Below, in pieces: positions 1 through 64,000 of a DNA stretch of 64,000 bases; positions within the stretch are counted from its first letter, which is position 1, and every line of letters begins with the position of its first letter. Below the pieces are notes generated by a model. It had not been told where the DNA came from and searched no databases. It saw only the letters and a list, made by a program, of their open reading frames with translations. Made by a program: the position numbers and the translations under genes. Location of the stretch: NCBI RefSeq assembly GCF_056712565.1, contig NZ_CM160072.1; one strand, 5' to 3'.

Positions 1-1551
1 AACGCCGAACGCTACGAAAAAGGGGTGGCGAAAATTCTCCACCGTAGCCTGCGCTGGATTGTGATTTATGTCCTGCTGCTTGGCGGCATGGTGTTCCTGT
101 TCCTGCGTTTGCCGACGTCGTTCTTACCGCTGGAAGACCGTGGCATGTTTACTACTTCGGTACAGTTGCCCAGCGGTTCAACCCAGCAACAGACCCTGAA
201 AGTCGTTGAGCAAATCGAGAAATATTACTTCACCCATGAAAAAGACAACATCATGTCGGTGTTTGCCACCGTGGGTTCTGGCCCTGGGGGTAACGGGCAA
301 AACGTGGCGCGAATGTTTATCCGCCTGAAAGACTGGAGCGAACGCGACAGTAAGACCGGCACCTCGTTTGCCATTATCGAGCGTGCAACGAAGGCGTTTA
401 ACAAGATTAAAGAAGCTCGCGTTATCGCCAGCAGCCCGCCAGCAATTAGCGGTCTTGGTAGTTCTGCGGGTTTTGATATGGAGTTGCAGGACCACGCTGG
501 AGCGGGTCACGATGCGCTGATGGCAGCACGAAACCAGTTGCTGGCGCTGGCAGCGGAAAACCCGGAGCTAACCCGTGTGCGCCATAACGGCCTCGACGAC
601 AGTCCGCAGTTGCAGATTGATATCGACCAGCGTAAAGCTCAGGCGCTGGGCGTTGCTATCGACGATATTAACGACACACTGCAAACCGCCTGGGGTTCGA
701 GCTATGTGAATGACTTTATGGATCGCGGTCGCGTGAAGAAAGTCTATGTGCAGGCAGCTGCGCCGTATCGCATGCTGCCAGATGACATCAATCTCTGGTA
801 TGTCCGAAATAAAGATGGCGGCATGGTGCCCTTCTCTGCTTTCGCGACCTCACGCTGGGAGACAGGCTCGCCGCGTCTGGAACGCTATAACGGTTATTCT
901 GCGGTTGAGATTGTTGGGGAAGCCGCACCGGGGGTCAGTACCGGTACGGCGATGGATATTATGGAATCGTTAGTGAAGCAGCTGCCAAACGGCTTTGGTC
1001 TGGAGTGGACGGCGATGTCGTATCAGGAGCGGCTTTCCGGCGCGCAGGCTCCGGCGCTGTACGCCATTTCCTTGCTGGTGGTATTCCTGTGTCTGGCGGC
1101 ATTGTATGAAAGCTGGTCGGTGCCGTTCTCGGTAATGCTGGTCGTGCCACTGGGGGTTATCGGCGCGCTGCTGGCAACCTGGATGCGCGGGCTGGAAAAC
1201 GATGTTTACTTCCAGGTGGGCCTGTTAACGGTCATTGGTTTATCGGCGAAAAACGCCATCCTGATCGTCGAATTTGCTAACGAGATGAACCAAAAAGGCC
1301 ACGACCTGTTTGAAGCGACGCTCCACGCCTGCCGTCAGCGTTTACGCCCGATTCTGATGACCTCGCTGGCATTTATCTTCGGCGTATTGCCAATGGCAAC
1401 CAGCACAGGTGCCGGTTCCGGTGGTCAGCATGCGGTGGGTACTGGCGTAATGGGCGGGATGATTTCGGCCACTATTCTGGCTATTTACTTCGTGCCGCTG
1501 TTCTTTGTGCTGGTGCGCCGCCGCTTCCCGCTGAAGCCGCGCCCGGAATAA
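1..1551 (+). CDS. acrD: RND aminoglycoside/multidrug efflux pump AcrD, C-terminal part (5' end outside window)
   Basis: Frame open from window start to stop at 1549-1551; TM-rich RND C-terminus; K-12 neighbourhood acrD-ypfM-yffB-dapE. Confidence 0.85.
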
Positions 1552-1562
1552 GCAATAAAAAA

Positions 1563-1590
1563 GGCGACATGCCAATGTGTCGCCCTTTTC
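1563..1590 (+). terminator. Rho-independent terminator after acrD
   Basis: Hairpin GGCGACA...TGTCGCC followed by CTTTTC just after the stop. Confidence 0.5.
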
Positions 1591-1649
1591 AACTTTCCGA
1601 TTAAGAACCTGCTCAGCGGGTTCTTGCTGTTTGTACTTTGTCTCAGGAA

Positions 1650-1709
1650 TTACTTACGAAGCATAACTTCGATAAAGTCTTTCCAGTTCCCCAGTTCACG
1701 TTCAATCAT
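1650..1709 (-). CDS. ypfM: Small protein YpfM (19 aa, MIERELGNWKDFIEVMLRK)
   Basis: ATG at 1709-1707, stop at 1652-1650, RBS GAGAGG upstream; absent from ORF track (below 60 aa). Confidence 0.6.
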   Translation of the reverse strand: MIERELGNWKDFIEVMLRK

Positions 1710-2071
1710 AACAACCTCTCTTATAATTATGGGTATTCTACGGAAACAATATACCGTGGTGAAGCTAATTTACTCGATTGCTGCGATGACTACCTCCGGG
1801 GGACAAACCTTATGTAAATACTATGGTCCTGCGGTGATGATTTGTATGTGATACACCGCAACATTTCGAGATATTCATACGGCATCTAATACTGATTTAA
1901 TTCTGGTTAAAATACAGACAGATAACAAGATGAATATTCTTAATGTTTACGTTAAAAATGTTTAATGTTATTTAATAGTTGTTAATTTGAATACTTCGAT
2001 AATGTTATATTTCCTGATAATCATTTGCAGGCAAAATGTTTTCACCTTTAAATGAGTATTTATTCTCATAA

Positions 2072-2446
<375 letters not shown>

Positions 2447-2449
2447 TCT

Positions 2450-3577
2450 ATGTCGTGCCCGGTTATTGAGCTGACACAACAGCTTATTCGCCGCCCTTCC
2501 CTGAGTCCTGATGACGCAGGATGCCAGGCTTTGTTGATTGAACGTTTGCAGGCGATCGGTTTTACCGTTGAACGCATGGACTTTGCCGATACGCAGAATT
2601 TTTGGGCATGGCGTGGGCAGGGTGAAACGTTAGCCTTTGCCGGGCATACCGACGTGGTGCCGCCTGGCGACGCCGACCGTTGGATCAATCCGCCGTTTGA
2701 ACCAACCATTCGTGACGGCATGTTATTCGGGCGCGGTGCGGCAGATATGAAAGGCTCGCTGGCGGCGATGGTGGTAGCTGCAGAACGTTTTGTCGCACAA
2801 CATCCCAACCATACGGGGCGACTGGCATTTCTGATCACCTCTGATGAAGAAGCCAGTGCACACAATGGTACGGTAAAAGTCGTCGAAGCGTTAATGGCAC
2901 GTAATGAGCGTCTCGATTACTGCCTGGTTGGCGAACCGTCGAGTATCGAAGTGGTAGGTGATGTGGTGAAAAATGGTCGTCGCGGATCGTTAACCTGCAA
3001 CCTTACCATTCATGGCGTTCAGGGGCATGTTGCCTACCCACATCTGGCTGACAATCCGGTACATCGCGCAGCACCTTTCATTAATGAATTAGTGGCTATT
3101 GAGTGGGATCAGGGTAATGAATTCTTCCCGGCGACCAGTATGCAGATTGCCAATATTCAGGCGGGAACGGGCAGTAACAACGTTATTCCAGGTGAACTGT
3201 TTGTGCAGTTTAACTTCCGCTTTAGCACCGAACTGACGGATGAGATGATCAAAGCGCAGGTGCTTGCCCTGCTTGAAAAACATCAACTGCGCTATACGGT
3301 GGATTGGTGGCTTTCCGGGCAGCCATTTTTGACCGCGCGCGGTAAACTGGTGGATGCGGTCGTTAACGCGGTTGAGCACTATAATGAAATTAAACCGCAG
3401 CTACTGACCACAGGCGGAACGTCCGACGGGCGCTTTATTGCCCGCATGGGGGCGCAGGTGGTGGAACTCGGGCCGGTCAATGCCACGATTCATAAAATTA
3501 ATGAATGTGTGAACGCTGCCGACCTGCAGCTACTTGCCCGTATGTATCAACGTATCATGGAACAGCTCGTCGCCTGA
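2450..3577 (+). CDS. dapE: Succinyl-diaminopimelate desuccinylase
   Basis: 375-aa ORF, M20 peptidase family motifs, synteny. Confidence 0.95.
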
Positions 3578-3604
3578 TGAGTGGTTCTGCAAGAGGAAAT
3601 AAGC

Positions 3605-3805
3605 ATGGACTGGCTGGCTAAATATTGGTGGATTCTGGTGATTGTCTTTTTGGTAGGCGTCCTGCTGAACGTGATTAAAGATCTCAAGCGCGTCGACCAT
3701 AAGAAATTTCTCGCCAACAAGCCGGAGCTTCCCCCGCATCGTGATTTCAACGATAAGTGGGACGATGACGACGACTGGCCGAAAAAGGATCAACCGAAGA
3801 AGTAA
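3605..3805 (+). CDS. ypfN: Small membrane protein YpfN (66 aa)
   Basis: ATG 3605 with RBS AGAGGA; TM helix then acidic tail; ORF track start 3581 is an upstream extension. Confidence 0.75.
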
Positions 3806-3813
3806 GCTAAGTG

Positions 3814-3872
3814 GCCGGATAAGGCGTTAACGCCCCGGCCATGATGCCTGATACAGTCTTATCAGGCCTACC
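3814..3872. repeat. REP (repetitive extragenic palindrome) elements
   Basis: GCCGGATAAGGCG... and GCCTGATA...TATCAGGCCTAC palindromic units between ypfN and ypfH. Confidence 0.5.
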
Positions 3873-3881
3873 CGGCTATTA

Positions 3882-4580
3882 TTACATCATTTCAATCACA
3901 TCATCATCGCCAGGCTTACCGCCACTTAGCGCTTCGTCGAAATAATGTTTCGGAATGGTATAACGCAAGTGATCCAGGGCTAATTGCATACTGCGATTGT
4001 CGATCGCATGGCCTAAATCCTCCACGATATCCAGCGTCACATCGCCACCGGCACTGATTAACGCTTCCTGCGCCGCAACCGCATGCGCCAGATCGATAAC
4101 CGGATCTTCACCGCCATGAATCAAGTGAATTGTTGTGGCTGTAGACGCGGTTTCCGGCAGGCTCGCGTAGCGTCCGTTGAAGGCAATGACGCGCGAAGCA
4201 AGGCCCGGTTCGGCTTTAATGCTCTCCAGCGCCATAATCGCGCCTTGTGAGAAACCGATTAGCGCCGTGGCATTAGCCCCTACTCCGCTTTGTTTCTGCC
4301 AGTAGCGCACCGTCTCAATAAACGTCGGCATGATGGCATTCACACGCGCCTGGCGATTATCTTCCGTAATACCCTGCACCGAAAACCACTGACGCCCCGC
4401 CGGATTACCGCTCGGCTCCGCGCCACCGACACTCACCACCAGCGCATCAGGAAACAGCGGCGCAAACCAGCTACCTATTTCCCCCATTGCCACCGGGTTA
4501 TCCCCGACACCGTGGAAAAGCAGTAACAACTGTTGTGCTGGTTTATCCGGGCTTTGAACAACAAAATGGTCATGTTTCAT
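3882..4580 (-). CDS. ypfH: Esterase YpfH (alpha/beta hydrolase)
   Basis: Start at ATG 4580 (MKHDHF...) with RBS AAGGAG 6 nt upstream; ORF track start 4604 is an extension. Confidence 0.85.
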   Translation of the reverse strand: MKHDHFVVQSPDKPAQQLLLLFHGVGDNPVAMGEIGSWFAPLFPDALVVSVGGAEPSGNPAGRQWFSVQGITEDNRQARVNAIMPTFIETVRYWQKQSGVGANATALIGFSQGAIMALESIKAEPGLASRVIAFNGRYASLPETASTATTIHLIHGGEDPVIDLAHAVAAQEALISAGGDVTLDIVEDLGHAIDNRSMQLALDHLRYTIPKHYFDEALSGGKPGDDDVIEMM

Positions 4581-4653
4581 GGCGAACTCCTTAACTGATG
4601 TCATTAATTTTACGCCGCTGACTCACAATGACCATGGGAGAAAATTGAAGGAG

Positions 4654-6669
4654 TCAGTGAAAAAATTGCCATTGCGTTATGCGATCGCGCAGACGCTCAG
4701 TGCGAACATCATCAAGTGCGAATAGCGCCTGCGCGGCCTCTTCCCGCTGGCGAACCAGTAACAGCTTACGGCCTGAAAGTTTAAGTGTGGTACATAACTG
4801 CGCGTCACTGGCGTTTTTCTGTAAACGCCCACGCAGCGCCGGTAATGCCAGTTCGCTGGTTTGTAGCAAACGCAATAAGCAACCTAACGATGTTAATAGC
4901 GGACGATGAGTGAAAGCAAAACCGGCCAGTTCAAGCCAGTCGTCGTCAGAAAGGACGGCATCGTTTAGTGGATCAACAGGAAGCATTTCGCCATTCCACT
5001 GCGCGAGAGCTTGCGCATCGCGACGTAAACGGTAATGCTCACGTTCAGCCAGTTGTTTACCCGCATCACTCATCGGTAACAGCGCCATCGCCGTATAGCA
5101 ACCGCTGCTGGCTTCACGATGATTACCCATTCGCACCAGCACAAAACCGCAGCGTTGCCAGAAACGCCATAACTCCTCGGTGTAACCAAAACTCACCGAA
5201 AGATAGTCGAGGTCATGAATATATTGCAAAGCACCAGCAATCAGTTGCTGACCTGTGCCTTCCCGCTGACGAGCCGGATGAACTGCTATTCGGCTGACCC
5301 GCCTTCCGCGCAATGTCGCCGCCAGTGGATTGCTGCCGTGCGCCGCCAGCGACTGGGCCACCAGATTACCCCGCGGGCGACGAAAACCTGCCCATACCGC
5401 CTGACTGAGTTCTTGAGATAATCCGCCCTCATCCACCAGCCACAGCGCCCCGGCAATCTCGTTTTCGCCAGCCGCCTGTAAAAAATGTTGACCTGGTGCA
5501 TCCATCATGCGGCGTAAATCCAGCGGCGAAGTCCGGTAGTGCGCACCAGACAATAATTGATAAACCTTTAACGGCGTTTCTGGCTCGCTTCGCCATAACG
5601 TCTGTTCAAATGCGGAAATAACGATATTGCCTTGTGGTGTATGGGTGAAGTTTTCATCGTCAAACACCAGTGCCTCACTAACCATTTTTTCCAGCGGGCA
5701 TCCCTGCGCCCAACGGATCGGCTGTTGTAGTTCAAAACGGTGTAAATGCGGAAAGCGAGCGCAAAATTTCAGCAAAAAACCACGTCCGGTGCCTTCGTAG
5801 CCCTGCACCGTAGTGGTTAACAACGTTCGAGGAAAACGCGATACCAGTTGATACAACAACGGCGCAGGTATAGCTGCGGCTTCATCGACCACCAGCCAGT
5901 CGGCTTGCTCATCGCTGGCTAACAAGGCATCCGGTGCAATAAAGCGAAACTTCTCACCCGCAAATTGTGCCAGTACATCCGTTGCCGCTTTTGCGGGCGC
6001 GGTGACAATCGCACTGCCCGCAATACGAGAAATGAGTTGCCCTGCCAACGCCGACTTACCGCGCCCACGCGCAGCAGTTACCGCTGCCACGCCCGGCGGC
6101 ATGGTCAGTAGCTGCTGTAAGAGTTGCTGTTGTTCTGGTTGTGGTGCGCCGGTAGCGGGGTGCCAGTCAGTACGGGGAGTAAAATGCGCCAACGAGAACG
6201 GCTGGTTTTGCCGCCAGAGGATAGCGTCGTTATTCGCCGTAAGTACGCGTTTGAAATGCTGGACAAAATGCGGCGTCGCAATAGGGTCAGGGCAATCACT
6301 CCAGCGCAGCGAGTCGGCATCAGGTTGGTTTTCCCACTCATCCCATACAGGGAGTAACAACACCAGCCAGCTTCCCGCTTTCAACGTTCCGCTAAGTGCC
6401 GCAAAGGCAGCGGCATCAAAGCCTTGGCGGGCGTCGAATACCGCATGCCGGAACTCGCGCCCAAGTAAAGTTTGTAGTGCCGAGGGAGAACAGTGGTTTT
6501 CAGCATCTGGCTGCGGCGAAATCCACAGCCAGTCGCCAGGTAAGGCATCACGCAACTTAAGCGCATGATCAAAACACCAACGCTCTTCCCCGCTCAACAC
6601 CAGCAAGCGGCGGATCCCTTCACGTTTCATTTGCGCTGTTAATGTGTGAAGCGCAGTCAGTTCAGCCAT
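4654..6669 (-). CDS. tmcA: tRNA(Met) cytidine acetyltransferase TmcA
   Basis: 671-aa ORF, helicase-like ATPase plus GNAT domain, synteny. Confidence 0.9.
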   Translation of the reverse strand: MAELTALHTLTAQMKREGIRRLLVLSGEERWCFDHALKLRDALPGDWLWISPQPDAENHCSPSALQTLLGREFRHAVFDARQGFDAAAFAALSGTLKAGSWLVLLLPVWDEWENQPDADSLRWSDCPDPIATPHFVQHFKRVLTANNDAILWRQNQPFSLAHFTPRTDWHPATGAPQPEQQQLLQQLLTMPPGVAAVTAARGRGKSALAGQLISRIAGSAIVTAPAKAATDVLAQFAGEKFRFIAPDALLASDEQADWLVVDEAAAIPAPLLYQLVSRFPRTLLTTTVQGYEGTGRGFLLKFCARFPHLHRFELQQPIRWAQGCPLEKMVSEALVFDDENFTHTPQGNIVISAFEQTLWRSEPETPLKVYQLLSGAHYRTSPLDLRRMMDAPGQHFLQAAGENEIAGALWLVDEGGLSQELSQAVWAGFRRPRGNLVAQSLAAHGSNPLAATLRGRRVSRIAVHPARQREGTGQQLIAGALQYIHDLDYLSVSFGYTEELWRFWQRCGFVLVRMGNHREASSGCYTAMALLPMSDAGKQLAEREHYRLRRDAQALAQWNGEMLPVDPLNDAVLSDDDWLELAGFAFTHRPLLTSLGCLLRLLQTSELALPALRGRLQKNASDAQLCTTLKLSGRKLLLVRQREEAAQALFALDDVRTERLRDRITQWQFFH

Positions 6670-6683
6670 CCCTGCCCCGGAAG

Positions 6684-7547
6684 TTAAATGCTTTTACCAA
6701 AAGTATTGCATTGTGCCGGATCGCCGCTGTCGAAACCACGTTTAAACCAGCTGTAGCGTTGCTGAGAAGTGCCATGAGTGAAACTGTCTGGTACTACTCG
6801 CCCCTGACTTTGCTGTTGTAAACGGTCATCGCCGATGGCCTGCGCCGCGTTTAGCGCCTCTTCCAGATCGCCGGTTTCCAGAACACCTTGCTGCTGCATA
6901 CTATGCCCCCAGACACCGGCAAAACAGTCGGCCTGGAGTTCCATACGCACAGATAAGCGGTTTACTTCCGCCTGCGTCGCGTTTTGTTGCAGTTGACGAA
7001 CTTTCGGCTCGATGCCTAACAGTTTCTGCACATGATGACCGACTTCATGAGCGATAACGTACCCCTGGGCAAAATCGCCATCCGCGCCAAGTTTGTCTTT
7101 CATGTCATCATAGAAGGAGAGATCGATATAAACTGTGCCATCCGCCGGGCAATAGAATGGCCCCATTATGGACTGGCCCGCCCCGCAGCCGGTACGCGTC
7201 ATTCCACGGTACATGACCAGCTTCGGTTGCTGATAGGTTTTACCCATCTTCTCGAATTGCTGTCCCCAGGTGTCTTCCGTGGTTGCCAGAATCACCGAGG
7301 TGAATTTTGCGGCTTCGTCTTCATTAGGGCTAATTGACCGCGTTGATTGCTGTTGGGAAACCGGCTGTCCGGTCATCAACCCGGTTAAATCAACGCCATA
7401 GTAGCCTGCAACCAGCACGACTATCAGTAAAATCAGCCCGCCTTTACCGCTTGGCAGGCGAAAACCGGGACCGCCCATAGACGGACCACCAGAGCTGTTG
7501 CGCCTGTCTTCAACATTGTCACTTTCACGTCGCCCTTGCCAACGCAT
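6684..7547 (-). CDS. ypfJ: Zinc metalloprotease-like protein YpfJ
   Basis: 287-aa ORF with HExxH (HEVGHH) motif, synteny. Confidence 0.85.
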
Positions 7548-7714
7548 AGATACCTCAACATTATATTCATTATAGAAATGATCGTAGGTGGTTCAGAGGA
7601 AGATTACCACAGGAAAGCGGGATGAAATGGCGGAGGAATGAGCGTTCAATGCACATCTTATGAGAGCGGTTGTCTTGCCGTGCCAGCAGCACGGCAAGAT
7701 GATGAACAGAAAAA

Positions 7715-8428
7715 TCAGTCCAGCTGTACACCCAGGCGGCGGGCAACGGCTTCATAGGCTTCGATCAGGCCACCGAGGCTCTGTCGGAAACGGTCTTTGT
7801 CCATTTTCTCCAGCGTTTCTTTGTCCCACAGGCGGCTGCCGTCCGGGGAGAACTCATCGCCCAGTACCACTTCACCTTTGTACAGGCCAAACTCCAGCTT
7901 GAAGTCGACCAGAATGAGACCAGCATCATCGAACAGTTTTTTCAGCACGTCGTTCGCTTTGTAGGTCAGCTCTTTCATACGCGCCAGGTTCTCTTTGCTC
8001 ACCCAGCCAAAGGTTTCGCAGTAAGATTCGTTGACCATCGGATCGTGCATGGCGTCGTTTTTCAGGAACAGATCGAACAGTGGCGGGTTCAGCTCAATAC
8101 CTTCTTCGATTCCAAGACGTTTCACCAGAGAGCCAGCAGCACGGTTACGCACGACACACTCAACCGGCACCATATCCAGCTTTTTCACCAGACATTCGGT
8201 ATCGGAGAGCAGACGCTCCATTTGAGTCGGGATACCCGCTTCAGCCAGTTTGCTCATAATGAAGTAGTTGAACTTGTTGTTCACCATACCTTTGCGATCA
8301 AACTGCTCAATGCGCGCGCCATCCCCTGCTGACGTATCATTGCGGAATTCGAGCACCAACAGGTCCGGGTTTTCCGTGCTGTATACGGTTTTCGCTTTAC
8401 CACGATACAACTCAGCTTGCTTTTGCAT
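7715..8428 (-). CDS. purC: SAICAR synthetase
   Basis: 237 aa from ATG 8428 ([16 protein letters not shown]) with RBS AGGAG; track start 8437 is a GTG extension. Confidence 0.95.
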
Positions 8429-8482
8429 CTTTATCACTCCTGGGTGTGAATTAACGTTTTAAAATCTTTTGCTGTCTGGTGT

Positions 8483-8535
<53 letters not shown>

Positions 8536-8581
8536 AAACAAATTTCGTGCGAATTACCGCTAAAATCGCGTTTTTCTGCCG

Positions 8582-8597
8582 ACGCACACGTTTGCGT
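8582..8597. promoter_or_regulatory. Candidate PurR box in purC leader
   Basis: ACGCACACGTTTGCGT, near-palindromic match to PurR operator type aCGCAAACGTTTGCgt. Confidence 0.45.
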
Positions 8598-8640
8598 ATC
8601 ATATCAGAAAAAAGGGCCGGATGACTCCAGCCCTGTATTT

Positions 8641-9675
8641 TTACTTGCTAAACGCAGCCTGGAAGACAGCTACCAGCGCGTCGTTCTGACTCTGAGTCAG
8701 AGTATGACCTTTCGGATCGATGAACTGTAGGCTGCTGCGGTTATCTAAATCGCCAACCTGCAGTTTATAGTCACCGGATGCCAGACCTGGATCGCTCGCG
8801 CCCAGTTCGTGCCATTCGCTGTCAGACAGCGGCTTATAAGTTACGGCCATGTTGCCCTGCGAACGGGTGCTGTCAGTCACTTTCATGCCCACTTTTTCCA
8901 GCGCAGCTGGCAGACGTTGCCAAACCACATTGAACGGCCCGCGTACGACCAGCATTGGTAAACCGGTGTCATCAGCTGCACTTTGTACGTCCATAGTGGT
9001 GGAGGCACGATTTTGCGCAGCGTTCGCGGCGTCAGTGGCAGATTTATCCAGACCGGCGGAAATAACGTTCATCATCTCCGTGCTGTAACGCTGCATGGAC
9101 GCCGCGTCTGCAACCGGTTTGCCCGCCTGTTCCAGGTTCAGCAGTTTAACCGTAACCGCCTGCTGATAACCCTGCGGCTTAACAGAGATTTGATAACGAC
9201 CACGATACTGCTCGTCTTCATCCAGACGGTTCCATTGTACCCAATCGGTGGTCAGTGTCTGACCAGCATCATCACGTTGGGTGATGGTGTAGTTTTTCGC
9301 CTGCAGCACGCTAACCACCTGCGGCCACAGAGTATTGCCACGACCATTTTCCACCAGCAATGAAGCGGTATCGCCCGTGAACTGGGTACGCGCGCCAGAA
9401 ACCAGTGCCAGCGGCTGGGCTGGTGGACGAATGTCCAGCGCCTTACCGACGGCACCACTACCGTTGGTCACCGGGATTGCATAATCGCCGGAGGTCACCG
9501 GCAAGATCATTCCAGCCGGGGCATGAAGCTCCGCAAGCGGTGCCGCTTCCAGGTAGGCTTCATCACCACTGACCTGACGCTTATAGCGTGAGTCAGAACT
9601 ACAGGCAGCGAGTAATAAAACAAGCGAAACACCCGCAACCTTTGCCAGGCGCGACTTTTGAACAGAGTAAGCCAT
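8641..9675 (-). CDS. bamC: Outer membrane assembly lipoprotein BamC
   Basis: Lipobox LLAACSS after signal peptide; synteny dapA-bamC. Confidence 0.9.
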
Positions 9676-9691
9676 CAAATCTCCCTAAACT

Positions 9692-10570
9692 TTACAGCAA
9701 ACCGGCATGCTTAAGCGCCGCTCTGACCGTCTCACGACCACTGTCGGTGATTGGTGTCATTGGCAGGCGCAGCGTATCGGTCGCCACAAGACCCAGTTCC
9801 TTACATGCCCATTTCACCGGGATTGGATTGGGTTCGACAAATAGTTTGTTGTGTAATGGCATCAGACGCTGATTAATAACGCGTGCCTCGGCAAAATGCC
9901 CTTCTGCTGCCAGTTTGCACATCTGGGCCATATCACGCGCTGCGACGTTAGCCGTAACGGAAATAACCCCATGACCGCCTAATTGCATGAAGTCCAGCGC
10001 GCTCGCATCATCGCCGCTCAGCAGAACAAAATCATCTGAAACCAGCTCTTTGATCTGGTTTACACGCGTTAAGTTCCCTGTTGCCTCTTTGATTCCGATA
10101 ATATTTTTTACTTTCGCCAGACGGCCCACCGTTTCCGGGAGCAGATCGCAGCCAGTACGGGACGGCACATTATACAGAATTTGCGGCAGGTCAGTATGTT
10201 CAGCGATGGCTTTGAAATGCTGATACAAACCTTCTTGCGACGGACGATTGTAGTAAGGGGTTACCGTCAGGCAGCCGACGATACCGCTGTCATTGAAGCG
10301 CTGCGTCAGGCTAATGGCTTCCGCAGTAGCGTTAGCACCGGTCCCGGCAATCACCGGAATGCGCCCGTCAGCCAGCTCCAGCGTCATCATCACCACATCA
10401 GCATGTTCGTCATGATTTAAGGTAGCGGACTCGCCAGTGGTGCCAACAGAAACGATCGCCGAAGTACCGCTGGCGACATGATAATCAATCAGTTTTTTCA
10501 AGCTAGCCCGACAGACATTACCTTTTTCATCCATCGGAGTAACAATCGCGACAATACTTCCCGTGAACAT
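9692..10570 (-). CDS. dapA: 4-hydroxy-tetrahydrodipicolinate synthase
   Basis: 292 aa from ATG 10570 ([13 protein letters not shown]); track start 10588 is an extension. Confidence 0.95.
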
Positions 10571-10715
10571 GGGCCATCCTCTGTGCAAACAAGTGTCTCA
10601 ATGGTACGTTTGGTATGGCATTAAAAGCAAGCAGACAGAACCGTTCTGATTGTTGTATGCATGTTTTTTTTATGCTTTCCTTAAGAACAACTCACCCCTT
10701 GAAGGAATAACCAGT

Positions 10716-11288
10716 TTGACACTGTCATCGCAACATTATCTGGTGATCACTGCGTTGGGTGCCGATCGCCCTGGAATAGTGAACACCATCACCCGTCATG
10801 TCAGTAGTTGCGGCTGTAATATTGAAGACAGTCGCCTGGCGATGCTGGGAGAAGAGTTCACGTTTATCATGCTGCTTTCCGGTTCATGGAATGCCATTAC
10901 TCTGATTGAATCAACGTTACCGTTGAAAGGTGCCGAGCTGGATCTTTTAATCGTGATGAAGCGCACGACGGCGCGTCCGCGTCCGCCAATGCCAGCATCT
11001 GTCTGGGTTCAGGTCGATGTGGCAGACTCCCCGCATTTAATTGAACGCTTCACAGCACTTTTCGACGCGCATCATATGAACATTGCGGAGCTGGTGTCGC
11101 GCACGCAACCTGCTGAAAATGAAAGGGCTGCGCAGTTGCATATTCAGATAACTGCCCACAGCCCCGCATCTGCGGACGCAGCAAATATTGAGCAAGCGTT
11201 CAAAGCCCTATGTACAGAACTCAATGCACAAGGCAGTATTAACGTCGTCAATTATTCCCAACATGATGAACAGGATGGAGTTAAGTAA
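10716..11288 (+). CDS. gcvR: Glycine cleavage system transcriptional repressor GcvR
   Basis: 190 aa, probable TTG start at 10716 (LTLSSQHYLV) preceded by GAAGGA; ACT-domain protein. Confidence 0.8.
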   Translation: MTLSSQHYLVITALGADRPGIVNTITRHVSSCGCNIEDSRLAMLGEEFTFIMLLSGSWNAITLIESTLPLKGAELDLLIVMKRTTARPRPPMPASVWVQVDVADSPHLIERFTALFDAHHMNIAELVSRTQPAENERAAQLHIQITAHSPASADAANIEQAFKALCTELNAQGSINVVNYSQHDEQDGVK

Positions 11289-11758
11289 TGAATCCACTGA
11301 AAGCCGGTGATATCGCACCGAAATTTAGCTTGCCGGATCAAGACGGAGAACAAGTTAATTTGACCGACTTCCAGGGACAGCGTGTTCTGGTTTATTTCTA
11401 CCCGAAAGCCATGACCCCCGGCTGTACCGTACAGGCCTGCGGCTTACGCGATAACATGGATGAGTTGAAAAAAGCGGGCGTTGATGTGCTGGGTATCAGC
11501 ACCGATAAACCCGAAAAACTCTCCCGTTTTGCGGAAAAAGAGCTGCTTAACTTTACGCTCCTGTCTGATGAGGACCACCAGGTGTGCGAACAATTCGGCG
11601 TCTGGGGTGAAAAGTCCTTCATGGGCAAAACCTACGATGGTATTCATCGCATCAGCTTCCTGATTGACGCTGATGGCAAAATCGAACATGTCTTTGACGA
11701 TTTCAAAACCAGCAATCACCACGACGTTGTGCTGAACTGGCTGAAAGAACACGCCTGA
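11288..11758 (+). CDS. bcp: Thiol peroxidase Bcp (peroxiredoxin)
   Basis: 156 aa, peroxiredoxin PxxxTxxC motif (TPGCT). Confidence 0.9.
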   Translation: MNPLKAGDIAPKFSLPDQDGEQVNLTDFQGQRVLVYFYPKAMTPGCTVQACGLRDNMDELKKAGVDVLGISTDKPEKLSRFAEKELLNFTLLSDEDHQVCEQFGVWGEKSFMGKTYDGIHRISFLIDADGKIEHVFDDFKTSNHHDVVLNWLKEHA

Positions 11759-11856
11759 TTACTTTGCTCCATTCCGTGCTGGCTGCGCTTGCGGCCAGCA
11801 CATCTCAAATCTTCTCACTGCCCTGCAACACTCGTTTAAAATTTTTTCGCTGAAGG

Positions 11857-12918
11857 TCAGTCTTGCGCGATTTGCCCATCAGGCCAGGCGTGAATCACGG
11901 CTTTGATCAGCGTCGCCAATGGAATAGCGAAGAATACGCCCCAGAATCCCCACAAACCACCGAAGATCACCACCGATAAAATAATCACCAGAGGATGCAG
12001 GTTAACCGCTTCGGAGAACAACACCGGTACTAACAGGTTGCCGTCCAGCGCCTGAATAATCAGATACACCGCGAAGCAGCTCCAGAATTCCGTGCCAGCA
12101 CCAAACTGGAATAGCGCCACGCCAACCACCGGAATGGTCACCACAAATGCGCCAATGTACGGAATAAGTACCGAGAAGCCGACCAGCACCGCCAGCAGCA
12201 GCGAATAGTTCAGCCCAAAGAGCAAGAACCCCAGCCAGGTGGCGATCCCTACCACGATCATCTCCAGCACTTTGCCGCGGATATAGTTGGTGATTTGTTG
12301 ATTCATCTCCTTCCACACCTGTCCTGCCAGTCCACGGTTGCGCGGCAGCACCCGGCGAACGGCGTTCAGCATCTGCTCTTTGTCTTTCAGCAGGAAGAAG
12401 ACCATCAATGGCACCAGCACCAGATAGACGGCAATGGTCAGCAAACCAACCAACGAGGCGAGGGAAATTTTCACCACCGAATCGCCCATGGTCAGCATCC
12501 GACTGCGCATATTTTCAGCCATTGCATCAATAATGCCCGCATCCATTAACGCCGGATAGCGGCGCGGCAACGTGGCGGCAAAGTCAGAAAGCTTATTGAG
12601 CATCCCCGGCATATCGCGGATTAAGTAGATGCCCTGCTGCCAGGCGATAGGCAGTACCACGAACGCCATCAGTAGCAGGATGCCCACAAACAGGATCAGC
12701 ACGATAGATGTCGCCCAAGGGCGGGAACAGCCAATAGACTGCAGGCGGACAGTCGGCCATTCCAGTAAATAGGCCAGCACAATAGCCACCAGCAACGGCG
12801 CGAGTAGGCCGCTAAAGAAAAAGATAATGCCAAAACCAGCAACCAAAATAACCAGCAAGGCAATCGCTTCCGGGTCGCTAAAACGGCGGCGATACCATTG
12901 CATCAACATTTCGAGCAT
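11857..12918 (-). CDS. perM: Permease PerM (AI-2E transporter family)
   Basis: 353-aa polytopic membrane protein; K-12 neighbour of bepA. Confidence 0.85.
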   Translation of the reverse strand: MLEMLMQWYRRRFSDPEAIALLVILVAGFGIIFFFSGLLAPLLVAIVLAYLLEWPTVRLQSIGCSRPWATSIVLILFVGILLLMAFVVLPIAWQQGIYLIRDMPGMLNKLSDFAATLPRRYPALMDAGIIDAMAENMRSRMLTMGDSVVKISLASLVGLLTIAVYLVLVPLMVFFLLKDKEQMLNAVRRVLPRNRGLAGQVWKEMNQQITNYIRGKVLEMIVVGIATWLGFLLFGLNYSLLLAVLVGFSVLIPYIGAFVVTIPVVGVALFQFGAGTEFWSCFAVYLIIQALDGNLLVPVLFSEAVNLHPLVIILSVVIFGGLWGFWGVFFAIPLATLIKAVIHAWPDGQIAQD

Positions 12919-13130
12919 ACAGACCTTCCCTGAACCTCAAGAGCGGGATTGCGATCCGCAATTGTATCGAAATGTCACAAAAAAGACTTCGCTTTTTATG
13001 ACGGATTCAGGAAACTGAAAAGTCATTTGAGTGGGCTAATCTTCGCCGTTACACTCAAAGGCGGCGCGGTGGGAACGATATTTCACAGTATCGGTCAAAT
13101 GACTATCTCCAGAAATACAGGATAGAGGTT

Positions 13131-14594
13131 ATGTTCAGGCAGTTGAAAAAAAACCTGGTTGCAACCCTCATTGCTGCTATGACCATTGGTCAGGTAGCCC
13201 CGGCGTTTGCCGACAGCGCAGACACCTTGCCGGATATGGGAACCTCCGCAGGAAGCACACTTTCCATTGGTCAGGAAATGCAGATGGGCGACTATTATGT
13301 CCGCCAGTTACGCGGCAGCGCGCCGTTAATTAATGATCCGCTGTTAACGCAATACATTAATTCGCTAGGAATGCGTCTGGTTTCGCATGCCAATTCGGTT
13401 AAGACACCGTTTCATTTCTTTCTGATCAACAACGATGAAATTAACGCCTTTGCTTTCTTTGGCGGCAACGTGGTGCTGCACTCTGCCCTGTTCCGTTATT
13501 CCGATAACGAAAGTCAACTGGCTTCAGTTATGGCGCACGAAATCTCCCACGTCACCCAACGTCACCTGGCGCGAGCGATGGAAGATCAGCAGCGCAGCGC
13601 GCCGCTGACCTGGGTCGGCGCGTTAGGTTCTATTTTACTGGCGATGGCCAGTCCGCAGGCGGGGATGGCGGCGCTGACCGGTACACTGGCGGGAACGCGC
13701 CAGGGGATGATCAGTTTCACCCAGCAAAATGAACAGGAAGCGGACCGCATTGGTATTCAGGTGCTGCAACGCTCGGGATTCGATCCGCAGGCGATGCCGA
13801 CCTTCCTCGAAAAATTACTCGATCAGGCGCGTTACTCTTCGCGCCCACCAGAAATTCTGCTCACTCACCCACTACCGGAAAGCCGTCTGGCTGATGCCCG
13901 TAACCGTGCCAATCAGATGAGCCCGATAGTGGTGCAATCGTCAGAAGATTTCTATCTGGCAAAAGTGCGCACACTGGGGATGTACAATTCAGGGCGTAAC
14001 CAACTCACCAGTGATTTGCTGGATGAATGGGCGAAAGGAAACGTTCGTCAGCAACGAGCGGCGCAATATGGTCGTGCTTTACAGGCGATGGAAGCCAATA
14101 AATACGACGAGGCGCGTAAAACGCTGCAACCGTTACTGGCGGCAGAACCTGGCAACGCATGGTATCTCGATCTGGCTACCGATATCGATCTTGGGCAAAA
14201 CAAAGCCAATGACGCTATCAATCGCCTGAAAAATGCCCGCGATTTGCGCACCAATCCGGTGTTGCAGCTCAACCTGGCGAACGCTTATCTGCAAGGGGGG
14301 CAACCACAGGAAGCGGCCAATATTCTGAATCGCTACACTTTTAACAATAAAGATGACAGCAACGGCTGGGATTTACTGGCACAGGCGGAAGCCGCACTAA
14401 ATAACCGCGATCAGGAACTGGCTGCGCGAGCAGAAGGTTATGCGCTCGCCGGGCGACTCGATCAGGCTATTTCCTTGTTGAGTAGCGCCAGTTCGCAGGT
14501 GAAATTAGGCAGCCTGCAACAAGCGCGTTACGATGCGCGCATCGACCAGTTGCGCCAGCTGCAGGAACGCTTTAAGCCTTATACCAAGATGTAA
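13131..14594 (+). CDS. bepA: Periplasmic metalloprotease/chaperone BepA (M48 plus TPR)
   Basis: 487 aa, signal peptide, HEISH zinc motif, TPR C-terminus. Confidence 0.9.
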
Positions 14595-14614
14595 TTCGCA
14601 TTAAAGGAAGAACA

Positions 14615-14974
14615 ATGACCAAACAGGTAAAAATCTACCATAACCCACGCTGTTCAAAGAGCCGGGAAACGCTGAACCTGCTGAAAGAAAACGGCGTGGA
14701 GCCAGAAGTGGTGCTCTACCTTGAGACACCCGCCGATGCGGCAACGCTGCGTGATTTGCTGAAAATGCTGGGGATGAATAGCGCTCGTGAATTGATGCGC
14801 CAAAAAGAGGATCTTTATAAAGAACTGAACCTGGCTGACAGTTCGCTTAGCGAAGAGGTGCTGATTCAGGCGATGGTAGAGAATCCGAAGCTAATGGAAC
14901 GCCCGATTGTGGTCGCGAATGGCAAAGCGCGGATTGGTCGTCCACCGGAGCAGGTACTGGAAATCGTGGGTTAA
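14615..14974 (+). CDS. yfgD: ArsC-family protein YfgD
   Basis: 119 aa, ArsC-like, synteny. Confidence 0.85.
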   Translation: MTKQVKIYHNPRCSKSRETLNLLKENGVEPEVVLYLETPADAATLRDLLKMLGMNSARELMRQKEDLYKELNLADSSLSEEVLIQAMVENPKLMERPIVVANGKARIGRPPEQVLEIVG

Positions 14975-15004
14975 GATGTGCTCCATCGCTAGTTGAAGCA
15001 CATT

Positions 15005-15097
15005 GCCGGATGCGACGCTTGCCGCGTCTTATCCGGCCTACGAATACTATGGATTAACTTCGCGTAGGTCGGATAAGGCGTTCGCGCCGCATCCGAC
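15005..15097. repeat. BIME (pair of inverted REP elements)
   Basis: GCCGGATGCGACGC...TTATCCGGCCTACG and inverted copy CGTAGGTCGGATAAGGCG...GCATCCGAC. Confidence 0.55.
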
Positions 15098-15111
15098 AAT
15101 AAACACCTTAT

Positions 15112-15813
15112 CTACAACTTCAGAATTTCTTTCACAAACGGAATGGTCAGCTTGCGTTGCGCGGTAATCGACGCACGATCCAGCTGATCCAGCGTCATAA
15201 ACAACGTGCGCATTTCTCTGTCGAGCCGCTTCAGCAAGAAACGCCCCACATCTTCCGGCAGTTCAAAACCACGCAAACGCGCGCGTAACTGTAGCGCCTG
15301 CAACTTATCTTCATCAGAAAGTGGCTGCAATTTGTAGATCTGCCCCCAGTCGAGACGCGACGCGAGATCCGGTAATCCCAGATTCAACTGCCGCGGTGGA
15401 CGATCGCCGGTGATCAACAACCGTGTTTTGCCCGATTCCAGAATTCGATTGTAGAGATCGAAAATCGCCATCTCCCACAACTCATCGCCGGCAATACACT
15501 CAATGTTGTCAATACAGACCAGCGACAAATGCTCCATACCGTCGAGCACTTCCGGAACAAACCAGGTGCGTTTATCCAGCGGGACATAGCCCACCGCATC
15601 GCCACGCTGTGACAATTCCGCGCAAGCCGCGTGCAGCAGATGGCTGCGCCCCGCGCCTTCGCGTGCCCAGAGATAGATGTAACCGCTATGTTCCTGACGC
15701 AGCACGTTTTGCAGCGCGGCCAGTAAAGAGGAGTTATCCCCCGGCCAGAAACTTGCAAAGGTTTCGTCGTCAGGAAGATAAAGTGGCAAAGAGAGCTGTG
15801 CCGGTGTGTTCAG
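15112..15813 (-). CDS. hda: DnaA-inactivating protein Hda
   Basis: 233 aa if started at CTG 15813 ([10 protein letters not shown]...), as recalled for K-12 Hda; ORF track gives a 248-aa extension. Confidence 0.8.
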
Positions 15814-15907
15814 AGATACCTCAACCAGGATTTCACAAAATCGCGAGAAGTTTACCACAGAATCCCATGATGTTTGAACCGGGCAGCAACACTGCCCGGT
15901 CGGTACA

Positions 15908-17197
15908 TTATTTGTCTGTTATATCCGCGTCTTCTGCGTCCAGCACCACTTCTTCAGGGCGCAGCATACTAATCAGTTTGAAGATCAAACTTAAGCCGAT
16001 ACCGACGATGGTCGCCAGCGCCATACCTTTCAGCTCCGCCGCGCCAATGTTTACCTTCGCGCCACTGACGCCGATGATCAAAATAACGGAAGTCAGGATC
16101 AGGTTCTGTGCTTTGTTGTAATCCACTTTCGATTCGATCAACACACGAATACCGGAAGCACCGATGACCCCGTAAAGCAGCAGCGAAACGCCGCCCATCA
16201 CCGGCAATGGAATCATCTGGATAGCAGCAGCCAGTTTACCGACGCAGGAAAGCAGGATAGCGAAAATCGCCGCACCGCCGATAACCCAGGTACTGTAAAC
16301 ACGGGTGATCGCCATCACGCCAATGTTTTCTCCGTAAGTGGTGTTTGGTGTGGAACCAAAGAAACCGGAGATCACGGTCGACAAGCCGTTAGCAAACATC
16401 GAACGGTGCAGACCTGGATCGCGCAGCAGATCTTTTTTGACGATATTAGCCGTTACGACCAGGTGCCCTACGTGTTCGGCAATAACCACTAACGCCGCTG
16501 GCAGAATAGTCAGAATGGCAAACCACTCGAAGCGCGGCGTATAGAGGGTCGGCAGCGCAAACCAGTGAGCATTAATAATCGGCGTGGTATCGACAATTCC
16601 CATTGCGAAAGAGAGCGCGTACCCCACCAGCACGCCAATTAAAATCGGGATAATTGCCAGGAAACCACGAAACAGCACGGAACCTAAAACCGTGACCGCC
16701 AGGGTGGTAATAGAGATGATGATGGTTTTGGAGTCTGGCGTTTGCCCTTCAGCCGGGAGTAAACCCGCCATACCGGCAGCTACGCCCGCCAGCTCCAGAC
16801 CGATGACGGCAACGATTGCGCCCATTGCCGCAGGTGGAAACAGCACGTCCAGCCAGCCGGTCCCCGCTTTCTTCACGATAAAAGAAACCAGGCAGAACAG
16901 CACGCCGCACATAATAAAGCCGCCCAGCGCGACTTCATACCCCAACGGCAACAGTAACAATACCGGTGAAATAAAGGCAAAGCTGGAACCAAGATAAGCC
17001 GGAATTTTCCCTTTACAGATGAAGAGATACAGCAGTGTTCCTATACCGTTAAATAACAGTACAGTCGCCGGGTTAATATGAAATAAGACGGGCACCAGGA
17101 CGGTTGCACCAAACATGGCGAACAAATGTTGCAAACTAAGCGGGATTGTCTGTAAAAGTGGCGGTCTTTCACTCACCCCGATAGCACGGCGCGTCAT
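15908..17197 (-). CDS. uraA: Uracil permease UraA
   Basis: 429 aa from ATG 17197 ([16 protein letters not shown]); NCS2 transporter. Confidence 0.9.
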
Positions 17198-17282
17198 AGT
17201 ATTATCCTCTGTATTATGTGTTATAGGCGCTTTACTCAAAAAAAAGCCGACTCTTAAAGTCGGCTTTAATTATTTTTATTCT

Positions 17283-17909
17283 TTATTTCGTACCAAAGAT
17301 TTTGTCACCGGCATCGCCGAGGCCCGGAATAATGTATCCGTGCTCGTTCAGTCCCTGGTCAATCGATGCAGTATACAGTTCGACGTCCGGGTGCGCTTTT
17401 TCCAGCGCAGCGATACCTTCTGGTGCAGCTACCAGCACCAGAACTTTGATGCTGCTGCAGCCCGCTTTTTTCAGCAGGTCGATGGTCGCGATAACGGAAC
17501 CACCGGTTGCCAGCATTGGGTCAACGATCAGCGCCATACGCTCATCGATGTTAGAAACCAGTTTCTGGAAGTACGGTACCGGCTCCAGCGTTTCTTCATT
17601 ACGGTACATACCGACGACACTGATGCGCGCACTCGGAACGTTTTCCAGCACACCGTCCATCATCCCAAGACCCGCACGCAGAATTGGCACAACGGTAATT
17701 TTCTTACCTTTGATCTGGTCGATTTCTACCGGGCCGTTCCAGCCTTCGATAGTGACTTTTTCCGTTTCGAGGTCGGCGGTCGCTTCGTAAGTCAGCAGGC
17801 TACCCACTTCGGAAGCGAGTTCGCGAAAGCGCTTGGTGCTGATATCTTGCTCACGCATCAGTCCCAGCTTGTGTTTGACGAGTGGGTGTTTGACTTCCAC
17901 GATCTTCAT
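17283..17909 (-). CDS. upp: Uracil phosphoribosyltransferase
   Basis: 208 aa from ATG 17909 ([14 protein letters not shown]) with RBS AAGGAG. Confidence 0.95.
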
Positions 17910-18153
17910 ACTCTTTCTCCTTTGAGGGGCAGCCACAAAAAAATCGACGGATTATACCTCCTTTCTTCAAGGCGGCAATATTATTTTCGTTGACTTTAGT
18001 CAAAACGATAACGGTTTTAGATAAAGTTATTTTATATTCAAATGGTTATGAAAGAAGATTATTCCATCCGAAAACGATCCTTTGCCCTGGTACAAGTATT
18101 CTTTCGCCGCGCGCCTGGGGAAAAGACGTGCAAAAAGGTTGTGTAAAGCAGTC

Positions 18154-18169
18154 TCGCAAACGTTTGCTT
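18154..18169. promoter_or_regulatory. Candidate PurR box upstream of purMN
   Basis: TCGCAAACGTTTGCTT, palindromic core GCAAACGTTTGC. Confidence 0.5.
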
Positions 18170-18214
18170 TCCCTGTTAGAATTGCGCCGAATTTTATTTT
18201 TCTACCGCAAGTAA

Positions 18215-19269
<1,055 letters not shown>

Positions 19270-19270
<1 letters not shown>

Positions 19271-19908
19271 TGAATATTGTGGTGCTTATTTCCGGCAACG
19301 GAAGTAATTTGCAGGCAATTATTGACGCCTGCAAAACCAACAAAATTAAAGGCACCGTACGGGCAGTTTTCAGCAATAAGGCTGACGCGTTCGGCCTTGA
19401 ACGCGCCCGCCAGGCGGGTATTGCAACGCATACGCTCATCACCAGCGCGTTTGACAGTCGTGAAGCCTATGACCGGGAGTTGATTCATGAAATCGACATG
19501 TACGCACCCGATGTGGTCGTGCTGGCTGGTTTTATGCGCATTCTCAGCCCGGCGTTTGTCTCCCACTATGCCGGGCGTTTGCTGAACATTCACCCTTCTC
19601 TGCTGCCGAAATATCCCGGATTACACACCCATCGTCAGGCGCTGGAAAATGGCGATGAGGAGCACGGTACATCGGTGCATTTCGTCACCGATGAACTGGA
19701 CGGTGGCCCGGTTATTTTACAGGCGAAAGTCCCGGTATTTGCTGGTGATACGGAAGATGACATCACCGCCCGCGTGCAAACCCAGGAACACGCTATTTAT
19801 CCACTGGTGATTAGCTGGTTTGCCGATGGTCGTCTGAAAATGCACGAAAACGCCGCGTGGCTGGATGGTCAACGTCTGCCGCCGCAGGGCTACGCTGCCG
19901 ACGAGTAA
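19270..19908 (+). CDS. purN: Phosphoribosylglycinamide formyltransferase
   Basis: 212 aa, start overlaps purM stop (ATAATG). Confidence 0.95.
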
Positions 19909-20079
19909 TGCCCCCGTAGTTAAAGCGCCAGCTCTGCCGCTGGCGTTTTTCAATTCACCTGTAAATCGCAAGCTCCAGCAGTTTTTTTCCCCCTTTTCTG
20001 GCATAGTTGGACATCTGCCAATATTGCTCGCCATAATATCCAGGCAGTGTCCCGTGAATAAAACGGAGTAAAAGTGGTA

Positions 20080-23692
<3,613 letters not shown>

Positions 23693-23698
23693 TGCTTT

Positions 23699-23730
23699 GC
23701 GGGCCGACGAGAAATGTCGGCCCGCATTAT
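23699..23730. terminator. Bidirectional terminator between ppx and pdeF
   Basis: GCGGGCCGAC...GTCGGCCCGC hairpin. Confidence 0.5.
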
Positions 23731-25974
23731 TCAGGCACTTTCGCGAATGGGTTCGATTTCATTCAGCGTATCAATTAACGGTTGCGGCTTACCAATAAGA
23801 TAACCCTGCATATAATCGATCCCCAAAGAGAGCACCGCCTCGCGGATCTCTTCGTTTTCAACGTACTCTGCCACTACCCGCATTTTCTTCATTCGCGCCA
23901 GGTGGCAAATCGACGCCACTATCTGATAATCCAGACTATTTGATACAATATTGCGGATAAAACTGCCGTCAATTTTAAGCAGATCGGCATTCACATTTTT
24001 AAGCCGCGCATAGCTGGCGTAGCCGGTGCCGAAATCATCAATCGCAATCTGGCAGCCTAATTCCTGAAGATGCTGCAAGGTGATTTGCGCCTGCTTAACA
24101 TTGGTCAGAGCATTACTTTCGGTGACTTCAAAAATAAGTTGCCACGCTTCAATCTGATATTTAGCCAGCAGCTGACTGACTTCAACAGGAAAACGAGCCT
24201 GACATACCGAGGTTGGAGACAGATTAATAGCAAAACGGTGAGCGGGCATCTTCGCTCTGTTTTCAGCCATAAATTGCAGCGTATGCTCAATGACCCACAT
24301 GTCGATACTCGACGATAAACCAAATTCGTGCGCGACCGGTAAGAAGCTATCGGGGCTGATCAGCTCATCATTCTCACCCTTCATGCGCAGAAGAATTTCA
24401 TGGTAAACATCACCACGCATACCGGTAATCGGCTGGGCCATCAGGAAAAAATGGTTGTGTTCCAGCGCCCGCTGTAGCCGATTCATCATCGCGACTTTAT
24501 CTTTCAATTCGCGTTGCAAATACATTGCTCCGCGACGCTGCATATTTTCCGGGGCGTTGGTCACGATGGAAAGTTCGGCCACTGTATTTAGCTCTCCCAG
24601 CAGCAGGTAGATATGATTCACTGGCGAGCGCACATAGCAGTAACTGACGCCAATCTGCGGTTGCATCGGCATTCCATCCCAAAAGAAACGAAATTGCTTG
24701 AGATGGCTATCCAGTGCGGTAATGCGCTCCTGGTGCGATTCTGTATTCAGCCGCAGCGCGAGATCGTTACCCGAAAGCTGATAAACATCTTCACCCGGTT
24801 CCAGCAATGGTGACAGCCAGTGAGAAAGTTTTTGCTTGTATTGAATCCGCAGCATGATGCCATAATTCTTAACCAGCATTTCCATGCCAGGGATGCGTAA
24901 ATAACAAAGCGCAGACCAGGGGGCATCACGTAACGCGCGATTCAGGGCGCGAACATTTGGCAGATGAACCACCGGGTCCACATACGCAAGCCGCTGAATG
25001 CGTCTGACTACCGCTCGCTGACGGGTTGCCAGTACAGCCATATAATTGACAATAAAAGAGAATACCAGATAACTGGAGGAGGTTATGGTCAGCTGCGTGG
25101 TATAGCCAGGATAAATGGGAATGTAATTTTGATAGCTGTGGATGCTGATCATCAACACGACCGCCCAGAGCAATGAAATCAGCTTATAACCATAGCGCAT
25201 CGCTCCCCACATCATCAGGGGCAGCAATAATGACAAGGTGTAATTGGTGCTAAAAATCGTGCTTTTTTCATTTAACGGCATGCATAACAGCAATAGTAAA
25301 GCACCTAATGCCAGTAGCCAGATTGCGAACTCTTTTTTGGTAACTTTGGCATCAACCTGCTGTTTTAATTGCGAATAATAGCTACGTAAATAAAACGGAT
25401 TTCGCACCACCCGAATGATGAAGTAGCACAGCGGGACACCAATCAGATTACCCACCAGCAAGGCCTGATAATTGATTAAGGTCCCGAGGTTAAAGGGCAT
25501 GACGCCGACCAGATTTTCTCTGCTCGCCAGTAACCCTACAAACGCAGCAAACTGGAAAAGTATCAGAAACAGCGTTGCAGGAAACACAATCTGCCAGAAT
25601 AGTCGCTGGGAAATTAAACGGCTATCACCATGTGAAACGTTGTTACGCCGGGGGGTAAAAACCCTGTAACCGCCCCAACAGAGAATGATAATGATAATAA
25701 AATTAGCCGTTAATGAGAGCGTTTCGTAAAAACCCAGCTCTGCATATTTGCGGACAAAAATCCCTAAGGCGATCCCTGGCAATGCCGCCCAGCTGAAAAA
25801 CATCATCATGCTGATCATCAATGCCAGTGGCAGATAAAAGAGAAAAACTTCACCGGAAGAAATATGCGCGAAAGTATTAATGTGGGCGAAAATGGGCAAG
25901 ATTAAAGAAGGCAGGAACAGCGGAAGCCCCCACCATTTATCACGTATTTTTATATAAGTTGCATTCAGTTTCAT
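23731..25974 (-). CDS. pdeF: Membrane c-di-GMP phosphodiesterase PdeF (YfgF), EAL domain
   Basis: 747 aa, N-terminal polytopic membrane region plus C-terminal EAL domain. Confidence 0.9.
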   Translation of the reverse strand: MKLNATYIKIRDKWWGLPLFLPSLILPIFAHINTFAHISSGEVFLFYLPLALMISMMMFFSWAALPGIALGIFVRKYAELGFYETLSLTANFIIIIILCWGGYRVFTPRRNNVSHGDSRLISQRLFWQIVFPATLFLILFQFAAFVGLLASRENLVGVMPFNLGTLINYQALLVGNLIGVPLCYFIIRVVRNPFYLRSYYSQLKQQVDAKVTKKEFAIWLLALGALLLLLCMPLNEKSTIFSTNYTLSLLLPLMMWGAMRYGYKLISLLWAVVLMISIHSYQNYIPIYPGYTTQLTITSSSYLVFSFIVNYMAVLATRQRAVVRRIQRLAYVDPVVHLPNVRALNRALRDAPWSALCYLRIPGMEMLVKNYGIMLRIQYKQKLSHWLSPLLEPGEDVYQLSGNDLALRLNTESHQERITALDSHLKQFRFFWDGMPMQPQIGVSYCYVRSPVNHIYLLLGELNTVAELSIVTNAPENMQRRGAMYLQRELKDKVAMMNRLQRALEHNHFFLMAQPITGMRGDVYHEILLRMKGENDELISPDSFLPVAHEFGLSSSIDMWVIEHTLQFMAENRAKMPAHRFAINLSPTSVCQARFPVEVSQLLAKYQIEAWQLIFEVTESNALTNVKQAQITLQHLQELGCQIAIDDFGTGYASYARLKNVNADLLKIDGSFIRNIVSNSLDYQIVASICHLARMKKMRVVAEYVENEEIREAVLSLGIDYMQGYLIGKPQPLIDTLNEIEPIRESA

Positions 25975-26325
25975 AGATGCTCAGCAGAATCCCCCACATC
26001 CTGAAGGAGGTGTATTCAGACAGGCATCCCACCTGACTTCGAATGATGATTATTCATCACTATAGAGAGCAATGATTCTAAGTGTCATATGAAAGTTCCA
26101 ATTGATATATATCAAACAAAATAACCCTGATTAATGAATTATTACGTTTATCATGTTAACTCATCATTATTACATCATCATTGTAAATAATTAAATTAAC
26201 TTCCATAACATTAAAATATGTATCCACTGACGCTTTTTTACATAACGAAGAATTGACCATTTTGTCCTGTTGTGCCTTAATGTAAGTACCGTCCACGGCG
26301 TGGGACATACTTCAAGGAACCTTTT

Positions 26326-26517
26326 GTGAGTCAGGCAACCAGTATGCGAAAACGACACCGATTTAACAGTCGCATGACCCGTATCGTACTGCTCATCAGC
26401 TTTATCTTCTTCTTTGGCCGTTTTATCTACTCGTCCGTCGGTGCCTGGCAGCACCATCAGAGCAAAAAAGAAGCTCAGCAATCCACACTCTCCGTCGAAT
26501 CACCGGTACAACGTTAG
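26326..26517 (+). CDS. yfgG: Small membrane protein YfgG
   Basis: 63 aa with one TM helix, synteny. Confidence 0.7.
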   Translation: MSQATSMRKRHRFNSRMTRIVLLISFIFFFGRFIYSSVGAWQHHQSKKEAQQSTLSVESPVQR

Positions 26518-26827
26518 CGGTTACCTTCTCCACTCTCACAGAACATAACGGCACCTCGCTGTCGGATGCTTTTGCTCTTTGAGATTATCAAAGCGGCAGA
26601 TATTCTTTCATCTTAAATTTTACGTCTTTGTTCTGACTGAAGTTCATCCTGTTCGGCTGCGAAATAAATACATCATTAATACATATGTTGTGATGATGTA
26701 TTTTTATAAATTATTTCCAGCATGAATTTTAATAAATTTAATCTATTCCTTTATACGCAATACATTTACTTTCCTCTTTTGATGATCTTAAATGTCTCAT
26801 TTTTCGTAATGTGTATAACAAGGAATA

Positions 26828-27346
26828 GTGATGAAATTTAAAAAATGTCTTCTGCCTGTGGCAATGTTAGCGTCATTCACTCTGGCAGGATGCCAGTCAA
26901 ATGCTGATGATCATGCCGCCGATGTTTATCAAACCGATCAACTGAATACCAAACAAGAAACTAAAACCGTTAATATTATTTCCATTCTTCCCGCAAAAGT
27001 TGCCGTAGACAACGCCCAAAATAAACGGAACGCACAAGCCTTCGGCGCGCTTATTGGCGCTGTCGCTGGCGGTGTTATCGGCCACAACGTCGGGTCTGGC
27101 AGCAATTCCGGAACGACGGCAGGTGCAGTTGGCGGCGGAGCTGTAGGCGCGGCAGCGGGTTCTATGGTGAATGATAAAACCTTAGTGGAAGGTGTTTCTT
27201 TAACATATAAGGAAGGCACCAAAGTGTATACCTCCACCCAGGTGGGTAAAGAGTGCCAGTTTACGACAGGTTTAGCCGTTGTTATTACCACGACGTATAA
27301 CGAAACGCGTATTCAGCCAAATACCAAATGTCCTGAAAAGAGCTAA
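26828..27346 (+). CDS. yfgH: Outer membrane lipoprotein YfgH (glycine-zipper)
   Basis: Lipobox LAGC; Gly-rich GxxxG repeats. Confidence 0.85.
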   Translation: MMKFKKCLLPVAMLASFTLAGCQSNADDHAADVYQTDQLNTKQETKTVNIISILPAKVAVDNAQNKRNAQAFGALIGAVAGGVIGHNVGSGSNSGTTAGAVGGGAVGAAAGSMVNDKTLVEGVSLTYKEGTKVYTSTQVGKECQFTTGLAVVITTTYNETRIQPNTKCPEKS

Positions 27347-27361
27347 TAATCAGGAGGAGTC

Positions 27362-27901
27362 ATGAAGAAAGTTTTTCTTTGCGCCATCTTAGCCTCCTTA
27401 AGCTATCCGGCTATCGCCTCATCATTGCAGGATCAACTCTCGGCTGTCGCAGAAGCGGAACAGCAAGGTAAAAATGAAGAGCAAAGGCAGCATGACGAAT
27501 GGGTCGCGGAGCGCAACAGGGAAATCCAGCAAGAGAAGCAACGTCGCGCAAACGCCCAGGCCGCGGCTAATAAAAGAGCGGCAACGGCAGCAGCGAATAA
27601 GAAAGCTCGTCAGGATAAACTGGACGCCGAAGCCACTGCGGACAAAAAACGCGATCAAAGTTATGAAGATGAGCTACGTAGCTTAGAGATTCAGAAACAA
27701 AAACTGGCGCTGGCGAAAGAAGAAGCCCGCGTCAAGCGCGAAAACGAATTTATCGATCAGGAACTGAAGCACAAAGCTGCGCAAACCGATGTGGTGCAAT
27801 CTGAAGCTGACGCAAACAGAAATATGACTGAAGGCGGTCGCGATCTGATGAAAAGCGTGGGTAAAGCAGAAGAGAATAAATCAGATAGCTGGTTTAACTA
27901 A
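27362..27901 (+). CDS. yfgI: Secreted coiled-coil protein YfgI
   Basis: 179 aa, signal peptide, charged coiled-coil. Confidence 0.85.
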   Translation: MKKVFLCAILASLSYPAIASSLQDQLSAVAEAEQQGKNEEQRQHDEWVAERNREIQQEKQRRANAQAAANKRAATAAANKKARQDKLDAEATADKKRDQSYEDELRSLEIQKQKLALAKEEARVKRENEFIDQELKHKAAQTDVVQSEADANRNMTEGGRDLMKSVGKAEENKSDSWFN

Positions 27902-27946
27902 ACGATGTTAGTAACTTCAAACCTATAATTCTTTAGGATAAAAAAA

Positions 27947-27973
27947 CCCTCTGTAGTAACAGAGGGTTTTGTT
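27947..27973. terminator. Bidirectional rho-independent terminator (yfgI / original guaA)
   Basis: A-run, CCCTCTG-tagtaa-CAGAGGG, TTTTGTT. Confidence 0.6.
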
Positions 27974-27994
27974 CATTCATAGTGCAGGGTCAAA

Positions 27995-28009
27995 TCATTC
28001 CCACTCAAT
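27995..28009 (-). other. Displaced guaA 3' end (codons IEWE-stop) = prophage attachment core at junction
   Basis: TCATTCCCACTCAAT reverse-translates to ...I-E-W-E-stop then diverges into phage DNA; 9-bp inverted repeat CACTCAATT/AATTGAGTG at 28002-28038. Confidence 0.55.
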
Positions 28010-28119
28010 TATTTACGATAACCATAACCAATTGAGTGATAACATTTTTCCAAATCTCAATTTTTCCCGTACCGTTTTATATACCGTCACCGGAAATCAG
28101 TACCATGAAAAATGCCATG

Positions 28120-28602
28120 CTATCTGGTCAAAGTGTCGTACTGTTTTTCGCAGACTCTTCCGGCTTCGGCTGCCCGGTCAGCATACTCTGCCAGTTGTCT
28201 GTTTCTCTCGAGAGATTTGCTGAGCACGTCGGCAAGCAAAACTCCGGTGTCTGCGGCTGACGACCCAGCGCCGACAATGGCGTTATACTGCCTGAGCTGC
28301 TCACGGATGGCAAAGAGTTGTTGCTGCAACCGGCCAGCGCTAGCGGCAGCATCAAGAGCATCATTGCGCGCCTGGTCGATCCTCTGCTGAGCTTCACGTT
28401 CATTGGTCACTTTCTCCTGTTCGTAGTACTGACGAACTTTGTCTTCTTCGGCTTTGCGGTCTTCTTCCGCCTGAGCATACCCGGCATCGTACTGGCGACT
28501 GCCGTGTATATTCCAGGCAACCACTCCTGATATGACCAGAACAGCAAGCACTGCCACGATAAGCAACTGTTTCCAGTATGCTTTCACGAATGCCTTGATC
28601 AT
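28120..28602 (-). CDS. Rz-like i-spanin
   Basis: N-terminal TM anchor then charged coiled-coil; last gene of lysis cassette. Confidence 0.6.
   Translation of the reverse strand: MIKAFVKAYWKQLLIVAVLAVLVISGVVAWNIHGSRQYDAGYAQAEEDRKAEEDKVRQYYEQEKVTNEREAQQRIDQARNDALDAAASAGRLQQQLFAIREQLRQYNAIVGAGSSAADTGVLLADVLSKSLERNRQLAEYADRAAEAGRVCEKQYDTLTR
28128..28364 (-). CDS. Rz1-like o-spanin lipoprotein, embedded in Rz in the +1 frame
   Basis: MMLLMLPLALAGCS lipobox; fully nested within Rz. Confidence 0.5.
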   Translation of the reverse strand: MMLLMLPLALAGCSNNSLPSVSSSGSITPLSALGRQPQTPEFCLPTCSANLSRETDNWQSMLTGQPKPEESAKNSTTL

Positions 28603-28823
28603 ATACTTACCTTCGGCTGAAATCGGCGAACGTTAATTGGCTCACCATATGGCCATGACCAATTCAGCCAGGTAAATGTTTTCAGCTCGCACATCGCATC
28701 GAAAAATTCACCAGGATCGATGTCGGAATAGCTGCAAACTATTTCCAGACCACGTTCTGTTTCTTGCAAAGCAACTGTATCTGTTTCCCAGCGGGGAATG
28801 AGCAAAGAAAATAGTTTATTCAT
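28599..28823 (-). CDS. Hypothetical 74-aa protein, translationally coupled to endolysin
   Basis: ATG 28823 overlaps endolysin stop; RBS AGAAGG; no TM. Confidence 0.4.
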
Positions 28824-29446
28824 AAAAGCACCTTCTTGGCCGAAAGATACCGTACACGCCGGTCGTCGATACCGTTTCTGCCACCATTGATAATCAGAGT
28901 TACACGTGCAATATCGCCGGTATACTTCATGCATCCTTTGCTGGCGAAGAACCACGCCGCGCTACGAGCCGCATATTCGTCCTGCGCCAGCAGTTCAGGG
29001 CTCTCCAGCAGGTCAACCTTCAGACCGTTTCCGCAATCACGATAGTTATTCAAACCGGTAATCTGGATAAGTCCGCGCCCTCGGTAATTCCAGCCATCAC
29101 CAGGGGCATTGTTCCCCATGCGTTTGCTGTATACCAGATTTGCGATCGCGCGCTGGCGCTCAAGTGGCAATGGTGGTTCACCAGCACGGCGCCCCAGTGC
29201 ATTAGCCTGCCCCTGAGTGAGACGCCCAGCCCGAACGAAGTTAGCCAGTCCGCTGACACTGTAGTTGAAATTCTCCTGCAACCTGGTGAAGCCCCCAGAC
29301 TCATGCCCGACTTGAGCAATAAACATTGCCTGATCTTCTGCTTTGCTGATACCAAACTCTTTCATCGCAGAAGTTATATGCGAGAACCAGCGTGCGGCCA
29401 GTGCCTCGCTGATACCAGCAGCTCGCTGGAATTGTTTAATCTCCAT
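28820..29446 (-). CDS. Endolysin, glycoside hydrolase family 19-like
   Basis: [12 protein letters not shown]...[12 protein letters not shown] chitinase-class motifs; start ATG 29446 with RBS GAGGT; track extension to 29611 rejected. Confidence 0.75.
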
Positions 29447-29744
29447 GTTTAGACCTCGATACTTTAAAAATTTGAACGACGTTACCGCGCGTTTTAATAA
29501 CCGCAGCCAGCATGACAGCGTTGATAATGACCTCAGATAAATCCACAGCCATTGGCGTACGTAACCAGATTGCATAGGCGACTCGAACAGGAATACTGGC
29601 CGCAGCAACAATCAGGAAATAAGCAAGCCATCCTCCCCACCTTCGATGTTGAGAGCCGTTACGCCGGAATGTGACAACGCGAATTGCTATGCCAGTGCAA
29701 ATAACTGCATTGGTGATAAGCAAAAAAAACTCATGCGTTACCAT
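29436..29744 (-). CDS. Lysis-cassette membrane protein (holin or antiholin candidate)
   Basis: 102 aa, about 3 TM segments, overlaps endolysin start. Confidence 0.5.
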
Positions 29745-30135
29745 CGTCTTTTCTCCCCGGAATTAACTCGCGTGGATTATCGGAACGGTGATAGAGCCAT
29801 ATACCAATACGCACAGCGACAATTGCTGACACGAATGCGCCTGCAGAGAAAACAATCCCTTTTTCAAAAGAGTCCTGCGTGATGGTAGGGATCAGGCTGG
29901 CTATGCCGATAAGAATTGATGCTGCTGGTTTGTAAAAGAGAAGGCCACAAAGAAAGCTGAGCATCGAAAGGAGCACCCGGCGACGGATGGGGTACTCTAC
30001 TGCAGAGGTAACAAAAATTACCGCCCCAGCCAAAGCCCCTAAAGCAACCTCCGGAGGGACACCTGCAATAACCGCAGCAAGAGAACTAAAACTAAGCAAC
30101 TGATTTAATTGCTCACTTGTTACTTGAGCAGACAT
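29731..30135 (-). CDS. Holin-like membrane protein
   Basis: 134 aa, about 4 TM segments, charged C-terminus, first gene of lysis cassette. Confidence 0.5.
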   Translation of the reverse strand: MSAQVTSEQLNQLLSFSSLAAVIAGVPPEVALGALAGAVIFVTSAVEYPIRRRVLLSMLSFLCGLLFYKPAASILIGIASLIPTITQDSFEKGIVFSAGAFVSAIVAVRIGIWLYHRSDNPRELIPGRKDDGNA

Positions 30136-30416
30136 ACTTTCTCCTGTTTACTATCTATAAGCCAGTCAATTATTGATGACTAACTTCGCATAGTAAACCA
30201 TATATGAATCATTATTGTTCCATATCATATATCTCAATAAAAGTACTAATGATTTTACAGAACGAGCCAGCAGAGTGAGGGCAGTTGTACAGGAACCATA
30301 GACTTAATTTTGTATTTAATAATGCTATGGTGTAATAAACCTGAACATGTATTTAAAATACGTACTGATTCATGATAGAATTCAAAGATAACTTTTCACA
30401 AACTCCGTTTTTGATA

Positions 30417-30445
30417 CCCGCAAAATATTGCGGGCTTTTTTTTAA
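30417..30445 (+). terminator. Plus-strand rho-independent terminator abutting tailspike stop
   Basis: CCCGCAAAATATTGCGGG followed by CTTTTTTTTT. Confidence 0.4.
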
Positions 30446-33400
30446 CGTTCTTCCAGAGACTGAATCCGCTCTTTTATCTTATCCATTTCTCTGCGCTGCC
30501 ATGCTGCCTCGATATAGAATAAGAGATCAGGTCTGACCCCCCATCTAGATCCTGCTGGCGTTATTTCAACGCGCTCAATGATGTCTTCTATTACCATCAC
30601 TGGATTATCATCCTCATCAACAATGATGCTCCCGTCATTATCAGTCAGCGGCATTTCCCTTTGGCCAGTAATGACGTCATCATATACTGCGGGATAATCG
30701 TCATAGCAAAGAAAGGCATAGCGGCATGTTGTGCTTTCTTCTTCCATGAGTCCGTGAGAAATAAGAACATCACGAAGTTGCTGCGCGATTACACCATGAT
30801 GTATCCTCGCCCCTTCTTCCCCCTTTATAGCGACAGCGTTCAGCCATTTATAAGCGATATACCTGACGTCACCCCAGGCATCCAGCAATGCTTCGTCAGG
30901 AGAGACCGGCTCTGTCTTTAATGTTCCGTCACTGGTAACCACAGGATTGGAGCCAAGATAAACTGTCGAGAACCTGTTTCCCGGACCACCAAGAGCATTT
31001 ACATTATCAAGATAAGGTTTAACATCTCCGTTCTCAAAAAGATGTTCGAGTGCGTTATATACCGCGCGACGTGGAGTACTGCTTCCGGAACCATGCAACG
31101 TTATCATTGCACCATCTGCTGAAGACGTTGTTTCACCTCCGCTAACGATTAATCTCTGAGCGGTAACATCATCAGACGGTACTTTCTTCGCAATAATGGC
31201 GTAATTACCCTCAAGTTTGACTTCCGCGCGAACTTGTCCTGATGTACCTGCATGGACAGTCAGTGACTGGACGGCAACATCATCTGTGAAATCAACGGGT
31301 ACAGGAACCGTCCTCACGCCTGACGTCGACATAAAAGTAGGAAGCGTTCTGTTAGGAGTGGCTCCGTAGACAAAATCCCTTGAAACAAATTCTTCCTGTT
31401 TAATTTTCACCCTGAAACAATACAAATCAGCCGGGTGACCATCGTGAACATAAGGATATTTTCTGTTGTTATCCCCTATGCTCCATGGGTTTAGAAAGTC
31501 TTCCCCACCGAAAATGTAGTACAGCCAGTTGTCTTTGATACAAACTGAACCAACACCAACCGCAGAGTTAACTATTCCGCCCTGATAAATCTGATCAGTA
31601 ACATTAACCCACTCTACATTATCCAGACTCCACTCATTGACGTTAACTCTGGTCATAAATGTTCTTGGATAATTTCCTGCATAACGGTTATCAGGTTCTC
31701 CTCCTTCCCACTCACCAAATGCGCGCTCACTGCCAAAAATAATCAGCTCATCGCCAACTTTGGCAAAAGGAAGGTTTGAGTGATGAACATTATTTGGGAA
31801 GCGAAGAGAATTCCATGATGTACCTAAATCAGAGCTTCTGTGCAATGAACTACCGGGTTGAGTACTTAATGTCCCCCTGGTCGTCAGATACAGAATGCCA
31901 TCATAATATTTTACACATGGCTCAGATGCATTCGCCTCATATTCTGCAGGTATGCGTCTGCGAACAAAGCTACCAGGAGAACCGAAAGCATCAGAGAAAT
32001 AGAGTATCCCAAGCTCGCGTGGACCAATATCACCATTATGGTAGCCAACAGCAAAACTGTTATCGCTAATCGTCGCAAAACTGTGAATCTCAGTAACAGG
32101 AGTGCTTCCGTCAACAAAAGAAGGAATAGTTCCAAGACTGGTTTTTCTCCATGGTGACGAGTGAAATGATGTACCAAAACTCCAGTATCTACCCTCGTTA
32201 TTCTGATCCACATCCTGAGTATTTTGCGTCGTAACTGTAAAAGTATTTTTATCAATAACAGTAGTCACCGTCATATTCCCGGTAACACCTGTAACACCAG
32301 AGTTTGAGAAGTTGACAAAATCACCAGCAAATAATCCGTGATCAGTAATGCGAATATAAGCGACTTGCTGATTTGCTGCTTTCGTTATACCACCATAAAC
32401 GCGAAGGCTGCGACTCATTGGGCGATCCCACAACTCTGCAACCTGCAGTTTATTTCCTCTCACGGTCCGCGTCTCAATTACAGCAAAAAGGCGATTTCTG
32501 ACAACCCCCATACTCATGCAGTGATAGTTAACTGTGGGATAGTTTTCATGTAAATCTGTAAGCCATTCCGGCGTTGTCCAGGTCTTCCCGTCATCTCCTG
32601 AGCGAACCCATGCAACATGGAGGTTATTTACACCATGGCGGTCTCCAGCCATAAAAGGCGCATAGATGACATTGTCATATACAAACGTTTTATCCTGCGT
32701 CCAGGCGTTGTACCACGGTGTATCTGTAATTTTAAATAACTCTCCCTGGATAAAATCTTCAGAAGCATAAAAAAGAGGCTGGCCCGGTATTCTCTCAAAT
32801 AAAAAACGAGCATTTTTAAATCGACTGACATCCGGAAGAGTTGATACTTTAAAAGTAAGCCCTAATCCGTCAATTTTATAACCTGGAGATGAGGCTTCAA
32901 GGCACGCGCTTATTGCAGTGGAATCGTCATTTATACCATCACCAACAGCTCCAAAATCTTTGGGGCTAATAGCATCACGCATTTTATCCTGGAACGTTCG
33001 GTACACAGCCCCAGAACCATACTGAATAAACCAACCAAAACCACCAACAACCCCGGCGATTGCAGCATCGACATAATTACGCATTGAGCGATTATTTACA
33101 GCGTCCTGCTCAAATGATGGATCTGCAAGGTTAGAAATTTTGTTTTGCTTTGCATCGTAATATTTTGCAAGCAAAGATGGTTTCATCAATGCACGTCTGA
33201 ACCACCCAAAACATTGCTGGATCAGCATCGTCAGGTAGTCAAAGGCATCTTCATGCACTTCGGGGAAAAATTTTCCCTGATTGCGAAGGTCTGTCTCCTG
33301 CACTACATCAAGCACACGATCTATCGTAATTCGCCATCCAGTAGCAAGCGGAGACGGAAGAACCACAGAACCGCCACTATAAGTGCCCGCCCCAGTTACC

Positions 33401-33561
33401 GTATAACCGGTATCCAGGACCAATTCTGTTACGTTCCCGTTCAGGTCAGACACCTGAACAACCAGGTCTGATTTTCTGAAAATTCGAAAAGTATACGGAA
33501 ACGATGTCGTAACGCCGTTACCGGTGTATTCGTTGTGGTCAACTTCGGTTGAGACCGTCAT
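30442..33561 (-). CDS. Tailspike protein with Asp-box (BNR) beta-propeller-type central domain
   Basis: 1039 aa; conserved phage tail-fibre N-terminal domain; two SxDxGxTW motifs (SGDDGKTW, SSDLGTSW); RBS GGAG. Confidence 0.8.
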   Translation of the reverse strand: MTVSTEVDHNEYTGNGVTTSFPYTFRIFRKSDLVVQVSDLNGNVTELVLDTGYTVTGAGTYSGGSVVLPSPLATGWRITIDRVLDVVQETDLRNQGKFFPEVHEDAFDYLTMLIQQCFGWFRRALMKPSLLAKYYDAKQNKISNLADPSFEQDAVNNRSMRNYVDAAIAGVVGGFGWFIQYGSGAVYRTFQDKMRDAISPKDFGAVGDGINDDSTAISACLEASSPGYKIDGLGLTFKVSTLPDVSRFKNARFLFERIPGQPLFYASEDFIQGELFKITDTPWYNAWTQDKTFVYDNVIYAPFMAGDRHGVNNLHVAWVRSGDDGKTWTTPEWLTDLHENYPTVNYHCMSMGVVRNRLFAVIETRTVRGNKLQVAELWDRPMSRSLRVYGGITKAANQQVAYIRITDHGLFAGDFVNFSNSGVTGVTGNMTVTTVIDKNTFTVTTQNTQDVDQNNEGRYWSFGTSFHSSPWRKTSLGTIPSFVDGSTPVTEIHSFATISDNSFAVGYHNGDIGPRELGILYFSDAFGSPGSFVRRRIPAEYEANASEPCVKYYDGILYLTTRGTLSTQPGSSLHRSSDLGTSWNSLRFPNNVHHSNLPFAKVGDELIIFGSERAFGEWEGGEPDNRYAGNYPRTFMTRVNVNEWSLDNVEWVNVTDQIYQGGIVNSAVGVGSVCIKDNWLYYIFGGEDFLNPWSIGDNNRKYPYVHDGHPADLYCFRVKIKQEEFVSRDFVYGATPNRTLPTFMSTSGVRTVPVPVDFTDDVAVQSLTVHAGTSGQVRAEVKLEGNYAIIAKKVPSDDVTAQRLIVSGGETTSSADGAMITLHGSGSSTPRRAVYNALEHLFENGDVKPYLDNVNALGGPGNRFSTVYLGSNPVVTSDGTLKTEPVSPDEALLDAWGDVRYIAYKWLNAVAIKGEEGARIHHGVIAQQLRDVLISHGLMEEESTTCRYAFLCYDDYPAVYDDVITGQREMPLTDNDGSIIVDEDDNPVMVIEDIIERVEITPAGSRWGVRPDLLFYIEAAWQRREMDKIKERIQSLEER

Positions 33562-33665
33562 GTTAAATCTCCAGATAGTCGCAGCACCCGTTGCGCCGCA
33601 TATCTGGTTATTCTATTACCTGAAAAACCACATATGGATAAAAGGACTATAAATACCAATAGATA

Positions 33666-33680
33666 TTACCTTTCGGGTAA
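33666..33680. promoter_or_regulatory. Operator-like palindrome TTACC-N5-GGTAA
   Basis: TTACCTTTCGGGTAA; member of a family of 10 perfect sites in the prophage. Confidence 0.45.
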
Positions 33681-33717
33681 TTTGCAAAACGTGCTGGATA
33701 GCAAACAAATTATTTGT

Positions 33718-33737
33718 TACTGTATAAACATACAGTT
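33718..33737. promoter_or_regulatory. LexA (SOS) box
   Basis: TACTGTATAAACATACAGTT = CTGT-N8-ACAG with TA-rich spacer, 20 bp upstream of ATG 33757. Confidence 0.6.
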
Positions 33738-33756
33738 ATTGCATGGAGAAGATAAG

Positions 33757-34014
33757 ATGCAGCAGTATCACTATCCACTGGAAGACGGATTTACCGAAAG
33801 GATTCACACGCCGGGAGGCGTCAGATCACTGGTGGAGGGATCGCTCTTGATGAAATTACTCCGGGATCTCGATAAGGATGGATTTAATGTCGATGGCCCA
33901 CTTGCCGAACTGACTGCACTGATTAACTACGTCACCAGCTCACAGATGTCTATGCGGGATCTGCAAACACATCTCGACTATTGTGCCGAACAATTACGAA
34001 AACAAACCAGATAA
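33757..34014 (+). CDS. Small antirepressor-like protein (85 aa), paralog of the Ant C-terminal domain
   Basis: MQQYHYPLEDGF...; aligns with C-terminus of the BRO-N protein; RBS GGAGAAG; track start 33634 is an extension. Confidence 0.55.
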   Translation: MQQYHYPLEDGFTERIHTPGGVRSLVEGSLLMKLLRDLDKDGFNVDGPLAELTALINYVTSSQMSMRDLQTHLDYCAEQLRKQTR

Positions 34015-34017
34015 GGT

Positions 34018-34046
34018 TTGCAATTACCAAATGGAGTGCTTATATT
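34018..34046 (+). promoter_or_regulatory. Sigma70-like promoter for antirepressor gene
   Basis: TTGCAA, 17-bp spacer, TATATT; abuts operator 34046-34060. Confidence 0.45.
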
Positions 34047-34060
34047 TACCTTTGCGGTAA
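34046..34060. promoter_or_regulatory. Operator-like palindrome TTACC-N5-GGTAA
   Basis: TTACCTTTGCGGTAA overlapping -10/+1 of the antirepressor promoter. Confidence 0.45.
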
Positions 34061-34326
34061 ATTTACATCGCACTCCTCTTGTGCCATAGTAATCGGGCAC
34101 TGGCAAAATCCAGTGCCGGGATTGGCGTCCCGAGTTACTACAGAGGCACATATGCCGCATAAGCGGTTTTTTTATGTGTAAAGCGCACCTATTCTATGGT
34201 GGGCTGTGTGGGGGCACCGAAAGGTGCGCCGGGTCCTTTGTAGCCGGTTACGCCAACCCTGCACAGTTCACCACCAACCGATTGGCGTCGGTAGTGGTGA
34301 TTAACCTAACTACAAAGGTGATCGCC

Positions 34327-35019
34327 ATGAATACCAAACCTTCCATCTTTTCCTTTGAGTCATCCTGCCAGATCCGTATGTTCATGATTGACGGAGAACC
34401 TTGGTTTGTCACCAAAGATGTGTGCAATGCTTTGAATATTGATGTTACACAAGCGAGAAAACTTGATAAAAAAGGCTGGAACAAAAAGGGGCTGTATTCA
34501 ATACAGACCCCTGGTGGAATACAAGAACTATCCATCGTTTCAGAATCAGGTCTCTACATCCTTATTCTGCGTTGCAAAGAGGCAATGACTGAGGGAACGA
34601 GAGCATTCAGATTTCTTGAATGGGTTACAGGCGAAGTACTTCCTCAGATCCGCCGCACCGGAAGCTACATTAAAAACTCGCTCCCGCAGGAAGAACGCAT
34701 AAAGATGGTTGCCGACCAGGTAGCCAACGCCACGGCGTCAGCAGTAATGCAGGCGATGAAGATAGAGAACAAAACCTACAGCGCCCCACTGAAGCCCGGC
34801 TACCGCAGCCTGATTCATTCGCCGTCTGGTGTTCTCGGCCTGACGGAGAACTCACTGCTGATGAATCTGCTGAACCAGTTACAGGAAGACGGGCACGACG
34901 TATCGGGCGCGGCGGCGGAGCTGACCACCATGTTCTGCTACATCGTCGGTGTGAGCAAGTGCCTGCGTGATATCCAGACGCACGCGGAGTACATCAACGA
35001 CAAGGCTGGGTTCTTCTGA
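34327..35019 (+). CDS. Antirepressor, BRO-N N-terminal domain plus Ant-type C-terminal domain
   Basis: GEPWFVTKDVCNALNI...GLYILILRCKEA...EWVTGEVLPQIRRTG BRO-N signature; ATG 34327 with RBS AAGGTG. Confidence 0.75.
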   Translation: MNTKPSIFSFESSCQIRMFMIDGEPWFVTKDVCNALNIDVTQARKLDKKGWNKKGLYSIQTPGGIQELSIVSESGLYILILRCKEAMTEGTRAFRFLEWVTGEVLPQIRRTGSYIKNSLPQEERIKMVADQVANATASAVMQAMKIENKTYSAPLKPGYRSLIHSPSGVLGLTENSLLMNLLNQLQEDGHDVSGAAAELTTMFCYIVGVSKCLRDIQTHAEYINDKAGFF

Positions 35020-35027
35020 CGGGCGGC

Positions 35028-35046
35028 GGCACATGGATGTGCCTTT
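35028..35046 (+). terminator. Candidate terminator after antirepressor gene
   Basis: GGCACAT-gg-ATGTGCC hairpin then TTT. Confidence 0.35.
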
Positions 35047-35085
35047 AAAATAATCATTGGCGATGTGATGTAGATTCGCGTAATA

Positions 35086-35100
35086 TTACCTTACGGGTAA
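35086..35100. promoter_or_regulatory. Operator-like palindrome TTACC-N5-GGTAA
   Basis: TTACCTTACGGGTAA, 60 bp upstream of ATG 35160. Confidence 0.45.
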
Positions 35101-35159
35101 GAAAGCGTTTTTAATCTTCCCTTCAAAACGCGTCCTGTAGCCAAACATGGGAGGACGAA

Positions 35160-35792
35160 ATGAAAACAAATACAACAAGAAAAGCGATGCCATACATTAT
35201 CCCAGAAGCAGATTTCGACAGAAAACTGAACATGTCTGAGAAGAACACTAGTCACACCGAAAGCTACTTAGCGAAAGGTGTGGTTGATTTCGTTCTTCCG
35301 GGATTCACAACACCTTATGGTTATCGCCTTGTAAAATCTTGTAATGGCGATCATTACAGAATGATTACTACCAGCGATACTCCAGAAACGGTGTATGCGG
35401 TTAAGTTAATCTTTCGGGAAGATATCGTCGAAGCTAAAAGAACATGTACGCAGATCATGGTATGGCGTACGCCTAATGTTATTCATGACCGTGCTGTTCA
35501 TGGTTTGCCTCAGATTTTTTTTCAGTTCTTCCTAGAGCAATATGCGATCGTTGTATCTGATGAGCAACAAACAATCGATGGGAGAAGATTCTGGGAAAGA
35601 ATGATTTCTTGGGCTATAAACACCCCGGGATATAATGTATACGTTTCAGATGGCTCTGAAGAAGATAGACCTCTTAGCTTCATGACATCATGGGATGATT
35701 TCTATAGCCAGTGGGCTGATTTCTGTTGGGGCAGTGATAAAGATGTGCATACCCACAGACTACTGGTTATAAGCAAAGATAAACTGCATTAA
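35160..35792 (+). CDS. Hypothetical cytoplasmic protein (210 aa), moron
   Basis: Own operator, RBS GGGAGGA and terminator; Trp-rich C-terminus; no family recognised. Confidence 0.55.
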   Translation: MKTNTTRKAMPYIIPEADFDRKLNMSEKNTSHTESYLAKGVVDFVLPGFTTPYGYRLVKSCNGDHYRMITTSDTPETVYAVKLIFREDIVEAKRTCTQIMVWRTPNVIHDRAVHGLPQIFFQFFLEQYAIVVSDEQQTIDGRRFWERMISWAINTPGYNVYVSDGSEEDRPLSFMTSWDDFYSQWADFCWGSDKDVHTHRLLVISKDKLH

Positions 35793-35796
35793 TAGA

Positions 35797-35818
35797 AGCC
35801 CGCAGCGCGGGCTTTTTT
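35797..35818 (+). terminator. Rho-independent terminator
   Basis: GCCCGC-agc-GCGGGC then TTTTTT. Confidence 0.55.
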
Positions 35819-35890
35819 GTGGACGAAACAAAAGTCAGTGCTACACTCATTGACGCCACATTGAGGTGGCTTATAGATGGAAATTTCACA

Positions 35891-36052
35891 ATGAAAAAAA
35901 CATTTGCTGCACTGTTCGTTTTGTTGTCTCTGGTAGCTTCAACTCAGGCCTTTGCCGGTCGTTGTCAGCACGACAGCGATACTGCTGCTGACGGCTCCCG
36001 CTGCGGTGGGCGTTCTGCGGATTCCCGCCCGGGCGGCGGTGGCATTCGTTAA
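35891..36052 (+). CDS. Candidate small secreted peptide (53 aa)
   Basis: MKKTFAALFVLLSLVASTQAFA signal peptide, then 2-Cys Gly/Arg-rich 31-aa tail; weak RBS. Confidence 0.3.
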   Translation: MKKTFAALFVLLSLVASTQAFAGRCQHDSDTAADGSRCGGRSADSRPGGGGIR

Positions 36053-36058
36053 AAACAA

Positions 36059-36074
36059 GGCCGCGAAAGCGGCC
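36059..36074 (-). terminator. Terminator ending the minus-strand virion operon
   Basis: GGCCGCGAAAGCGGCC hairpin followed on minus strand by TTGTTTTTAA. Confidence 0.5.
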
Positions 36075-36075
36075 T

Positions 36076-36087
36076 GTGACATGTCAC
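36076..36087. repeat. Perfect 12-bp palindrome GTGACATGTCAC (copy 1 of 3)
   Basis: Exact copies at 36076, 53468, 55919. Confidence 0.5.
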
Positions 36088-36088
36088 G

Positions 36089-36649
36089 CTACATTGATAT
36101 ATGATTCATAAAGTAGCTTAAAGATTTACTTCCCAGAAAAGAAATTTCTTTTCCTGGATATGTCGCAATAATTGAGCATGACTTATCCCCGTTAGAGGTA
36201 ACAAATCCTGAATAACCTACTTGTTCTTTACCATTTTGTTGCTTGGCTAAAAAGTAGAGGTAGCTTATCTTTTTGCCCTCTGGGTAAAACTCTGCCAAAC
36301 CAGTATCGGTGATTGAATATTTTATTCTCCCGCCTTGAGTAACGTTTTCCATCTCAAGTTTAGCTATGTCTTTTCTGTTGTATTCAGCATTGATTTTCCT
36401 TTCGAAATCAATGTTGTTTTCAAATGAGTAGGAAGCAACAGTCTGAATAGATGGGAACACGTTTATCTGGATGCCCCCACAGTCGGCACAGGTATAAAGG
36501 TATGAATCAGATGGAATCCCCATAAAAGAAAACTGAGTTACCTTAAATTTATCGCTATCTCCAAAGTATTGAAGTTCGCATTTAACATTTTGCCCTGCAA
36601 AAGAAAATGCAGACATCAATATTGAAACAAAAAATATAATTGCCTTCAT
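36089..36649 (-). CDS. Secreted Cys-containing protein (186 aa), AT-rich moron at end of virion operon
   Basis: Signal peptide MKAIIFFVSILMSAFSFA; ATG 2 nt after stop of upstream gene. Confidence 0.55.
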   Translation of the reverse strand: MKAIIFFVSILMSAFSFAGQNVKCELQYFGDSDKFKVTQFSFMGIPSDSYLYTCADCGGIQINVFPSIQTVASYSFENNIDFERKINAEYNRKDIAKLEMENVTQGGRIKYSITDTGLAEFYPEGKKISYLYFLAKQQNGKEQVGYSGFVTSNGDKSCSIIATYPGKEISFLGSKSLSYFMNHISM

Positions 36650-36651
36650 TA

Positions 36652-39204
36652 TTATTTACCTAGCATGAACTGCGATGGTGGGATCAGAAAGTCGTTCCCC
36701 TGCTCACGCTCAACACGGCGCTGATAACGCTCAAGAGAGCCTGGGTCAAGGGCATCTTGTATCCGGTTCAATATTAAACCATTCATCGCCGTACGAAGCC
36801 AGAACACGTTGAGGAATGGCGTATTGTCAAGTGCCGTGCGATACCAGTCACCCAAATCTGCATCCCCTCTCGTGGTCTGCTGGAGCAGCGTGATAATGCT
36901 GTCAGCGTTCGATGCTGCTGGCCCCATTAGCGACGTAACCGGCCCGGCCCCCATGCGGTTGACCTCACCAAACATGAAGTCACCCAAGATGCCAAGACCG
37001 CCCCCCTGAGATGCGGCTGCGAGAAACGTCTTGGCATCTGCCGGGCGTGGTGTTTGCCCTTTCAGCATGAGTTTTGACTGCATGGAGATATAACCAAACA
37101 TAGTCGCCCAGACAAAGAGGTTTGCAGCACCAAGGAAAGCCCCCTTCCCGTTACGTAGCAGCGCATTCGTCAGCGATCCGGTTTTCGACTCACCAAGCCC
37201 AGCAGGAATATAACCACGCCCGAATACTTCGCGTCCTAGTACGTTCTGCATGAAGCTTGCAGTGAACGATTTGTACTGACCAGCGAATCGTATTGCTTCC
37301 CCAGCCACCGTTCCTGGCACCGTGCCCATCTTCATAAACGCCTGCGTGCGATCGCCAGGCTCTGACATGGCGATATTCAGACGGTCAAGGATGTAGCCGC
37401 GCAACTGCCCTTCCAATTGATCGCGTGCGTCAGCGATAGCGCGCTGCGTTGGTTTGATCCCCTTACTCTCTACATAACCGGCAATCACTTCGTCAGGCAC
37501 GCCGCGGATGCCGCTGGTCGTCATGAACTTACGACCTTCGCTATCGGCCATGTCCATGTTGCGAAAAATTTCCCACTCACGTTCGCCAATACCGTGCAGA
37601 TCCAGCACGCGTCGCAGGTCTTCCGGTAGCCGCGCATGAGACTGGTCAGCATTCTTTGCAAGCCAGTTGGTTATCATCATGGCGTTGCTGTTGCGACCGC
37701 TCTCGGTCCAGAAGTTCATGAGGTTGTACTTAAAGAAAAGCTGCTGCGCGCGACCAAGCTTTCCATTCAGCGTGTCATCACCAGATATGCGCCGGATGAT
37801 TTCCTGCGTCATGGAGTCGGAATAAACTCCGATAGAGGAAAGGATCTCTTTCTGCTCCGCGCTGTTGTAACGCGTGAAGCGGCCTCTCATAGCACCAAGC
37901 AACGCCTGCATAAAATTCTGCCCTTGGTAGCGCATCTCGGTAGCGGCGATAGGCACGTCGTTAAACGATGAGATTACCGCGCCACCAAGTTGGCTCATAC
38001 GCAACCAGCCGCGTACAGCCGCCGACGCATTGGCCCAGCCTACGCTGCCAGGAATATTTAGCGAGCCGTCAACCTGCGGCATTACGGTACGGTTAATGCG
38101 ACGCACCTTCGTCATGTAGTCAGCCAACGCTGCCGGTCTTCCGGATTTGCTGATATCTTCAGCAATGGCGTCCGTCAGGTACTTAAACATGTTCTGTGGG
38201 TTAGTGCCCAGTACGCGCATCATGCCCGTTGTGCGGGCAGCGCTGTTTAAGCCACCAAACAGCGCTTCTCGCAGGCTGCCGGTGCCGAATTGCTGGTTGT
38301 ACTCGTGCCACGAGATACCATCTTTGAAGTGCAAAATTCGCTCTTGGCTGGCGCGTTTAGCTGCGTTCGCCGATCCCTTAAAGCCATTCATCCAATCGGG
38401 CTTTTCAGATGTAAGATGCACGCCGGAAGCCAGCCCGTTATAAATGTTACGCATGAACTGCTCGCGGTCAGCCACGCCGTCAAAAGTGCGCTCATCAAGG
38501 CGCGGGAGAATAGCATTTCGCCATGCTTCATAACCTGCGGCGCGGATCTTCATGATGTCGTGTGACTGGCGCACTATATAGCCCGGCTCTTTGCGTATCC
38601 ATGCCCCGGCGCGGTTCTCATCAATGCGCGCAGTTTCCTGCCATTTCATGATGATTTGTGCAGCGCTTACGGATTGCTTTGTCATACCGTCAGTTGACTG
38701 CCCGCGCCCTATGCGCCACATTGCATCGGCAATTTCCCGGTCATTGCTGCCGCTGGCGATGAATTGCACCAGCCCGGCACGGTCAAAATCGTAGTTGATA
38801 CCGGAATGATACTTGCCGCGCAGTTGCGCCACCTCCGAAGATACCGACCGGCGGGCGCCGGTACGCGCATCGTTGCGGCCAACCAGCATTGCTTCAAGCC
38901 CGATATCCGGGCGGTCTTTCCAGATAGTACGAAGCTCTCTAAGTCGTTGTGCGGCAATACGGGCGTCGATTGCCTTATTGCGAGCCTCAATCTGTTTTGC
39001 CAGCATATCGGCATTGCTCAGTTCTTCCGCTGCGCGCATCGCGGCCTCTTCCAGAGACAGCGCCTCATTGGTCGCCAGAATTCGCCTAGTGGTGTCGTTC
39101 ATGTCACGCACCAGCGACTCCATCTCATCGGAAGAAAGCTCGCGACCAGCGGCAGCATTTACACTGCGCTCGCACTGCGTCAAAAATTCGTTTGCTGCCA
39201 TCAC
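36652..39204 (-). CDS. Large internal virion / DNA-ejection protein (850 aa)
   Basis: Position between tail-tube-like genes and tailspike; overlapping starts/stops with neighbours. Confidence 0.55.
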   Translation of the reverse strand: MMAANEFLTQCERSVNAAAGRELSSDEMESLVRDMNDTTRRILATNEALSLEEAAMRAAEELSNADMLAKQIEARNKAIDARIAAQRLRELRTIWKDRPDIGLEAMLVGRNDARTGARRSVSSEVAQLRGKYHSGINYDFDRAGLVQFIASGSNDREIADAMWRIGRGQSTDGMTKQSVSAAQIIMKWQETARIDENRAGAWIRKEPGYIVRQSHDIMKIRAAGYEAWRNAILPRLDERTFDGVADREQFMRNIYNGLASGVHLTSEKPDWMNGFKGSANAAKRASQERILHFKDGISWHEYNQQFGTGSLREALFGGLNSAARTTGMMRVLGTNPQNMFKYLTDAIAEDISKSGRPAALADYMTKVRRINRTVMPQVDGSLNIPGSVGWANASAAVRGWLRMSQLGGAVISSFNDVPIAATEMRYQGQNFMQALLGAMRGRFTRYNSAEQKEILSSIGVYSDSMTQEIIRRISGDDTLNGKLGRAQQLFFKYNLMNFWTESGRNSNAMMITNWLAKNADQSHARLPEDLRRVLDLHGIGEREWEIFRNMDMADSEGRKFMTTSGIRGVPDEVIAGYVESKGIKPTQRAIADARDQLEGQLRGYILDRLNIAMSEPGDRTQAFMKMGTVPGTVAGEAIRFAGQYKSFTASFMQNVLGREVFGRGYIPAGLGESKTGSLTNALLRNGKGAFLGAANLFVWATMFGYISMQSKLMLKGQTPRPADAKTFLAAASQGGGLGILGDFMFGEVNRMGAGPVTSLMGPAASNADSIITLLQQTTRGDADLGDWYRTALDNTPFLNVFWLRTAMNGLILNRIQDALDPGSLERYQRRVEREQGNDFLIPPSQFMLGK

Positions 39205-40898
39205 ATCCCCCGGTTAATCATACAGGCGGCAAATGCCCGGAAAGCGTTGCTCATGCTATTGTCGCTGGCGTCGGCACGAATATCATTGAGTTTCTGGCGC
39301 AACGTGGTCGCAAGATCAGGGTTATCGACAGCGATATCGTCAAGCAGGGCGTTACTCAGGTTGAGCTCGTTATCAAGGTCTGCAGCGGCAGCGGTAATTT
39401 CATGATCTGCCTTTTGCGTTTCTTGATAAACCCGATCGGCTGTTTCGCTTGCTGGGCGAGCCGTTTCATCAACCTGCCGTGCCGGGTTCTGTATGCGATG
39501 GATGGCGCGTTCACGCAGTGCTGGTTTGTGCAGTTCATAGAAGGGCTCAACATCTGGGCTACGTCCTTCCATCATGTGTGCCAGCGCAGCGCGATACGCC
39601 TGCTGGTTCACGTTCCAGTCAGCATCCCTGATGGCGCTTGCGGCAGTGCGAACTGCGCCAGCGACCGGCGACATCTGCATGCCGTCCAGGATCTGCTGCG
39701 CACGCTCGGAAATGGTGACTTTCAGGTCGTCGGGGATCTCGCCGCGGGAAATCTGAGACTGGCGCCAGCGCGCCTGCTCTGCTGTCGCGTTCTGCTCCAG
39801 CGATGTGTTGATCTCCTGATTGCGTGCAGCGATGGCGTCTTTCTCGGCCTGAATCTCTTTCAGTGCCCTAGAGCGCGCATCCTTAAACTTCATCCGCTGC
39901 CCCTGATACTTTTTGGTGCGCTGCTGCAGCGTCGCATCAAGCGAGTCAGCATGACGTTGATTAGCCGCAAGCTCGGCACGCAGGTCGGCAACGTTACCGA
40001 TCTGCCCGCTCTGTAACTCCTGCTGGCGCGCCATATAGTCAGGAACCACGTCGTCATAAGCCCGGCTGTATGCGTAGCTCTCCGCTTCACTGGAAATGGC
40101 CGCCGCCAGATCTGCGTTAGCGCCAACCTCAGGGATATTCACGCCCGCCGGAATGTTGTCAGGCGTTATCACCGGGGTTGGCTGCGCATCGCCAGAAAAC
40201 GCCGGGGACTCTCCCGTTGCAGCATCGGGAACGCGACGCGGTCGCACGATATCGGCGATAAGGCCGCCGCCGGCATGCATTAGACCGCCAGCCATCGTGT
40301 TAAAGAAAGTACTTTCCAACGCGTTGCTATAGGTGAAGTCGTCACCTTCCGCCGCCGCTGCCAGCCCGGTAAGCGGCACGGTCACCAACGCCTGCGCTGC
40401 CCCCATGCGTGCACCAGCAACAAATCGCTCGCCAAATCGGCCAAGCACAGAAGCCGCCTTTGCTTCTCCAGCGAACGGAACCAGCGCCAGCGCCACGTTA
40501 CCAGGATCTGCCATTGAACCAGCTAGGCTGGCTGCGAAATTAAGCGGCGTGGCTACCCACCCGCTCGGTGCCGACATCGCGATCTGCTGGCGTGCCAGAG
40601 AATCTTTGCGTTCGGCAATAACATGATCGAGAAAAGCCTGCGTAACGCCAGAATCTGGCACGTTTATGCTCTTTACGCCGTACTGCTTCAGGAGCTCATC
40701 CGCTTCCTGCTTACTGATAACTGTAGAGTTTGGGTCATTCGCCAGCGAGTCGGCCTGCGCAAAGCGGTAGCCGGACATGACCGGCCCCTCTTCAAATCCC
40801 TGCTTAAGGGAAGAAAGCAGCGATTCGCCAAGCCCTGCTGGCGCGTTGCCAATTGGCTGGTTAATTCCCTGTCCCGGATCATCTGTGTAAATTGGCAT
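39201..40898 (-). CDS. Internal virion / ejection protein (565 aa)
   Basis: Ala/Gly-rich with coiled-coil C-terminus; coupled to flanking genes. Confidence 0.55.
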   Translation of the reverse strand: MPIYTDDPGQGINQPIGNAPAGLGESLLSSLKQGFEEGPVMSGYRFAQADSLANDPNSTVISKQEADELLKQYGVKSINVPDSGVTQAFLDHVIAERKDSLARQQIAMSAPSGWVATPLNFAASLAGSMADPGNVALALVPFAGEAKAASVLGRFGERFVAGARMGAAQALVTVPLTGLAAAAEGDDFTYSNALESTFFNTMAGGLMHAGGGLIADIVRPRRVPDAATGESPAFSGDAQPTPVITPDNIPAGVNIPEVGANADLAAAISSEAESYAYSRAYDDVVPDYMARQQELQSGQIGNVADLRAELAANQRHADSLDATLQQRTKKYQGQRMKFKDARSRALKEIQAEKDAIAARNQEINTSLEQNATAEQARWRQSQISRGEIPDDLKVTISERAQQILDGMQMSPVAGAVRTAASAIRDADWNVNQQAYRAALAHMMEGRSPDVEPFYELHKPALRERAIHRIQNPARQVDETARPASETADRVYQETQKADHEITAAAADLDNELNLSNALLDDIAVDNPDLATTLRQKLNDIRADASDNSMSNAFRAFAACMINRGM

Positions 40899-40899
40899 G

Positions 40900-43521
40900 T
40901 TATCGTCCTGATTGCTGGCCGTTCTGGAAAATGTTAATCAGGTTGTCGCGCTGACTTTCTGCGCTGTATTCCTTAGACTGTCCGGGAGTATATTTCACCG
41001 GAGTATCAATGAACTTGGTAATGCTGTTCCATACTGATCGGTTGGTTGTTCCCAGTTTCGCCAGATCGTTGAACGGCACCGTAATCGGGTTGCCGTCGGC
41101 ACCGTTGACGATCAGCCCGTTGAGCATCAGGGTAAGTCCTGTTTCGTCGCTGTTGGTAACCCACTGCGCATTATCACGAATGCGGGAGATACTCTGCTCA
41201 CGGTTGACCTCATCAGGTAGCCTTGGGTCACCAATAAGCGGCATAATCTGATCTGCTGACAGGTTTTTCAGATACGCATTGGCACCATCGTTAACGTCAC
41301 GAATATCTATCCCTGCACGCTTAGGTAGCCGCCAAGTGCCATTGGTCTGGTACTGCTCGCCGAGGATGTCCTGATACGCCTGTTTTGCTGCATCAGACGC
41401 CGACATTCCGCGCTGCATGTTGATGTAAGTAAGTCGTTTTCCCTGCTCGTTGAAGTTATTCCACACGGCAGTGCCACCAGGCTGAACAACCATCGTGCAA
41501 GCAAAATCTTTCGATTGGTCATTCCATGACGAGTCGGCGCTATCCGCGTCGGTTTTCTCAAGACTGCCGCGTAAGTCAGCAGTTTTAACGCTACGGTTTT
41601 GCCAGAGCGCATTTGCCGCGCGCGGGTTCTCGGTAGCCATGACAACCTGCAACGCAGGATAAGCGCTCTTCTGAACCTGCTGCATCACCTGATCCGAGTA
41701 TTTGCCGAACGACTGCGCCACCGACTGAATGGCCTTTACGCTAGATTCCTGCGTGTTGTCAATACGCTGCAGTACGTCGTGGACCATGGACTCCGGTAAA
41801 ACTTTTTTGCTCATTATCCCCAGGCGGTCTTTTTCAGACTGTATGCGGGAAACTAGGTATTCACCAGATGAAGGGTCATTCAGGTACTGCTGGAATGCAG
41901 CCTGCACAACCGGAGAGTTTTGTTGCAGCCATGCCCCCGGATCCGCTTCCCGCGCCTTCAGTACCTGCCCAAGCTTGACCTTTGCCGATGCATAAAGCTC
42001 TGCTTTGTATTTAAAGTCAGGGTCGTTTTCCTGCGGTGCCATTGCCTGCACGGCGGCGGTACCCTGCTGGACGTTGCCCTGCATAATGGTCTGATAAACA
42101 GGTTGTAGCGTCATTGCCTGCTGGTATTGCTGGAAGGTTTTTTCCATCTGCAGGCGCTCGGCAGGCGCTGCCTGAAGCGGCATAACGGCGGCCCATTCGT
42201 GCGCTGAAATAGGCGTCACCTGCTTACCGGCCTCAATTTTGGATAGGTCGTCCTGCATTCGACTCTGTAGCGCAACGCGACCGGCTGAAGCCTGCATGTC
42301 GTACATGCCAGCAACCTTGCTCATCATCTGCGACTTTTTGTCCGGACTCATGGCGTTCCAGAATGGCTGTGCGATGAGGTTTTCCATCGTCGCAGATCCA
42401 GGAATAGCTCCAGCACTGCCAGTTACTTTTGCCACATAATTGCGCGTCTCGTCGTATGGGATAGCTGCGGCAAACTGGGCGTTACTGACTTCGCCTGTGC
42501 GCGGATCGCCAATCTGTTTAATCCAGCCGTCAACCTTTCCTGGGCCAGCGTTATAGGCAGCTACTGCCAGAACCGGGTTATTGTCGTATTTCTTCATCTG
42601 CGCGCCGAAATAAGCTTGCCCCAAGCGGGCATTATAGCGCGGGTCATTCAACCATTTATCTCGGTCCCACGGCACGCCAGCAAGGCGGGCAGCTTCGGGG
42701 CCAGTATCTTCCGTCACCTGCGCTACGCCAACAGCGCCTTTTGGCGACACCAGAGGTGTTCCGTCCTTTCCGTACTGATTTCCGCCACTCTCCTGCCAGA
42801 TTATTGCAGAGAATAACTGCGCCTCACTCGGTGTATCGGTTACCTCAATCTTGCCGTTCGGACCCATCATCTGTTGATACATCGGCACATACCACGCCTC
42901 CGCCGCACCGTTCGCGGCATTCTCGCGCCACGAAACCCAGTTCTGTTCGATCTCTTCCTGACTCTGGCCGTGGGCTTCGCCGTAAGCGATGATGCTATGA
43001 TATGCCTTCAATCCTGCCTGGTTTGCCATTGTCGGGTTACGGAACTGCATCGATAGGTTTTTTAGTGTCGCATCCTGCATATCCGCCTCATACTGGCGAA
43101 CCTGTCCTATTTCGTACCTCCCGGCCTGCGTAGCGAACTGAATACGCTGCTGCTGCGCCTGCTGCATGAAAGCATTACGAGCCTGTTCATCCGGCAGCGA
43201 CATAGCCAGTTGTTCGATCTGAGCATCAAACTGCTGTGTATACTCATGGCCTTTTCCAATAGCATTTTTCCCTTTCAGGTTAAGCAATCCTGTTTCAGGA
43301 TTATTCAGCAGATCGCTGCTTATCTGACTGAGGTTAAGAGATGCCTCCTGAGCCAGAGCGATATTGGCACGCTGTTTTGCCTGCCCCAAAACATCAATTG
43401 CCTCTGTCCCTGCCCGAACAAAAGCATCACCAATACCTGGCTGAGAAAACGTCTGCAAGCCTGCTGACTGAACTCCACGACTCTCAACCTGACGTCCGGA
43501 TACTGTTGGTACGACTGGCAT
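40900..43521 (-). CDS. Internal virion protein with lytic transglycosylase (SLT) domain
   Basis: WQESGGNQ...AYNAGPG motifs; start ATG 43521 with RBS GGAGG overlapping upstream stop. Confidence 0.7.
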   Translation of the reverse strand: MPVVPTVSGRQVESRGVQSAGLQTFSQPGIGDAFVRAGTEAIDVLGQAKQRANIALAQEASLNLSQISSDLLNNPETGLLNLKGKNAIGKGHEYTQQFDAQIEQLAMSLPDEQARNAFMQQAQQQRIQFATQAGRYEIGQVRQYEADMQDATLKNLSMQFRNPTMANQAGLKAYHSIIAYGEAHGQSQEEIEQNWVSWRENAANGAAEAWYVPMYQQMMGPNGKIEVTDTPSEAQLFSAIIWQESGGNQYGKDGTPLVSPKGAVGVAQVTEDTGPEAARLAGVPWDRDKWLNDPRYNARLGQAYFGAQMKKYDNNPVLAVAAYNAGPGKVDGWIKQIGDPRTGEVSNAQFAAAIPYDETRNYVAKVTGSAGAIPGSATMENLIAQPFWNAMSPDKKSQMMSKVAGMYDMQASAGRVALQSRMQDDLSKIEAGKQVTPISAHEWAAVMPLQAAPAERLQMEKTFQQYQQAMTLQPVYQTIMQGNVQQGTAAVQAMAPQENDPDFKYKAELYASAKVKLGQVLKAREADPGAWLQQNSPVVQAAFQQYLNDPSSGEYLVSRIQSEKDRLGIMSKKVLPESMVHDVLQRIDNTQESSVKAIQSVAQSFGKYSDQVMQQVQKSAYPALQVVMATENPRAANALWQNRSVKTADLRGSLEKTDADSADSSWNDQSKDFACTMVVQPGGTAVWNNFNEQGKRLTYINMQRGMSASDAAKQAYQDILGEQYQTNGTWRLPKRAGIDIRDVNDGANAYLKNLSADQIMPLIGDPRLPDEVNREQSISRIRDNAQWVTNSDETGLTLMLNGLIVNGADGNPITVPFNDLAKLGTTNRSVWNSITKFIDTPVKYTPGQSKEYSAESQRDNLINIFQNGQQSGR

Positions 43522-44066
43522 TATAATCCTCCGGGTAATCTGGTTCCTGCTGCTGCCCCGATTGGCGCAGGAGTGCTTTGAGTAAACGGACTCCACGTCC
43601 CACCAAACATCTGGTACGCACCGTATGCCTTCAGAGGCGCAGTGAGCAATGTTGTTGCTGCTCCCACATTCCCCTGTTTACGGGCTGAACTGGCTTCTGC
43701 TTTATAGTTGGCAGCCTGAACCTGATAACCGTAAGCCTCGCGTTGCGCGTTATTCACCGTCGTCAGAGAATCAAGAGCGCCAAACTGGGCAGTGTCGCCA
43801 AATATATCCAGCGCGTTACCTGTAGATAAATCAGCGCCGGTAGCCCCCATTGTCGCCGCCTGTGTACCAAGCCGCTGTCGGGTCTCTCTGCGCCGTTGCT
43901 CAGCTTCAGCGTTACCTCTGTTTATTGCATCATTTGCCTGAGCTGTGGCTATATCTGCGTTCGCTTCTGCAACCTTCGAGGCATACTTTCCCTGTTGGTA
44001 CTGGGTGTATGCCTGAATGCCACTCATGGCGAGCATTGCGCCACCAGCAATAACCGGATCGCACAT
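43521..44066 (-). CDS. Virion structural protein (181 aa)
   Basis: In-operon ORF with coupled start. Confidence 0.5.
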   Translation of the reverse strand: MCDPVIAGGAMLAMSGIQAYTQYQQGKYASKVAEANADIATAQANDAINRGNAEAEQRRRETRQRLGTQAATMGATGADLSTGNALDIFGDTAQFGALDSLTTVNNAQREAYGYQVQAANYKAEASSARKQGNVGAATTLLTAPLKAYGAYQMFGGTWSPFTQSTPAPIGAAAGTRLPGGL

Positions 44067-44530
44067 TATTTTCTCTCCATGTGAAATCTGTGGAAATTAA
44101 GACCAAGAGCACCATAAGGCGCGGCTTCTTCAAGCCTGAATCCAAGCCAGTGCAGCCATGCTTTGGCAACATGGTTTCGCTCGTCGACATAGTTTTCCAG
44201 GCGCGGATAAACTGCCAGCATCTGCTGCAATACAGGGAGGCAGTGGCGAAGAAATGTCTTCTGATATTTTTCAATACGGCTGGTTCCTACCAGCCAGGGC
44301 GTACCATTGCCACCGATCATTGACGCCGGAGATACGCCAAACATGGTTACCAGTTCTCCGTTCGCAAATCCTGACCAGGCCATAGTCGCAGTACGCAGAC
44401 CAACACGCAGCGCATCTTCGGTAGTCATCAGTGATACCGCATACAGTTCGTCAATATCAGCCTGACGAACATCCGGCAAAATCATCTGAAGATGCTCTTC
44501 GGTTGCGGGAATAATTTGAACATCGACCAT
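44066..44530 (-). CDS. Virion structural protein (154 aa)
   Basis: In-operon ORF with coupled start. Confidence 0.5.
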   Translation of the reverse strand: MVDVQIIPATEEHLQMILPDVRQADIDELYAVSLMTTEDALRVGLRTATMAWSGFANGELVTMFGVSPASMIGGNGTPWLVGTSRIEKYQKTFLRHCLPVLQQMLAVYPRLENYVDERNHVAKAWLHWLGFRLEEAAPYGALGLNFHRFHMERK

Positions 44531-47001
44531 CAGAATCCCCCAACAGTAAGGCGAGGAATAACGGCAAGAACAGACAGCGGCAACGGATCAAGCTGACGGA
44601 TTTTTACACGTCCGTTTTTGCCCCAGTTACTGTCCAGTTTCACTTCTACTTTTCCGGTAGCATCATCAACAGGATCATCGTAGAACTCGAATTCACGCTG
44701 TGGATATTCGTACCATTTACCGCCGGGCGTAGTCGCCCAGATGCCGCGACTGGCATTCACAACCAGAGTAACGGACGGGATCACCTGTTTTTTGTCCAGC
44801 AGCGTTTCCTGTCCGTTAATGTTGATATCCAGTGTTTCGAATTCAGCAGTTATTGGCAGGCCGATGTGCACAACAGCCCCAGGTGATTCCAGCGTGACGG
44901 CACCTCCGGAAACCACTTTCTGTGGTTCCACGTTCGCATCAGAGAGGATGTTTACGGTCTGGCCTTCAAGATGAGACAAGCCGCCAAATGTCCGGCGCGC
45001 CATCTGCCAGTTCGTGGTGGCCACATTCCTGAGGGATGGCGGGACGTTCCTGTTAGCACGAACCACTACAGCGGTATTGCTGGTTACAGAAATAATGTCG
45101 CAACGTAATTCTTTTGACACCTCATCGCCAGTATCAGGATCAGTTCCGGTATAAGGGAACTGTAGTTGCGCGCCGACATCACTACTGGTGAAGTACGCAC
45201 CACCAGAAACACTGATTGTATATTCCGCGCGGTAATCCCATTCGCCAGAACCACCAGTGATGGTCATCGTTCTGTCAGACGTATTTCTTCCATCATAGCT
45301 AAGGCCAGAATCAACAAAGAAAGCATCTTCATCGCTGGTAAATAAACGGCTGGACAGTCGCTCGATGTATCTCACTGTTTGCCCGTTAACGGTTCGGTTA
45401 ATGACGAAATACACCGCATCTTCATTGCCTTCGCTGATACTGCATGTGCTTTCATATTTTCCGGTACTGGACTGTGGTGCCCATGCAAAAACCTGTTGAT
45501 CACGCAAATAGGTCATCACCAGTAATTTACCGTCATCACGAATGCAGAAGGCGCTGGAGTAAGGGACTATCGAGAAGCACCAGTCAACAATGCTGTGCTT
45601 CTGAAAAAGATGATTGGCAAGGATGGTCAGGTCGTTCCCCTGATAGCCGTCAACATCGAATGAGTAGGCCAGATCACGGACAACGCTGCCTTTCTCCTGG
45701 ACGAACAGAGCAATATTCGCCACGGCAATTGGCGGGACGTTGCTTGAGCCATTTGATCCCTGAGAGCTGAATGCAAATGATGATGGGGTTAACACTTTGT
45801 TCTGGTCGCCGGTGATGACGTACTCACCTCCGGAAGTCAGCGCCACCAGCGAACCGACATCAATCAGGTGGCGGATCTCATTAACCTGACGCCCGGCATA
45901 GGTGTAGATAATTCTGTCGTCATCCTGCGTAGGATTGCTTTTGCCAAAATCCTTATAATCCCCGGTACGGCTGGCCCAGATAGTCTGAGGAAACGCAGTC
46001 GATGCGGCGAAGTAAAGACGTTGTTGATAATAAACAACAGTGCCAGGATAACCATTAACACTGTTCCAGGCATATTTAGCCCATTTATAGCTGGCATTAT
46101 CCTCGCCAACTACCTGCGAAGGGATATAGGAAATCACCTCGGCAGTTGCAGTAGTTCCATTTGCAGCAGAGATACGGGCAATGCCAAAACCACTGTGCAG
46201 ATACTCCCACTCAATGCCGGTATCATCATCACCGGATCCGCCCCAGCCATCCCATGATGTGCCTTCTGTATGCGAAGGGCGCAAAGTGCCTGTTTTGCCT
46301 ACTGTAACGGCGCGATAGTAGTTACTGTCTGCACGGCGAATATCGCCAATTGACGTACTCTTACTGGTTTCCCATACCGGCACAGAATCCACTGCAGGCT
46401 GTTCCAGATAGAACAATTTGCCTACCTGCTCCGCGCCAAAAATAGAGGCGCTTGCCGTTAACGTAATTGTCCCGGTGCTGGCGCTGGCATAAACCGTCAC
46501 TGACTCGTCAATATTGATATCTTCAAATGGTCCGTTCTTCGTTACCACATCAACCAGTTGCCAGTTGTCATGCGCATAGCGACGCAACTCTTTCGGCGGG
46601 TATGCCGGATGAACAAGCGTAAGCACGTCGGCGCTTTGCGTGAATTTAATTCGGAACAGATCGGCTTCAGTATATGGCGTGGAAATTTCATAAATAACAT
46701 TGCTGCTGTTCAGCACCAACGCACCATCTTTGATAACGCGCATGTACTGGTGTCCGAACTCCAGAGCATAAGTCTGAACCGTCGAGAACTGGAACGGGAT
46801 CAGGCGGCATTTCCGATTTGGGTATTTGGCGGCACCGACAAAACGCGTACCAGGTCGATTCTCAACTCCGCCATACTGCCGCACGATAAAGTTATCGCAC
46901 TTGCGCAATGCCACCTGGTACTTCGCCATGTCAATACGACCGTACAACGACGGTCCAATCTCACCACCGGCAAAGCTGGGCTGGATCCAACTGATAGCCA
47001 T
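44530..47001 (-). CDS. Tail tube/nozzle-like structural protein (823 aa)
   Basis: Large beta-rich protein after head-completion genes. Confidence 0.55.
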   Translation of the reverse strand: MAISWIQPSFAGGEIGPSLYGRIDMAKYQVALRKCDNFIVRQYGGVENRPGTRFVGAAKYPNRKCRLIPFQFSTVQTYALEFGHQYMRVIKDGALVLNSSNVIYEISTPYTEADLFRIKFTQSADVLTLVHPAYPPKELRRYAHDNWQLVDVVTKNGPFEDINIDESVTVYASASTGTITLTASASIFGAEQVGKLFYLEQPAVDSVPVWETSKSTSIGDIRRADSNYYRAVTVGKTGTLRPSHTEGTSWDGWGGSGDDDTGIEWEYLHSGFGIARISAANGTTATAEVISYIPSQVVGEDNASYKWAKYAWNSVNGYPGTVVYYQQRLYFAASTAFPQTIWASRTGDYKDFGKSNPTQDDDRIIYTYAGRQVNEIRHLIDVGSLVALTSGGEYVITGDQNKVLTPSSFAFSSQGSNGSSNVPPIAVANIALFVQEKGSVVRDLAYSFDVDGYQGNDLTILANHLFQKHSIVDWCFSIVPYSSAFCIRDDGKLLVMTYLRDQQVFAWAPQSSTGKYESTCSISEGNEDAVYFVINRTVNGQTVRYIERLSSRLFTSDEDAFFVDSGLSYDGRNTSDRTMTITGGSGEWDYRAEYTISVSGGAYFTSSDVGAQLQFPYTGTDPDTGDEVSKELRCDIISVTSNTAVVVRANRNVPPSLRNVATTNWQMARRTFGGLSHLEGQTVNILSDANVEPQKVVSGGAVTLESPGAVVHIGLPITAEFETLDININGQETLLDKKQVIPSVTLVVNASRGIWATTPGGKWYEYPQREFEFYDDPVDDATGKVEVKLDSNWGKNGRVKIRQLDPLPLSVLAVIPRLTVGGF

Positions 47002-47606
47002 CAGGACAACCTCGCAATGGTAAACTCGTCAACCGGTGGCAGTGGTTCCTGTGATTCATTCTGGCTATGCGAGCCAGCACTAAGAATCACGCGATTGTAC
47101 ATATTGAGGGCAAACGTACCGAGGTCTGCATTCCCAGTCAGCGCCATGTTAATAGCTGCCGCAAGACGCCAGGCCAACGCCTCCATAAAAATGGCATCAA
47201 ACATGTTCACATCTGTAACGCGAGATACATACTTGAGCCATGCCTGCGGCTGGTCTGTGTAGATCAACTTTCCTGTTCCGTTGGTGTCTGCACCAACTTC
47301 GTACTGAACGCGCATTGCTGCTGTTGGATTGCGTACACCAGGAAGCATAATTTCAGTAATGCGCAGACAATCGGACGGGTACTGGTACGCATATTCCCAG
47401 TCAGGCGGTGGATTGCTCGTATCTGCAAGCGCCACGCGTTTGGTAGCAAAGTTCCAGTCAAAATCAGAAAGCACAGCATCACGGCAGGCCTCAAAGTGCA
47501 GCGAACATTCCCCCGCTTCCTTGCTGGCTTCCGTCAGGCTGTTAATACTGCGGCTGTTGCCAATATTGGACAGCGCACGATTGCAGATCTCTACTACAGA
47601 GGCCAT
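47001..47606 (-). CDS. Head-tail adaptor-like protein (201 aa)
   Basis: Position between capsid module and tail tube-like gene. Confidence 0.45.
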   Translation of the reverse strand: MASVVEICNRALSNIGNSRSINSLTEASKEAGECSLHFEACRDAVLSDFDWNFATKRVALADTSNPPPDWEYAYQYPSDCLRITEIMLPGVRNPTAAMRVQYEVGADTNGTGKLIYTDQPQAWLKYVSRVTDVNMFDAIFMEALAWRLAAAINMALTGNADLGTFALNMYNRVILSAGSHSQNESQEPLPPVDEFTIARLS

Positions 47607-47630
47607 AAGTTTCTATACTCCTGCAATAAA

Positions 47631-47644
47631 GGGGCCGAAGCCCC
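47631..47644 (-). terminator. Intra-operon hairpin / partial terminator
   Basis: GGGGC-cgaa-GCCCC; minus strand followed by TTTATT. Confidence 0.35.
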
Positions 47645-47662
47645 TTGTCTGATTCGCGAGGC

Positions 47663-48007
47663 TTACACGCCCAGTTCTTTACGCTTATCTGCGATCTTCT
47701 CGCGTAGCGTTTCGGCTTTGGCGTTATGGTGTGGCTTCTCGTTAAAGAGCAATTCGTACTCTTCACGGAGCTTATCCAGTTCACCATCATCTGACACATC
47801 GTTGATGATTTTGGTGCTGGTTGCTGCCATTGACACCTTTCCTGCAACTTTTGCTTTTGCCTGTCTGGCTGCATCGTTAACAGGTTCCAGTGCGCTACCA
47901 GGCTCACCTTCGTATTCGATTTCTGCCCCCTCTGGCCACAGAGTGTTATGGATATGAGAGAGGCGCAGAACGCGGTATCTTGGTTTCTCACCTGACATCG
48001 ATATCAC
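47663..48007 (-). CDS. Hypothetical head protein (114 aa)
   Basis: ORF with RBS downstream of decoration-like gene. Confidence 0.45.
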   Translation of the reverse strand: MISMSGEKPRYRVLRLSHIHNTLWPEGAEIEYEGEPGSALEPVNDAARQAKAKVAGKVSMAATSTKIINDVSDDGELDKLREEYELLFNEKPHHNAKAETLREKIADKRKELGV

Positions 48008-48008
48008 C

Positions 48009-48446
48009 TTAACCAGTTACTTTTGAGCGGATCGGGTACGGCGTATTGGCATCAACATCCAGACTGATACCCGCAGTGAATTTGCCAGCCGTTAGTGGGC
48101 CAGTTGCGACGGAGTAGTTAACACGCAGATATCGCTGAACACCGGCTGGCACCTTTGCAGAAACAACTCGCTTACCTGCTGTCAGGGTGGCCTTTGCCAG
48201 TGCGCCACTATCATAAATAGTGGACCATGAGCTGTTATTCTCACTCGTCTGCAACTGGATGTTTACAGTTGCCTCACCACTTGCCGTGGCGGCTTCGTTA
48301 ATCAGCACCCAAAACTCAAGCGGATAACCCACGCCGATATCGCGACGGTTTCCATCAATTGGACCGAGATCGATTACGTCAGTAGAAGCCGCGGTATTCG
48401 TAACCGCCTGAGCTTCGGAGAACATCAACAGTTTGTCGGTGATCAT
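48009..48446 (-). CDS. Capsid decoration-like protein (145 aa)
   Basis: Small beta-rich protein directly after major capsid gene. Confidence 0.45.
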   Translation of the reverse strand: MITDKLLMFSEAQAVTNTAASTDVIDLGPIDGNRRDIGVGYPLEFWVLINEAATASGEATVNIQLQTSENNSSWSTIYDSGALAKATLTAGKRVVSAKVPAGVQRYLRVNYSVATGPLTAGKFTAGISLDVDANTPYPIRSKVTG

Positions 48447-48497
48447 CTTCTTTCTCCATTAGTGGGCCTGTTGCGGCCCACAGGTTAATAACAGGCG

Positions 48498-49490
48498 TTA
48501 CACCACGCGGGCTTCTGTTTCCAGAAGCGCATCAGTTTCACGGATTGGTACACCACGGAATGAAGTCCACCACTCGCCTTCAGTCTCTTTTACGCTGATA
48601 GCCAGAGATGTTTTCTCCAGAGATTGCAGATCAAGAGCCTGGCCTACAGTGCGGTTCATGTAGAACACCGGGCGGCCCATGCCACGGTTTGGAATGCGAT
48701 GCAGTGCCTTAACCATCAACTTGGCAATATTTGCGGCAGAGGATGGTTCTGAAAGATTGCTGACATCGATGTTTGCAATGCGAACAACATAACGCCAGTC
48801 ACGCAGAGCAAGTCCGTTGTCCCATTTGTAATGGGTGCGATAACCTTCGTACTTGCCGCCATTAGCATCTTCCAGTGTCACCTGGCCTTTATCTTCCATC
48901 TGGATGCCAGCCTTCTTCCCTTTCGGGAAGATGCCATGCACGGTGTTTTCGCCCCACACCACTAACCAGATTGAGGTGTTATCTGTACCCGTGCCACCAG
49001 CATCAATGATGTTCTGAGCATTACCCGCAGACAGGCTGGAATAGCGGGAGGACAGTCCCATAAACTGCTGAGGGTTAACGCTGGAATCACCATAAAACAG
49101 CGTCTGCGCCATCTGCTGATTCATCGCTTCAATAAATGCGCGGTCTTCAGACAGGCGGAATTCAGCGGTATTGCCGTTCAGATCAGCCAGTGACTTATCG
49201 ACTTCAGCATAGGTTTCCAGCATGCCAACGGAATCGGTTACCTGCACTGTGGTTGATTTGCTTGGCTGTACGCCATAGTTCAGCAAACGCCAGGTAGCTG
49301 AAGGTAAACCAGAACGAATGGTGGTTCGGTGTCCGGTAGGAAGGTTCCCTTCGACAAAGGGCATATCCTGAAGGATCGGGTTAGTTTGACCGAGAAGCTC
49401 GATAATCTTATCGACTTTCCCGTTTGGATCGACGCGCTTACCCCAGTCAGCCAGCGTTAGCGCAGTTAAGCCTTTAACAGCCATTGTCAT
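48498..49490 (-). CDS. Major capsid protein
   Basis: 330 aa, follows scaffold-like gene; typical size and position. Confidence 0.65.
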   Translation of the reverse strand: MTMAVKGLTALTLADWGKRVDPNGKVDKIIELLGQTNPILQDMPFVEGNLPTGHRTTIRSGLPSATWRLLNYGVQPSKSTTVQVTDSVGMLETYAEVDKSLADLNGNTAEFRLSEDRAFIEAMNQQMAQTLFYGDSSVNPQQFMGLSSRYSSLSAGNAQNIIDAGGTGTDNTSIWLVVWGENTVHGIFPKGKKAGIQMEDKGQVTLEDANGGKYEGYRTHYKWDNGLALRDWRYVVRIANIDVSNLSEPSSAANIAKLMVKALHRIPNRGMGRPVFYMNRTVGQALDLQSLEKTSLAISVKETEGEWWTSFRGVPIRETDALLETEARVV

Positions 49491-49498
49491 TTCCTCTC

Positions 49499-50200
49499 TT
49501 ATTTGCCATAGAGCACTTCGGCCGCACTACGCTGGCCTTCATTACCACCGGTGACCATGCCATCTTCAGACATCGCCTTTCCGATTTTCACGAACGTTTT
49601 GACCAGATCAGGGTGATTACCCAGCCCGGTGGTGTTCAGATATTCTTTGAGTTCAGGTGTCCCGAACTGGTCAAGCGCACGCTGTGCGGCGCTAAGGTTA
49701 GAAATCAACTTGTCGCCACCGATTTCTTTGTCAGCTTTTACATCCGCAGCCCACTGCTCGGTTGTTTTCTGCCAGGCTTCTGCCTGGCGCTGCTGAACAC
49801 CTGCCAGAATCTTCGGATAAGCATCAACCAGCTTTTGCGCTTGCTCGTTGGTCAGGTTAAGTTCTCGCGCCACCGGCTCGAATTCCTTCAACGCTTCTGT
49901 ATCCAGCTCTACGCCTTCGGCAGCCTGAAATTCGTACTTCTCCGGCGCACCCTCTGGTTTATCGCCGTCTTTTTTTTCACCCTGCTTATCGTTTTCAGAT
50001 TTTTTTTCATCATCAGGTTTATCGACATCAGCAACAGGTTGTGGCTTATCACCTTCCTGTTGTGATGGATCACCAACTGGAGCAGGGTTATCACCTGTAG
50101 GCGCTGACGGTTCTGACGCAGCCGGAGCTGCTCCACCATCGACTGGTTGCTCATTGCAAAGACGGCGATACAGCAAACGCTCAAATAAATTCATGATCAC
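49499..50200 (-). CDS. Scaffolding-like protein
   Basis: 233 aa, acidic/Pro-rich N-terminus, helical C-terminus, between portal and capsid. Confidence 0.5.
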   Translation of the reverse strand: MIMNLFERLLYRRLCNEQPVDGGAAPAASEPSAPTGDNPAPVGDPSQQEGDKPQPVADVDKPDDEKKSENDKQGEKKDGDKPEGAPEKYEFQAAEGVELDTEALKEFEPVARELNLTNEQAQKLVDAYPKILAGVQQRQAEAWQKTTEQWAADVKADKEIGGDKLISNLSAAQRALDQFGTPELKEYLNTTGLGNHPDLVKTFVKIGKAMSEDGMVTGGNEGQRSAAEVLYGK

Positions 50201-50493
50201 TCCTGTTCACTGGCCTCTTTGGCCATCTTCAAATACTGTTCAGGGCAATGCGCCATAACGCGCTGAAACAGTTCCAGCGCCAGATTGCGTTGCCCCTCAT
50301 TAAATGCCATTGCCATAGCGTCCATCGGTGAGATAGCGGAAAACACACGGCCTTTCTCCAGCACCGACCAGACAACGCGACGCCCCTGTTCACTGCTCAT
50401 GACAAAGCGAATGTCATCAATTTCACGCTGCGCCATGTCACGTTGCTTACGGGCGTTTTCTTCTTTCAGTTGATCGTCTTCGTAATCTGTCAT
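50197..50493 (-). CDS. Hypothetical head-assembly protein (98 aa)
   Basis: Coupled ORF between portal and scaffold. Confidence 0.45.
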   Translation of the reverse strand: MTDYEDDQLKEENARKQRDMAQREIDDIRFVMSSEQGRRVVWSVLEKGRVFSAISPMDAMAMAFNEGQRNLALELFQRVMAHCPEQYLKMAKEASEQE

Positions 50494-52169
50494 TGTGATT
50501 GCCCACCCTGACCACTAACTGCATTCGCCATAGCTGACAAAACACTCGGATCCGAAGTTTTAGCTTCACTTAGCGTCTTGGCACCCTGTGCCGCCGCCAT
50601 CCCCATCGCCATCATTTGTTGCTGCTGTTGTTGCTGTGCCCGTTGCTGGCGAGCCTGCTCAACCTGTTCCTGCGGAACAATGACGGTTGGAGACACTCCG
50701 GACATATCAGCGAATGCATCGATCGCCTGATCAACGTTGAGTTTGTCGAGAGCTTCTGGTTTCGCTTGCGCAAGTTGACCAATGAAGTTAACCGTGGACG
50801 CCAGACTGGACAGGCCGATAGACTTCTGCGCCTGAGCCATGACGGAAATGTATTCGACCTTCAGGGGCATGCCTTCCATCGCGTCAGGCGGTGGCGGCAG
50901 CATGTTTTTACGCACCATCATCGAGAAAGAGCGATCAATGAGAGGATTAAGACATTCGTCGTTCAGGCGCTCCAGAACCGGCCCCAACATCAGAAGTTTT
51001 TCTTCTTTCATTTCGATCACCGCTTCCACAGGCATCGAGCGGGTATTGATGTTCTGCAACATCATGAACAGATCGACAAAGTAGGCGCTGTTAATGATTT
51101 GACGAGTGTCCTGAATGTCTGCCACCAAATCTGCTGTACTGGGGTTAACCAGATAAGCAGGCCTGAAACCATCCTGACCAGTAATCTGATCGATATACGT
51201 GATGTCGCCAGGAAGAAGGGAGGCACGCTGATTCTTGAGGGAAGTCGGAGCAACCATCGGCGGATTGGTGGCTTTATCAATCAACTGCGACTTGCGCTTC
51301 TGGAGAAGCTGCAATGCCTTAACAGGTCCAAGCGCCAGCATACCCGGGCATGATGATCCATAAACATCTTCGCCGTTAACTTCCCAGCGCGGAGCCATAA
51401 TTGGAAACTCATCGAATCCGGACTCACGCAACAACTTGTCGTTATCGCCACCAACCTCGTAATAAACCGATTTGAATGGCTTGTTCTTGCTATCCAGCTT
51501 CGATGTATCGCGGTCAATGTTCGGGTAAACCGAATGCATCACTTCAATCCACTTCTCGTAGGTGCCGCTTTCCCACATGCTTTTTACGGATTCGCTGACG
51601 TTATTTAGCCCGAACTCCTGAACAAGCTGACGAACAGTCATAGAGAACTTGCGAAAACAGGTGTCCACACTGCCACGAGGTGAGTTAGCCAGGTAGTAAC
51701 TGCCTATCGGGAATGGCATTGTGCGAATGATGTCCTCGTCATCCTCCAGCACTGCCATTGCACCAGTGCTGTATGTGCCGAGGCTTCCGTATAACTGCGG
51801 CAGCGACTGATAGAGATTCGACTTATTGAACATATCGTTCATGCGGTTCTGCACCGCCTCAAGCCACAACTTAACAGGGCCATAATCCATCATTTCAGGA
51901 TCTGGCGTAGCCAGGCGAAACCACGGACGCGCGGGGCTTGTGATGCCTGACATCATGCCGCTGGCGAGAGTGCGCGCCGCCATAGTCCCGGTCGAATCAA
52001 TAATGCGTGTATTGCGTCGATCGTTACGGTTGACCTCAGAAGTCAGAAAGCGGGAACCACGCGGGTTGATGTAATCACTCAACTCGCGCCAGTGCGGCTC
52101 GAACGACTGACGCTCGCTTTCAAGTTGTGCGAACTGTTTGTTCAATCGCTCTTTAGTTGTTTCCGCCAT
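50490..52169 (-). CDS. Portal protein
   Basis: 559 aa, downstream of terminase with moron between; Gln/Ala-rich C-terminus. Confidence 0.7.
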   Translation of the reverse strand: MAETTKERLNKQFAQLESERQSFEPHWRELSDYINPRGSRFLTSEVNRNDRRNTRIIDSTGTMAARTLASGMMSGITSPARPWFRLATPDPEMMDYGPVKLWLEAVQNRMNDMFNKSNLYQSLPQLYGSLGTYSTGAMAVLEDDEDIIRTMPFPIGSYYLANSPRGSVDTCFRKFSMTVRQLVQEFGLNNVSESVKSMWESGTYEKWIEVMHSVYPNIDRDTSKLDSKNKPFKSVYYEVGGDNDKLLRESGFDEFPIMAPRWEVNGEDVYGSSCPGMLALGPVKALQLLQKRKSQLIDKATNPPMVAPTSLKNQRASLLPGDITYIDQITGQDGFRPAYLVNPSTADLVADIQDTRQIINSAYFVDLFMMLQNINTRSMPVEAVIEMKEEKLLMLGPVLERLNDECLNPLIDRSFSMMVRKNMLPPPPDAMEGMPLKVEYISVMAQAQKSIGLSSLASTVNFIGQLAQAKPEALDKLNVDQAIDAFADMSGVSPTVIVPQEQVEQARQQRAQQQQQQQMMAMGMAAAQGAKTLSEAKTSDPSVLSAMANAVSGQGGQSQ

Positions 52170-52183
52170 TTCAATGACTCCGG

Positions 52184-52390
52184 TTACTGACCAAGCAGCG
52201 TTTTACCGCTGGTATTAGCGGTTGATGTGTCGCCCTGAGAACCGGTAAGCAGCGTAGAACTACGACCAGCAGCAGCGCGACGGCGACGTGTTTCTTCGTC
52301 GCGGGCATCAACAACGGCGGCATCCTGCTCCTGTGGTGCTGCCTGAACTTCTGGTGTTGCAGGCACTGATGGTGAGCTACCCATGCACAT
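52184..52390 (-). CDS. Small hypothetical protein (68 aa) upstream of portal
   Basis: ATG 52390 with RBS GGAG; overlapping alternative frame 52171..52410 judged less likely. Confidence 0.3.
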   Translation of the reverse strand: MCMGSSPSVPATPEVQAAPQEQDAAVVDARDEETRRRRAAAGRSSTLLTGSQGDTSTANTSGKTLLGQ

Positions 52391-52458
52391 ATCAATGACT
52401 CCGTACGCAATTAAATTATTACCAATTTAACCACATATGATTTATTTATCGTAGAAGG

Positions 52459-52495
52459 TTGACATTTAACGCGTTAATTATTACCTTTCAGGTAA
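52459..52495. promoter_or_regulatory. TTGACA -35-like hexamer plus operator-like palindrome (52481-52495)
   Basis: TTGACA at 52459-52464; TTACCTTTCAGGTAA at 52481-52495. Confidence 0.4.
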
Positions 52496-52816
52496 CCAAG
52501 AGCTCATTCTGGTTACTAACCTGACTGGCTTGTCGTTAAATTAAACAGGTGGAGTGAGCTTTTATTTTGAGCAGTACGGCGTATGGCACATGCGCCGATA
52601 GCGGTCTGGATACGTTTAAGGGGCACCCTCCCTTGCTCGGGCAAACGAACCAGGTAGCCGGAATGTGCAAGTCGAGCGGTTTTATTCCGCGCACGGGGAT
52701 TCACCATCCCGGCGATTCGGTGTGACGCCTCGGAAGAGACGAGGGTACAACGATGAGAGCATTTATGGAGCCGCGACAAAGTGTGGCGCCTTAACAGGCT
52801 AAGTGCTCTCAGCGTT

Positions 52817-52893
52817 GTGGCATTAGCTCAGTTGGACAGAGCAACCGCCTTCTAAGCGGTTGGTCGCAGGTTCGAATCCTGCATGCCACGCCA
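52817..52893 (+). tRNA. Phage-encoded tRNA-Arg, anticodon UCU
   Basis: Cloverleaf by hand: acceptor GTGGCAT/ATGCCAC, D-arm GCTC/GAGC, anticodon stem ACCGC/GCGGT, loop CTTCTAA, T-arm GCAGG-TTCGAAT-CCTGC, CCA end. Confidence 0.85.
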
Positions 52894-53091
52894 GAATCAC
52901 GCCTAAGGACCGTGATGCCAGAAGTTCCAGGTGCTTGGCGGTGATGGTTTCCCTTGAAGGACTATCACCGCCCTTTTTACAGCAGGACGCCATTGCGATG
53001 ACTTCATGCTGTAAACCAGTACAGCCACGGAAGGCATAACTCATTGCTTCCAGTTCGCCCGGTTCGCCGGGCATTTTTTAAAGGTGAGATT

Positions 53092-53463
53092 ATGAACGAC
53101 CAGCAAATCGAAAAAGAAATCGTTGAGAAAGGCAAAACGGCACCGCGCGTTACGCCAGACCATATCGAAGGCATTATTGCTCAGGAGGCATATTTCACAG
53201 CAGAAGATGGTGCCTTTGGCAAAGCCATAAAAGCGAAACATACTGGCGGAGAGGTAAACTACCAGCCGCACGAATCACTTTCTCTGCTGACGTTCTGCGT
53301 CCTGGTGCTGCGCAACGGCTTCACCGTCACCGGAGAGAGCGCCTGTGCAAGCCCGGAAAACTTTGATGCGGAAATTGGTCGGGAGATTGCCCGGCAGAAT
53401 GCTGTAAACAAAATCTGGATGCTCGAAGGTTACTTGCTGAAGCAGAAGTTAAGCGAGCAATAA
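53092..53463 (+). CDS. Hypothetical protein (123 aa) co-oriented with tRNA; moron
   Basis: ATG 53092 with RBS AAAGGTGAG; plus-strand island in minus-strand operon; family not confidently recognised. Confidence 0.55.
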   Translation: MNDQQIEKEIVEKGKTAPRVTPDHIEGIIAQEAYFTAEDGAFGKAIKAKHTGGEVNYQPHESLSLLTFCVLVLRNGFTVTGESACASPENFDAEIGREIARQNAVNKIWMLEGYLLKQKLSEQ

Positions 53464-53467
53464 CACC

Positions 53468-53479
53468 GTGACATGTCAC
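53468..53479. repeat. Perfect 12-bp palindrome GTGACATGTCAC (copy 2 of 3)
   Basis: Immediately before the bidirectional terminator. Confidence 0.5.
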
Positions 53480-53483
53480 AAAC

Positions 53484-53510
53484 AGCCAGCCGATGAGCTG
53501 GCTTTGTTTT
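53484..53510. terminator. Rho-independent (probably bidirectional) terminator
   Basis: AGCCAGC-cgatga-GCTGGCT then TTGTTTT. Confidence 0.6.
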
Positions 53511-53553
53511 ATCCTCACCAGAGGATATCAGCAGTATTATCCCCACCAGCGGA

Positions 53554-55029
53554 TTAAGCATAAGGGTCATAATCCGTTATGGCCCTTCCCTGCTGGCTTT
53601 GCTGTCCAGGTATATTTATGCGTTTCGAGACCGGGAAAGCAAACGTCAGCAGTAGCGCATCGCCTTTACCCGGCGAACGCCCAAGCCGCTCCTTGATATC
53701 TTCCTTCGGTTCGATAACGATTTTACCGTCCACACGAACTTTGTACTCTGCCGCCGACAGGTCGTCTGCAGTTTCCTGGTCATCCAGCATGCCGCCGAGC
53801 CTCAGCCATGTCTTGCATGAGTTGAACATCTCCCCACGCTTGTTGAGCATCTGCGGGTCAGTAGACGCGCCACCGAACGGAACAAGTTGCCATGTACGTC
53901 CCCAGCCATCACCGATTGACTTCAAACCGGTTCCGTAACCGAAGTCGATGAACACCGCGTCAGCCTGATACTGGTCTTCAAAGTCAGCGATACGCTTCGC
54001 CATAATCAGATCGTCGGTAGTCTTGTTGCCAGTCCACAGCACCTTACTGTGTAGCCCCTGCCGCAGGTATATCACAGCGTCATCAACGCCGGAGTATGCC
54101 GGGTCAACGCCGATTATCACCGGAGCATGTGCAACCTGCGCAGCGGTTACCACCCGTTTCATTGCCTCGTCAGTAAGACCGGTAGGGATAAACTGCAATT
54201 CAGATGCATCAGGGAATATGCCACGCACACGGATTTTAACGAAGTCGCTGTCTTCCCCGTAGTCATCAACCCATTTCTGCAACTGCTGTTTGTTGGTACC
54301 TTCCACCGTCCGACTGTCAATCTGCGCAGTTTTCCAGCGGTGTTTATACTTGCGGAAACATTCACGGAAACGTCCGGTATTACGTGTAGGGTTTCCGAAC
54401 GCCACCCAAATAATCTCAGTGTCTTCGTCCGTAAGCGCACCCTCGGCAACTTCCCACACCAGATCCGCAATGTTCGACGCTTCATCAAACACCACGATGA
54501 TGCGTTTGCGCTCGTTGTGTAGTCCGGCGAATGCCTCGGTGTTGTGCTCAGACCAGGGTATTGCGTCAGCCCGCCACCGCTTGTCGTGCCCTAGGTCATT
54601 GCTGTACATCGCGGTAGCGGTACAGGTAAACCAGTCTTTCGTGATAGCAAGGTTCGACCACTTGATAATTTCCGGCCAGGTCTTCGTTCGTAGCTGGTTG
54701 TCGGTGTTGGCGGTCACCACGACCTTACAATCCTCGCAAGTGGACATGCCCCAGTTGATCAGCATTGAGATGAATGCGGATTTACCAATACCGTGACCAG
54801 AAGCGCGTGCCAGCATAAGCGGCTGATAGCGCGTCTCTGGATTCTGCAGGTGATCACGTATCTCTCGGAACGCATCAGCCTGCCACTGACGTGGGCCGGT
54901 GGCATGTGCCAGTTCAGTCCCCTCTTCCCCCCATGGGAACGCATAGAGGGCATAGCCAAGCGGATCGTGAGTGAACCCTGCAATATCCTCGATTAACTGC
55001 TCTTCAGGAGATAACGCTGTATCTGTCAC
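53554..55029 (-). CDS. Terminase large subunit
   Basis: 491 aa; Walker A-like ASGHGIGKS; C-terminal nuclease-like region; follows small subunit with overlap. Confidence 0.85.
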   Translation of the reverse strand: MTDTALSPEEQLIEDIAGFTHDPLGYALYAFPWGEEGTELAHATGPRQWQADAFREIRDHLQNPETRYQPLMLARASGHGIGKSAFISMLINWGMSTCEDCKVVVTANTDNQLRTKTWPEIIKWSNLAITKDWFTCTATAMYSNDLGHDKRWRADAIPWSEHNTEAFAGLHNERKRIIVVFDEASNIADLVWEVAEGALTDEDTEIIWVAFGNPTRNTGRFRECFRKYKHRWKTAQIDSRTVEGTNKQQLQKWVDDYGEDSDFVKIRVRGIFPDASELQFIPTGLTDEAMKRVVTAAQVAHAPVIIGVDPAYSGVDDAVIYLRQGLHSKVLWTGNKTTDDLIMAKRIADFEDQYQADAVFIDFGYGTGLKSIGDGWGRTWQLVPFGGASTDPQMLNKRGEMFNSCKTWLRLGGMLDDQETADDLSAAEYKVRVDGKIVIEPKEDIKERLGRSPGKGDALLLTFAFPVSKRINIPGQQSQQGRAITDYDPYA

Positions 55030-55622
55030 TGATTGCCATCCTGACGTTCTTTCAGTCTCTTCCTGGCTGCCGCTATGCGATCAGCAATTGTCACATTCAC
55101 ATTAACATCCAGGCGTTCTTTGAATGCGTTGACGTCGACGTGCTTACCAATCAGTTCGAGGTTCTTCACCTTGTCAGGCCATTTAATTTTTTTGAGGATT
55201 GTCTCTATCGAATCCTCGTTCATGTTCATGATGGTCGATGACAGATCAAAGCCACTAAGCGTAGTGCGCCAGATTTTCGGCCACTCGCGGATTGGCTTAA
55301 GGCTCCCATCGTCGTTGAGGATGTCGATCACGTCCATCTGGTCGATCTCCACCAGGCGCATGAGAACGTAATCAGCACTGACGCGCATTCGTTTGTTGCG
55401 CTCCTCCATCAACTCGGCAATCCGTTTTTGAATGCGTTCATCGCGCATCATGACACTGGCTTTAACTGCCGCTGTATTTGGGGAGAATCCTGCGTTAATC
55501 GCTGCCTGAGTCTGGTTTTCAGGCGTTTTGATGTATGACTGGCAATAAGCCTCCTGCATTGCTGTTAGTGGCTTAAATTGCGTTGATTTGCGTTTATAGG
55601 TTTTAGGTTCAGCAGGCATCAT
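55026..55622 (-). CDS. Terminase small subunit
   Basis: ATG 55622/55619 preferred; track start 55700 is a TTG extension over a terminator and operator. Confidence 0.55.
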   Translation of the reverse strand: MMPAEPKTYKRKSTQFKPLTAMQEAYCQSYIKTPENQTQAAINAGFSPNTAAVKASVMMRDERIQKRIAELMEERNKRMRVSADYVLMRLVEIDQMDVIDILNDDGSLKPIREWPKIWRTTLSGFDLSSTIMNMNEDSIETILKKIKWPDKVKNLELIGKHVDVNAFKERLDVNVNVTIADRIAAARKRLKERQDGNQ

Positions 55623-55639
55623 AACCACCGTGGTAATAG

Positions 55640-55654
55640 TTACCGTTGTGGTAA
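55640..55654. promoter_or_regulatory. Operator-like palindrome TTACC-N5-GGTAA upstream of packaging operon
   Basis: TTACCGTTGTGGTAA, 18 bp upstream of small-terminase ATG. Confidence 0.45.
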
Positions 55655-55663
55655 TAGTACCAT

Positions 55664-55691
55664 GCAAAATAAAGCCGCCATAGTTGGCGGC
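55664..55691 (-). terminator. Terminator separating early/middle operon from packaging operon
   Basis: Minus strand GCCGCCA-acta-TGGCGGC then TTTATTTTG. Confidence 0.5.
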
Positions 55692-55696
55692 AGTAT

Positions 55697-55909
55697 TCAA
55701 AGTCCATCAAATTCATCGTAAAAACTCTCGTCAAGATACCCTTCCCATTTACCGCGAATGAAAATTACATCCTCGCCGCAAGGGTGCTGACTGTCGATAA
55801 CTATATCCCTCCTGGCGCAACCATACTTATGCATGAGAAATTTAACCTCTTTCGGAAAATTTGCTGAGTTATCTCTCATATCTTCAAGGTCGTAGCGTAT
55901 TTTTGGCAT
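55697..55909 (-). CDS. Hypothetical protein (70 aa)
   Basis: ATG 55909 with RBS AAGGTG; track start 55930 is a GTG inside the palindrome. Confidence 0.35.
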   Translation of the reverse strand: MPKIRYDLEDMRDNSANFPKEVKFLMHKYGCARRDIVIDSQHPCGEDVIFIRGKWEGYLDESFYDEFDGL

Positions 55910-55918
55910 AACACCTTC

Positions 55919-55930
55919 GTGACATGTCAC
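55919..55930. repeat. Perfect 12-bp palindrome GTGACATGTCAC (copy 3 of 3)
   Basis: Overlaps stop codon of gene 55927..56265. Confidence 0.5.
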
Positions 55931-56265
55931 ACTATTAATTTCGTTTCATGCCAGCCTTTGGTCACCCAGCATTGCGAGTCACCATTACACGGGCATGAAT
56001 TAACTGGAACTCTCTCGCCGCACTTACCGCAACGTTTTCTGCTGATCGATTTTATACGCCCGCGCACGCGTGCATCATCCTGGCGGATCAGTAACGCTAT
56101 ATACTCACCAAATTCGTAAGGCGCACGCCCGGGGCGACGCGTGGCACAGTTACGCTCCAGCATTTCAATTTCCTGAGCATCAAGCACAATCTCCAGTTTA
56201 CGCACACCAGATGCAGCTTGTCTGGCTCTCTGAGCGGCTTTGCGCTCTGCTGCTGATTTAGCCAT
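55927..56265 (-). CDS. Hypothetical basic protein with Cys cluster (112 aa)
   Basis: ATG 56265 with RBS AAGGTG; CGKCGERVPVNSCPC motif. Confidence 0.4.
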   Translation of the reverse strand: MAKSAAERKAAQRARQAASGVRKLEIVLDAQEIEMLERNCATRRPGRAPYEFGEYIALLIRQDDARVRGRIKSISRKRCGKCGERVPVNSCPCNGDSQCWVTKGWHETKLIV

Positions 56266-56539
56266 CAATATTCACCTTTATCGCGAACACCTTTACCGGT
56301 TTATCTCCGAAGTGCGGATGTGTGATTGTCTTGATTTCATACCCTTCATACGGGACGTCTATTCTGCGACTGGAATCGTCACGCTTCGGATATCCCTTTG
56401 TGATAATCAGGCGGTCATACTCGCGGAACATAATTCGCTTATTCCAGTAGTCATTACACAGGCGATACTCTTCCGTTTTCTCTCCGCGAATCATGGCATC
56501 GAAGTATTCACCTTTAACGGCAAGTTGCAGGTTAGCCAC
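56258..56539 (-). CDS. Hypothetical protein (93 aa)
   Basis: GTG start with strong RBS GGAGG. Confidence 0.45.
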   Translation of the reverse strand: MANLQLAVKGEYFDAMIRGEKTEEYRLCNDYWNKRIMFREYDRLIITKGYPKRDDSSRRIDVPYEGYEIKTITHPHFGDKPVKVFAIKVNIDG

Positions 56540-56816
56540 GACCTTCCTCCTTTGGCTTGTGAATTTGTATCGTCATGCCGCTTTGAGTGGTGACTACAAC
56601 GACAGAACCAGGCTGAAGACTGTTAAGATTGAATGCTTCGTAAAACGAAGCCAAGGCCAGCGCTTTTTTATTCTTTCGGTTCCACCAACGCCATCCATTG
56701 CTACAGGCTACACTGACAATCCACTGTCCACTCCTGTAAGCCATATAAAACCAGATGAGCAAAACCTGAATGAATGCTATCCAGTCAATAATCGTATATT
56801 TCGCGAAGGAGACCAT
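56532..56816 (-). CDS. Small membrane protein (94 aa)
   Basis: ATG 56816 overlapping upstream stop (TGATG); one or two TM helices. Confidence 0.4.
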   Translation of the reverse strand: MVSFAKYTIIDWIAFIQVLLIWFYMAYRSGQWIVSVACSNGWRWWNRKNKKALALASFYEAFNLNSLQPGSVVVVTTQSGMTIQIHKPKEEGRG

Positions 56817-57394
56817 CAATTAACCTCCTGCGGCGGTTCCGGTAGAGGCATCCAGTACAAGGCGTTCCCTAACCACGATAAAGTGCCGTCGCTCAACTCC
56901 ACGTATTCCCCTTGTACCTGTCCTGCCATATACTCGCCGTGCTTTGAATAAATTAAAATCCAATCATCTTGAGCGGGCATTCGCTCACTACAGCTTATCC
57001 AACCATCCGGAGTTACCGGATAGTTGCCCGACAGCTCGTTCAACTTGTAAGTTTGGCTTACAGGTTCGGCTTCCAGTTCTGCAATGCGCTTCTCTGCAGC
57101 TTCCAGCTCAACGCGCAGCTTCCCTACCGTTAGCGCAATTTCCTCGTTCTCCTGGTCGCGGGATTTGATGTATTGCTGGTTCCTTTCCCGTTCATCCAGT
57201 AGTGCCAAAGCAATCTTTGGATTAAAGGCAGCAATAAATTCAGCGTTGTTTTTCAGAACGTGTTGCGCAATGGCCTGACTACTTAGTCGGACCTCATAAC
57301 CACGTGCGCCACGGTGTGGTTTATATGAGTCCCAGTCTCCCCACGTTGCTTTTTCTGCCTTAGCACGCAGTGCCTGATAATCAATCTTGCTCAC
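56816..57394 (-). CDS. Ead/Ea22-like protein
   Basis: GTG 57394 with RBS AAAGGAGG; coiled-coil N-terminus; track start 57475 rejected. Confidence 0.45.
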   Translation of the reverse strand: MSKIDYQALRAKAEKATWGDWDSYKPHRGARGYEVRLSSQAIAQHVLKNNAEFIAAFNPKIALALLDERERNQQYIKSRDQENEEIALTVGKLRVELEAAEKRIAELEAEPVSQTYKLNELSGNYPVTPDGWISCSERMPAQDDWILIYSKHGEYMAGQVQGEYVELSDGTLSWLGNALYWMPLPEPPQEVN

Positions 57395-57683
57395 TGGTTG
57401 CCTCCTTTGCTGGGCTTTCGAATGTATCAAGCTCAAACAACTTAACCACGTCATCAAACAGGACATAATCGCCATCAGAATCTTCAGTCATGTCAGCGCC
57501 ACAATCCTGACCGCACGAGTCACAACCATCCATATCAAGCTCGTATCGCTTCAGGTTTACGATATTTGATAAATTCAGCGCCAGTACAGCCAGGTCATAA
57601 ACCTCTTCGGCAGTGACATCGCTGTTCAGTCCCATTTCATGGCGATATATGATTTTTCCTACTCGTTGTTTTGTGATTGTCAT
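57381..57683 (-). CDS. Hypothetical acidic protein (100 aa)
   Basis: ATG 57683 overlapping upstream stop. Confidence 0.4.
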   Translation of the reverse strand: MTITKQRVGKIIYRHEMGLNSDVTAEEVYDLAVLALNLSNIVNLKRYELDMDGCDSCGQDCGADMTEDSDGDYVLFDDVVKLFELDTFESPAKEATSEQD

Positions 57684-58147
57684 TTTTGCTCACCTCCCTG
57701 TTCTTCCAGAAAAATACGCATAGCCTCAAGCATCTCTTCGGTGTCATACGGTGACAACTTGTCACGCAGGATGTGTTCAATGCTGTTAATGAACTTGCGG
57801 ATTGCTTTGCGTTCAATTTCAGCTAGGAAAGCATCGGTGGCTGGGGTGTCAACACGGATACTGTCGCGCAAGATGAAAAATGCATTGAGCATCCCAGTCT
57901 CCGGCACTTCATCCTGATACTTCTCATACGCATCAAGAGCCTTCATCATCTCAGGTCCGAATGGTTGAGGGTGCGCAGCCTTCAGCGCCGCATTCTCCGC
58001 TGCCAGCGCATTAGCACGCACCAGTTGCACTTCCAGTTGCGTTGCCAAACAGCGAACAAGCACGGATGGTGCGCCTGTCATGTCGTCAGCTAACGCATGC
58101 CCTGATGCCACTAAATCTTTGATCATACCTTCAGCCATACTTTCCAT
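57680..58147 (-). CDS. Hypothetical protein (155 aa)
   Basis: ATG 58147 with RBS GAGGGT. Confidence 0.4.
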   Translation of the reverse strand: MESMAEGMIKDLVASGHALADDMTGAPSVLVRCLATQLEVQLVRANALAAENAALKAAHPQPFGPEMMKALDAYEKYQDEVPETGMLNAFFILRDSIRVDTPATDAFLAEIERKAIRKFINSIEHILRDKLSPYDTEEMLEAMRIFLEEQGGEQK

Positions 58148-58208
58148 CTTTACCCTCGCTTATCCACATAACTTATTGATTACATTGATAACTAAAAAGA
58201 TCGTCGAT

Positions 58209-58553
58209 TCAGAACTCTTCGATGTTCCAGCCGCAACCTGCTTTCTTTGGTTTAACCGTTACCCCGATGATTCGGAACGGATACTGATCTGCGGCGACTT
58301 TGGTTTTCACCCTGGCGTCGTCGGTCCAGAAACCTTTCACTTCGTGCAGTTCCATCTCTCCGGTGGCGAGCATCACAGCGAAATCTGGCGTATAGAACGT
58401 GTTGTCAGCTAACCGCAGCTTGATACCCTCGAATCGATACCAGGCGATTTCCCCTGCACGTTTACGCAGCTCAAGGTGCTGGCAATACGCAGATTCTGTT
58501 TTGTTCATCTGGCCTGTTTTGAGTCGACCAAGAGCCTGTATCTGTTTTCTCAT
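58209..58553 (-). CDS. Small PD-(D/E)XK-like nuclease-fold protein
   Basis: YTPDF...HEVKGF motif. Confidence 0.45.
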   Translation of the reverse strand: MRKQIQALGRLKTGQMNKTESAYCQHLELRKRAGEIAWYRFEGIKLRLADNTFYTPDFAVMLATGEMELHEVKGFWTDDARVKTKVAADQYPFRIIGVTVKPKKAGCGWNIEEF

Positions 58554-58556
58554 GAT

Positions 58557-58571
58557 TTACCTCTAAGGTAA
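58557..58571. promoter_or_regulatory. Operator-like palindrome TTACC-N5-GGTAA
   Basis: TTACCTCTAAGGTAA immediately upstream of ATG 58553. Confidence 0.45.
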
Positions 58572-58618
58572 TTAAAAACCACATAAGACACGAAATCAAT
58601 AGATCTAAGAACATTTTG

Positions 58619-58633
58619 TTACCTATTGGGTAA
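58619..58633. promoter_or_regulatory. Operator-like palindrome TTACC-N5-GGTAA
   Basis: TTACCTATTGGGTAA in P / nuclease-like spacer. Confidence 0.45.
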
Positions 58634-58670
58634 CTATTGAGGCGTAAAAAAATGCGCTATCGCGCTGGTA

Positions 58671-59471
58671 TTACTTGATAAATCCTGCTGCCTTTCCTCG
58701 CCTGTATTCCTCCATCAGCCACTGCGCCGGTGTTATTCCCCCCAGGGTGGCGGCGTTAGGCATGCACCCGAAACTTCGCCCTGGTGGATGGTAAACGTCT
58801 CTCCCTGTGTCCGGAGGTGTACTCATGGGCTCTGGCTTTGCCTGTATGCTGATCACCGGATCGGGTATCTGCTGTCCGGAAGCCACCTTTTTCGCCCAAT
58901 CATCGAGCAACCTGCGCGCGTGTTTCTCAACCTCAATCTCGCTAAGCTGGCGCTGATACATTGCACGGCGGGTATCACATACGACCCAGTACATAACCGG
59001 ATGCCGCCACGGGAATCTTTCGGGACCACCAGGATATAAACTTTTTTCCTTGCTGTACCGGTGAAACTCCGCCATCACATCGTCAATGGTGACGCCAAGA
59101 ACCATCTTGCTGTCTTTACACCACTTGATGAATTGCCCTGGCGACGGCCAGAACGGAGACTCACTGGCGCGAGCGTGGCGCATACCAGCAGAAACCTGTT
59201 CACGGGTTCGGATCCCACCTTCGGCAAACGCAGCAATCCACTGCTGTTTTGCAGCAACTTCCTGCTCTGGCGTCTTCAGGTTGGTTACCACTGCCGCCGG
59301 AAACAGTTGTTTCAGCTGTTTGAAAAGGGCATCAACAAGTCTCTCTGCTGACATGTTCACCACATTGTCATTGTTGACGTACTGATGCTCATAACCTGAC
59401 ATGCGAGAAAGGGCTTCTCCGTCACGGTTTTGTATCGCGGTAAAAACGTTGTTCACAAGAAATCCTCCCAT
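58671..59471 (-). CDS. Replication protein P-like (helicase loader)
   Basis: WIAAFAEGGIRTREQVSAGMRHARASESPFWPSPGQFIKWCKD resembles recalled lambda P segment. Confidence 0.7.
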   Translation of the reverse strand: MGGFLVNNVFTAIQNRDGEALSRMSGYEHQYVNNDNVVNMSAERLVDALFKQLKQLFPAAVVTNLKTPEQEVAAKQQWIAAFAEGGIRTREQVSAGMRHARASESPFWPSPGQFIKWCKDSKMVLGVTIDDVMAEFHRYSKEKSLYPGGPERFPWRHPVMYWVVCDTRRAMYQRQLSEIEVEKHARRLLDDWAKKVASGQQIPDPVISIQAKPEPMSTPPDTGRDVYHPPGRSFGCMPNAATLGGITPAQWLMEEYRRGKAAGFIK

Positions 59472-60268
59472 GCTTCAGGGCTGTTCCAGTGCGGAACGTT
59501 GTTATCAGGTAATGTTGATTGCTTCTGTCTGCTAATCTGCAGCCGCCTTGCCAGCTTCTGCTCCCACTGTGCCTGATGGTATGCCTTACCCTCAGCCATC
59601 CAGTAAATTCTGAACTCTGCAAGTTCCTGTGCCGTTGGCAGACTGTCCAGGTAGATCCCCTGCAATGAGCTTTTCCGAAGAAAGTCATCTGATGGTTGCC
59701 ATTGTTCATGCATGACAAATTTGCCTAATTGCCCTGGCCCACCAGGAGGAACAAAGTTATTCATCACGGCGTTGTTTGCGCCGGGGTCATTAGGCACAGA
59801 ATCCCCGCTTTTTGTCCTGCTCTCCCTCTCTTGGTTAAATGACTGGTTATATGACTGGTTCTGGATCCCGTTTTTGGGATCATTCAACATCCCGTTTTTG
59901 GGATCATTCAACATCCCGTTTTTGGGTATATTCCCGTTTTCGGTAACATTACCGTTTTCGGGTTCATTACCCCCTTCCCGGTTGCCTTTAATGTTCCCGT
60001 TTTTGGTTATATTAAGAGAGAAAACCCGCACTCTTTTCGTCGCTCCCTTTCTCTCTCCGGTATCTGAAATAAGCCCCATTTTCATGAGCGATATAAGCCC
60101 GGCCTGCACGGTTTTTTTATTCAGGCAAGTGTCTTTAACGAGGCGTTCTATGCTGGGGTAGCAGAGGTTATATTCATCGGCTCTGTCAGCCATCGAGAGC
60201 AGTATGAGCTTTAATGACGAGCTACCTGGATCTGTCTCCCAGGCCCAATCTGTTGCATGTCTGCTCAT
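59453..60268 (-). CDS. Replication initiator O-like protein (origin-binding)
   Basis: HTH N-terminus; internal repeated PKNG peptides encoded by iterons; RBS GGAG. Confidence 0.65.
   Translation of the reverse strand: MSRHATDWAWETDPGSSSLKLILLSMADRADEYNLCYPSIERLVKDTCLNKKTVQAGLISLMKMGLISDTGERKGATKRVRVFSLNITKNGNIKGNREGGNEPENGNVTENGNIPKNGMLNDPKNGMLNDPKNGIQNQSYNQSFNQERESRTKSGDSVPNDPGANNAVMNNFVPPGGPGQLGKFVMHEQWQPSDDFLRKSSLQGIYLDSLPTAQELAEFRIYWMAEGKAYHQAQWEQKLARRLQISRQKQSTLPDNNVPHWNSPEAWEDFL
59862..60010. repeat. Origin-like iterons inside the O-like gene
   Basis: Two exact 24-bp tandem copies CCCGTTTTTGGGATCATTCAACAT (59866, 59890) plus about 4 CCCGTTTT(T)GG variants. Confidence 0.6.
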
Positions 60269-60283
60269 GATTAATCTCCGCTA

Positions 60284-60484
60284 TCAGCTTGAATGTTGTG
60301 GGGTGGAATTAATCATGATCTGCTTAATCTCTGCCCTGATGCGACGGTTTGATTCCATGGTGCACTCAACACAGTGTCCGTTGTAAACCCAGCGTTCACT
60401 GTCATGTCCGTGCTTACATGGTTTTCCGGTGTAGTAGCGTTTAAGTCCGCGCTTTGCGGCATCAATACGTGTAATGATTTCCAT
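60284..60484 (-). CDS. Small zinc-ribbon-like protein (66 aa), cII-position gene
   Basis: ATG 60484; CKHGH...CVEC motif; between cro-like gene and O. Confidence 0.4.
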   Translation of the reverse strand: MEIITRIDAAKRGLKRYYTGKPCKHGHDSERWVYNGHCVECTMESNRRIRAEIKQIMINSTPQHSS

Positions 60485-60564
60485 GGTAAGCCCTGTTATT
60501 AGTATTGGGATTACGGTTATTTTGTGCTGACACAAAAAAAAGATCAACCAGATTTGGTTTTTTA

Positions 60565-60579
60565 TTACCTTTGAGGTAC
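60565..60579. promoter_or_regulatory. Imperfect operator-like site
   Basis: TTACCTTTGAGGTAC (one mismatch). Confidence 0.35.
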
Positions 60580-60594
60580 GAATAGATATGAAAA

Positions 60595-60612
60595 GACCGC
60601 CGGGTGGCGGTC
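60595..60612 (-). terminator. tR1-like terminator after cro-like gene
   Basis: Minus strand GACCGCC-accc-GGCGGTC then TTTTCAT. Confidence 0.5.
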
Positions 60613-60634
60613 TACAGAGGGTTGTAGCTGGATA

Positions 60635-60865
60635 TCATGAGTAGAAGAAGTATGCCAGTTCTGCTTTTGAGCGCAGCCATTGTCTTGTTTTACAGGCTTT
60701 AAAAAGCCCATTCATCAATACTTTACCTGGCATTTTTCGCTTACCTGTTAAGTGAGTCTGGATATAGTGACTCGTCGTTCCGGCTTCCTGTGCGAAGGCT
60801 TCACGCTCATCCGGAGTAAGTGCAAGCCAGTGCTTTTTGAAATCGAAATGTCCGTTATCGCTCAT
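60635..60865 (-). CDS. Cro-like HTH regulator (76 aa)
   Basis: Divergent from cI-like gene across the operator cluster; HTH LTPDEREAFAQEAGTTSHYIQ. Confidence 0.55.
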   Translation of the reverse strand: MSDNGHFDFKKHWLALTPDEREAFAQEAGTTSHYIQTHLTGKRKMPGKVLMNGLFKACKTRQWLRSKAELAYFFYS

Positions 60866-60901
60866 AGCTATTGCCTGATATTTATTTCAGATAATAAATA
60901 T

Positions 60902-60964
60902 TCACCCATAAGGTAACAAAAATCAAGGATAGTTACCTATGAGGTGCATTTACCTGTTGGGTAA
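60902..60964. promoter_or_regulatory. OR-like tripartite operator region between cro-like and cI-like genes
   Basis: TCACCCATAAGGTAA (60902), TTACCTATGAGGTGC (60933), TTACCTGTTGGGTAA (60950). Confidence 0.5.
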
Positions 60965-61019
60965 TATTGCTTTAAATTGAATCATCTACTGATTCATATA
61001 TGAGGCGATTTTCCAGAAA

Positions 61020-61604
61020 ATGAAAAGTATCCAGGACGTCCGCAGGCAAAATCTCAACGACTTGATCGACCGTGAATTCAATGGTGTTCAGACGCGGATG
61101 GCAGAAAAACTTGGAACTCAGGCAAATCTGGTAAACCGCTGGGCTCTTGGCAAGAAGGTTATCGGCGACCAGGTTGCGCGAAAAATTGAAGCTGCCGCCA
61201 ATAAACCCCGTAACTGGCTTGATATCGATCGCTCGCTTTCTCAGGAAGGTTTTCAGCCTGTCGGCCCAAGCGACATTGGTCAGCTGGCGGCTCACAACCT
61301 GGAACGCTGGATGAGCGAAAGCCGCGACCTTTCAACACAGGGAAAACTTCACCGCGCATCCGGCGTCGCCCAGGTGACAATCAGCCGCCTGTTAAACAAT
61401 GAGGTCAGCGTTTCCATTTCCACCCTGGAGAATGTTGCATCCGCATTCGGGCGTCACGGCTATGAATTACTGATTCACCCGCACGACCCTGCGACTATCA
61501 ACTATGACCGCTCGCGCTACGCATTGTTACCCGAAACAGAGAAGGCAAAGATCGAAAGTTACATTGAATTTGTCATCAGCCAGAACGAAAAAAACAAACA
61601 ATAA
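61020..61604 (+). CDS. CI-like repressor, HTH type, no recognisable LexA-type autocleavage domain
   Basis: 194 aa, two HTH-like segments, no Ala-Gly/Ser-Lys S24 motifs; followed by terminator. Confidence 0.65.
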   Translation: MKSIQDVRRQNLNDLIDREFNGVQTRMAEKLGTQANLVNRWALGKKVIGDQVARKIEAAANKPRNWLDIDRSLSQEGFQPVGPSDIGQLAAHNLERWMSESRDLSTQGKLHRASGVAQVTISRLLNNEVSVSISTLENVASAFGRHGYELLIHPHDPATINYDRSRYALLPETEKAKIESYIEFVISQNEKNKQ

Positions 61605-61625
61605 AATCATATTTTTCAGTAAGTA

Positions 61626-61648
61626 AGCCGCCTCATGGCGGCTTTTTT
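61626..61648 (+). terminator. Rho-independent terminator after cI-like gene
   Basis: AGCCGCC-tcatg-GCGGCT then TTTTTT. Confidence 0.6.
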
Positions 61649-61661
61649 ATTGCCAGCAAGA

Positions 61662-61738
61662 TTACCTTATGGGTAATTTTTTTAACTCATATCTATTGAC
61701 ATCAAACCAGATACGCATAATCATTACCTCAACGGTAA
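61662..61738 (+). promoter_or_regulatory. pL-like promoter flanked by two operator palindromes
   Basis: TTACCTTATGGGTAA (61662-61676), TTGACA 61696-61701, ATAATC -10-like, TTACCTCAACGGTAA (61724-61738). Confidence 0.5.
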
Positions 61739-61757
61739 CAGACCGAGGTAACAAATT

Positions 61758-61910
61758 ATGCAGTGGAAAATCATCAACGGTTGGTACTGCGTTACTGCAT
61801 GCGGATTCATGAGCTGGAAGTTCCGCACCTTACAGGAAGGCATTAAGTGGGCTTTCGTCAGCAAAGAAGCTCGCGATGTGGCCAACGATAACGAGATATG
61901 GGAGGGCTGA
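61758..61910 (+). CDS. Small hypothetical protein (50 aa), first gene of leftward-type early operon
   Basis: ATG 61758 with RBS GAGGT; absent from ORF track (below 60 aa). Confidence 0.35.
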   Translation: MQWKIINGWYCVTACGFMSWKFRTLQEGIKWAFVSKEARDVANDNEIWEG

Positions 61911-61912
61911 TA

Positions 61913-62212
61913 ATGAACGTTAATCAGCAGAAAAATCTTCAAAAAATCATGCAGGCATTCGACAAGGACTACCACCTGTCAGAACAGCTATATGACCGAC
62001 AAGTTGAACTGATTGAGAGCATCCGACTTCATCAACTGTCATCAACTTTCGACGTTGTAACAGGCAAAGGCGTTCGTCAGGAAGTACTGGAGGCTGCTAA
62101 AGACAGCCCTGAGTTCGAAGAACTGATGGATGCCTATCGGCGAGAGGCAATGGCAATTATCGCCCGCTGGGATCTGGCGGATCAGCTTGATGGACAGAAG
62201 GACGCGGCATGA
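61913..62212 (+). CDS. Hypothetical protein (99 aa)
   Basis: ATG 61913 with RBS GGAGGG; coupled to downstream exonuclease gene. Confidence 0.45.
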   Translation: MNVNQQKNLQKIMQAFDKDYHLSEQLYDRQVELIESIRLHQLSSTFDVVTGKGVRQEVLEAAKDSPEFEELMDAYRREAMAIIARWDLADQLDGQKDAA

Positions 62213-63030
62213 AACCGGGAATTTATTTCGGCATCAGCAACGAAGACTACCACGCAGGTGACGGCGTGAGTAAGTCGCAACTGGACATGGTTGCCAAGAA
62301 TCCGGCGCTTCTTAAATGGGTTCAGGCAGCACCAGAAGACGAAGAGAAAAAGTCTGCATTGGATATGGGAACCGCATTGCACTGCCTGCTTCTGGAACCT
62401 GGAGAATTCGACAAACGCTTCATCGTGTCACCGAAATTCGATCGTCGGACAAAACAAGGTAAAGCTGACGAAGAAGCATTTCTTCGTGATGTGGCGGATA
62501 TGGGTATTACGGTACTTGATGTCGAGCAGTGGCGAAAACTTGAGCTCATGCGTGATAGCGCAATGGCTCATCCGGCGGCACGCTGGATGTTGGAAGCACC
62601 TGGTTACTGCGAAGCATCAATGTACTGGAACGATGAAGAGACGGGTGAGTTGTGCCGAATTCGTCCAGACAAATGGCTGAACGAGCACAACGTGATCGTC
62701 GACGTGAAAAAGGTTGCAGATATGGACCGTTTTGCACGCCACATCGAGGAATTCCGCTACCACGTGCAGGACGCAATGTACCGCGAAGGCGCAACGAGGG
62801 TTACTGGTCAACCGCATGGTTTTTTCTTTCTTGCCGTGAGCGAAAGCATTGATTGTGGTCGGTATCCGGTACGCGTGTTCGAGTTGGATGCGCCGGATGT
62901 CGATGCCGGGCACGCTCTGTTCCGCCGGGATCTGAATACCTATCACGAATGCCGCATCAACGATGAGTGGGGCGGAGTGGAAATTATTAAACGCCCTGAC
63001 TGGGCACGTAAACAGGATATGTACGTATGA
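62209..63030 (+). CDS. PD-(D/E)XK exonuclease (RecE-C-terminal/Exo VIII-like)
   Basis: 273 aa; RPD...IVDVKK nuclease motif; coupled to annealase gene. Confidence 0.6.
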   Translation: MKPGIYFGISNEDYHAGDGVSKSQLDMVAKNPALLKWVQAAPEDEEKKSALDMGTALHCLLLEPGEFDKRFIVSPKFDRRTKQGKADEEAFLRDVADMGITVLDVEQWRKLELMRDSAMAHPAARWMLEAPGYCEASMYWNDEETGELCRIRPDKWLNEHNVIVDVKKVADMDRFARHIEEFRYHVQDAMYREGATRVTGQPHGFFFLAVSESIDCGRYPVRVFELDAPDVDAGHALFRRDLNTYHECRINDEWGGVEIIKRPDWARKQDMYV

Positions 63031-63908
63031 GCAATGATATCGCAATCACATCACAACCAGGCGCAACTGTAGGTACTGCTGCGGCAATCTTCAGCCCGGA
63101 GGGCATGAATCAACTGGTGCGTTTCGCGGAGTTGATGTCACAAAGCAAAGCGACTGTACCGAAACATCTTGAAGGCAAACCTGCCGATTGTCTGGCGGTG
63201 ACCATGCAGGCGGCACAGTGGGGAATGAACCCTTTCGCCGTGGCGCAGAAAACGCATGTGGTAAACGGAACGTTAGGCTACGAAGCACAGTTGGTAAACG
63301 CGGTCGTATCCTCTTCCAGCCTGCTGGCGACACGCCTGAATTATCGCTGGAGCGGTGACTGGTCGAATGTTAACGGCAAAACAGATAAATCACCGAATCT
63401 GACGGTAACTGTGTCAGCAGTTCTTAAAGGAGAAGCAGAACCCCGTGAGCTTACCATCAGTATGGCGCAAGCCGGAGTGCGTAACTCTCCATTGTGGGAA
63501 CAGGATCCGCGCCAGCAGCTTGCCTATCTTTGCACGAAACGATGGGCTCGCCTGCACGCTCCTGATGTGCTTCTCGGTGTTTACACCCCTGACGAATTAC
63601 AGGAAACGGCACCGCGCGTTGAGCGAGACATTACTCCGCAAACAACTACTGCTGCGGGAATGAACAGTCTGATCAACGCTAAACCAGTGAAAAAGCCTGA
63701 TGAGCAAACTCGTAAAGCGGATAGCCGTGATCCAGAAGAAATGCTGATGGCCTTTACCAGCGCAGCGATGAATTACAGCACTGTCTCCGAACTGGATAAG
63801 GCTTACAAATACATTGCACAAAAACTTTCAGATGATGACGAACTGCTGGCAAAAGCCACCGACGTTTACAGCGTTCGTCGGGAAGAATTAAACGAAACAT
63901 CTATGTAA
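63027..63908 (+). CDS. Red-beta/Bet-family single-strand annealing protein
   Basis: QWGMNPF and ERDITPQ segments resemble recalled lambda Bet (GLNPW, ERDITPV). Confidence 0.6.
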   Translation: MSNDIAITSQPGATVGTAAAIFSPEGMNQLVRFAELMSQSKATVPKHLEGKPADCLAVTMQAAQWGMNPFAVAQKTHVVNGTLGYEAQLVNAVVSSSSLLATRLNYRWSGDWSNVNGKTDKSPNLTVTVSAVLKGEAEPRELTISMAQAGVRNSPLWEQDPRQQLAYLCTKRWARLHAPDVLLGVYTPDELQETAPRVERDITPQTTTAAGMNSLINAKPVKKPDEQTRKADSRDPEEMLMAFTSAAMNYSTVSELDKAYKYIAQKLSDDDELLAKATDVYSVRREELNETSM

Positions 63909-63957
63909 CCACCACCGCGGCGCCACACGCGCCGCACTGCAACCAAGAGAGGTATTT

Positions 63958-64000
63958 ATGAAAGGTGCATTAGGTAAGAAGGAACTCCTGGCGGTGGTGC
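63958..64000 (+). CDS. Start of next early gene (truncated by window end)
   Basis: ATG 63958 (MKGALGKKELLAVV) with RBS AGAGAGG. Confidence 0.3.
   Translation, partial: MKGALGKKELLAVV

Follow-up and report, generated by a model that had tools for sequence, protein, structure and literature searches.

The window analyzed here, a 64,000-bp stretch of contig NZ_CM160072.1 (RefSeq assembly GCF_056712565.1), carries a phiV10-like Escherichia coli prophage whose replication module has the gene order repressor, cro-like gene, cII-position gene, initiator and lambda-P-like loader. The repeat array described below lies inside the initiator gene and, judged by gene order and strand, within an early rightward-type operon. 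The features of the module are as follows.

61020-61604, plus strand: divergent HTH repressor gene (immunity); Pfam HTH_3, noted as 'putative repressor' in phiV10
60891-60919, minus strand: promoter-like site TTGTTA-17-TATTAT in the pR position, from a consensus scan only
60635-60865, minus strand: small cro-position gene (open reading frame, annotation), which opens the rightward-type operon running through the array
60284-60484, minus strand: small cII-position gene (open reading frame), in the initiator's operon and upstream of it; 'hypothetical protein' in RefSeq and phiV10
59453-60268, minus strand: replication-initiator gene (open reading frame, 271 aa) encoding a winged-helix N-domain, a disordered linker and a DnaT-like C-domain
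60002-60268, minus strand: N-terminal winged-helix coding region, aa 1-89 (AlphaFold2 model, Foldseek, conserved across relatives)
59513-59719, minus strand: DnaT-like C-terminal domain coding region, aa 184-252 (Pfam PF17948, Foldseek)
58671-59471, minus strand: lambda-P-family helicase-loader gene (PF06992, E 1.5e-56; PHROG 109 'P-like helicase loader'; RefSeq 'replication protein P')

The promoter-like site sits between the divergent repressor and cro-like genes, and transcription from it would cross the array, as indicated by gene order, strand and a promoter recognized by consensus match only. No Pfam match was obtained for the cII-position gene. At the other end of the module the loader gene overlaps the 3' end of the initiator gene; RefSeq places its start at 59456, at a GTG that overlaps the TGA stop.

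The initiator matches Pfam HTH_36 at aa 18-67 (E 1.8e-10, 43 bits), Pfam DnaT PF17948 at aa 184-252 (E 1.2e-15) and PHROG 1032, 'replication initiation protein' (E 1.4e-108). It is named 'DnaT-like ssDNA-binding domain-containing protein' in RefSeq and 'replication initiation protein' in phiV10. The AlphaFold2 model predicts a folded segment at aa 1-89, with four helices and a beta hairpin (pLDDT 77-93), followed by a disordered linker at aa 90-182 and a second folded domain at aa 184-251. Foldseek matches to the N-domain are winged-helix DNA binders, and this domain is presumed to be the reader of the repeats. Across 67 aligned columns the C-domain shares 54% identity with the ssDNA-binding domain of E. 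coli DnaT (4OU6/6AEQ, Foldseek), and it presumably either brings in the loader-helicase complex or binds single-stranded DNA. DnaT itself, however, functions in PriA-dependent restart rather than at iterons and has no winged-helix domain for origin binding. The protein encoded here does not have the full-length DnaT architecture; its N-terminal half consists of the winged helix and the repeat-encoded linker, and its gene belongs to a phage replication module. Names such as 'primosomal protein' and 'DnaT' in databases describe only the C-terminal domain.

The gene had been called 'O-like' in the initial annotation. The architecture agrees with that name, as does a remote PHROG-level link, the sole one found, in which the N-terminal parts of the initiator and of lambda O both match PHROGs 678 and 345. 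The family assignment does not, as the Pfam match is HTH_36 rather than Phage_rep_O (PF04492), for which no match was found in the N-domain even at E <= 1, and the C-domain is DnaT-like. By N-domain and C-domain alike, the initiator is outside the lambda O family PF04492.

The repeat array in the initiator gene

Six copies of CCRAAAACGG on the same strand occupy window positions 59865-60017, the best of them reading ATCCCAAAAACGGGAT. The repeats start where the codons of the N-terminal DNA-binding domain end and encode the disordered linker, the iterons covering gene nt 259-404 (aa 87-135; motifs nt 263-401) and, on the AlphaFold2 model, aa 87-140. A search of the window for repeats returned a single six-copy family with starts at 59865, 59889, 59913, 59931, 59949 and 59994. 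The initial annotation had reported an array at 59862-60010 inside the coding sequence, with two exact 24-bp tandem repeats encoding PKNGMLND and variants at roughly 18-24 bp spacing. Its coordinates were essentially right, the exact units and their peptide were seen again, and the spacing between the six iterons along the gene direction is 45, 18, 18, 24 and 24 bp. Tandem Repeats Finder gave a period of 24 (2.6 copies, 100% matches) at 59865-59926 and a period of 18 (3.1 copies) at 59916-59971. The individual copies, in gene direction, are listed below.

59994-60009, minus strand: iteron 1, gene strand TAACCAAAAACGGGAA, core CCAAAAACGG at 59997-60006
59949-59964, minus strand: iteron 2, gene strand AACCCGAAAACGGTAA, core CCGAAAACGG at 59952-59961
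59931-59946, minus strand: iteron 3, gene strand TTACCGAAAACGGGAA, core CCGAAAACGG at 59934-59943
59913-59928, minus strand: iteron 4, gene strand TACCCAAAAACGGGAT, core at 59916-59925
59889-59904, minus strand: iteron 5, ATCCCAAAAACGGGAT, with perfect 5-bp dyad arms, in an exact 24-bp unit, has GATC
59865-59880, minus strand: iteron 6 (last), ATCCCAAAAACGGGAT, in an exact 24-bp unit, has GATC

The motif of the initial annotation, CCCGTTTTBGG, has seven matches with at most one mismatch in the 64 kb, six of them inside the array. For the family-wide core CCRAWWWYGG the window gave 11 matches, of which six, all on the minus strand, lie at 59868-60006; the other five are scattered, as chance predicts (shuffle mean 5.0 per window), and no second cluster was found in the 64 kb. 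Simple arithmetic from the shuffle mean gives an expectation of about 0.012 matches per 150 bp, so that six in 150 bp form a cluster far beyond chance, although the copies are not independent because at least some arose by tandem duplication. The array region has a GC content of 40-45%. It holds three GATC sites in about 53 bp, and these were not counted as independent evidence since they belong to the repeated unit.

The best copies are dyad-symmetric around a central A-tract (ATCCC-AAAAAC-GGGAT). Perfect ATCCC/GGGAT arms are present in three of the six iterons, and the other copies retain CC-N6-GG. Such symmetries might act as RNA or as a single strand, in a structured mRNA element or an antisense terminator, and both an RNA fold of 59826-60024 (gene strand, z = -3.1) and two terminator-like hairpins flagged on the plus strand at 59875 and 59899 are in keeping with this. 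The RNA fold, however, is what a few short palindromes would produce by themselves, folding of the single-stranded DNA falls short of significance (z = -1.8), and the flagged stems are weak (6 pairs, 3 G-C) and made by the arms of neighbouring iterons. With no Rfam match and a regional count of terminator-like sites within shuffle expectation, a role at the RNA or single-strand level appears extremely unlikely.

All six copies are in one reading frame, the encoded stretch being ...NITKNGN...NEPENGNVTENGNIPKNGMLNDPKNGMLNDPKNGIQ..., and for this reason the window alone cannot separate selection on the DNA from selection on the peptide. That separation rests on relatives.

Conservation of the motif in relatives

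Sixty-seven distinct proteins from viral contigs were surveyed, and the genes of 60 of them had at least three sense-strand motifs at gene nt 250-520. Motif density was 13.2 per kb in this interval, against 0.19 per kb elsewhere in the gene and zero in its flanks. Among these 60 relatives, 43 carry the motif in mixed reading frames. A repeat array at gene nt ~260-480 was likewise present in all eight diverse phage homologues examined. Bcep176 spaces its iterons by 22 bp, and the EBPR podovirus, PPompW and GF-2 keep the DNA motif and read it in two or three frames. Since relatives read the motif in different frames, it is the DNA that is conserved and not the peptide, which rules out a purely peptide-level repeat.

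These data bear directly on the proposal that the repeats are a low-complexity peptide linker of PKNGMLND units, made by slippage and without any function at the DNA level. The single frame of the six window copies, their spacing in multiples of three, the freely varying copy number and the predicted disorder of the encoded segment would all fit such a linker. The proposal is nevertheless already contradicted by the frame data of the relatives, whose spacings include 22, 26, 35 and 47 bp, and it has further to account for a dyad-symmetric motif, a motif density about 70-fold above that of the rest of the gene, and cores that vary less than the spacers within that linker. It is considered very unlikely.

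Among near-identical prophages the iteron copy number ranges from 4 to 8, always by whole-unit changes, and one allele probably has 11 units. Copy number changes protein length; the best 120 homologous proteins listed, used for this length polymorphism, were near-identical E. coli proteins only. In a count restricted to alleles with <50 differences, 40 alleles showed polymorphic sites at 2 of 60 positions in the iteron cores, 14 of 84 in the spacers and 18 of 109 in the second linker (Fisher p = 0.014 and 0.008 for lower polymorphism in the cores than in the spacers and the second linker, respectively), figures drawn from few sites in related sequences, where gene conversion between repeats could also reduce core diversity. 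By this count the repeat cores are about five-fold less variable than the spacers.

The motif, its position and its orientation are conserved at the DNA level in initiators of 42-57% identity from phages of Vibrio, Edwardsiella, Acinetobacter and Burkholderia and from uncultured viral contigs. The window initiator falls in a grouping made in this analysis, that of HTH_36 initiators with CCRAWWWYGG iterons (at least three sense motifs at nt ~250-520). Other HTH_36-type initiators, with homologous N-domains at 42-57% identity, are those of GF-2 (Edwardsiella), Her (Vibrio), AB1/AP22 (Acinetobacter), Bcep176 (Burkholderia) and the E. coli PPompW prophages. As in the window, their iterons are of the CCRAWWWYGG type and occupy the corresponding part of the gene, with RGAAYC-type repeats following the last of them. 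Iteron spacing and reading frames differ from those of the window. Partners and C-domains differ as well, GF-2 having a lambda-O-type C-domain with P and AB1/AP22 a DnaB-type helicase. The N-domain and its repeats are thus found fused to different C-terminal domains, one of them of the lambda-O type; in GF-2 they are joined not only to this C-terminus but also to a lambda-like right arm of ori (GAGAATTCTGACGAATCCTCAGAC). A Stx2a_F403 protein with 29% identity carries different repeats, a case which suggests that repeat specificity tracks the N-domain. The records of HTH_36-type relatives that were examined hold no origin annotation.

Three other phage elements were compared and rejected. The origin of the Rac prophage, oriJ, is known experimentally, and ydaU of this prophage was examined as a link to a proven origin; its similarity is confined to the DnaT-like C-terminus, and it lacks an array of this kind. 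SPN1S, of phiV10's genus, has a different N-domain, no array and no P gene. Gene 18 of Salmonella phage L encodes an unrelated protein (BLASTP E 0.87, no HTH_36 match) and contains a different repeat.

Comparison with known origins and a model for the prophage

In lambda ori, too, the array is part of the initiator gene, where it follows the N-terminal DNA-binding domain directly and encodes a linker; the annotated lambda iterons are at gene nt 349-433, after the PF04492 domain (aa 22-115, 123 bits). The lambda iteron TCCCTCAAAACGAGGGA resembles the ATCCCAAAAACGGGAT of the window. Both have dyad symmetry, TCCC/GGGA-type arms enclosing an AAAAC centre (TCCCTC-AAAAC-GAGGGA in lambda, ATCCC-AAAAAC-GGGAT here). 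Also common to the two are the order of repressor, cro, cII-position gene, initiator and loader, and a P-family loader gene that follows and overlaps the initiator gene. They differ in iteron number (six here, four in lambda), in the dyad arms (5 bp against 6 bp) and in the centre, which is one longer in the window, where moreover all copies are in one frame. The N-domain is HTH_36 here and PF04492 in lambda, and the C-domain is DnaT-like rather than lambda-O-like. Lambda has an 80%-AT tract where the window has a 12-bp AACCAGTCAT repeat.

Iterons inside an initiator gene are established for lambda and the Stx phages and have been proposed for P22 and L (PMC7466680, PMC8022706). The Stx phages 933W and P27 have a lambda-type O with six iterons, the extra copies lengthening the protein, and only some copies may bind strongly (PMC7466680). 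As in these phages, the iteron number of the window type departs from four and alters protein length (4-8 copies). The O proteins of 933W and P27 are, however, close to lambda O and have lambda-type iterons, whereas the window protein and motif represent another family. In gene 18 of phages L and P22, short mid-gene repeats were interpreted as a putative origin (PMC8022706), and the phage L record carries a rep_origin feature. Phage L differs from the window in its repeats (TGTCCAACGGA), its clear AT-rich tract and its DnaB-type helicase partner in place of a P-like loader.

Taken with the module context, the position after the N-domain and the motif kept as DNA across frames, this comparison supports the lambda-like reading of the initial annotation, an origin within the initiator gene. 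The iterons are very probably the binding sites of the initiator for starting phage DNA replication, and the array is likely to be the iteron part of the prophage replication origin, embedded in the gene of its own binding protein. The arrangement has long been known from lambda and is found here with a different initiator family. The general understanding of phage replication is unchanged. No report of origin activity or binding in phiV10-type phages was found in the literature searched for phiV10 and epsilon15.

The two least stable stretches of the initiator gene in a stability scan flank the array. Together with the adjoining repeat they are listed below.

60000-60024, strand not assigned: least stable 25-bp stretch of the gene (GC 0.20); it overlaps iteron 1 and lies at the array's upstream edge
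59828-59852: the other of the two least stable 25-bp stretches (GC 0.32, 68% AT)
59832-59860, minus strand: 12-bp tandem repeat directly downstream of iteron 6, 2.4 copies of TGGTTAAATGAC (Tandem Repeats Finder)

On the gene strand the 12-bp repeat reads AACCAGTCATAT / AACCAGTCATTT / AACCA. Its copy number is variable, with three copies in phiV10. No strongly AT-rich tract like the 40-bp tract of lambda was found at the array, the best stretch being 32% GC over 25 bp. The AACCAGTCAT repeat, standing in place of lambda's AT-rich tract, is a candidate unwinding or loading element, and 60000-60024 is an alternative candidate unwinding site.

By analogy with lambda O and ori, derepression would allow transcription from the pR-like promoter and synthesis of the initiator. 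Dimers of the N-domain would then bind the iterons through CCC/GGG half-sites and build a bent nucleoprotein complex, which would destabilize one side of the array, the AACCAGTCAT repeats at 59832-59860 being the most likely place. The DnaT-like C-domain would bring in the P-like protein with host DnaB. The repeat-encoded peptide would be a tolerated by-product, a flexible linker with its length set by iteron number.

A place where the initiator binds is not necessarily the place where replication starts. The iterons could bind the initiator and serve autoregulation, copy control or a transcription roadblock, the true origin being elsewhere. Plasmid iterons double as control elements, the array lies within a transcribed gene, and there is no strong AT-rich unwinding tract beside it. 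Against this, the single motif cluster in the 64-kb window occupies the position of lambda's proven origin, GF-2 couples these iterons to a lambda-type right arm of ori, and behind the last iteron there is always a second, conserved repeat element, as a composite origin predicts. A purely regulatory role was therefore judged improbable, and the origin reading is preferred.

In the relatives this second element consists of RGAAYC-type repeats in the same place, after the last iteron. It comprises two to four repeats at 9-13-bp spacing, here AACCAGTCAT twice with a partial third. Its DNA sequence persists when the reading frame changes, and even a relative with iterons of a different sequence type has it. 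A rather speculative and doubtful extension of the origin reading is that the origins of this initiator family may dispense with an AT-rich unwinding tract and use the RGAAYC-type element instead, possibly as a half-site array for initiator monomers or as a loading or melting site, which, in the DnaT-like variants, the ssDNA-binding C-domain might keep open. If true, the element would provide a route from iteron binding to helicase loading unlike that of lambda.

The array marks the probable origin of this prophage type, for which public records annotate no origin and name the gene after DnaT. For HTH_36-type phage initiators in general, a simple rule may be helpful, namely to seek CCRAWWWYGG arrays right after the winged-helix codons; it would allow origin annotation in many Vibrio, Acinetobacter, Burkholderia and enterobacterial phages. 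In these comparisons a DNA-binding domain and its own binding sites travel as a unit, recombined with varied helicase-recruiting domains. The variable iteron copy number could serve strain typing and offers a natural experiment on iteron number versus linker length. Of 5426 complete E. coli genomes, 423 (about 8%), STEC strains included, carry the prophage type.

Repeat array and the gene that carries it

The repeats reported at 59862-60010 in the initial annotation were recovered as described by Tandem Repeats Finder and a repeat-family search. The 24-bp and 18-bp repeats and one further copy form a six-member family (starts 59865, 59889, 59913, 59931, 59949, and 59994), with array spacings of 45, 18, 18, 24, and 24 bp in gene direction. 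As had been stated, the repeats lie in coding sequence, and they encode the peptide ...TKNGN...PENGNVTENGNIPKNGMLNDPKNGMLNDPKNGIQ....

Features of the array and its neighborhood (window coordinates)
59453-60268, minus strand: open reading frame of the initiator gene, 271 amino acids
59513-59719, minus strand: C-domain of the initiator
59865-59926: 24-bp tandem repeat ATCCCGTTTTTGGGATCATTCAAC (plus strand), 2.6 exact copies
59916-59971: 18-bp tandem repeat, 3.1 copies
59832-59860: 12-bp tandem repeat AACCAGTCAT, 2.4 copies, abutting the array (three copies in phiV10)
60000-60024 (GC 0.20) and 59828-59852 (GC 0.32): the pair of 25-bp stretches with the lowest duplex stability in the gene, flanking the array; the second, on the downstream side, is that of the 12-bp repeat
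58671-59471, minus strand: P-like gene, next downstream on the same strand, overlapping the initiator 3' end at 59453-59471; lambda P family PF06992, E 1.5e-56
Upstream of the initiator: one small gene at the place of cII and another at that of cro, then a promoter-like site and a divergently oriented gene for an HTH repressor

Six of seven window matches to the motif of the initial annotation (CCCGTTTTBGG, up to one mismatch) fall inside the array. For a broader core derived from relatives, CCRAWWWYGG, six of 11 window matches were located at 59868-60006 and share the minus strand, whereas the remaining five are dispersed singletons, near the shuffle level (5.0 per 64 kb on average). Within the 45-bp gap that separates iterons 1 and 2 lies CCGGGAAGGG (59972-59990, gene strand), which has three mismatches to the core motif, differs in frame from the other copies, and may be a decayed iteron.

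The initiator matches PHROG 1032 "replication initiation protein" over its full length, with Pfam HTH_36 at residues 18-67 and a DnaT DNA-binding domain at residues 184-252. In the AlphaFold2 model residues 1-89 form a winged helix (pLDDT 77-93), residues 90-182 are disordered (pLDDT <35), and residues 184-251 form a helical domain. Given these boundaries, the array opens at the final codons of the DNA-binding domain and codes for the N-terminal half of the disordered linker. By Foldseek, the N-domain resembles numerous DNA-binding winged-helix proteins, and the C-domain resembles the E. coli DnaT ssDNA-binding domain (4OU6, 54% identity). Despite this DnaT-like C-domain, the partner gene is lambda-P-like.

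Conservation of the repeats among relatives

Because all five spacings are multiples of three, the window by itself cannot separate a DNA element from a peptide repeat. A tblastn search of phage genomes with the initiator N-domain returned 124 records, most below 60% identity. Eight phage homologues from this set were examined in detail, and all eight carry a repeat array at gene nt ~260-480.

Repeat units in selected homologues
GF-2: ATCCCAAAATTGGGA, three copies, 24-bp spacing
Vibrio phage Her: CCCGAAAACGGTACTTTGAATAGG, four complete 24-bp units and a fifth core copy
Bcep176: GGAAACAGTCCCAAA-type units, 22 bp, so that consecutive copies occupy all three frames
EBPR podovirus: GTCCCAAAAACGGGAC, GTACCGAAAACGGAAC, and GTCCCGAAATCGGGAC, translated TKNG, QKRD, and PKTE

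In PPompW and GF-2, ACCCAAAAACGGGA is translated TQKR once and PKNG elsewhere. The survey was extended to 80 further diverse viral-contig loci, yielding 67 distinct proteins. Sixty of these have at least three sense-strand CCRAWWWYGG motifs at gene nt 250-520, and in 43 the motifs fall in mixed frames; the exceptions bear variant repeats (e.g. GCCCATATACGGG, GTCCCAACGTTGGGAC, GAAGCAGGTGCAG). Motif density was 13.2 per kb at nt 250-520 and 0.19 per kb over the remainder of the gene, with no motif in the flanks. Since the motif is kept at the same place and in the same orientation across frames, the conserved entity is the DNA motif with its orientation and position and not the peptide. A peptide repeat with no role at the DNA level is contradicted by these frame data. 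In three PPompW-like loci (L124, L145, and L163), one inverted iteron copy (e.g. ATCCCGTTTTTTCCG) precedes the last direct copy at gene nt ~395-445.

Across 40 distinct alleles of the window's gene type, polymorphic sites numbered 2/60 in iteron cores, 14/84 in array spacers (Fisher p = 0.014 against cores), and 18/109 in the remaining linker (p = 0.008 against cores), a result that fits DNA-level conservation but is a weaker test owing to few sites, related sequences, and possible conversion between repeats. Among 79 near-identical genes (from prophage loci within L012-L091), the iteron motif varies from 4 to 8 copies, always by whole 18- or 24-bp units. Gene lengths in these prophages are mostly 792-858 nt, with two shorter alleles of 549 and 696 nt; one 311-residue database allele (P0001) has eight PKNGMLND units and one more PKNG copy.

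The repeats might instead act as RNA or single-strand structure, for which the RNA fold (z = -3.1) and weak terminator-like stems on the antisense strand could be cited. The single-strand DNA fold, however, gave z = -1.8, folds and stems of this kind are expected from several short palindromes in succession, and Rfam returned no match.

Comparison with lambda and exchange of modules

The literature describes four iterons bound by lambda O in mid-gene, six in Stx phages, and distinct repeats within gene 18 of P22 and L (PMC7466680, PMC8022706). In the lambda record the four iterons lie at gene O nt 349-433, spaced 20, 24, and 23, directly after the PF04492 domain (residues 22-115). TCCC/GGGA arms and an A-tract center are common to the iterons of lambda (TCCCTCAAAACGAGGGA) and the best copies in the window (ATCCCAAAAACGGGAT). 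Motif conservation across frames and this lambda-equivalent position support the initial proposal of an origin of the lambda style lying within the initiator gene, here on a different, HTH_36/DnaT-like initiator. The description of that gene as O-like held in part: each protein's N-terminal part has matches to PHROGs 678 and 345, which suggests remote homology of the two N-domains, whereas Pfam puts the window's N-domain outside the O family.

Edwardsiella phage GF-2 (L003 nt 1501-2343) is a natural hybrid, in which the N-domain and iterons of this family are followed by a lambda-O-type C-terminus, with an adjoining P-family gene. Its DNA resembles the right ori arm of lambda, including a GAATTC site (GAGAATTCTGACGAATCCTCAGAC versus GAGAATTCTGGCGAATCCTCTGAC in lambda). 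Insofar as the array is the sole motif cluster within 64 kb and is joined in GF-2 to this arm, the alternative that the iterons are initiator-binding sites serving control only is disfavored relative to an origin. Other relatives combine the same N-domain and iterons with unrelated C-termini and DnaB-type helicase genes. With such differing C-termini and partners, the winged helix and its own iterons behave as an exchangeable origin-recognition module. Lambda genetics established such a module for O.

Salmonella phage SPN1S (L175 nt 1003-1818) and Rac-SA53 ydaU (L174 nt 880-1950) have the DnaT-like C-terminus of the window's initiator but different N-domains, and no CCRAWWWYGG array was found in either. 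A P-like gene was also not found in SPN1S, a member of the phiV10 genus. Ahead of the DnaT-like domain, SPN1S and Rac ydaU each contain a AGATCTAAAAGA..AAACCCCACACATAG stretch that resembles the PPompW-type AAAGATCTAAACCCCACACATAG stretch and may be a recombination junction.

Flanking elements, predicted initiation, and genomic setting

A lambda-like AT-rich tract of ~40 bp was not found at the array. In nearly all relatives, two to four RGAAYC-type repeats, 9-13 bp apart, directly follow the last iteron (window 59832-59860; comparison loci L004 nt 1970-2000, L008 nt 1940-1980, and L010 nt 1855-1905). Examples are GAACCAGTCAT (Her), GGAACAGTAG (Bcep176), and GGAATC/GGAACC (PPompW group). Phages differ in the frame in which the junction GGGACACAGAAC is translated. 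The element is found even in Stx2a_F403, where the iterons are unrelated. Across the relatives, pentamers such as GAATC, GGAAC, and GAACC are enriched 8-21 times within the element compared with the remainder of the genes, in sequences that are not independent. The element is a candidate unwinding or loading site, or a possible half-site array.

On the model of lambda (PMC7466680), and given the domain assignments, derepression would lead to transcription of the operon through the array, and winged-helix dimers on the dyad-symmetric iterons would form a bent complex over phased A-tracts. One flank would then open, and the C-terminal domain would bring in the P-like protein carrying host DnaB. 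In working with a P-type loader, the DnaT-like ssDNA-binding domain may bind the opened strand. RefSeq starts the P-like gene at a GTG (59456) overlapping the initiator's TGA stop, while the longest open reading frame begins at ATG 59471; the overlap suggests translational coupling.

Three GATC (Dam) sites occur in the last three iteron units (59862-59914), versus about one per 270 bp window-wide. Adenine-methylase genes adjoin the initiator gene in several relatives (Her, AB1, AP22, EBPR), and an MT-A70 methyltransferase gene lies near it in the window's prophage. Control of the origin by methylation is possible.

The region shares 97% identity with phage phiV10, of the genus Uetakevirus, and 100% with a prophage carried by E. 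coli 04-00955. The phiV10 record lists the gene as "replication initiation protein" and marks terminators but no origin; nor is this origin annotated in the other public records examined. Of 5426 complete E. coli genomes, 423 carry the gene, under the name "DnaT-like ssDNA-binding domain-containing protein"; other database names given to it, such as "primosomal protein I" or "pyocin large subunit", are misleading. The array can aid annotation and illustrates modular evolution of origins, and would not surprise a specialist. A phiV10-like immunity and replication module also lies near one end of the 138-kb Vequintavirus record of phage BP9 (L002, PP488543.1 131937-138295) and of the 115-kb unannotated record PH444 (PP350014.1), both of which are probably chimeric assemblies or prophage contamination.

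Follow-up and report, generated by a model that had tools for sequence, protein, structure and literature searches.

The rep locus and its prophage

The gene rep occupies positions 61020-61604 on the plus strand of the 64-kb window (the whole stretch of DNA that was analyzed) and encodes a protein of 194 amino acids from an ATG start. It lies in a prophage of the phiV10/epsilon15 type, genus Uetakevirus, that is integrated at guaA. The left prophage end is marked by the attL core attgagtgggaatgatt, which matches the ZX5 attP/attB core, sited at the guaA 3′ end (PMC9782041). The right end is located beyond window position 64000; a few kb past the window's right edge, a near-identical E. coli genome carries the integrase gene and guaA. 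Within the window, the prophage part accounts for 36 kb and the host part for 28 kb. In E. coli strain 04-00955 the rep region is 100% identical, and the tailspike and several early genes differ from those of the window. The left prophage end and the features surrounding rep are as follows:

27993..28009, minus strand: attL core attgagtgggaatgatt, left prophage end (core sequence from PMC9782041)
60635..60865, minus strand: gene in the Cro/cII position, 76 aa, divergent from rep (phrog_35, E = 5.6e-13; homolog of phiV10 p41 and epsilon15 gp39)
61020..61604, plus strand: rep, immunity repressor (Pfam, PDB matches, and alignment to SPC32H Rep)
61625..61644, plus strand: terminator-like hairpin directly 3′ of rep (annotated as a terminator in phiV10)
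61696-61724, plus strand: rightward promoter-like site TTGACA-17-AATCAT, for the operon of p39, p38, exonuclease, and RecT

The 76-aa gene is the first of a leftward early operon that includes replication genes; DnaT-like and lambda-P-like replication genes come after it. Downstream of rep, the terminator is followed by two small genes, a PD-(D/E)XK nuclease gene, and the gene for RecT. No peptidase-family match was detected among the neighboring genes scanned on either side of rep.

rep is clearly a real gene, because the region around it (60500-62000) is present at a coverage of at least 80% in 555 of 5426 complete E. coli genomes and because its product is 99.5% identical to annotated repressors of several Uetakeviruses, among them phiV10 p40 and vB_EcoP_ZX5 ORF21. 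The phiV10 p40 annotation reads [quoted passage not shown] and the RefSeq (PGAP) name in matching E. coli genomes is only "helix-turn-helix domain-containing protein." When ZX5 ORF21 was overexpressed, free phage disappeared and transcripts of lysis genes fell by 99.97 to 99.99% (PMC9782041).

Domain content of Rep

In a Pfam hmmscan, Rep matched HTH-type families only, and Peptidase_S24 gave no match at E ≤ 1. HTH_3 matched in two stretches (E = 1.2e-9, best at aa 106-147), HTH_26 and HTH_31 matched as well, and aa 21-61 resembled the Cro-type YdaS_toxin model at a score below its curated cutoff (21 versus 30 bits). Rep also matched transcriptional regulator/repressor families in PHROGs (phrog_8, E = 5.5e-27). 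The sequence-only reading of this locus had described an HTH N terminus and a second HTH-like segment and had proposed alignment against S24 profiles as a check. The two HTH_3 stretches bear out that description, the second segment corresponding to the middle dimerization domain of the characterized homolog, and the profile search returned the result that the reading anticipated. A script found neither an Ala-Gly nor a Cys-Gly dipeptide anywhere in the 194 residues, in agreement with the claim that the Ala-Gly cleavage site is absent. The claim that Rep has no Ser/Lys dyad in a LexA-like domain also holds, as deduced from the missing S24 domain; Ser and Lys residues themselves occur (16 and 11, respectively). 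The case for the missing S24 domain accordingly derives from full-length homology to a solved non-S24 structure and not from residue counts.

That homology was found in a phmmer search of all PDB sequences, in which Rep 1-190 aligned to residues 2-197 of 5D50_A, named "Repressor" (E = 4.1e-42), and the C-terminal half of Rep matched 5D4Z_A, a Rep(92-198) fragment (E = 4.2e-20). The 5D50 repressor sequence is the product of the rep gene of Salmonella phage SPC32H. Rep is 41.8% identical to SPC32H Rep over the full length, and a global alignment gave 41% for the whole protein, with 54% for the N-terminal, 34% for the middle, and 43% for the C-terminal domain. A six-member Rep alignment revealed conserved motifs in all three domain regions. 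By alignment to SPC32H Rep, the following domains are predicted:

About aa 1-70, then a linker: N-terminal HTH DNA-binding domain
About aa 89-152: HTH-like middle dimerization domain
About aa 153-194: C-terminal tetramerization and Ant-binding domain

SPC32H Rep is described in the citing literature (PMC9986798) as an N-terminal DNA-binding domain (DBD), a middle dimerization domain (MDD), and a CAD, the last of which tetramerizes Rep and binds the antirepressor. Judged from this alignment, the second HTH-like segment of Rep is probably the counterpart of the MDD and not a second DNA-reading head. Because the C-terminal half of Rep aligns to the dimerization and tetramerization domains, there is no room for a protease domain. 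The check for a cryptic S24 domain consisted of the Pfam search and the sequence homology to 5D50 and 5D4Z. An AlphaFold2 model of Rep, built from a 6-sequence alignment, was all-helical and of low confidence (mean pLDDT = 45.7, pTM = 0.31); it is too unreliable to add independent support.

Antirepressor genes and operator palindromes

At the opposite end of the prophage part of the window lies a gene for a small antirepressor, followed by a second, BRO-N-type antirepressor gene. The features of this segment are as follows:

33666..33680, unstranded: predicted Rep operator, exact, between ant and the divergent tailspike gene (the syntenic epsilon15 site is annotated "protein_bind repressor")
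33720..33735, unstranded: LexA (SOS) box CTGTATAAACATACAG, perfect, ending 21 nt 5′ of the ant start codon
33757..34014, plus strand: ant, antirepressor, 85 aa (SPC32H Ant ortholog; phrog_450)
34046..34060, unstranded: predicted Rep operator, exact, 36 nt 5′ of isrK, adjoining the promoter-like site TTTACA-17-CATAGT (34062-34090)
34097..34173, plus strand: isrK-family sRNA element with its own terminator (Rfam, 74.2 bits; gathering score 50)
34192..34278, plus strand: C4 antisense RNA family element (Rfam, 79.5 bits; gathering score 45)
34327..35019, plus strand: BRO-N antirepressor with a C-terminal Ant-like domain (Bro-N Pfam, E = 1.8e-13; phrog_450)
35086..35100, unstranded: predicted operator, exact, between the BRO-N gene and the next ORF (35160-35792)

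In the PDB search, the product of the 85-aa ORF matched 5D50_E, named "Anti-repressor protein" (E = 5.3e-45). It is 85.5% identical to SPC32H Ant and 97.6% identical to its phiV10 and ZX5 counterparts, and no Pfam family matched it above threshold. Among phage records, Rep was found in 37 and Ant in 35, essentially the same set. The motif CTGT-N8-ACAG occurs three times in the 64-kb window, one copy being the box directly upstream of ant. The copy at 48468, with a GC-rich center and a position inside the block of late structural genes, was taken as a chance occurrence. A further copy, at 53009, is situated upstream of a moron ORF; SPC32H does not have this copy.

Conservation of the box was assessed by aligning the sequences 5′ of ant in seven Uetakeviruses (the window, phiV10, SPC32H, epsilon15, Tyrion, BUCT554, and Klebsiella phage BUCT711), whose hosts are Escherichia, Salmonella, Enterobacter, and Klebsiella. 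The position of the LexA box was kept in all seven, and the full CTGT-N8-ACAG in six, with one degenerate half-site (ATGT) in BUCT711. The Rep operator upstream of the box aligned across the seven phages as well. The sequence-only reading had placed a LexA-box antirepressor elsewhere in the prophage, and the box at 33720-33735 together with the 85-aa ORF at 33757-34014 is that element.

The BRO-N protein resembles SPC32H Ant over aa 149-225 (5D50_E, E = 9e-14), a segment 45% identical to the 85-aa Ant; both proteins match phrog_450. Relative to ZX5 ORF4, the protein is 81% identical, and the C-terminal 107 aligned residues are identical. Overexpression of this ZX5 BRO-N antirepressor reduced the prophage (lysogen) titer about 1000-fold in a study in which the BRO-N protein was the antirepressor assayed (PMC9782041). 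An Ant-like domain is present in the BRO-N proteins of the window and ZX5 and was not detected in that of phiV10 at E ≤ 1e-5 (one place only).

The isrK and C4 elements sit between ant and the BRO-N gene. The arrangement of operator, isrK/C4, and BRO-N is common to phiV10, ZX5, and Tyrion, and the isrK/C4 BRO-N module is absent from SPC32H and epsilon15. In the window, the frame from ATG 34174 runs without a stop into the BRO-N ORF; ZX5 carries an annotated separate 37-aa "ash family" ORF at this position. In Gifsy-1, an antirepressor gene downstream of isrK is expressed from the isrK promoter, and its translation is RNA gated (PMC4825925). By analogy, the BRO-N module could provide a Rep-controlled, RNA-gated reinforcement of derepression or an independent trigger for it. 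The Ant-like domain on the BRO-N protein and the setting of isrK/C4 and operator are only mildly new points.

The palindrome TTACC-N5-GGTAA is present in 10 exact copies in the window, all of them within the 36 kb of prophage; the 28-kb host segment has none. With up to one mismatch allowed, 16 sites were found, versus 1.1 expected by chance. Nine of the 10 exact copies are intergenic, and the tenth, at 55640, is also intergenic if terS starts at the in-frame ATG 55622 and not at TTG 55700. Beyond the three listed above, the sites, all unstranded, are as follows:

52481..52495: predicted operator, exact, 5′ of the portal operon (syntenic with SPC32H 3175 and with epsilon15 2931, the latter annotated)
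55622-55636 (1 mismatch) and 55640-55654 (exact): predicted operator pair directly 5′ of the probable terS start, ATG 55622 (minus strand)
58557-58571 and 58619-58633: two predicted operators, exact, between replication gene P and a DUF1064 gene
60565..60579: operator-like palindrome, 1 mismatch, between the cro-like gene and the p42 homolog
60902-60916: predicted operator, rep/cro region, 1 mismatch, overlapping a leftward promoter-like site (60919-60891)
60933-60947: predicted operator, rep/cro region, 2 mismatches
60950-60964: predicted operator, rep/cro region, exact TTACC-N5-GGTAA
61662-61676 and 61724-61738: two predicted operators, exact, flanking the TTGACA-17-AATCAT site (syntenic in SPC32H and epsilon15)

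SPC32H has the same syntenic set of palindromes. Its rep/cro intergenic region aligns with that of the window around three TTACC-N5-GGTAA palindromes, and the terS operator has a syntenic counterpart at 12-26 in both SPC32H and epsilon15. In the epsilon15 GenBank record, these sites carry the label "protein_bind: repressor, lysogeny," and the repressor entry refers to 5d50_A; the operator feature is therefore already known. A consensus scan revealed no convincing sigma-70 promoter for ant or rep on the right strand at either gene.

Proposed induction mechanism, alternatives, and known systems

Domain content, the lack of an S24 match, the orthology of Rep and Ant to a crystallized pair, and the conserved LexA box and operators were observed directly in these comparisons. 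By analogy with SPC32H, we consider it highly probable that rep encodes the master lysogeny repressor, that this repressor does not undergo S24 autocleavage, and that it is most likely disabled by LexA-controlled Ant. In a lysogen, Rep tetramers would occupy TTACC-N5-GGTAA sites both at the divergent early promoters next to rep and at several further intergenic promoters, and host LexA would hold the SOS box of the ant promoter, far from rep. DNA damage would trigger LexA self-cleavage and thereby production of the 85-aa Ant. Ant tetramers would then bind the C-terminal domains of Rep, splitting the Rep tetramer into dimers that leave the DNA, whereupon lytic promoters would fire. Because Rep has no LexA/cI-type S24 domain, RecA* could not make it self-cleave.

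An indirect SOS relay of this kind (LexA cleavage, then Ant, then Rep disassembly), as the sequence-only reading had proposed, is supported for this prophage by the close homology of Rep and Ant to the characterized SPC32H pair and by the conserved LexA box. Literature citing the SPC32H work describes the corresponding steps. In this system, SOS and LexA self-cleavage lead to production of an antirepressor that inhibits the repressor by protein-protein contact (PMC7380047), and the Ant tetramer binds a pair of Rep dimers and disrupts the Rep tetramer (PMC9638917). SPC32H Rep binds DNA as a tetramer, according to the citing literature. For the E. coli phages, some direct support comes from the ZX5 ORF21 overexpression and from a DNA-damaging microcin, which induced prophages of the phiV10 species 21- and 47-fold (bioRxiv 10.64898/2026.05.26.727859). 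For the Rep studied here, non-cleavage, binding by Ant, and tetramer disassembly are what we infer from this analogy. SPC32H Rep reportedly stays uncleaved during SOS, and a one-base change in the LexA site is said to make Ant constitutive in the sibling phage SPC32N (both points attributed to Kim & Ryu 2013). As a counterpoint, the only Rep with demonstrated non-cleavage and Ant binding is about 42% identical to the one studied here, and 34% in the middle domain.

Two other accounts of the repressor itself appear far less probable. That the ORF is an HTH regulator and immunity is set by another gene would fit the bare PGAP name; however, the ORF is placed as cI would be, operator palindromes separate it from a divergent cro-like gene, its SPC32H homolog is named rep, and the 99.5% identical ZX5 ORF21 abolished free phage when overexpressed, so that we give this account almost no credence. 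It is also very improbable that proteolysis inactivates Rep after all, be it self-cleavage at a cryptic site or the action of a dedicated protease, with the antirepressor as an accessory. There is no S24 match and no AG or CG dipeptide, the C-terminal half aligns fully to Rep(92-198) with its dimerization and tetramerization domains and leaves no protease room, and no peptidase family was matched in the scanned genes flanking rep; nothing positive was found for proteolysis, and on its side stands only the 42% identity to SPC32H Rep.

The choice of inducer is a separate matter. SPC32H and epsilon15 have the same Rep/Ant family without the isrK/C4 module, the LexA box with the small Ant is the element kept in 7/7 genomes, phiV10-type prophages respond to DNA damage, and an Ant-like domain is missing at E ≤ 1e-5 from the BRO-N protein of phiV10 (one place only). 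It is therefore unlikely that the main inducer is the BRO-N/Ant-like fusion gated by isrK and C4 in the manner of P1 immI or Gifsy-1 isrK-orf45-anrP, in place of the LexA-controlled Ant, with SOS as one input among several or a minor one, even though part of the fusion is Ant-like (5D50_E match at E = 9e-14; 45% identical to the small Ant), the 81% identical ZX5 ORF4 lowered the lysogen titer about 1000-fold on overexpression, and isrK and C4 lie directly 5′ at above-gathering scores and are kept in phiV10, ZX5, and Tyrion. The operator beside the ant promoter and the second antirepressor suggest that the circuit is more complex than a simple LexA-Ant-Rep relay. Less likely than not, though conceivable, is for the E. 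coli/Enterobacter branch a two-tiered switch combined with heterologous Ant cross-induction. The LexA-gated 85-aa Ant would start derepression, and the BRO-N-fused Rep-binding module, held behind the Rep operator and isrK/C4, would be released next, either amplifying derepression in a feed-forward manner or triggering it independently of SOS. In addition, Ant, being far more conserved than Rep (85% versus 42%), could from one prophage cross-induce heterologous Uetakevirus prophages.

The LexA-Ant-Rep system described here is a correct rediscovery of a known repressor system, because (i) Rep is 99.5% identical to the annotated, partly tested phiV10 p40 and ZX5 ORF21; (ii) the mechanism was established structurally in a congeneric phage; and (iii) the epsilon15 record already cross-references 5D50. 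Annotation of the two-HTH repressor in phiV10-type phages dates back to the genome record of phiV10. This prophage type is found in about 10% of complete E. coli genomes. Induction of phiV10-type prophages should depend on LexA cleavage and Ant, not on repressor cleavage, which affects the reading of induction by antibiotics and bacteriocins and the engineering of phiV10-based reporter phages.

Among the closest described counterparts is the Rep/Ant lytic switch of SPC32H, reportedly the subject of Kim & Ryu 2013 (J Virol) and Kim et al. 2016 (PNAS), with structures 5D50 and 5D4Z in the PDB. The two phages share the genus Uetakevirus, gene positions, full-length Rep homology (E = 4e-42), an Ant of 85.5% identity, the LexA box site at ant, and TTACC-N5-GGTAA palindromes at syntenic positions. 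They differ in that Rep is about 42% identical, the host is Salmonella and here E. coli, and SPC32H has no isrK/C4-preceded BRO-N antirepressor with a second Ant-like domain. With phiV10 (p40, p24, and p23) and ZX5 (ORF21 and ORF4), the prophage shares Rep (99.5%), Ant (97.6%), guaA integration, and the att core; phiV10 p23 is annotated as "putative anti-immunity protein." The tailspike of the window differs from that of phiV10 and is longer, exonuclease and RecT are split where a RecET fusion is annotated in phiV10, and the C-terminal Ant-like domain found in the window and in ZX5 is absent from the phiV10 BRO-N protein.

More distant systems share parts of this design. The small antirepressor of the SPC32H phage is reportedly structurally distinct from those of Sipho- and Myoviridae (Kim & Ryu 2013). 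The logic of a non-cleavable repressor and a LexA-repressed small antirepressor recurs in 186 (Tum) and in Gifsy/Fels-2 (Lemire et al. 2011; PMC7380047). With 186 Tum and Gifsy the likeness is functional only, an analogy, as the 85-aa Ant has no Pfam family above threshold. P1 immI (c4-icd-ant) and Gifsy-1 isrK-orf45-anrP resemble the second module in that isrK/C4 matches precede a BRO-N antirepressor gene; here, however, the C-terminal domain of the antirepressor is Ant-like and presumably Rep-specific, and the putative isrK promoter adjoins a predicted Rep operator. The S24 repressors of the lambda cI/LexA type share with Rep the master-repressor role, an N-terminal HTH, a divergent cro-like gene, and SOS as the signal. 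Rep differs from them in having no S24 domain and no Ala-Gly or Cys-Gly, in its other C-terminal architecture, and, by homology, in being inactivated presumably through reversible sequestration and not cleavage. The locus thus fails to show any testable S24-repressor feature and displays every testable feature of the SPC32H Rep/Ant family.

Rep operator palindromes, terS start and rep expression

Exact matches to the Rep operator palindrome TTACC-N5-GGTAA occur 10 times in the window, all 10 within the prophage and essentially all intergenic; some of them precede ant, terS or the portal operon. SPC32H shares these sites, as does epsilon15, where they are annotated as repressor-binding sites. 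The exact 15-bp palindromes start at the following positions.

33666, 34046, 35086, 52481, 55640, 58557, 58619, 60950, 61662, 61724

55026-55700, minus strand: terS ORF, with the TTG at 55700 taken as its start both here and by RefSeq

Two operator-like palindromes fall within the 5′ extension of the TTG-started terS. The true start is probably the in-frame ATG at 55622, from which terS would be 198 aa long (197 aa in SPC32H).

No obvious Shine-Dalgarno sequence was found 5′ of the rep ATG (window 61000-61022), and the SPC32H rep ATG likewise has none; a consensus scan detected no sigma-70 promoter for rep. Translation of rep may be leaderless, or rep may be expressed from a weak promoter, for which lambda cI transcribed from PRM offers a parallel.

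A second LexA-like box, recombination genes and tailspike

52817-52893: phage-borne tRNA-Arg(tct), adjoining the moron ORF
53009-53024: second LexA-like box, CTGTAAACCAGTACAG, ~70 nt upstream of the moron ORF
53092-53463, plus strand: moron ORF, 123 aa, phrog_322 (function unknown)
62209-63908, plus strand: separate, overlapping genes for a 273-aa PD-(D/E)XK nuclease and a 293-aa RecT
30442-33561, minus strand: tailspike, 1039 aa

At the place in SPC32H corresponding to the second box, no CTGT-N8-ACAG match was detected. Where the window carries two recombination genes, the phiV10 record annotates one RecET fusion, 1761 nt long. The window's tailspike is unlike that of either phiV10 (2628 nt) or E. 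coli 04-00955 (2232 nt), which suggests that the prophage's O-antigen specificity is different from theirs. Apart from this, the window's early region near rep matches both genomes at 98-100% identity.

isrK/C4 elements and the BRO-N antirepressor

34097-34173: isrK, Rfam match, in the interval from ant to the BRO-N gene
34174-34326, plus strand: 51-codon reading frame, starting directly after the isrK terminator
34192-34278: C4 antisense RNA, Rfam match, also between ant and the BRO-N gene
34327-35019, plus strand: BRO-N "anti-repressor"

The C-terminal domain of the BRO-N protein is homologous to the small antirepressor Ant (45% identity; E = 9e-14 against PDB 5D50_E), and a putative Rep-binding module is therefore encoded in two copies, one free and the other fused. 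The phiV10 BRO-N protein, in contrast, lacks this domain, and the ZX5 paper (PMC9782041) notes a Bro-N domain alone for that phage's antirepressor.

An operator palindrome precedes isrK, with 36-37 nt between the two, and the order ant, operator, isrK, C4, BRO-N is kept in phiV10, ZX5 and Enterobacter phage Tyrion (isrK-C4 region at 18642-18827, 2841-3026 and 738-923 in the relatives' sequences L001, L007 and L009, respectively). The 51-codon frame has no stop and continues in frame into the BRO-N ORF; ZX5 has a separate 37-aa "ash family" ORF annotated there. This frame may correspond to orf45 of Gifsy-1; the isrK/C4 arrangement ahead of the BRO-N gene resembles both isrK-orf45-anrP of Gifsy-1 and immI of P1.

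Follow-up and report, generated by a model that had tools for sequence, protein, structure and literature searches.

The 64,000-nucleotide stretch of DNA analysed here (the window) carries an ordinary phage exonuclease-annealase module, for which RefSeq and several phage genomes already have annotations. We read it as the exonuclease-annealase ('SynExo/EATR') recombination operon of a phiV10/TL-2011b-type (Uetakevirus-like) temperate podovirus located beside guaA in E. coli, and assign this reading a probability of roughly 0.8. The module joins a RecE-type nuclease to an annealase that is a third, distinct lineage of the RecT/Redβ superfamily, nearer to Redβ. The family matches of both proteins are very strong, and chance does not account for them.

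The exonuclease reading frame (62209-63030, + strand, 273 aa) and the annealase reading frame (63027-63908, + strand, 293 aa) share an ATGA at 63027-63030. Both frames, as well as the exonuclease-then-annealase order, opposite to that of lambda (bet then exo), were exactly as given in a preliminary description of this DNA. That description also took the exonuclease-first order as a pointer to a mosaic, which was not borne out. The order is not unusual, as it is also that of Rac (recE then recT), and the nuclease lies upstream in seven of the eight divergent annealase family members with an adjacent nuclease, with either type of nuclease.

The module would belong to the early-left operon of the prophage, downstream of a CI-like repressor gene (61020-61604), and its surroundings are lambdoid, with repressor, Cro-like, O/P-like replication and integrase genes. 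A terminator-like hairpin with a T-run, located 3' of the repressor gene (61625..61652, +; 8-bp stem with six GC pairs), putatively marks the upstream operon boundary. The best + strand match to a sigma-70 promoter (TTGACA-17-AATCAT, 10/12; 61696..61724) is a candidate pL-type early-left promoter. Both calls are consensus matches with a frequency no higher than in shuffled sequence, and as promoter-like matches in total are no more numerous than in the shuffles, the promoter is assigned by position only. The first gene past this site encodes a 50-aa protein (61758..61910, +; phrog_898, a hypothetical protein in RefSeq). It is followed by the gene of a 99-aa acidic helical-hairpin protein (61913..62212, +; phrog_856, annotated as hypothetical), which overlaps the nuclease start by ATGA and is translationally coupled to the nuclease gene. 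At the other end, a GC-rich hairpin without a T-run was read from the sequence (GCGGCGC-CACAC-GCGCCGC; 63916..63934, +), between the annealase stop codon and the next gene, which has its ATG at 63959.

The 273-aa protein was identified as a predicted PD-(D/E)XK 5'-3' exonuclease of the RecE C-terminal type, in agreement with the preliminary description. [quoted passage not shown] Residues 21-254 matched Pfam DUF3799 (PF12684) with 78.1 bits (gathering cutoff 26; 1.1e-21), a family that Rac RecE, as the positive control, matched at residues 615-850. Residues H58, E135, D154, D165, K167, Q187 and Y191 were kept in 75-76 of the 76 nuclease orthologs. D154, D165 and K167 align with RecE D748, D759 and K761 (numbering read from the alignment), which Zhang and colleagues reportedly found in 2009 to be catalytic. 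H58 aligns with RecE His-652, the RecE/RecB-specific histidine whose role is treated in PMC11611040.

The similarity to RecE is confined to the nuclease domain. The protein does not reach full-length RecE equivalog status (NF007259, 309.4 bits against a cutoff of 1269, profile positions 606-873 only), and the Pfam search returned no match in it to the Exonuc_VIII N-terminal domain (PF06630). The nuclease is the RecE nuclease domain only, without the ~590-aa N-terminal region of RecE; by itself, that domain can genetically replace full-length RecE (PMC11611040). The earlier claim that the partner nuclease is not lambda-Exo-like was upheld, as the protein had no Pfam match to lambda Exo/YqaJ (PF09588) and BLASTP against lambda Exo gave E=0.62; lambda Exo itself, the positive control, matched PF09588 at 2.7e-30. 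By homology to RecE, the nuclease probably forms a ring-shaped oligomer, and the 49% identity to 3H4R points to a toroidal tetramer with processive 5'-3' activity on dsDNA.

The 293-aa protein is a predicted single-strand annealing protein of the RecT/Redβ superfamily. It matched Pfam RecT (PF03837) at residues 35-197 with 110.3 bits (cutoff 24; 1.2e-31) and phrog_561 ('RecT-like ssDNA annealing protein') at 1.7e-145. Homology searches, named in the preliminary description as the possible refutation of its assignments, thus place the 273-aa protein in a nuclease family and the 293-aa protein in the annealase superfamily PF03837. The bet_lambda equivalog TIGR01913 (IPR010183) gave no annealase match at E<=1, against 169.5 bits for lambda Bet as the positive control (cutoff 76.95), and the PHROG families differ (phrog_561 for the annealase, phrog_252 for lambda Bet). 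The annealase and Bet have an ERDITP motif in common and 32% identity over 71 aa, with a structural identity of 13%. Searching PDB chains by sequence, with the single protein and with a 143-member profile, returned nothing significant, and the subfamily was therefore assigned by hhalign and fold comparison.

The predicted structure comprises a core, a linker and a three-helix C-terminal domain (CTD). The core (residues 17-182; 63075..63572, +) has a predicted DNA-annealing fold of the Redβ type, nearer to Redβ than to RecT, with the Redβ N-terminal domain the closest among solved structures. The linker (residues ~196-235; 63612..63731, +) is variable in length and of low confidence (pLDDT 51-72), while the CTD (residues 236-292; 63732..63902, +) is predicted as helices 236-247, 253-266 and 271-292 at pLDDT 86-98. 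The preliminary label of a 'Bet-family' annealase is therefore wrong, as the protein fails the curated Bet model, and its likeness to Red-beta holds for the fold. The family comprises 6,939 representative clusters, its diversity being drawn from a search of 50%-clustered representatives; the other homolog search gave only copies at least 99% identical. Existing annotations are 'RecT family recombinase' (PGAP) and 'enterohemolysin 1' (GenBank JQ011317), and the literature searched contained no functional data on this lineage.

The module is identical in E. coli GPEC1337, and the pairing was found in 552 of 5,426 complete E. coli genomes. It is also carried by the viable, plaque-forming phages TL-2011b, phiV10, ZX5 and PAS61. 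In all 80 related viral loci (52-100% annealase identity) the RecE-type nuclease lies directly upstream of the annealase. Even at 52% annealase and ~64% nuclease identity the pairing persists, in most loci together with the same 4-bp overlap, and this constancy across wide divergence indicates that the junction is old. Ten divergent annealase relatives showed a different picture, with a YqaJ partner in six, a DUF3799 partner in two and no intact nuclease nearby in two. In the sample examined, the annealase lineage is more often paired with lambda-Exo-type (YqaJ) nucleases, and the enterobacterial clade that includes the annealase of the window has RecE-type nucleases instead. The 'mosaic pair' proposed earlier is not a recent one. 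Mosaicism does exist at two other levels: in deep time the annealase family changed its type of nuclease partner, and at shallow depth the annealase core is exchanged as a cassette.

These results bear on three other explanations of the module. An orthodox RecET module, in which the annealase is a RecT ortholog with nothing Redβ-like, would agree with the PGAP, PHROG and Pfam labels, with the gene order of Rac recE-recT and with the RecE-type partner. Lambda Bet and RecT both match PF03837, however, and as Bet itself falls in this family, the Pfam 'RecT family' label is non-discriminating. The annealase had no match at E<=1 to the RecT models TIGR00616 and NF007351 (IPR004590), on which Rac RecT, the positive control, scored 415.7 and 464.5 bits, respectively. 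BLASTP against RecT gave E=0.52, and the family profile against RecT gave E=0.48 over 22 columns. The ~58-aa three-helix CTD is also unlike the ~26 C-terminal residues that are unresolved in LiRecT (PMC11611040), and we consider RecT orthology unlikely.

It is scarcely credible that the module is a recent chimera, in which a lambda-like phage gave bet and a Rac-like prophage gave the 3' part of recE. Module exchange by temperate phages via Rad52-like recombinases is known (PMC3945230), and such an origin would suit both the nuclease identity to Rac RecE and the motif and local identity in common with Bet. The likeness to Bet is nevertheless far too low for recent descent, given the structural identity and the absence of a TIGR01913 match, the same pairing extends through all 80 loci, and the annealase family has its thousands of clusters to itself. 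A further explanation is that the genes are adjacent without specific pairing, or are remnants of a decaying prophage, and that each could act alone, the annealase with host nucleases as in oligo recombineering. The two divergent relatives with no intact nuclease nearby, the ~400-bp insertions that separate the nuclease and annealase genes in some loci and the fusion of the two into a 586-aa ORF in phiV10 are in its favour, as is the ssDNA recombineering supported by annealases alone (PMC8093625). We regard it as very improbable, since most loci retain the ATGA translational coupling, the catalytic residues are virtually invariant among the nucleases, plaque-forming phages carry the module, and the divergence of the nuclease correlates with that of the annealase CTD. 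Cognate pairing is, moreover, needed for dsDNA recombination according to Muyrers et al. (2000), as cited in PMC6393309.

Within the preferred reading of a phage recombination operon, the annealase was further analysed by region. Co-variation with the nuclease was stronger for the CTD (Mantel rho 0.66-0.77) than for the core (0.51-0.53). The AMI was lowest for the core-CTD pair of regions (0.28-0.32), and the nuclease-CTD coupling depended on the clustering threshold, with AMI values of 0.72 versus 0.47 at 10% and 0.49 versus 0.50 at 15%. Natural chimeras were observed in which the nuclease is 96-97% and the CTD 97-100% identical, with a core of only ~70% identity. In the closest nuclease clade, two types of core and two types of CTD occur in each of the four possible combinations. 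Recombination breakpoints recur in the linker, and a segment of ~63041-63580, which encloses the core domain, has passed between phage lineages as a cassette. In the enterobacterial clade, it is thus the annealing core that is swapped as a cassette, whereas nuclease and CTD tend to stay together. Tail lengths range from 99 to 184 aa. A strict rule by which the class of CTD would determine the type of nuclease had to be rejected at the deep scale, where class-B tails are found beside YqaJ and DUF3799 partners alike.

By analogy with the Redβ CTD (PMC6393309), residues 236-292 are a candidate adaptor for binding the nuclease and SSB; no specific match of this domain to the Redβ CTD was obtained in sequence or structure. 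How RecE-type nucleases recognise the annealase was named as unknown in a 2023 review (PMC11611040). PMC12825301, on RecE/RecT in mammalian editing, and PMC9782041, on the ZX5 genome, say nothing about these genes or about the interface between nuclease and annealase.

The 99-aa gene was present in 66 of 84 loci and had a 4-bp overlap with the nuclease gene in 57 of those 66. Its product was modelled with high confidence (AF2 pLDDT 88.8). The top six Foldseek matches in the PDB were all lambda GamS (probability 0.92-1.00, TM 0.55-0.79, E-values 0.09-0.6), with the seventh at a probability of 0.10. The hhalign comparison with Gam gave E=0.0049 in a register that agrees with the structural alignment, and the protein is close to GamS in length (99 against 98 aa) and pI (4.7 against 4.99). 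No match to Pfam Gam (PF06064) was found in the protein, nor at E<=1 in any of 18 members, and a sequence search of the PDB returned no match. A BLASTP match to Gam 100-132 was rejected as being in the wrong register, which differs from that of hhalign and the structural alignment. A semi-global alignment with Gam only repeated the BLASTP register (z=2.7). RacC was ruled out as a homolog, as no alignment was obtained. Assigned by fold only, the protein is probably an unrecognised Gam analogue and a candidate RecBCD inhibitor.

In the proposed mechanism, the Gam-like protein would shield linear DNA ends from RecBCD, and the RecE-type nuclease would resect the 5' strand at double-strand ends. 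The annealase would then be loaded on the 3' overhang and anneal complementary single-stranded DNA. The three-helix CTD probably tethers the annealase to the nuclease and/or the host SSB, much as the CTD of Redβ binds lambda Exo and SSB. Homology and fold, intact catalytic residues, translational coupling, conserved synteny and a broad occurrence in viable phages are what the analysis shows; the enzymatic activities, the contact of nuclease and CTD and the inhibition of RecBCD are inferred.

Two well-known systems each resemble the module in part. With Rac RecE/RecT of E. coli K-12 it has in common a nuclease that is homologous over its full length to the RecE nuclease domain, with the same PD-(D/E)XK residues and the His-652 equivalent, overlapping genes in the same order and an expected mechanism of end resection and annealing. 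It differs from Rac in the missing N-terminal region of the nuclease, in an annealase that is not RecT-type and in an upstream gene that is Gam-like rather than racC. With lambda Red (Gam, Bet/Redβ, Exo) it has in common a set of three genes within the early-left operon of a temperate phage of lambdoid layout, an annealase core nearest to the Redβ N-terminal domain followed by a flexible linker and a predicted three-helix CTD of ~60 aa, and a small acidic protein of GamS size and predicted GamS fold. In contrast to lambda, the module has a DUF3799 nuclease of the RecE type in place of lambda Exo/YqaJ, its genes run gam-like, exo, annealase instead of gam, bet, exo, and its likeness to Bet and Gam is remote (13-22% identity), both proteins failing the curated sequence models.

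The predicted CTD resembles that of Redβ in complex with lambda Exo/SSB (PDB 6M9K; PMC6393309) in being a three-helix bundle past a flexible linker that co-varies with the partner nuclease; the partner here is RecE-type (RecE being tetrameric) and not the lambda Exo trimer. A survey of Firmicutes phages (PMC8093625; B. subtilis YqaJ/YqaK) describes one annealase superfamily beside a YqaJ-like or DUF3799 nuclease, usually adjacent. The survey is on RecT subgroups of Firmicutes, whereas the alternation observed here lies within one Proteobacteria-centred, Redβ-proximal lineage, and the sub-gene exchange of the core cassette is additional.

A more far-reaching interpretation is that of a Red-like three-gene system, with a cryptic Gam family undetected by sequence models and a Redβ-proximal annealase, that was re-wired to a RecE-type nuclease. 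Its annealase would consist of a freely swappable core and a rapidly evolving three-helix CTD, which would specify the nuclease and co-evolve with it. We offer this tentatively and consider it possible, if on balance doubtful. If the annealase is indeed built of these two parts, the natural chimeras would be a ready-made domain swap on how RecE-type nucleases recognise their annealase. Laboratory hybrids of RecE and Redβ fail, according to Muyrers et al. (2000) as cited in PMC6393309, and a natural pair of a Redβ-proximal annealase and a RecE-type nuclease, with its core-swap chimeras, offers constructs for probing the partner specificity of the CTD. If the 99-aa protein is truly a Gam analogue, the three genes would form a compact Gam-Exo-annealase cassette of about 2 kb, complete and native to E. 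coli. Annotation as 'RecT family' conceals a large lineage that is nearer to Redβ and fails both curated models, which is relevant to the mining of annealases for recombineering.

Two overlapping reading frames on the plus strand, encoding a nuclease of 273 aa (62209-63030) and an annealase of 293 aa (63027-63908), were recovered by the ORF listing of the window exactly where the preliminary description had placed them. They share four bases (gtATGAgc), and the same four-base overlap (gcATGAaa) connects the nuclease start with an upstream 99-aa gene (RefSeq start 61913, end 62212), the order in the window being small gene, nuclease, annealase. The gene order had been described as opposite to that of lambda; it is indeed the reverse of lambda, which is transcribed as gam, bet, exo, yet RecET modules normally have this order, as Rac does (racC, recE, recT).

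The 273-aa protein was confirmed as a RecE-C-terminal-like nuclease that is not lambda-Exo-like. [quoted passage not shown] The active site is intact: D154, D165 and K167 correspond to RecE D748, D759 and K761, and H58 aligns with His-652, the residue that sets RecE and RecB apart from lambda Exo (PMC11611040). In a set of 76 non-identical orthologs, H58, E135, D154, D165, K167, Q187 and Y191 were each retained in 75-76; the one member in which N replaces the catalytic lysine K167 may be an inactivated copy. The protein scored 309 bits against the full-length exonuclease VIII equivalog (cutoff 1269) because the N-terminal ∼590 aa of RecE are absent. According to a review, the RecE nuclease domain by itself genetically replaces full-length RecE (PMC11611040).

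The annealase matched the Pfam 'RecT family' (PF03837, 110.3 bits) and is named 'RecT family recombinase' in RefSeq; this label is uninformative, since lambda Bet belongs to the same Pfam family. The curated models, unlike the Pfam label, separate Bet from RecT: lambda Bet scored 169.5 bits with TIGR01913 and gave no match to TIGR00616 or NF007351 at E≤0.001, whereas Rac RecT reached 415.7 and 464.5 bits with these two and 23.5 bits with TIGR01913, under its cutoff of 76.95. The query annealase matched neither the Bet model (TIGR01913) nor the RecT models (TIGR00616, NF007351) at E≤1 and has its own PHROG (phrog_561; Bet, phrog_252; RecT, phrog_148), and it is therefore in neither family in the strict sense. 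It is nevertheless nearer Bet/Redβ than RecT, as three methods agree: BLASTP (Bet, E=0.001, 32% over 71 aa including ERDITP; Rac RecT, E=0.52), hhalign with a 143-sequence family profile (Bet 35-199, E=3.7e-4, 139 columns; Rac RecT, E=0.48, 22 columns) and a Foldseek search with the AF2 model, in which Redβ (7UJL_A) was the sole high-probability match (prob 1.00, E=1.8e-3) and LiRecT was not among the best 50. The proposed Bet-family assignment thus holds as a likeness to Red-beta but not as family membership. At E≤0.001 the annealase family comprises 6,939 representative clusters, of which 773 meet E≤1e-30.

In the AF2 model (mean pLDDT 89.8), residues 17-182 form a core, and a linker predicted with low confidence (∼196-235) leads to three C-terminal helices (residues 236-292; 63732-63902). 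This modelled layout is that of Redβ, whose C-terminal domain (CTD), a three-helix bundle of ∼67 residues, is the binding site for lambda Exo and SSB (PMC6393309), and it differs from LiRecT, in which just 26 C-terminal residues follow the resolved core (PMC11611040). The searches gave no sequence match and no specific structural match between the two CTDs. The C-terminal region (∼247-324) of the annealase family profile gave non-significant matches (E 0.2-0.9) to the phage 'Gp77' chain 9Y6U and the T4 UvsW C-terminal domain 2JPN. The short helical segments matched have in common the pattern L-eel-l-aI--a-t-eeL--l, a similar version of which recurs in both tail classes and may represent a common small helical adaptor motif.

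The suggestion that the two genes form a mosaic pair was examined at the scales of the clade, the family and the sub-gene. A RecE-type nuclease lay directly upstream in all 80 IMG/VR loci whose annealase was 52-100% identical to the query, and the 4-bp overlap recurs in most of them; the pairing is long-standing and stable, and the module is no recent chimera. Some relatives have an insertion between the two genes, ∼400 bp separating them in L027, L030, L046 and L079. At the family scale, the neighbourhoods of ten divergent annealase representatives (38-61% identity) were compared. A lambda-Exo-type YqaJ nuclease was located upstream in five (L005, L006, L089, L092, L094) and downstream, as in lambda, in one (L091), a RecE-type DUF3799 nuclease upstream in two (L007, L093), and two had no intact nuclease near the annealase (L090, and L008 with a RecE-like remnant). 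Judged by these few loci, the lineage pairs more often with the lambda-Exo type, and the RecE-type partner of the query clade is a deep-time difference in nuclease type, which fits the intuition behind the mosaic claim; such alternation has already been described for the annealase superfamily (PMC8093625). In L091 (2501-4549), the annealase P0128 (61% identity with the query across matched residues 15-212) is followed by a 118-aa gene and the YqaJ nuclease, so gene order varies within the lineage. In L089 the insert is an HNH_3 homing-endonuclease-like gene (1960-2520), which separates the YqaJ nuclease gene from the annealase gene; the junction may be an insertion hot spot.

Within the annealase gene, a comparison with phiV10-type loci revealed nuclease identity of 96-97% and annealase tail identity of 97-100%, against just ∼70% for the core. 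DNA identity falls to 0.55-0.72 across 63041-63580 alone and is at least 0.95 on either side, a pattern indicating cassette-like replacement of the annealing core. In 76 non-identical pairs, nuclease divergence followed CTD divergence (Mantel rho 0.77, partial 0.71) more closely than core divergence (0.53, partial 0.36), although the core sits between them on the DNA. The contrast was kept (0.66-0.71 vs 0.51) when near-identical loci were collapsed and the phiV10 group was removed, and the least coupled regions were core and CTD, the two halves of the same protein (AMI 0.28-0.32). A CTD acting as a nuclease-specific adaptor could account for this coupling, but the idea is only suggestive because categorical coupling varies with the threshold (AMI 0.72 vs 0.47 at 10%; 0.49 vs 0.50 at 15%), all four combinations of two core and two CTD types occur within the closest nuclease clade, a single tail class is found at the deep scale with both nuclease types, and a few neutral double crossovers could be enough for much of the pattern.

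The 99-aa gene was present in 66 of 84 loci, overlapping the nuclease start by 4 bp in 57 of those; it is conserved, coupled in translation to the nuclease, and annotated as hypothetical (phrog_856). Pfam gave no match for the protein or 17 orthologs, and neither did a PDB sequence search for the protein. An AF2 model built from 18 orthologs (pLDDT 88.8) formed a long helical hairpin, and the best six Foldseek matches among 350,542 PDB chains were all lambda GamS (5MBV, 2UUZ, 2UV1; prob 0.92-1.00, TM up to 0.79, 18-22% identity), the seventh falling to prob 0.10. The query resembles GamS in size (99 vs 98 aa) and acidity (pI 4.7 vs 4.99), and hhalign placed its residues 49-85 on Gam 91-129 (E=0.0049) in a register concordant with the full-length structural alignment. 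On this modelled fold, we consider it fairly probable that the protein is Gam-like and a candidate RecBCD inhibitor, and phrog_856 may be an unrecognised Gam-like family missed by sequence models. If so, the unit would be a gam-like, recE-like, redβ-like operon.

Modules of this kind are known, and public databases already annotate this one. A single RefSeq E. coli chromosome carries the 2-kb module at 100% identity, and it is present in 552 of 5,426 complete E. coli genomes, as well as in phages PAS61, ZX5, TL-2011b, phiv142-3 and phiV10 and in O157 typing phages, with more distant copies in Salmonella, Klebsiella and Enterobacter phages. The phage records, by which it is already known to databases, call it RecT or recombinase plus exonuclease VIII/RecE-like, or 'putative recET'; the literature searched contained no characterisation of the annealase lineage. 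In L047, a 39,104-bp IMG/VR contig, nuclease and annealase read as one 586-aa ORF (3182-4942), which agrees with the single-gene 'putative recET' of the phiV10 records; a genuine fusion, a frameshift or an error in sequencing could each explain it. The TL-2011b record (JQ011317.1; L095) names the annealase gene (1430-2311, equivalent to 63027-63908) 'enterohemolysin 1' (AEW24552.1). A '33-kDa Ehly1-associated protein' was reportedly described by Stroeher et al. in 1993; the annealase mass is 32.1 kDa. A review describes Ehly1 and Ehly2 as DNA sequences that temperate phages of Stx-negative E. coli O26 carried (PMC6784236). Given this label, phage origin and mass, the old 'enterohemolysin' is probably a historical misnomer for this annealase.

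The module's neighbourhood is laid out as in lambdoid phages: after a CI-like HTH repressor (61020-61604) come a terminator-like hairpin (61625-61652) and the best-matching promoter-like site of the plus strand (61696-61724), with a Cro-like gene, a DnaT/O-like gene and a lambda P-like replication gene on the other strand. The repressor-like protein carries two HTH regions, YdaS-like/Cro-C1-like (residues 21-61) and HTH_3 (106-147), and no recognisable S24 peptidase domain, an architecture uncommon for a CI-type repressor. Directly 3' of the annealase stop codon lies a perfect 7-bp GC hairpin without a T-run (GCGGCGC-CACAC-GCGCCGC, 63916-63934), after which come the RBS and ATG (63959) of an HTH gene truncated where the window stops. 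Past this point, the identical locus of E. coli GPEC1337 holds an HTH gene, PerC, an MT-A70 methylase, DUF1382 and an integrase adjoining guaA. The structural genes, including tailspike, major head protein and terminase, match a phiV10/TL-2011b-type podovirus. A tRNA-Arg gene (anticodon TCT, 52817-52893) lies within the prophage between a head-tail adaptor/portal-region gene and the terminase gene. GC content is low at 26000-34000 (0.43-0.44 vs ∼0.51 elsewhere), a stretch that includes the end of the prophage and the gene for the 1039-aa tailspike (30442-33561) and is consistent with a horizontally exchanged receptor-binding module.

The module most likely functions in phage single-strand-annealing recombination. 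The Gam-like protein would protect DNA ends, the RecE-type nuclease would then resect the 5' strand, and the annealase, loaded on the 3' overhang, would anneal it to complementary DNA, its CTD presumably linking it to the nuclease, to SSB or to both. The sequences establish the homologies, the intact active site, the coupling of the genes, their synteny and their distribution, from which the activities and contacts are deduced. Three points might be of use to specialists: the Redβ-proximal identity behind a 'RecT' label, the chimeras in which nature has swapped the core, and the Gam-like gene that sequence models miss.
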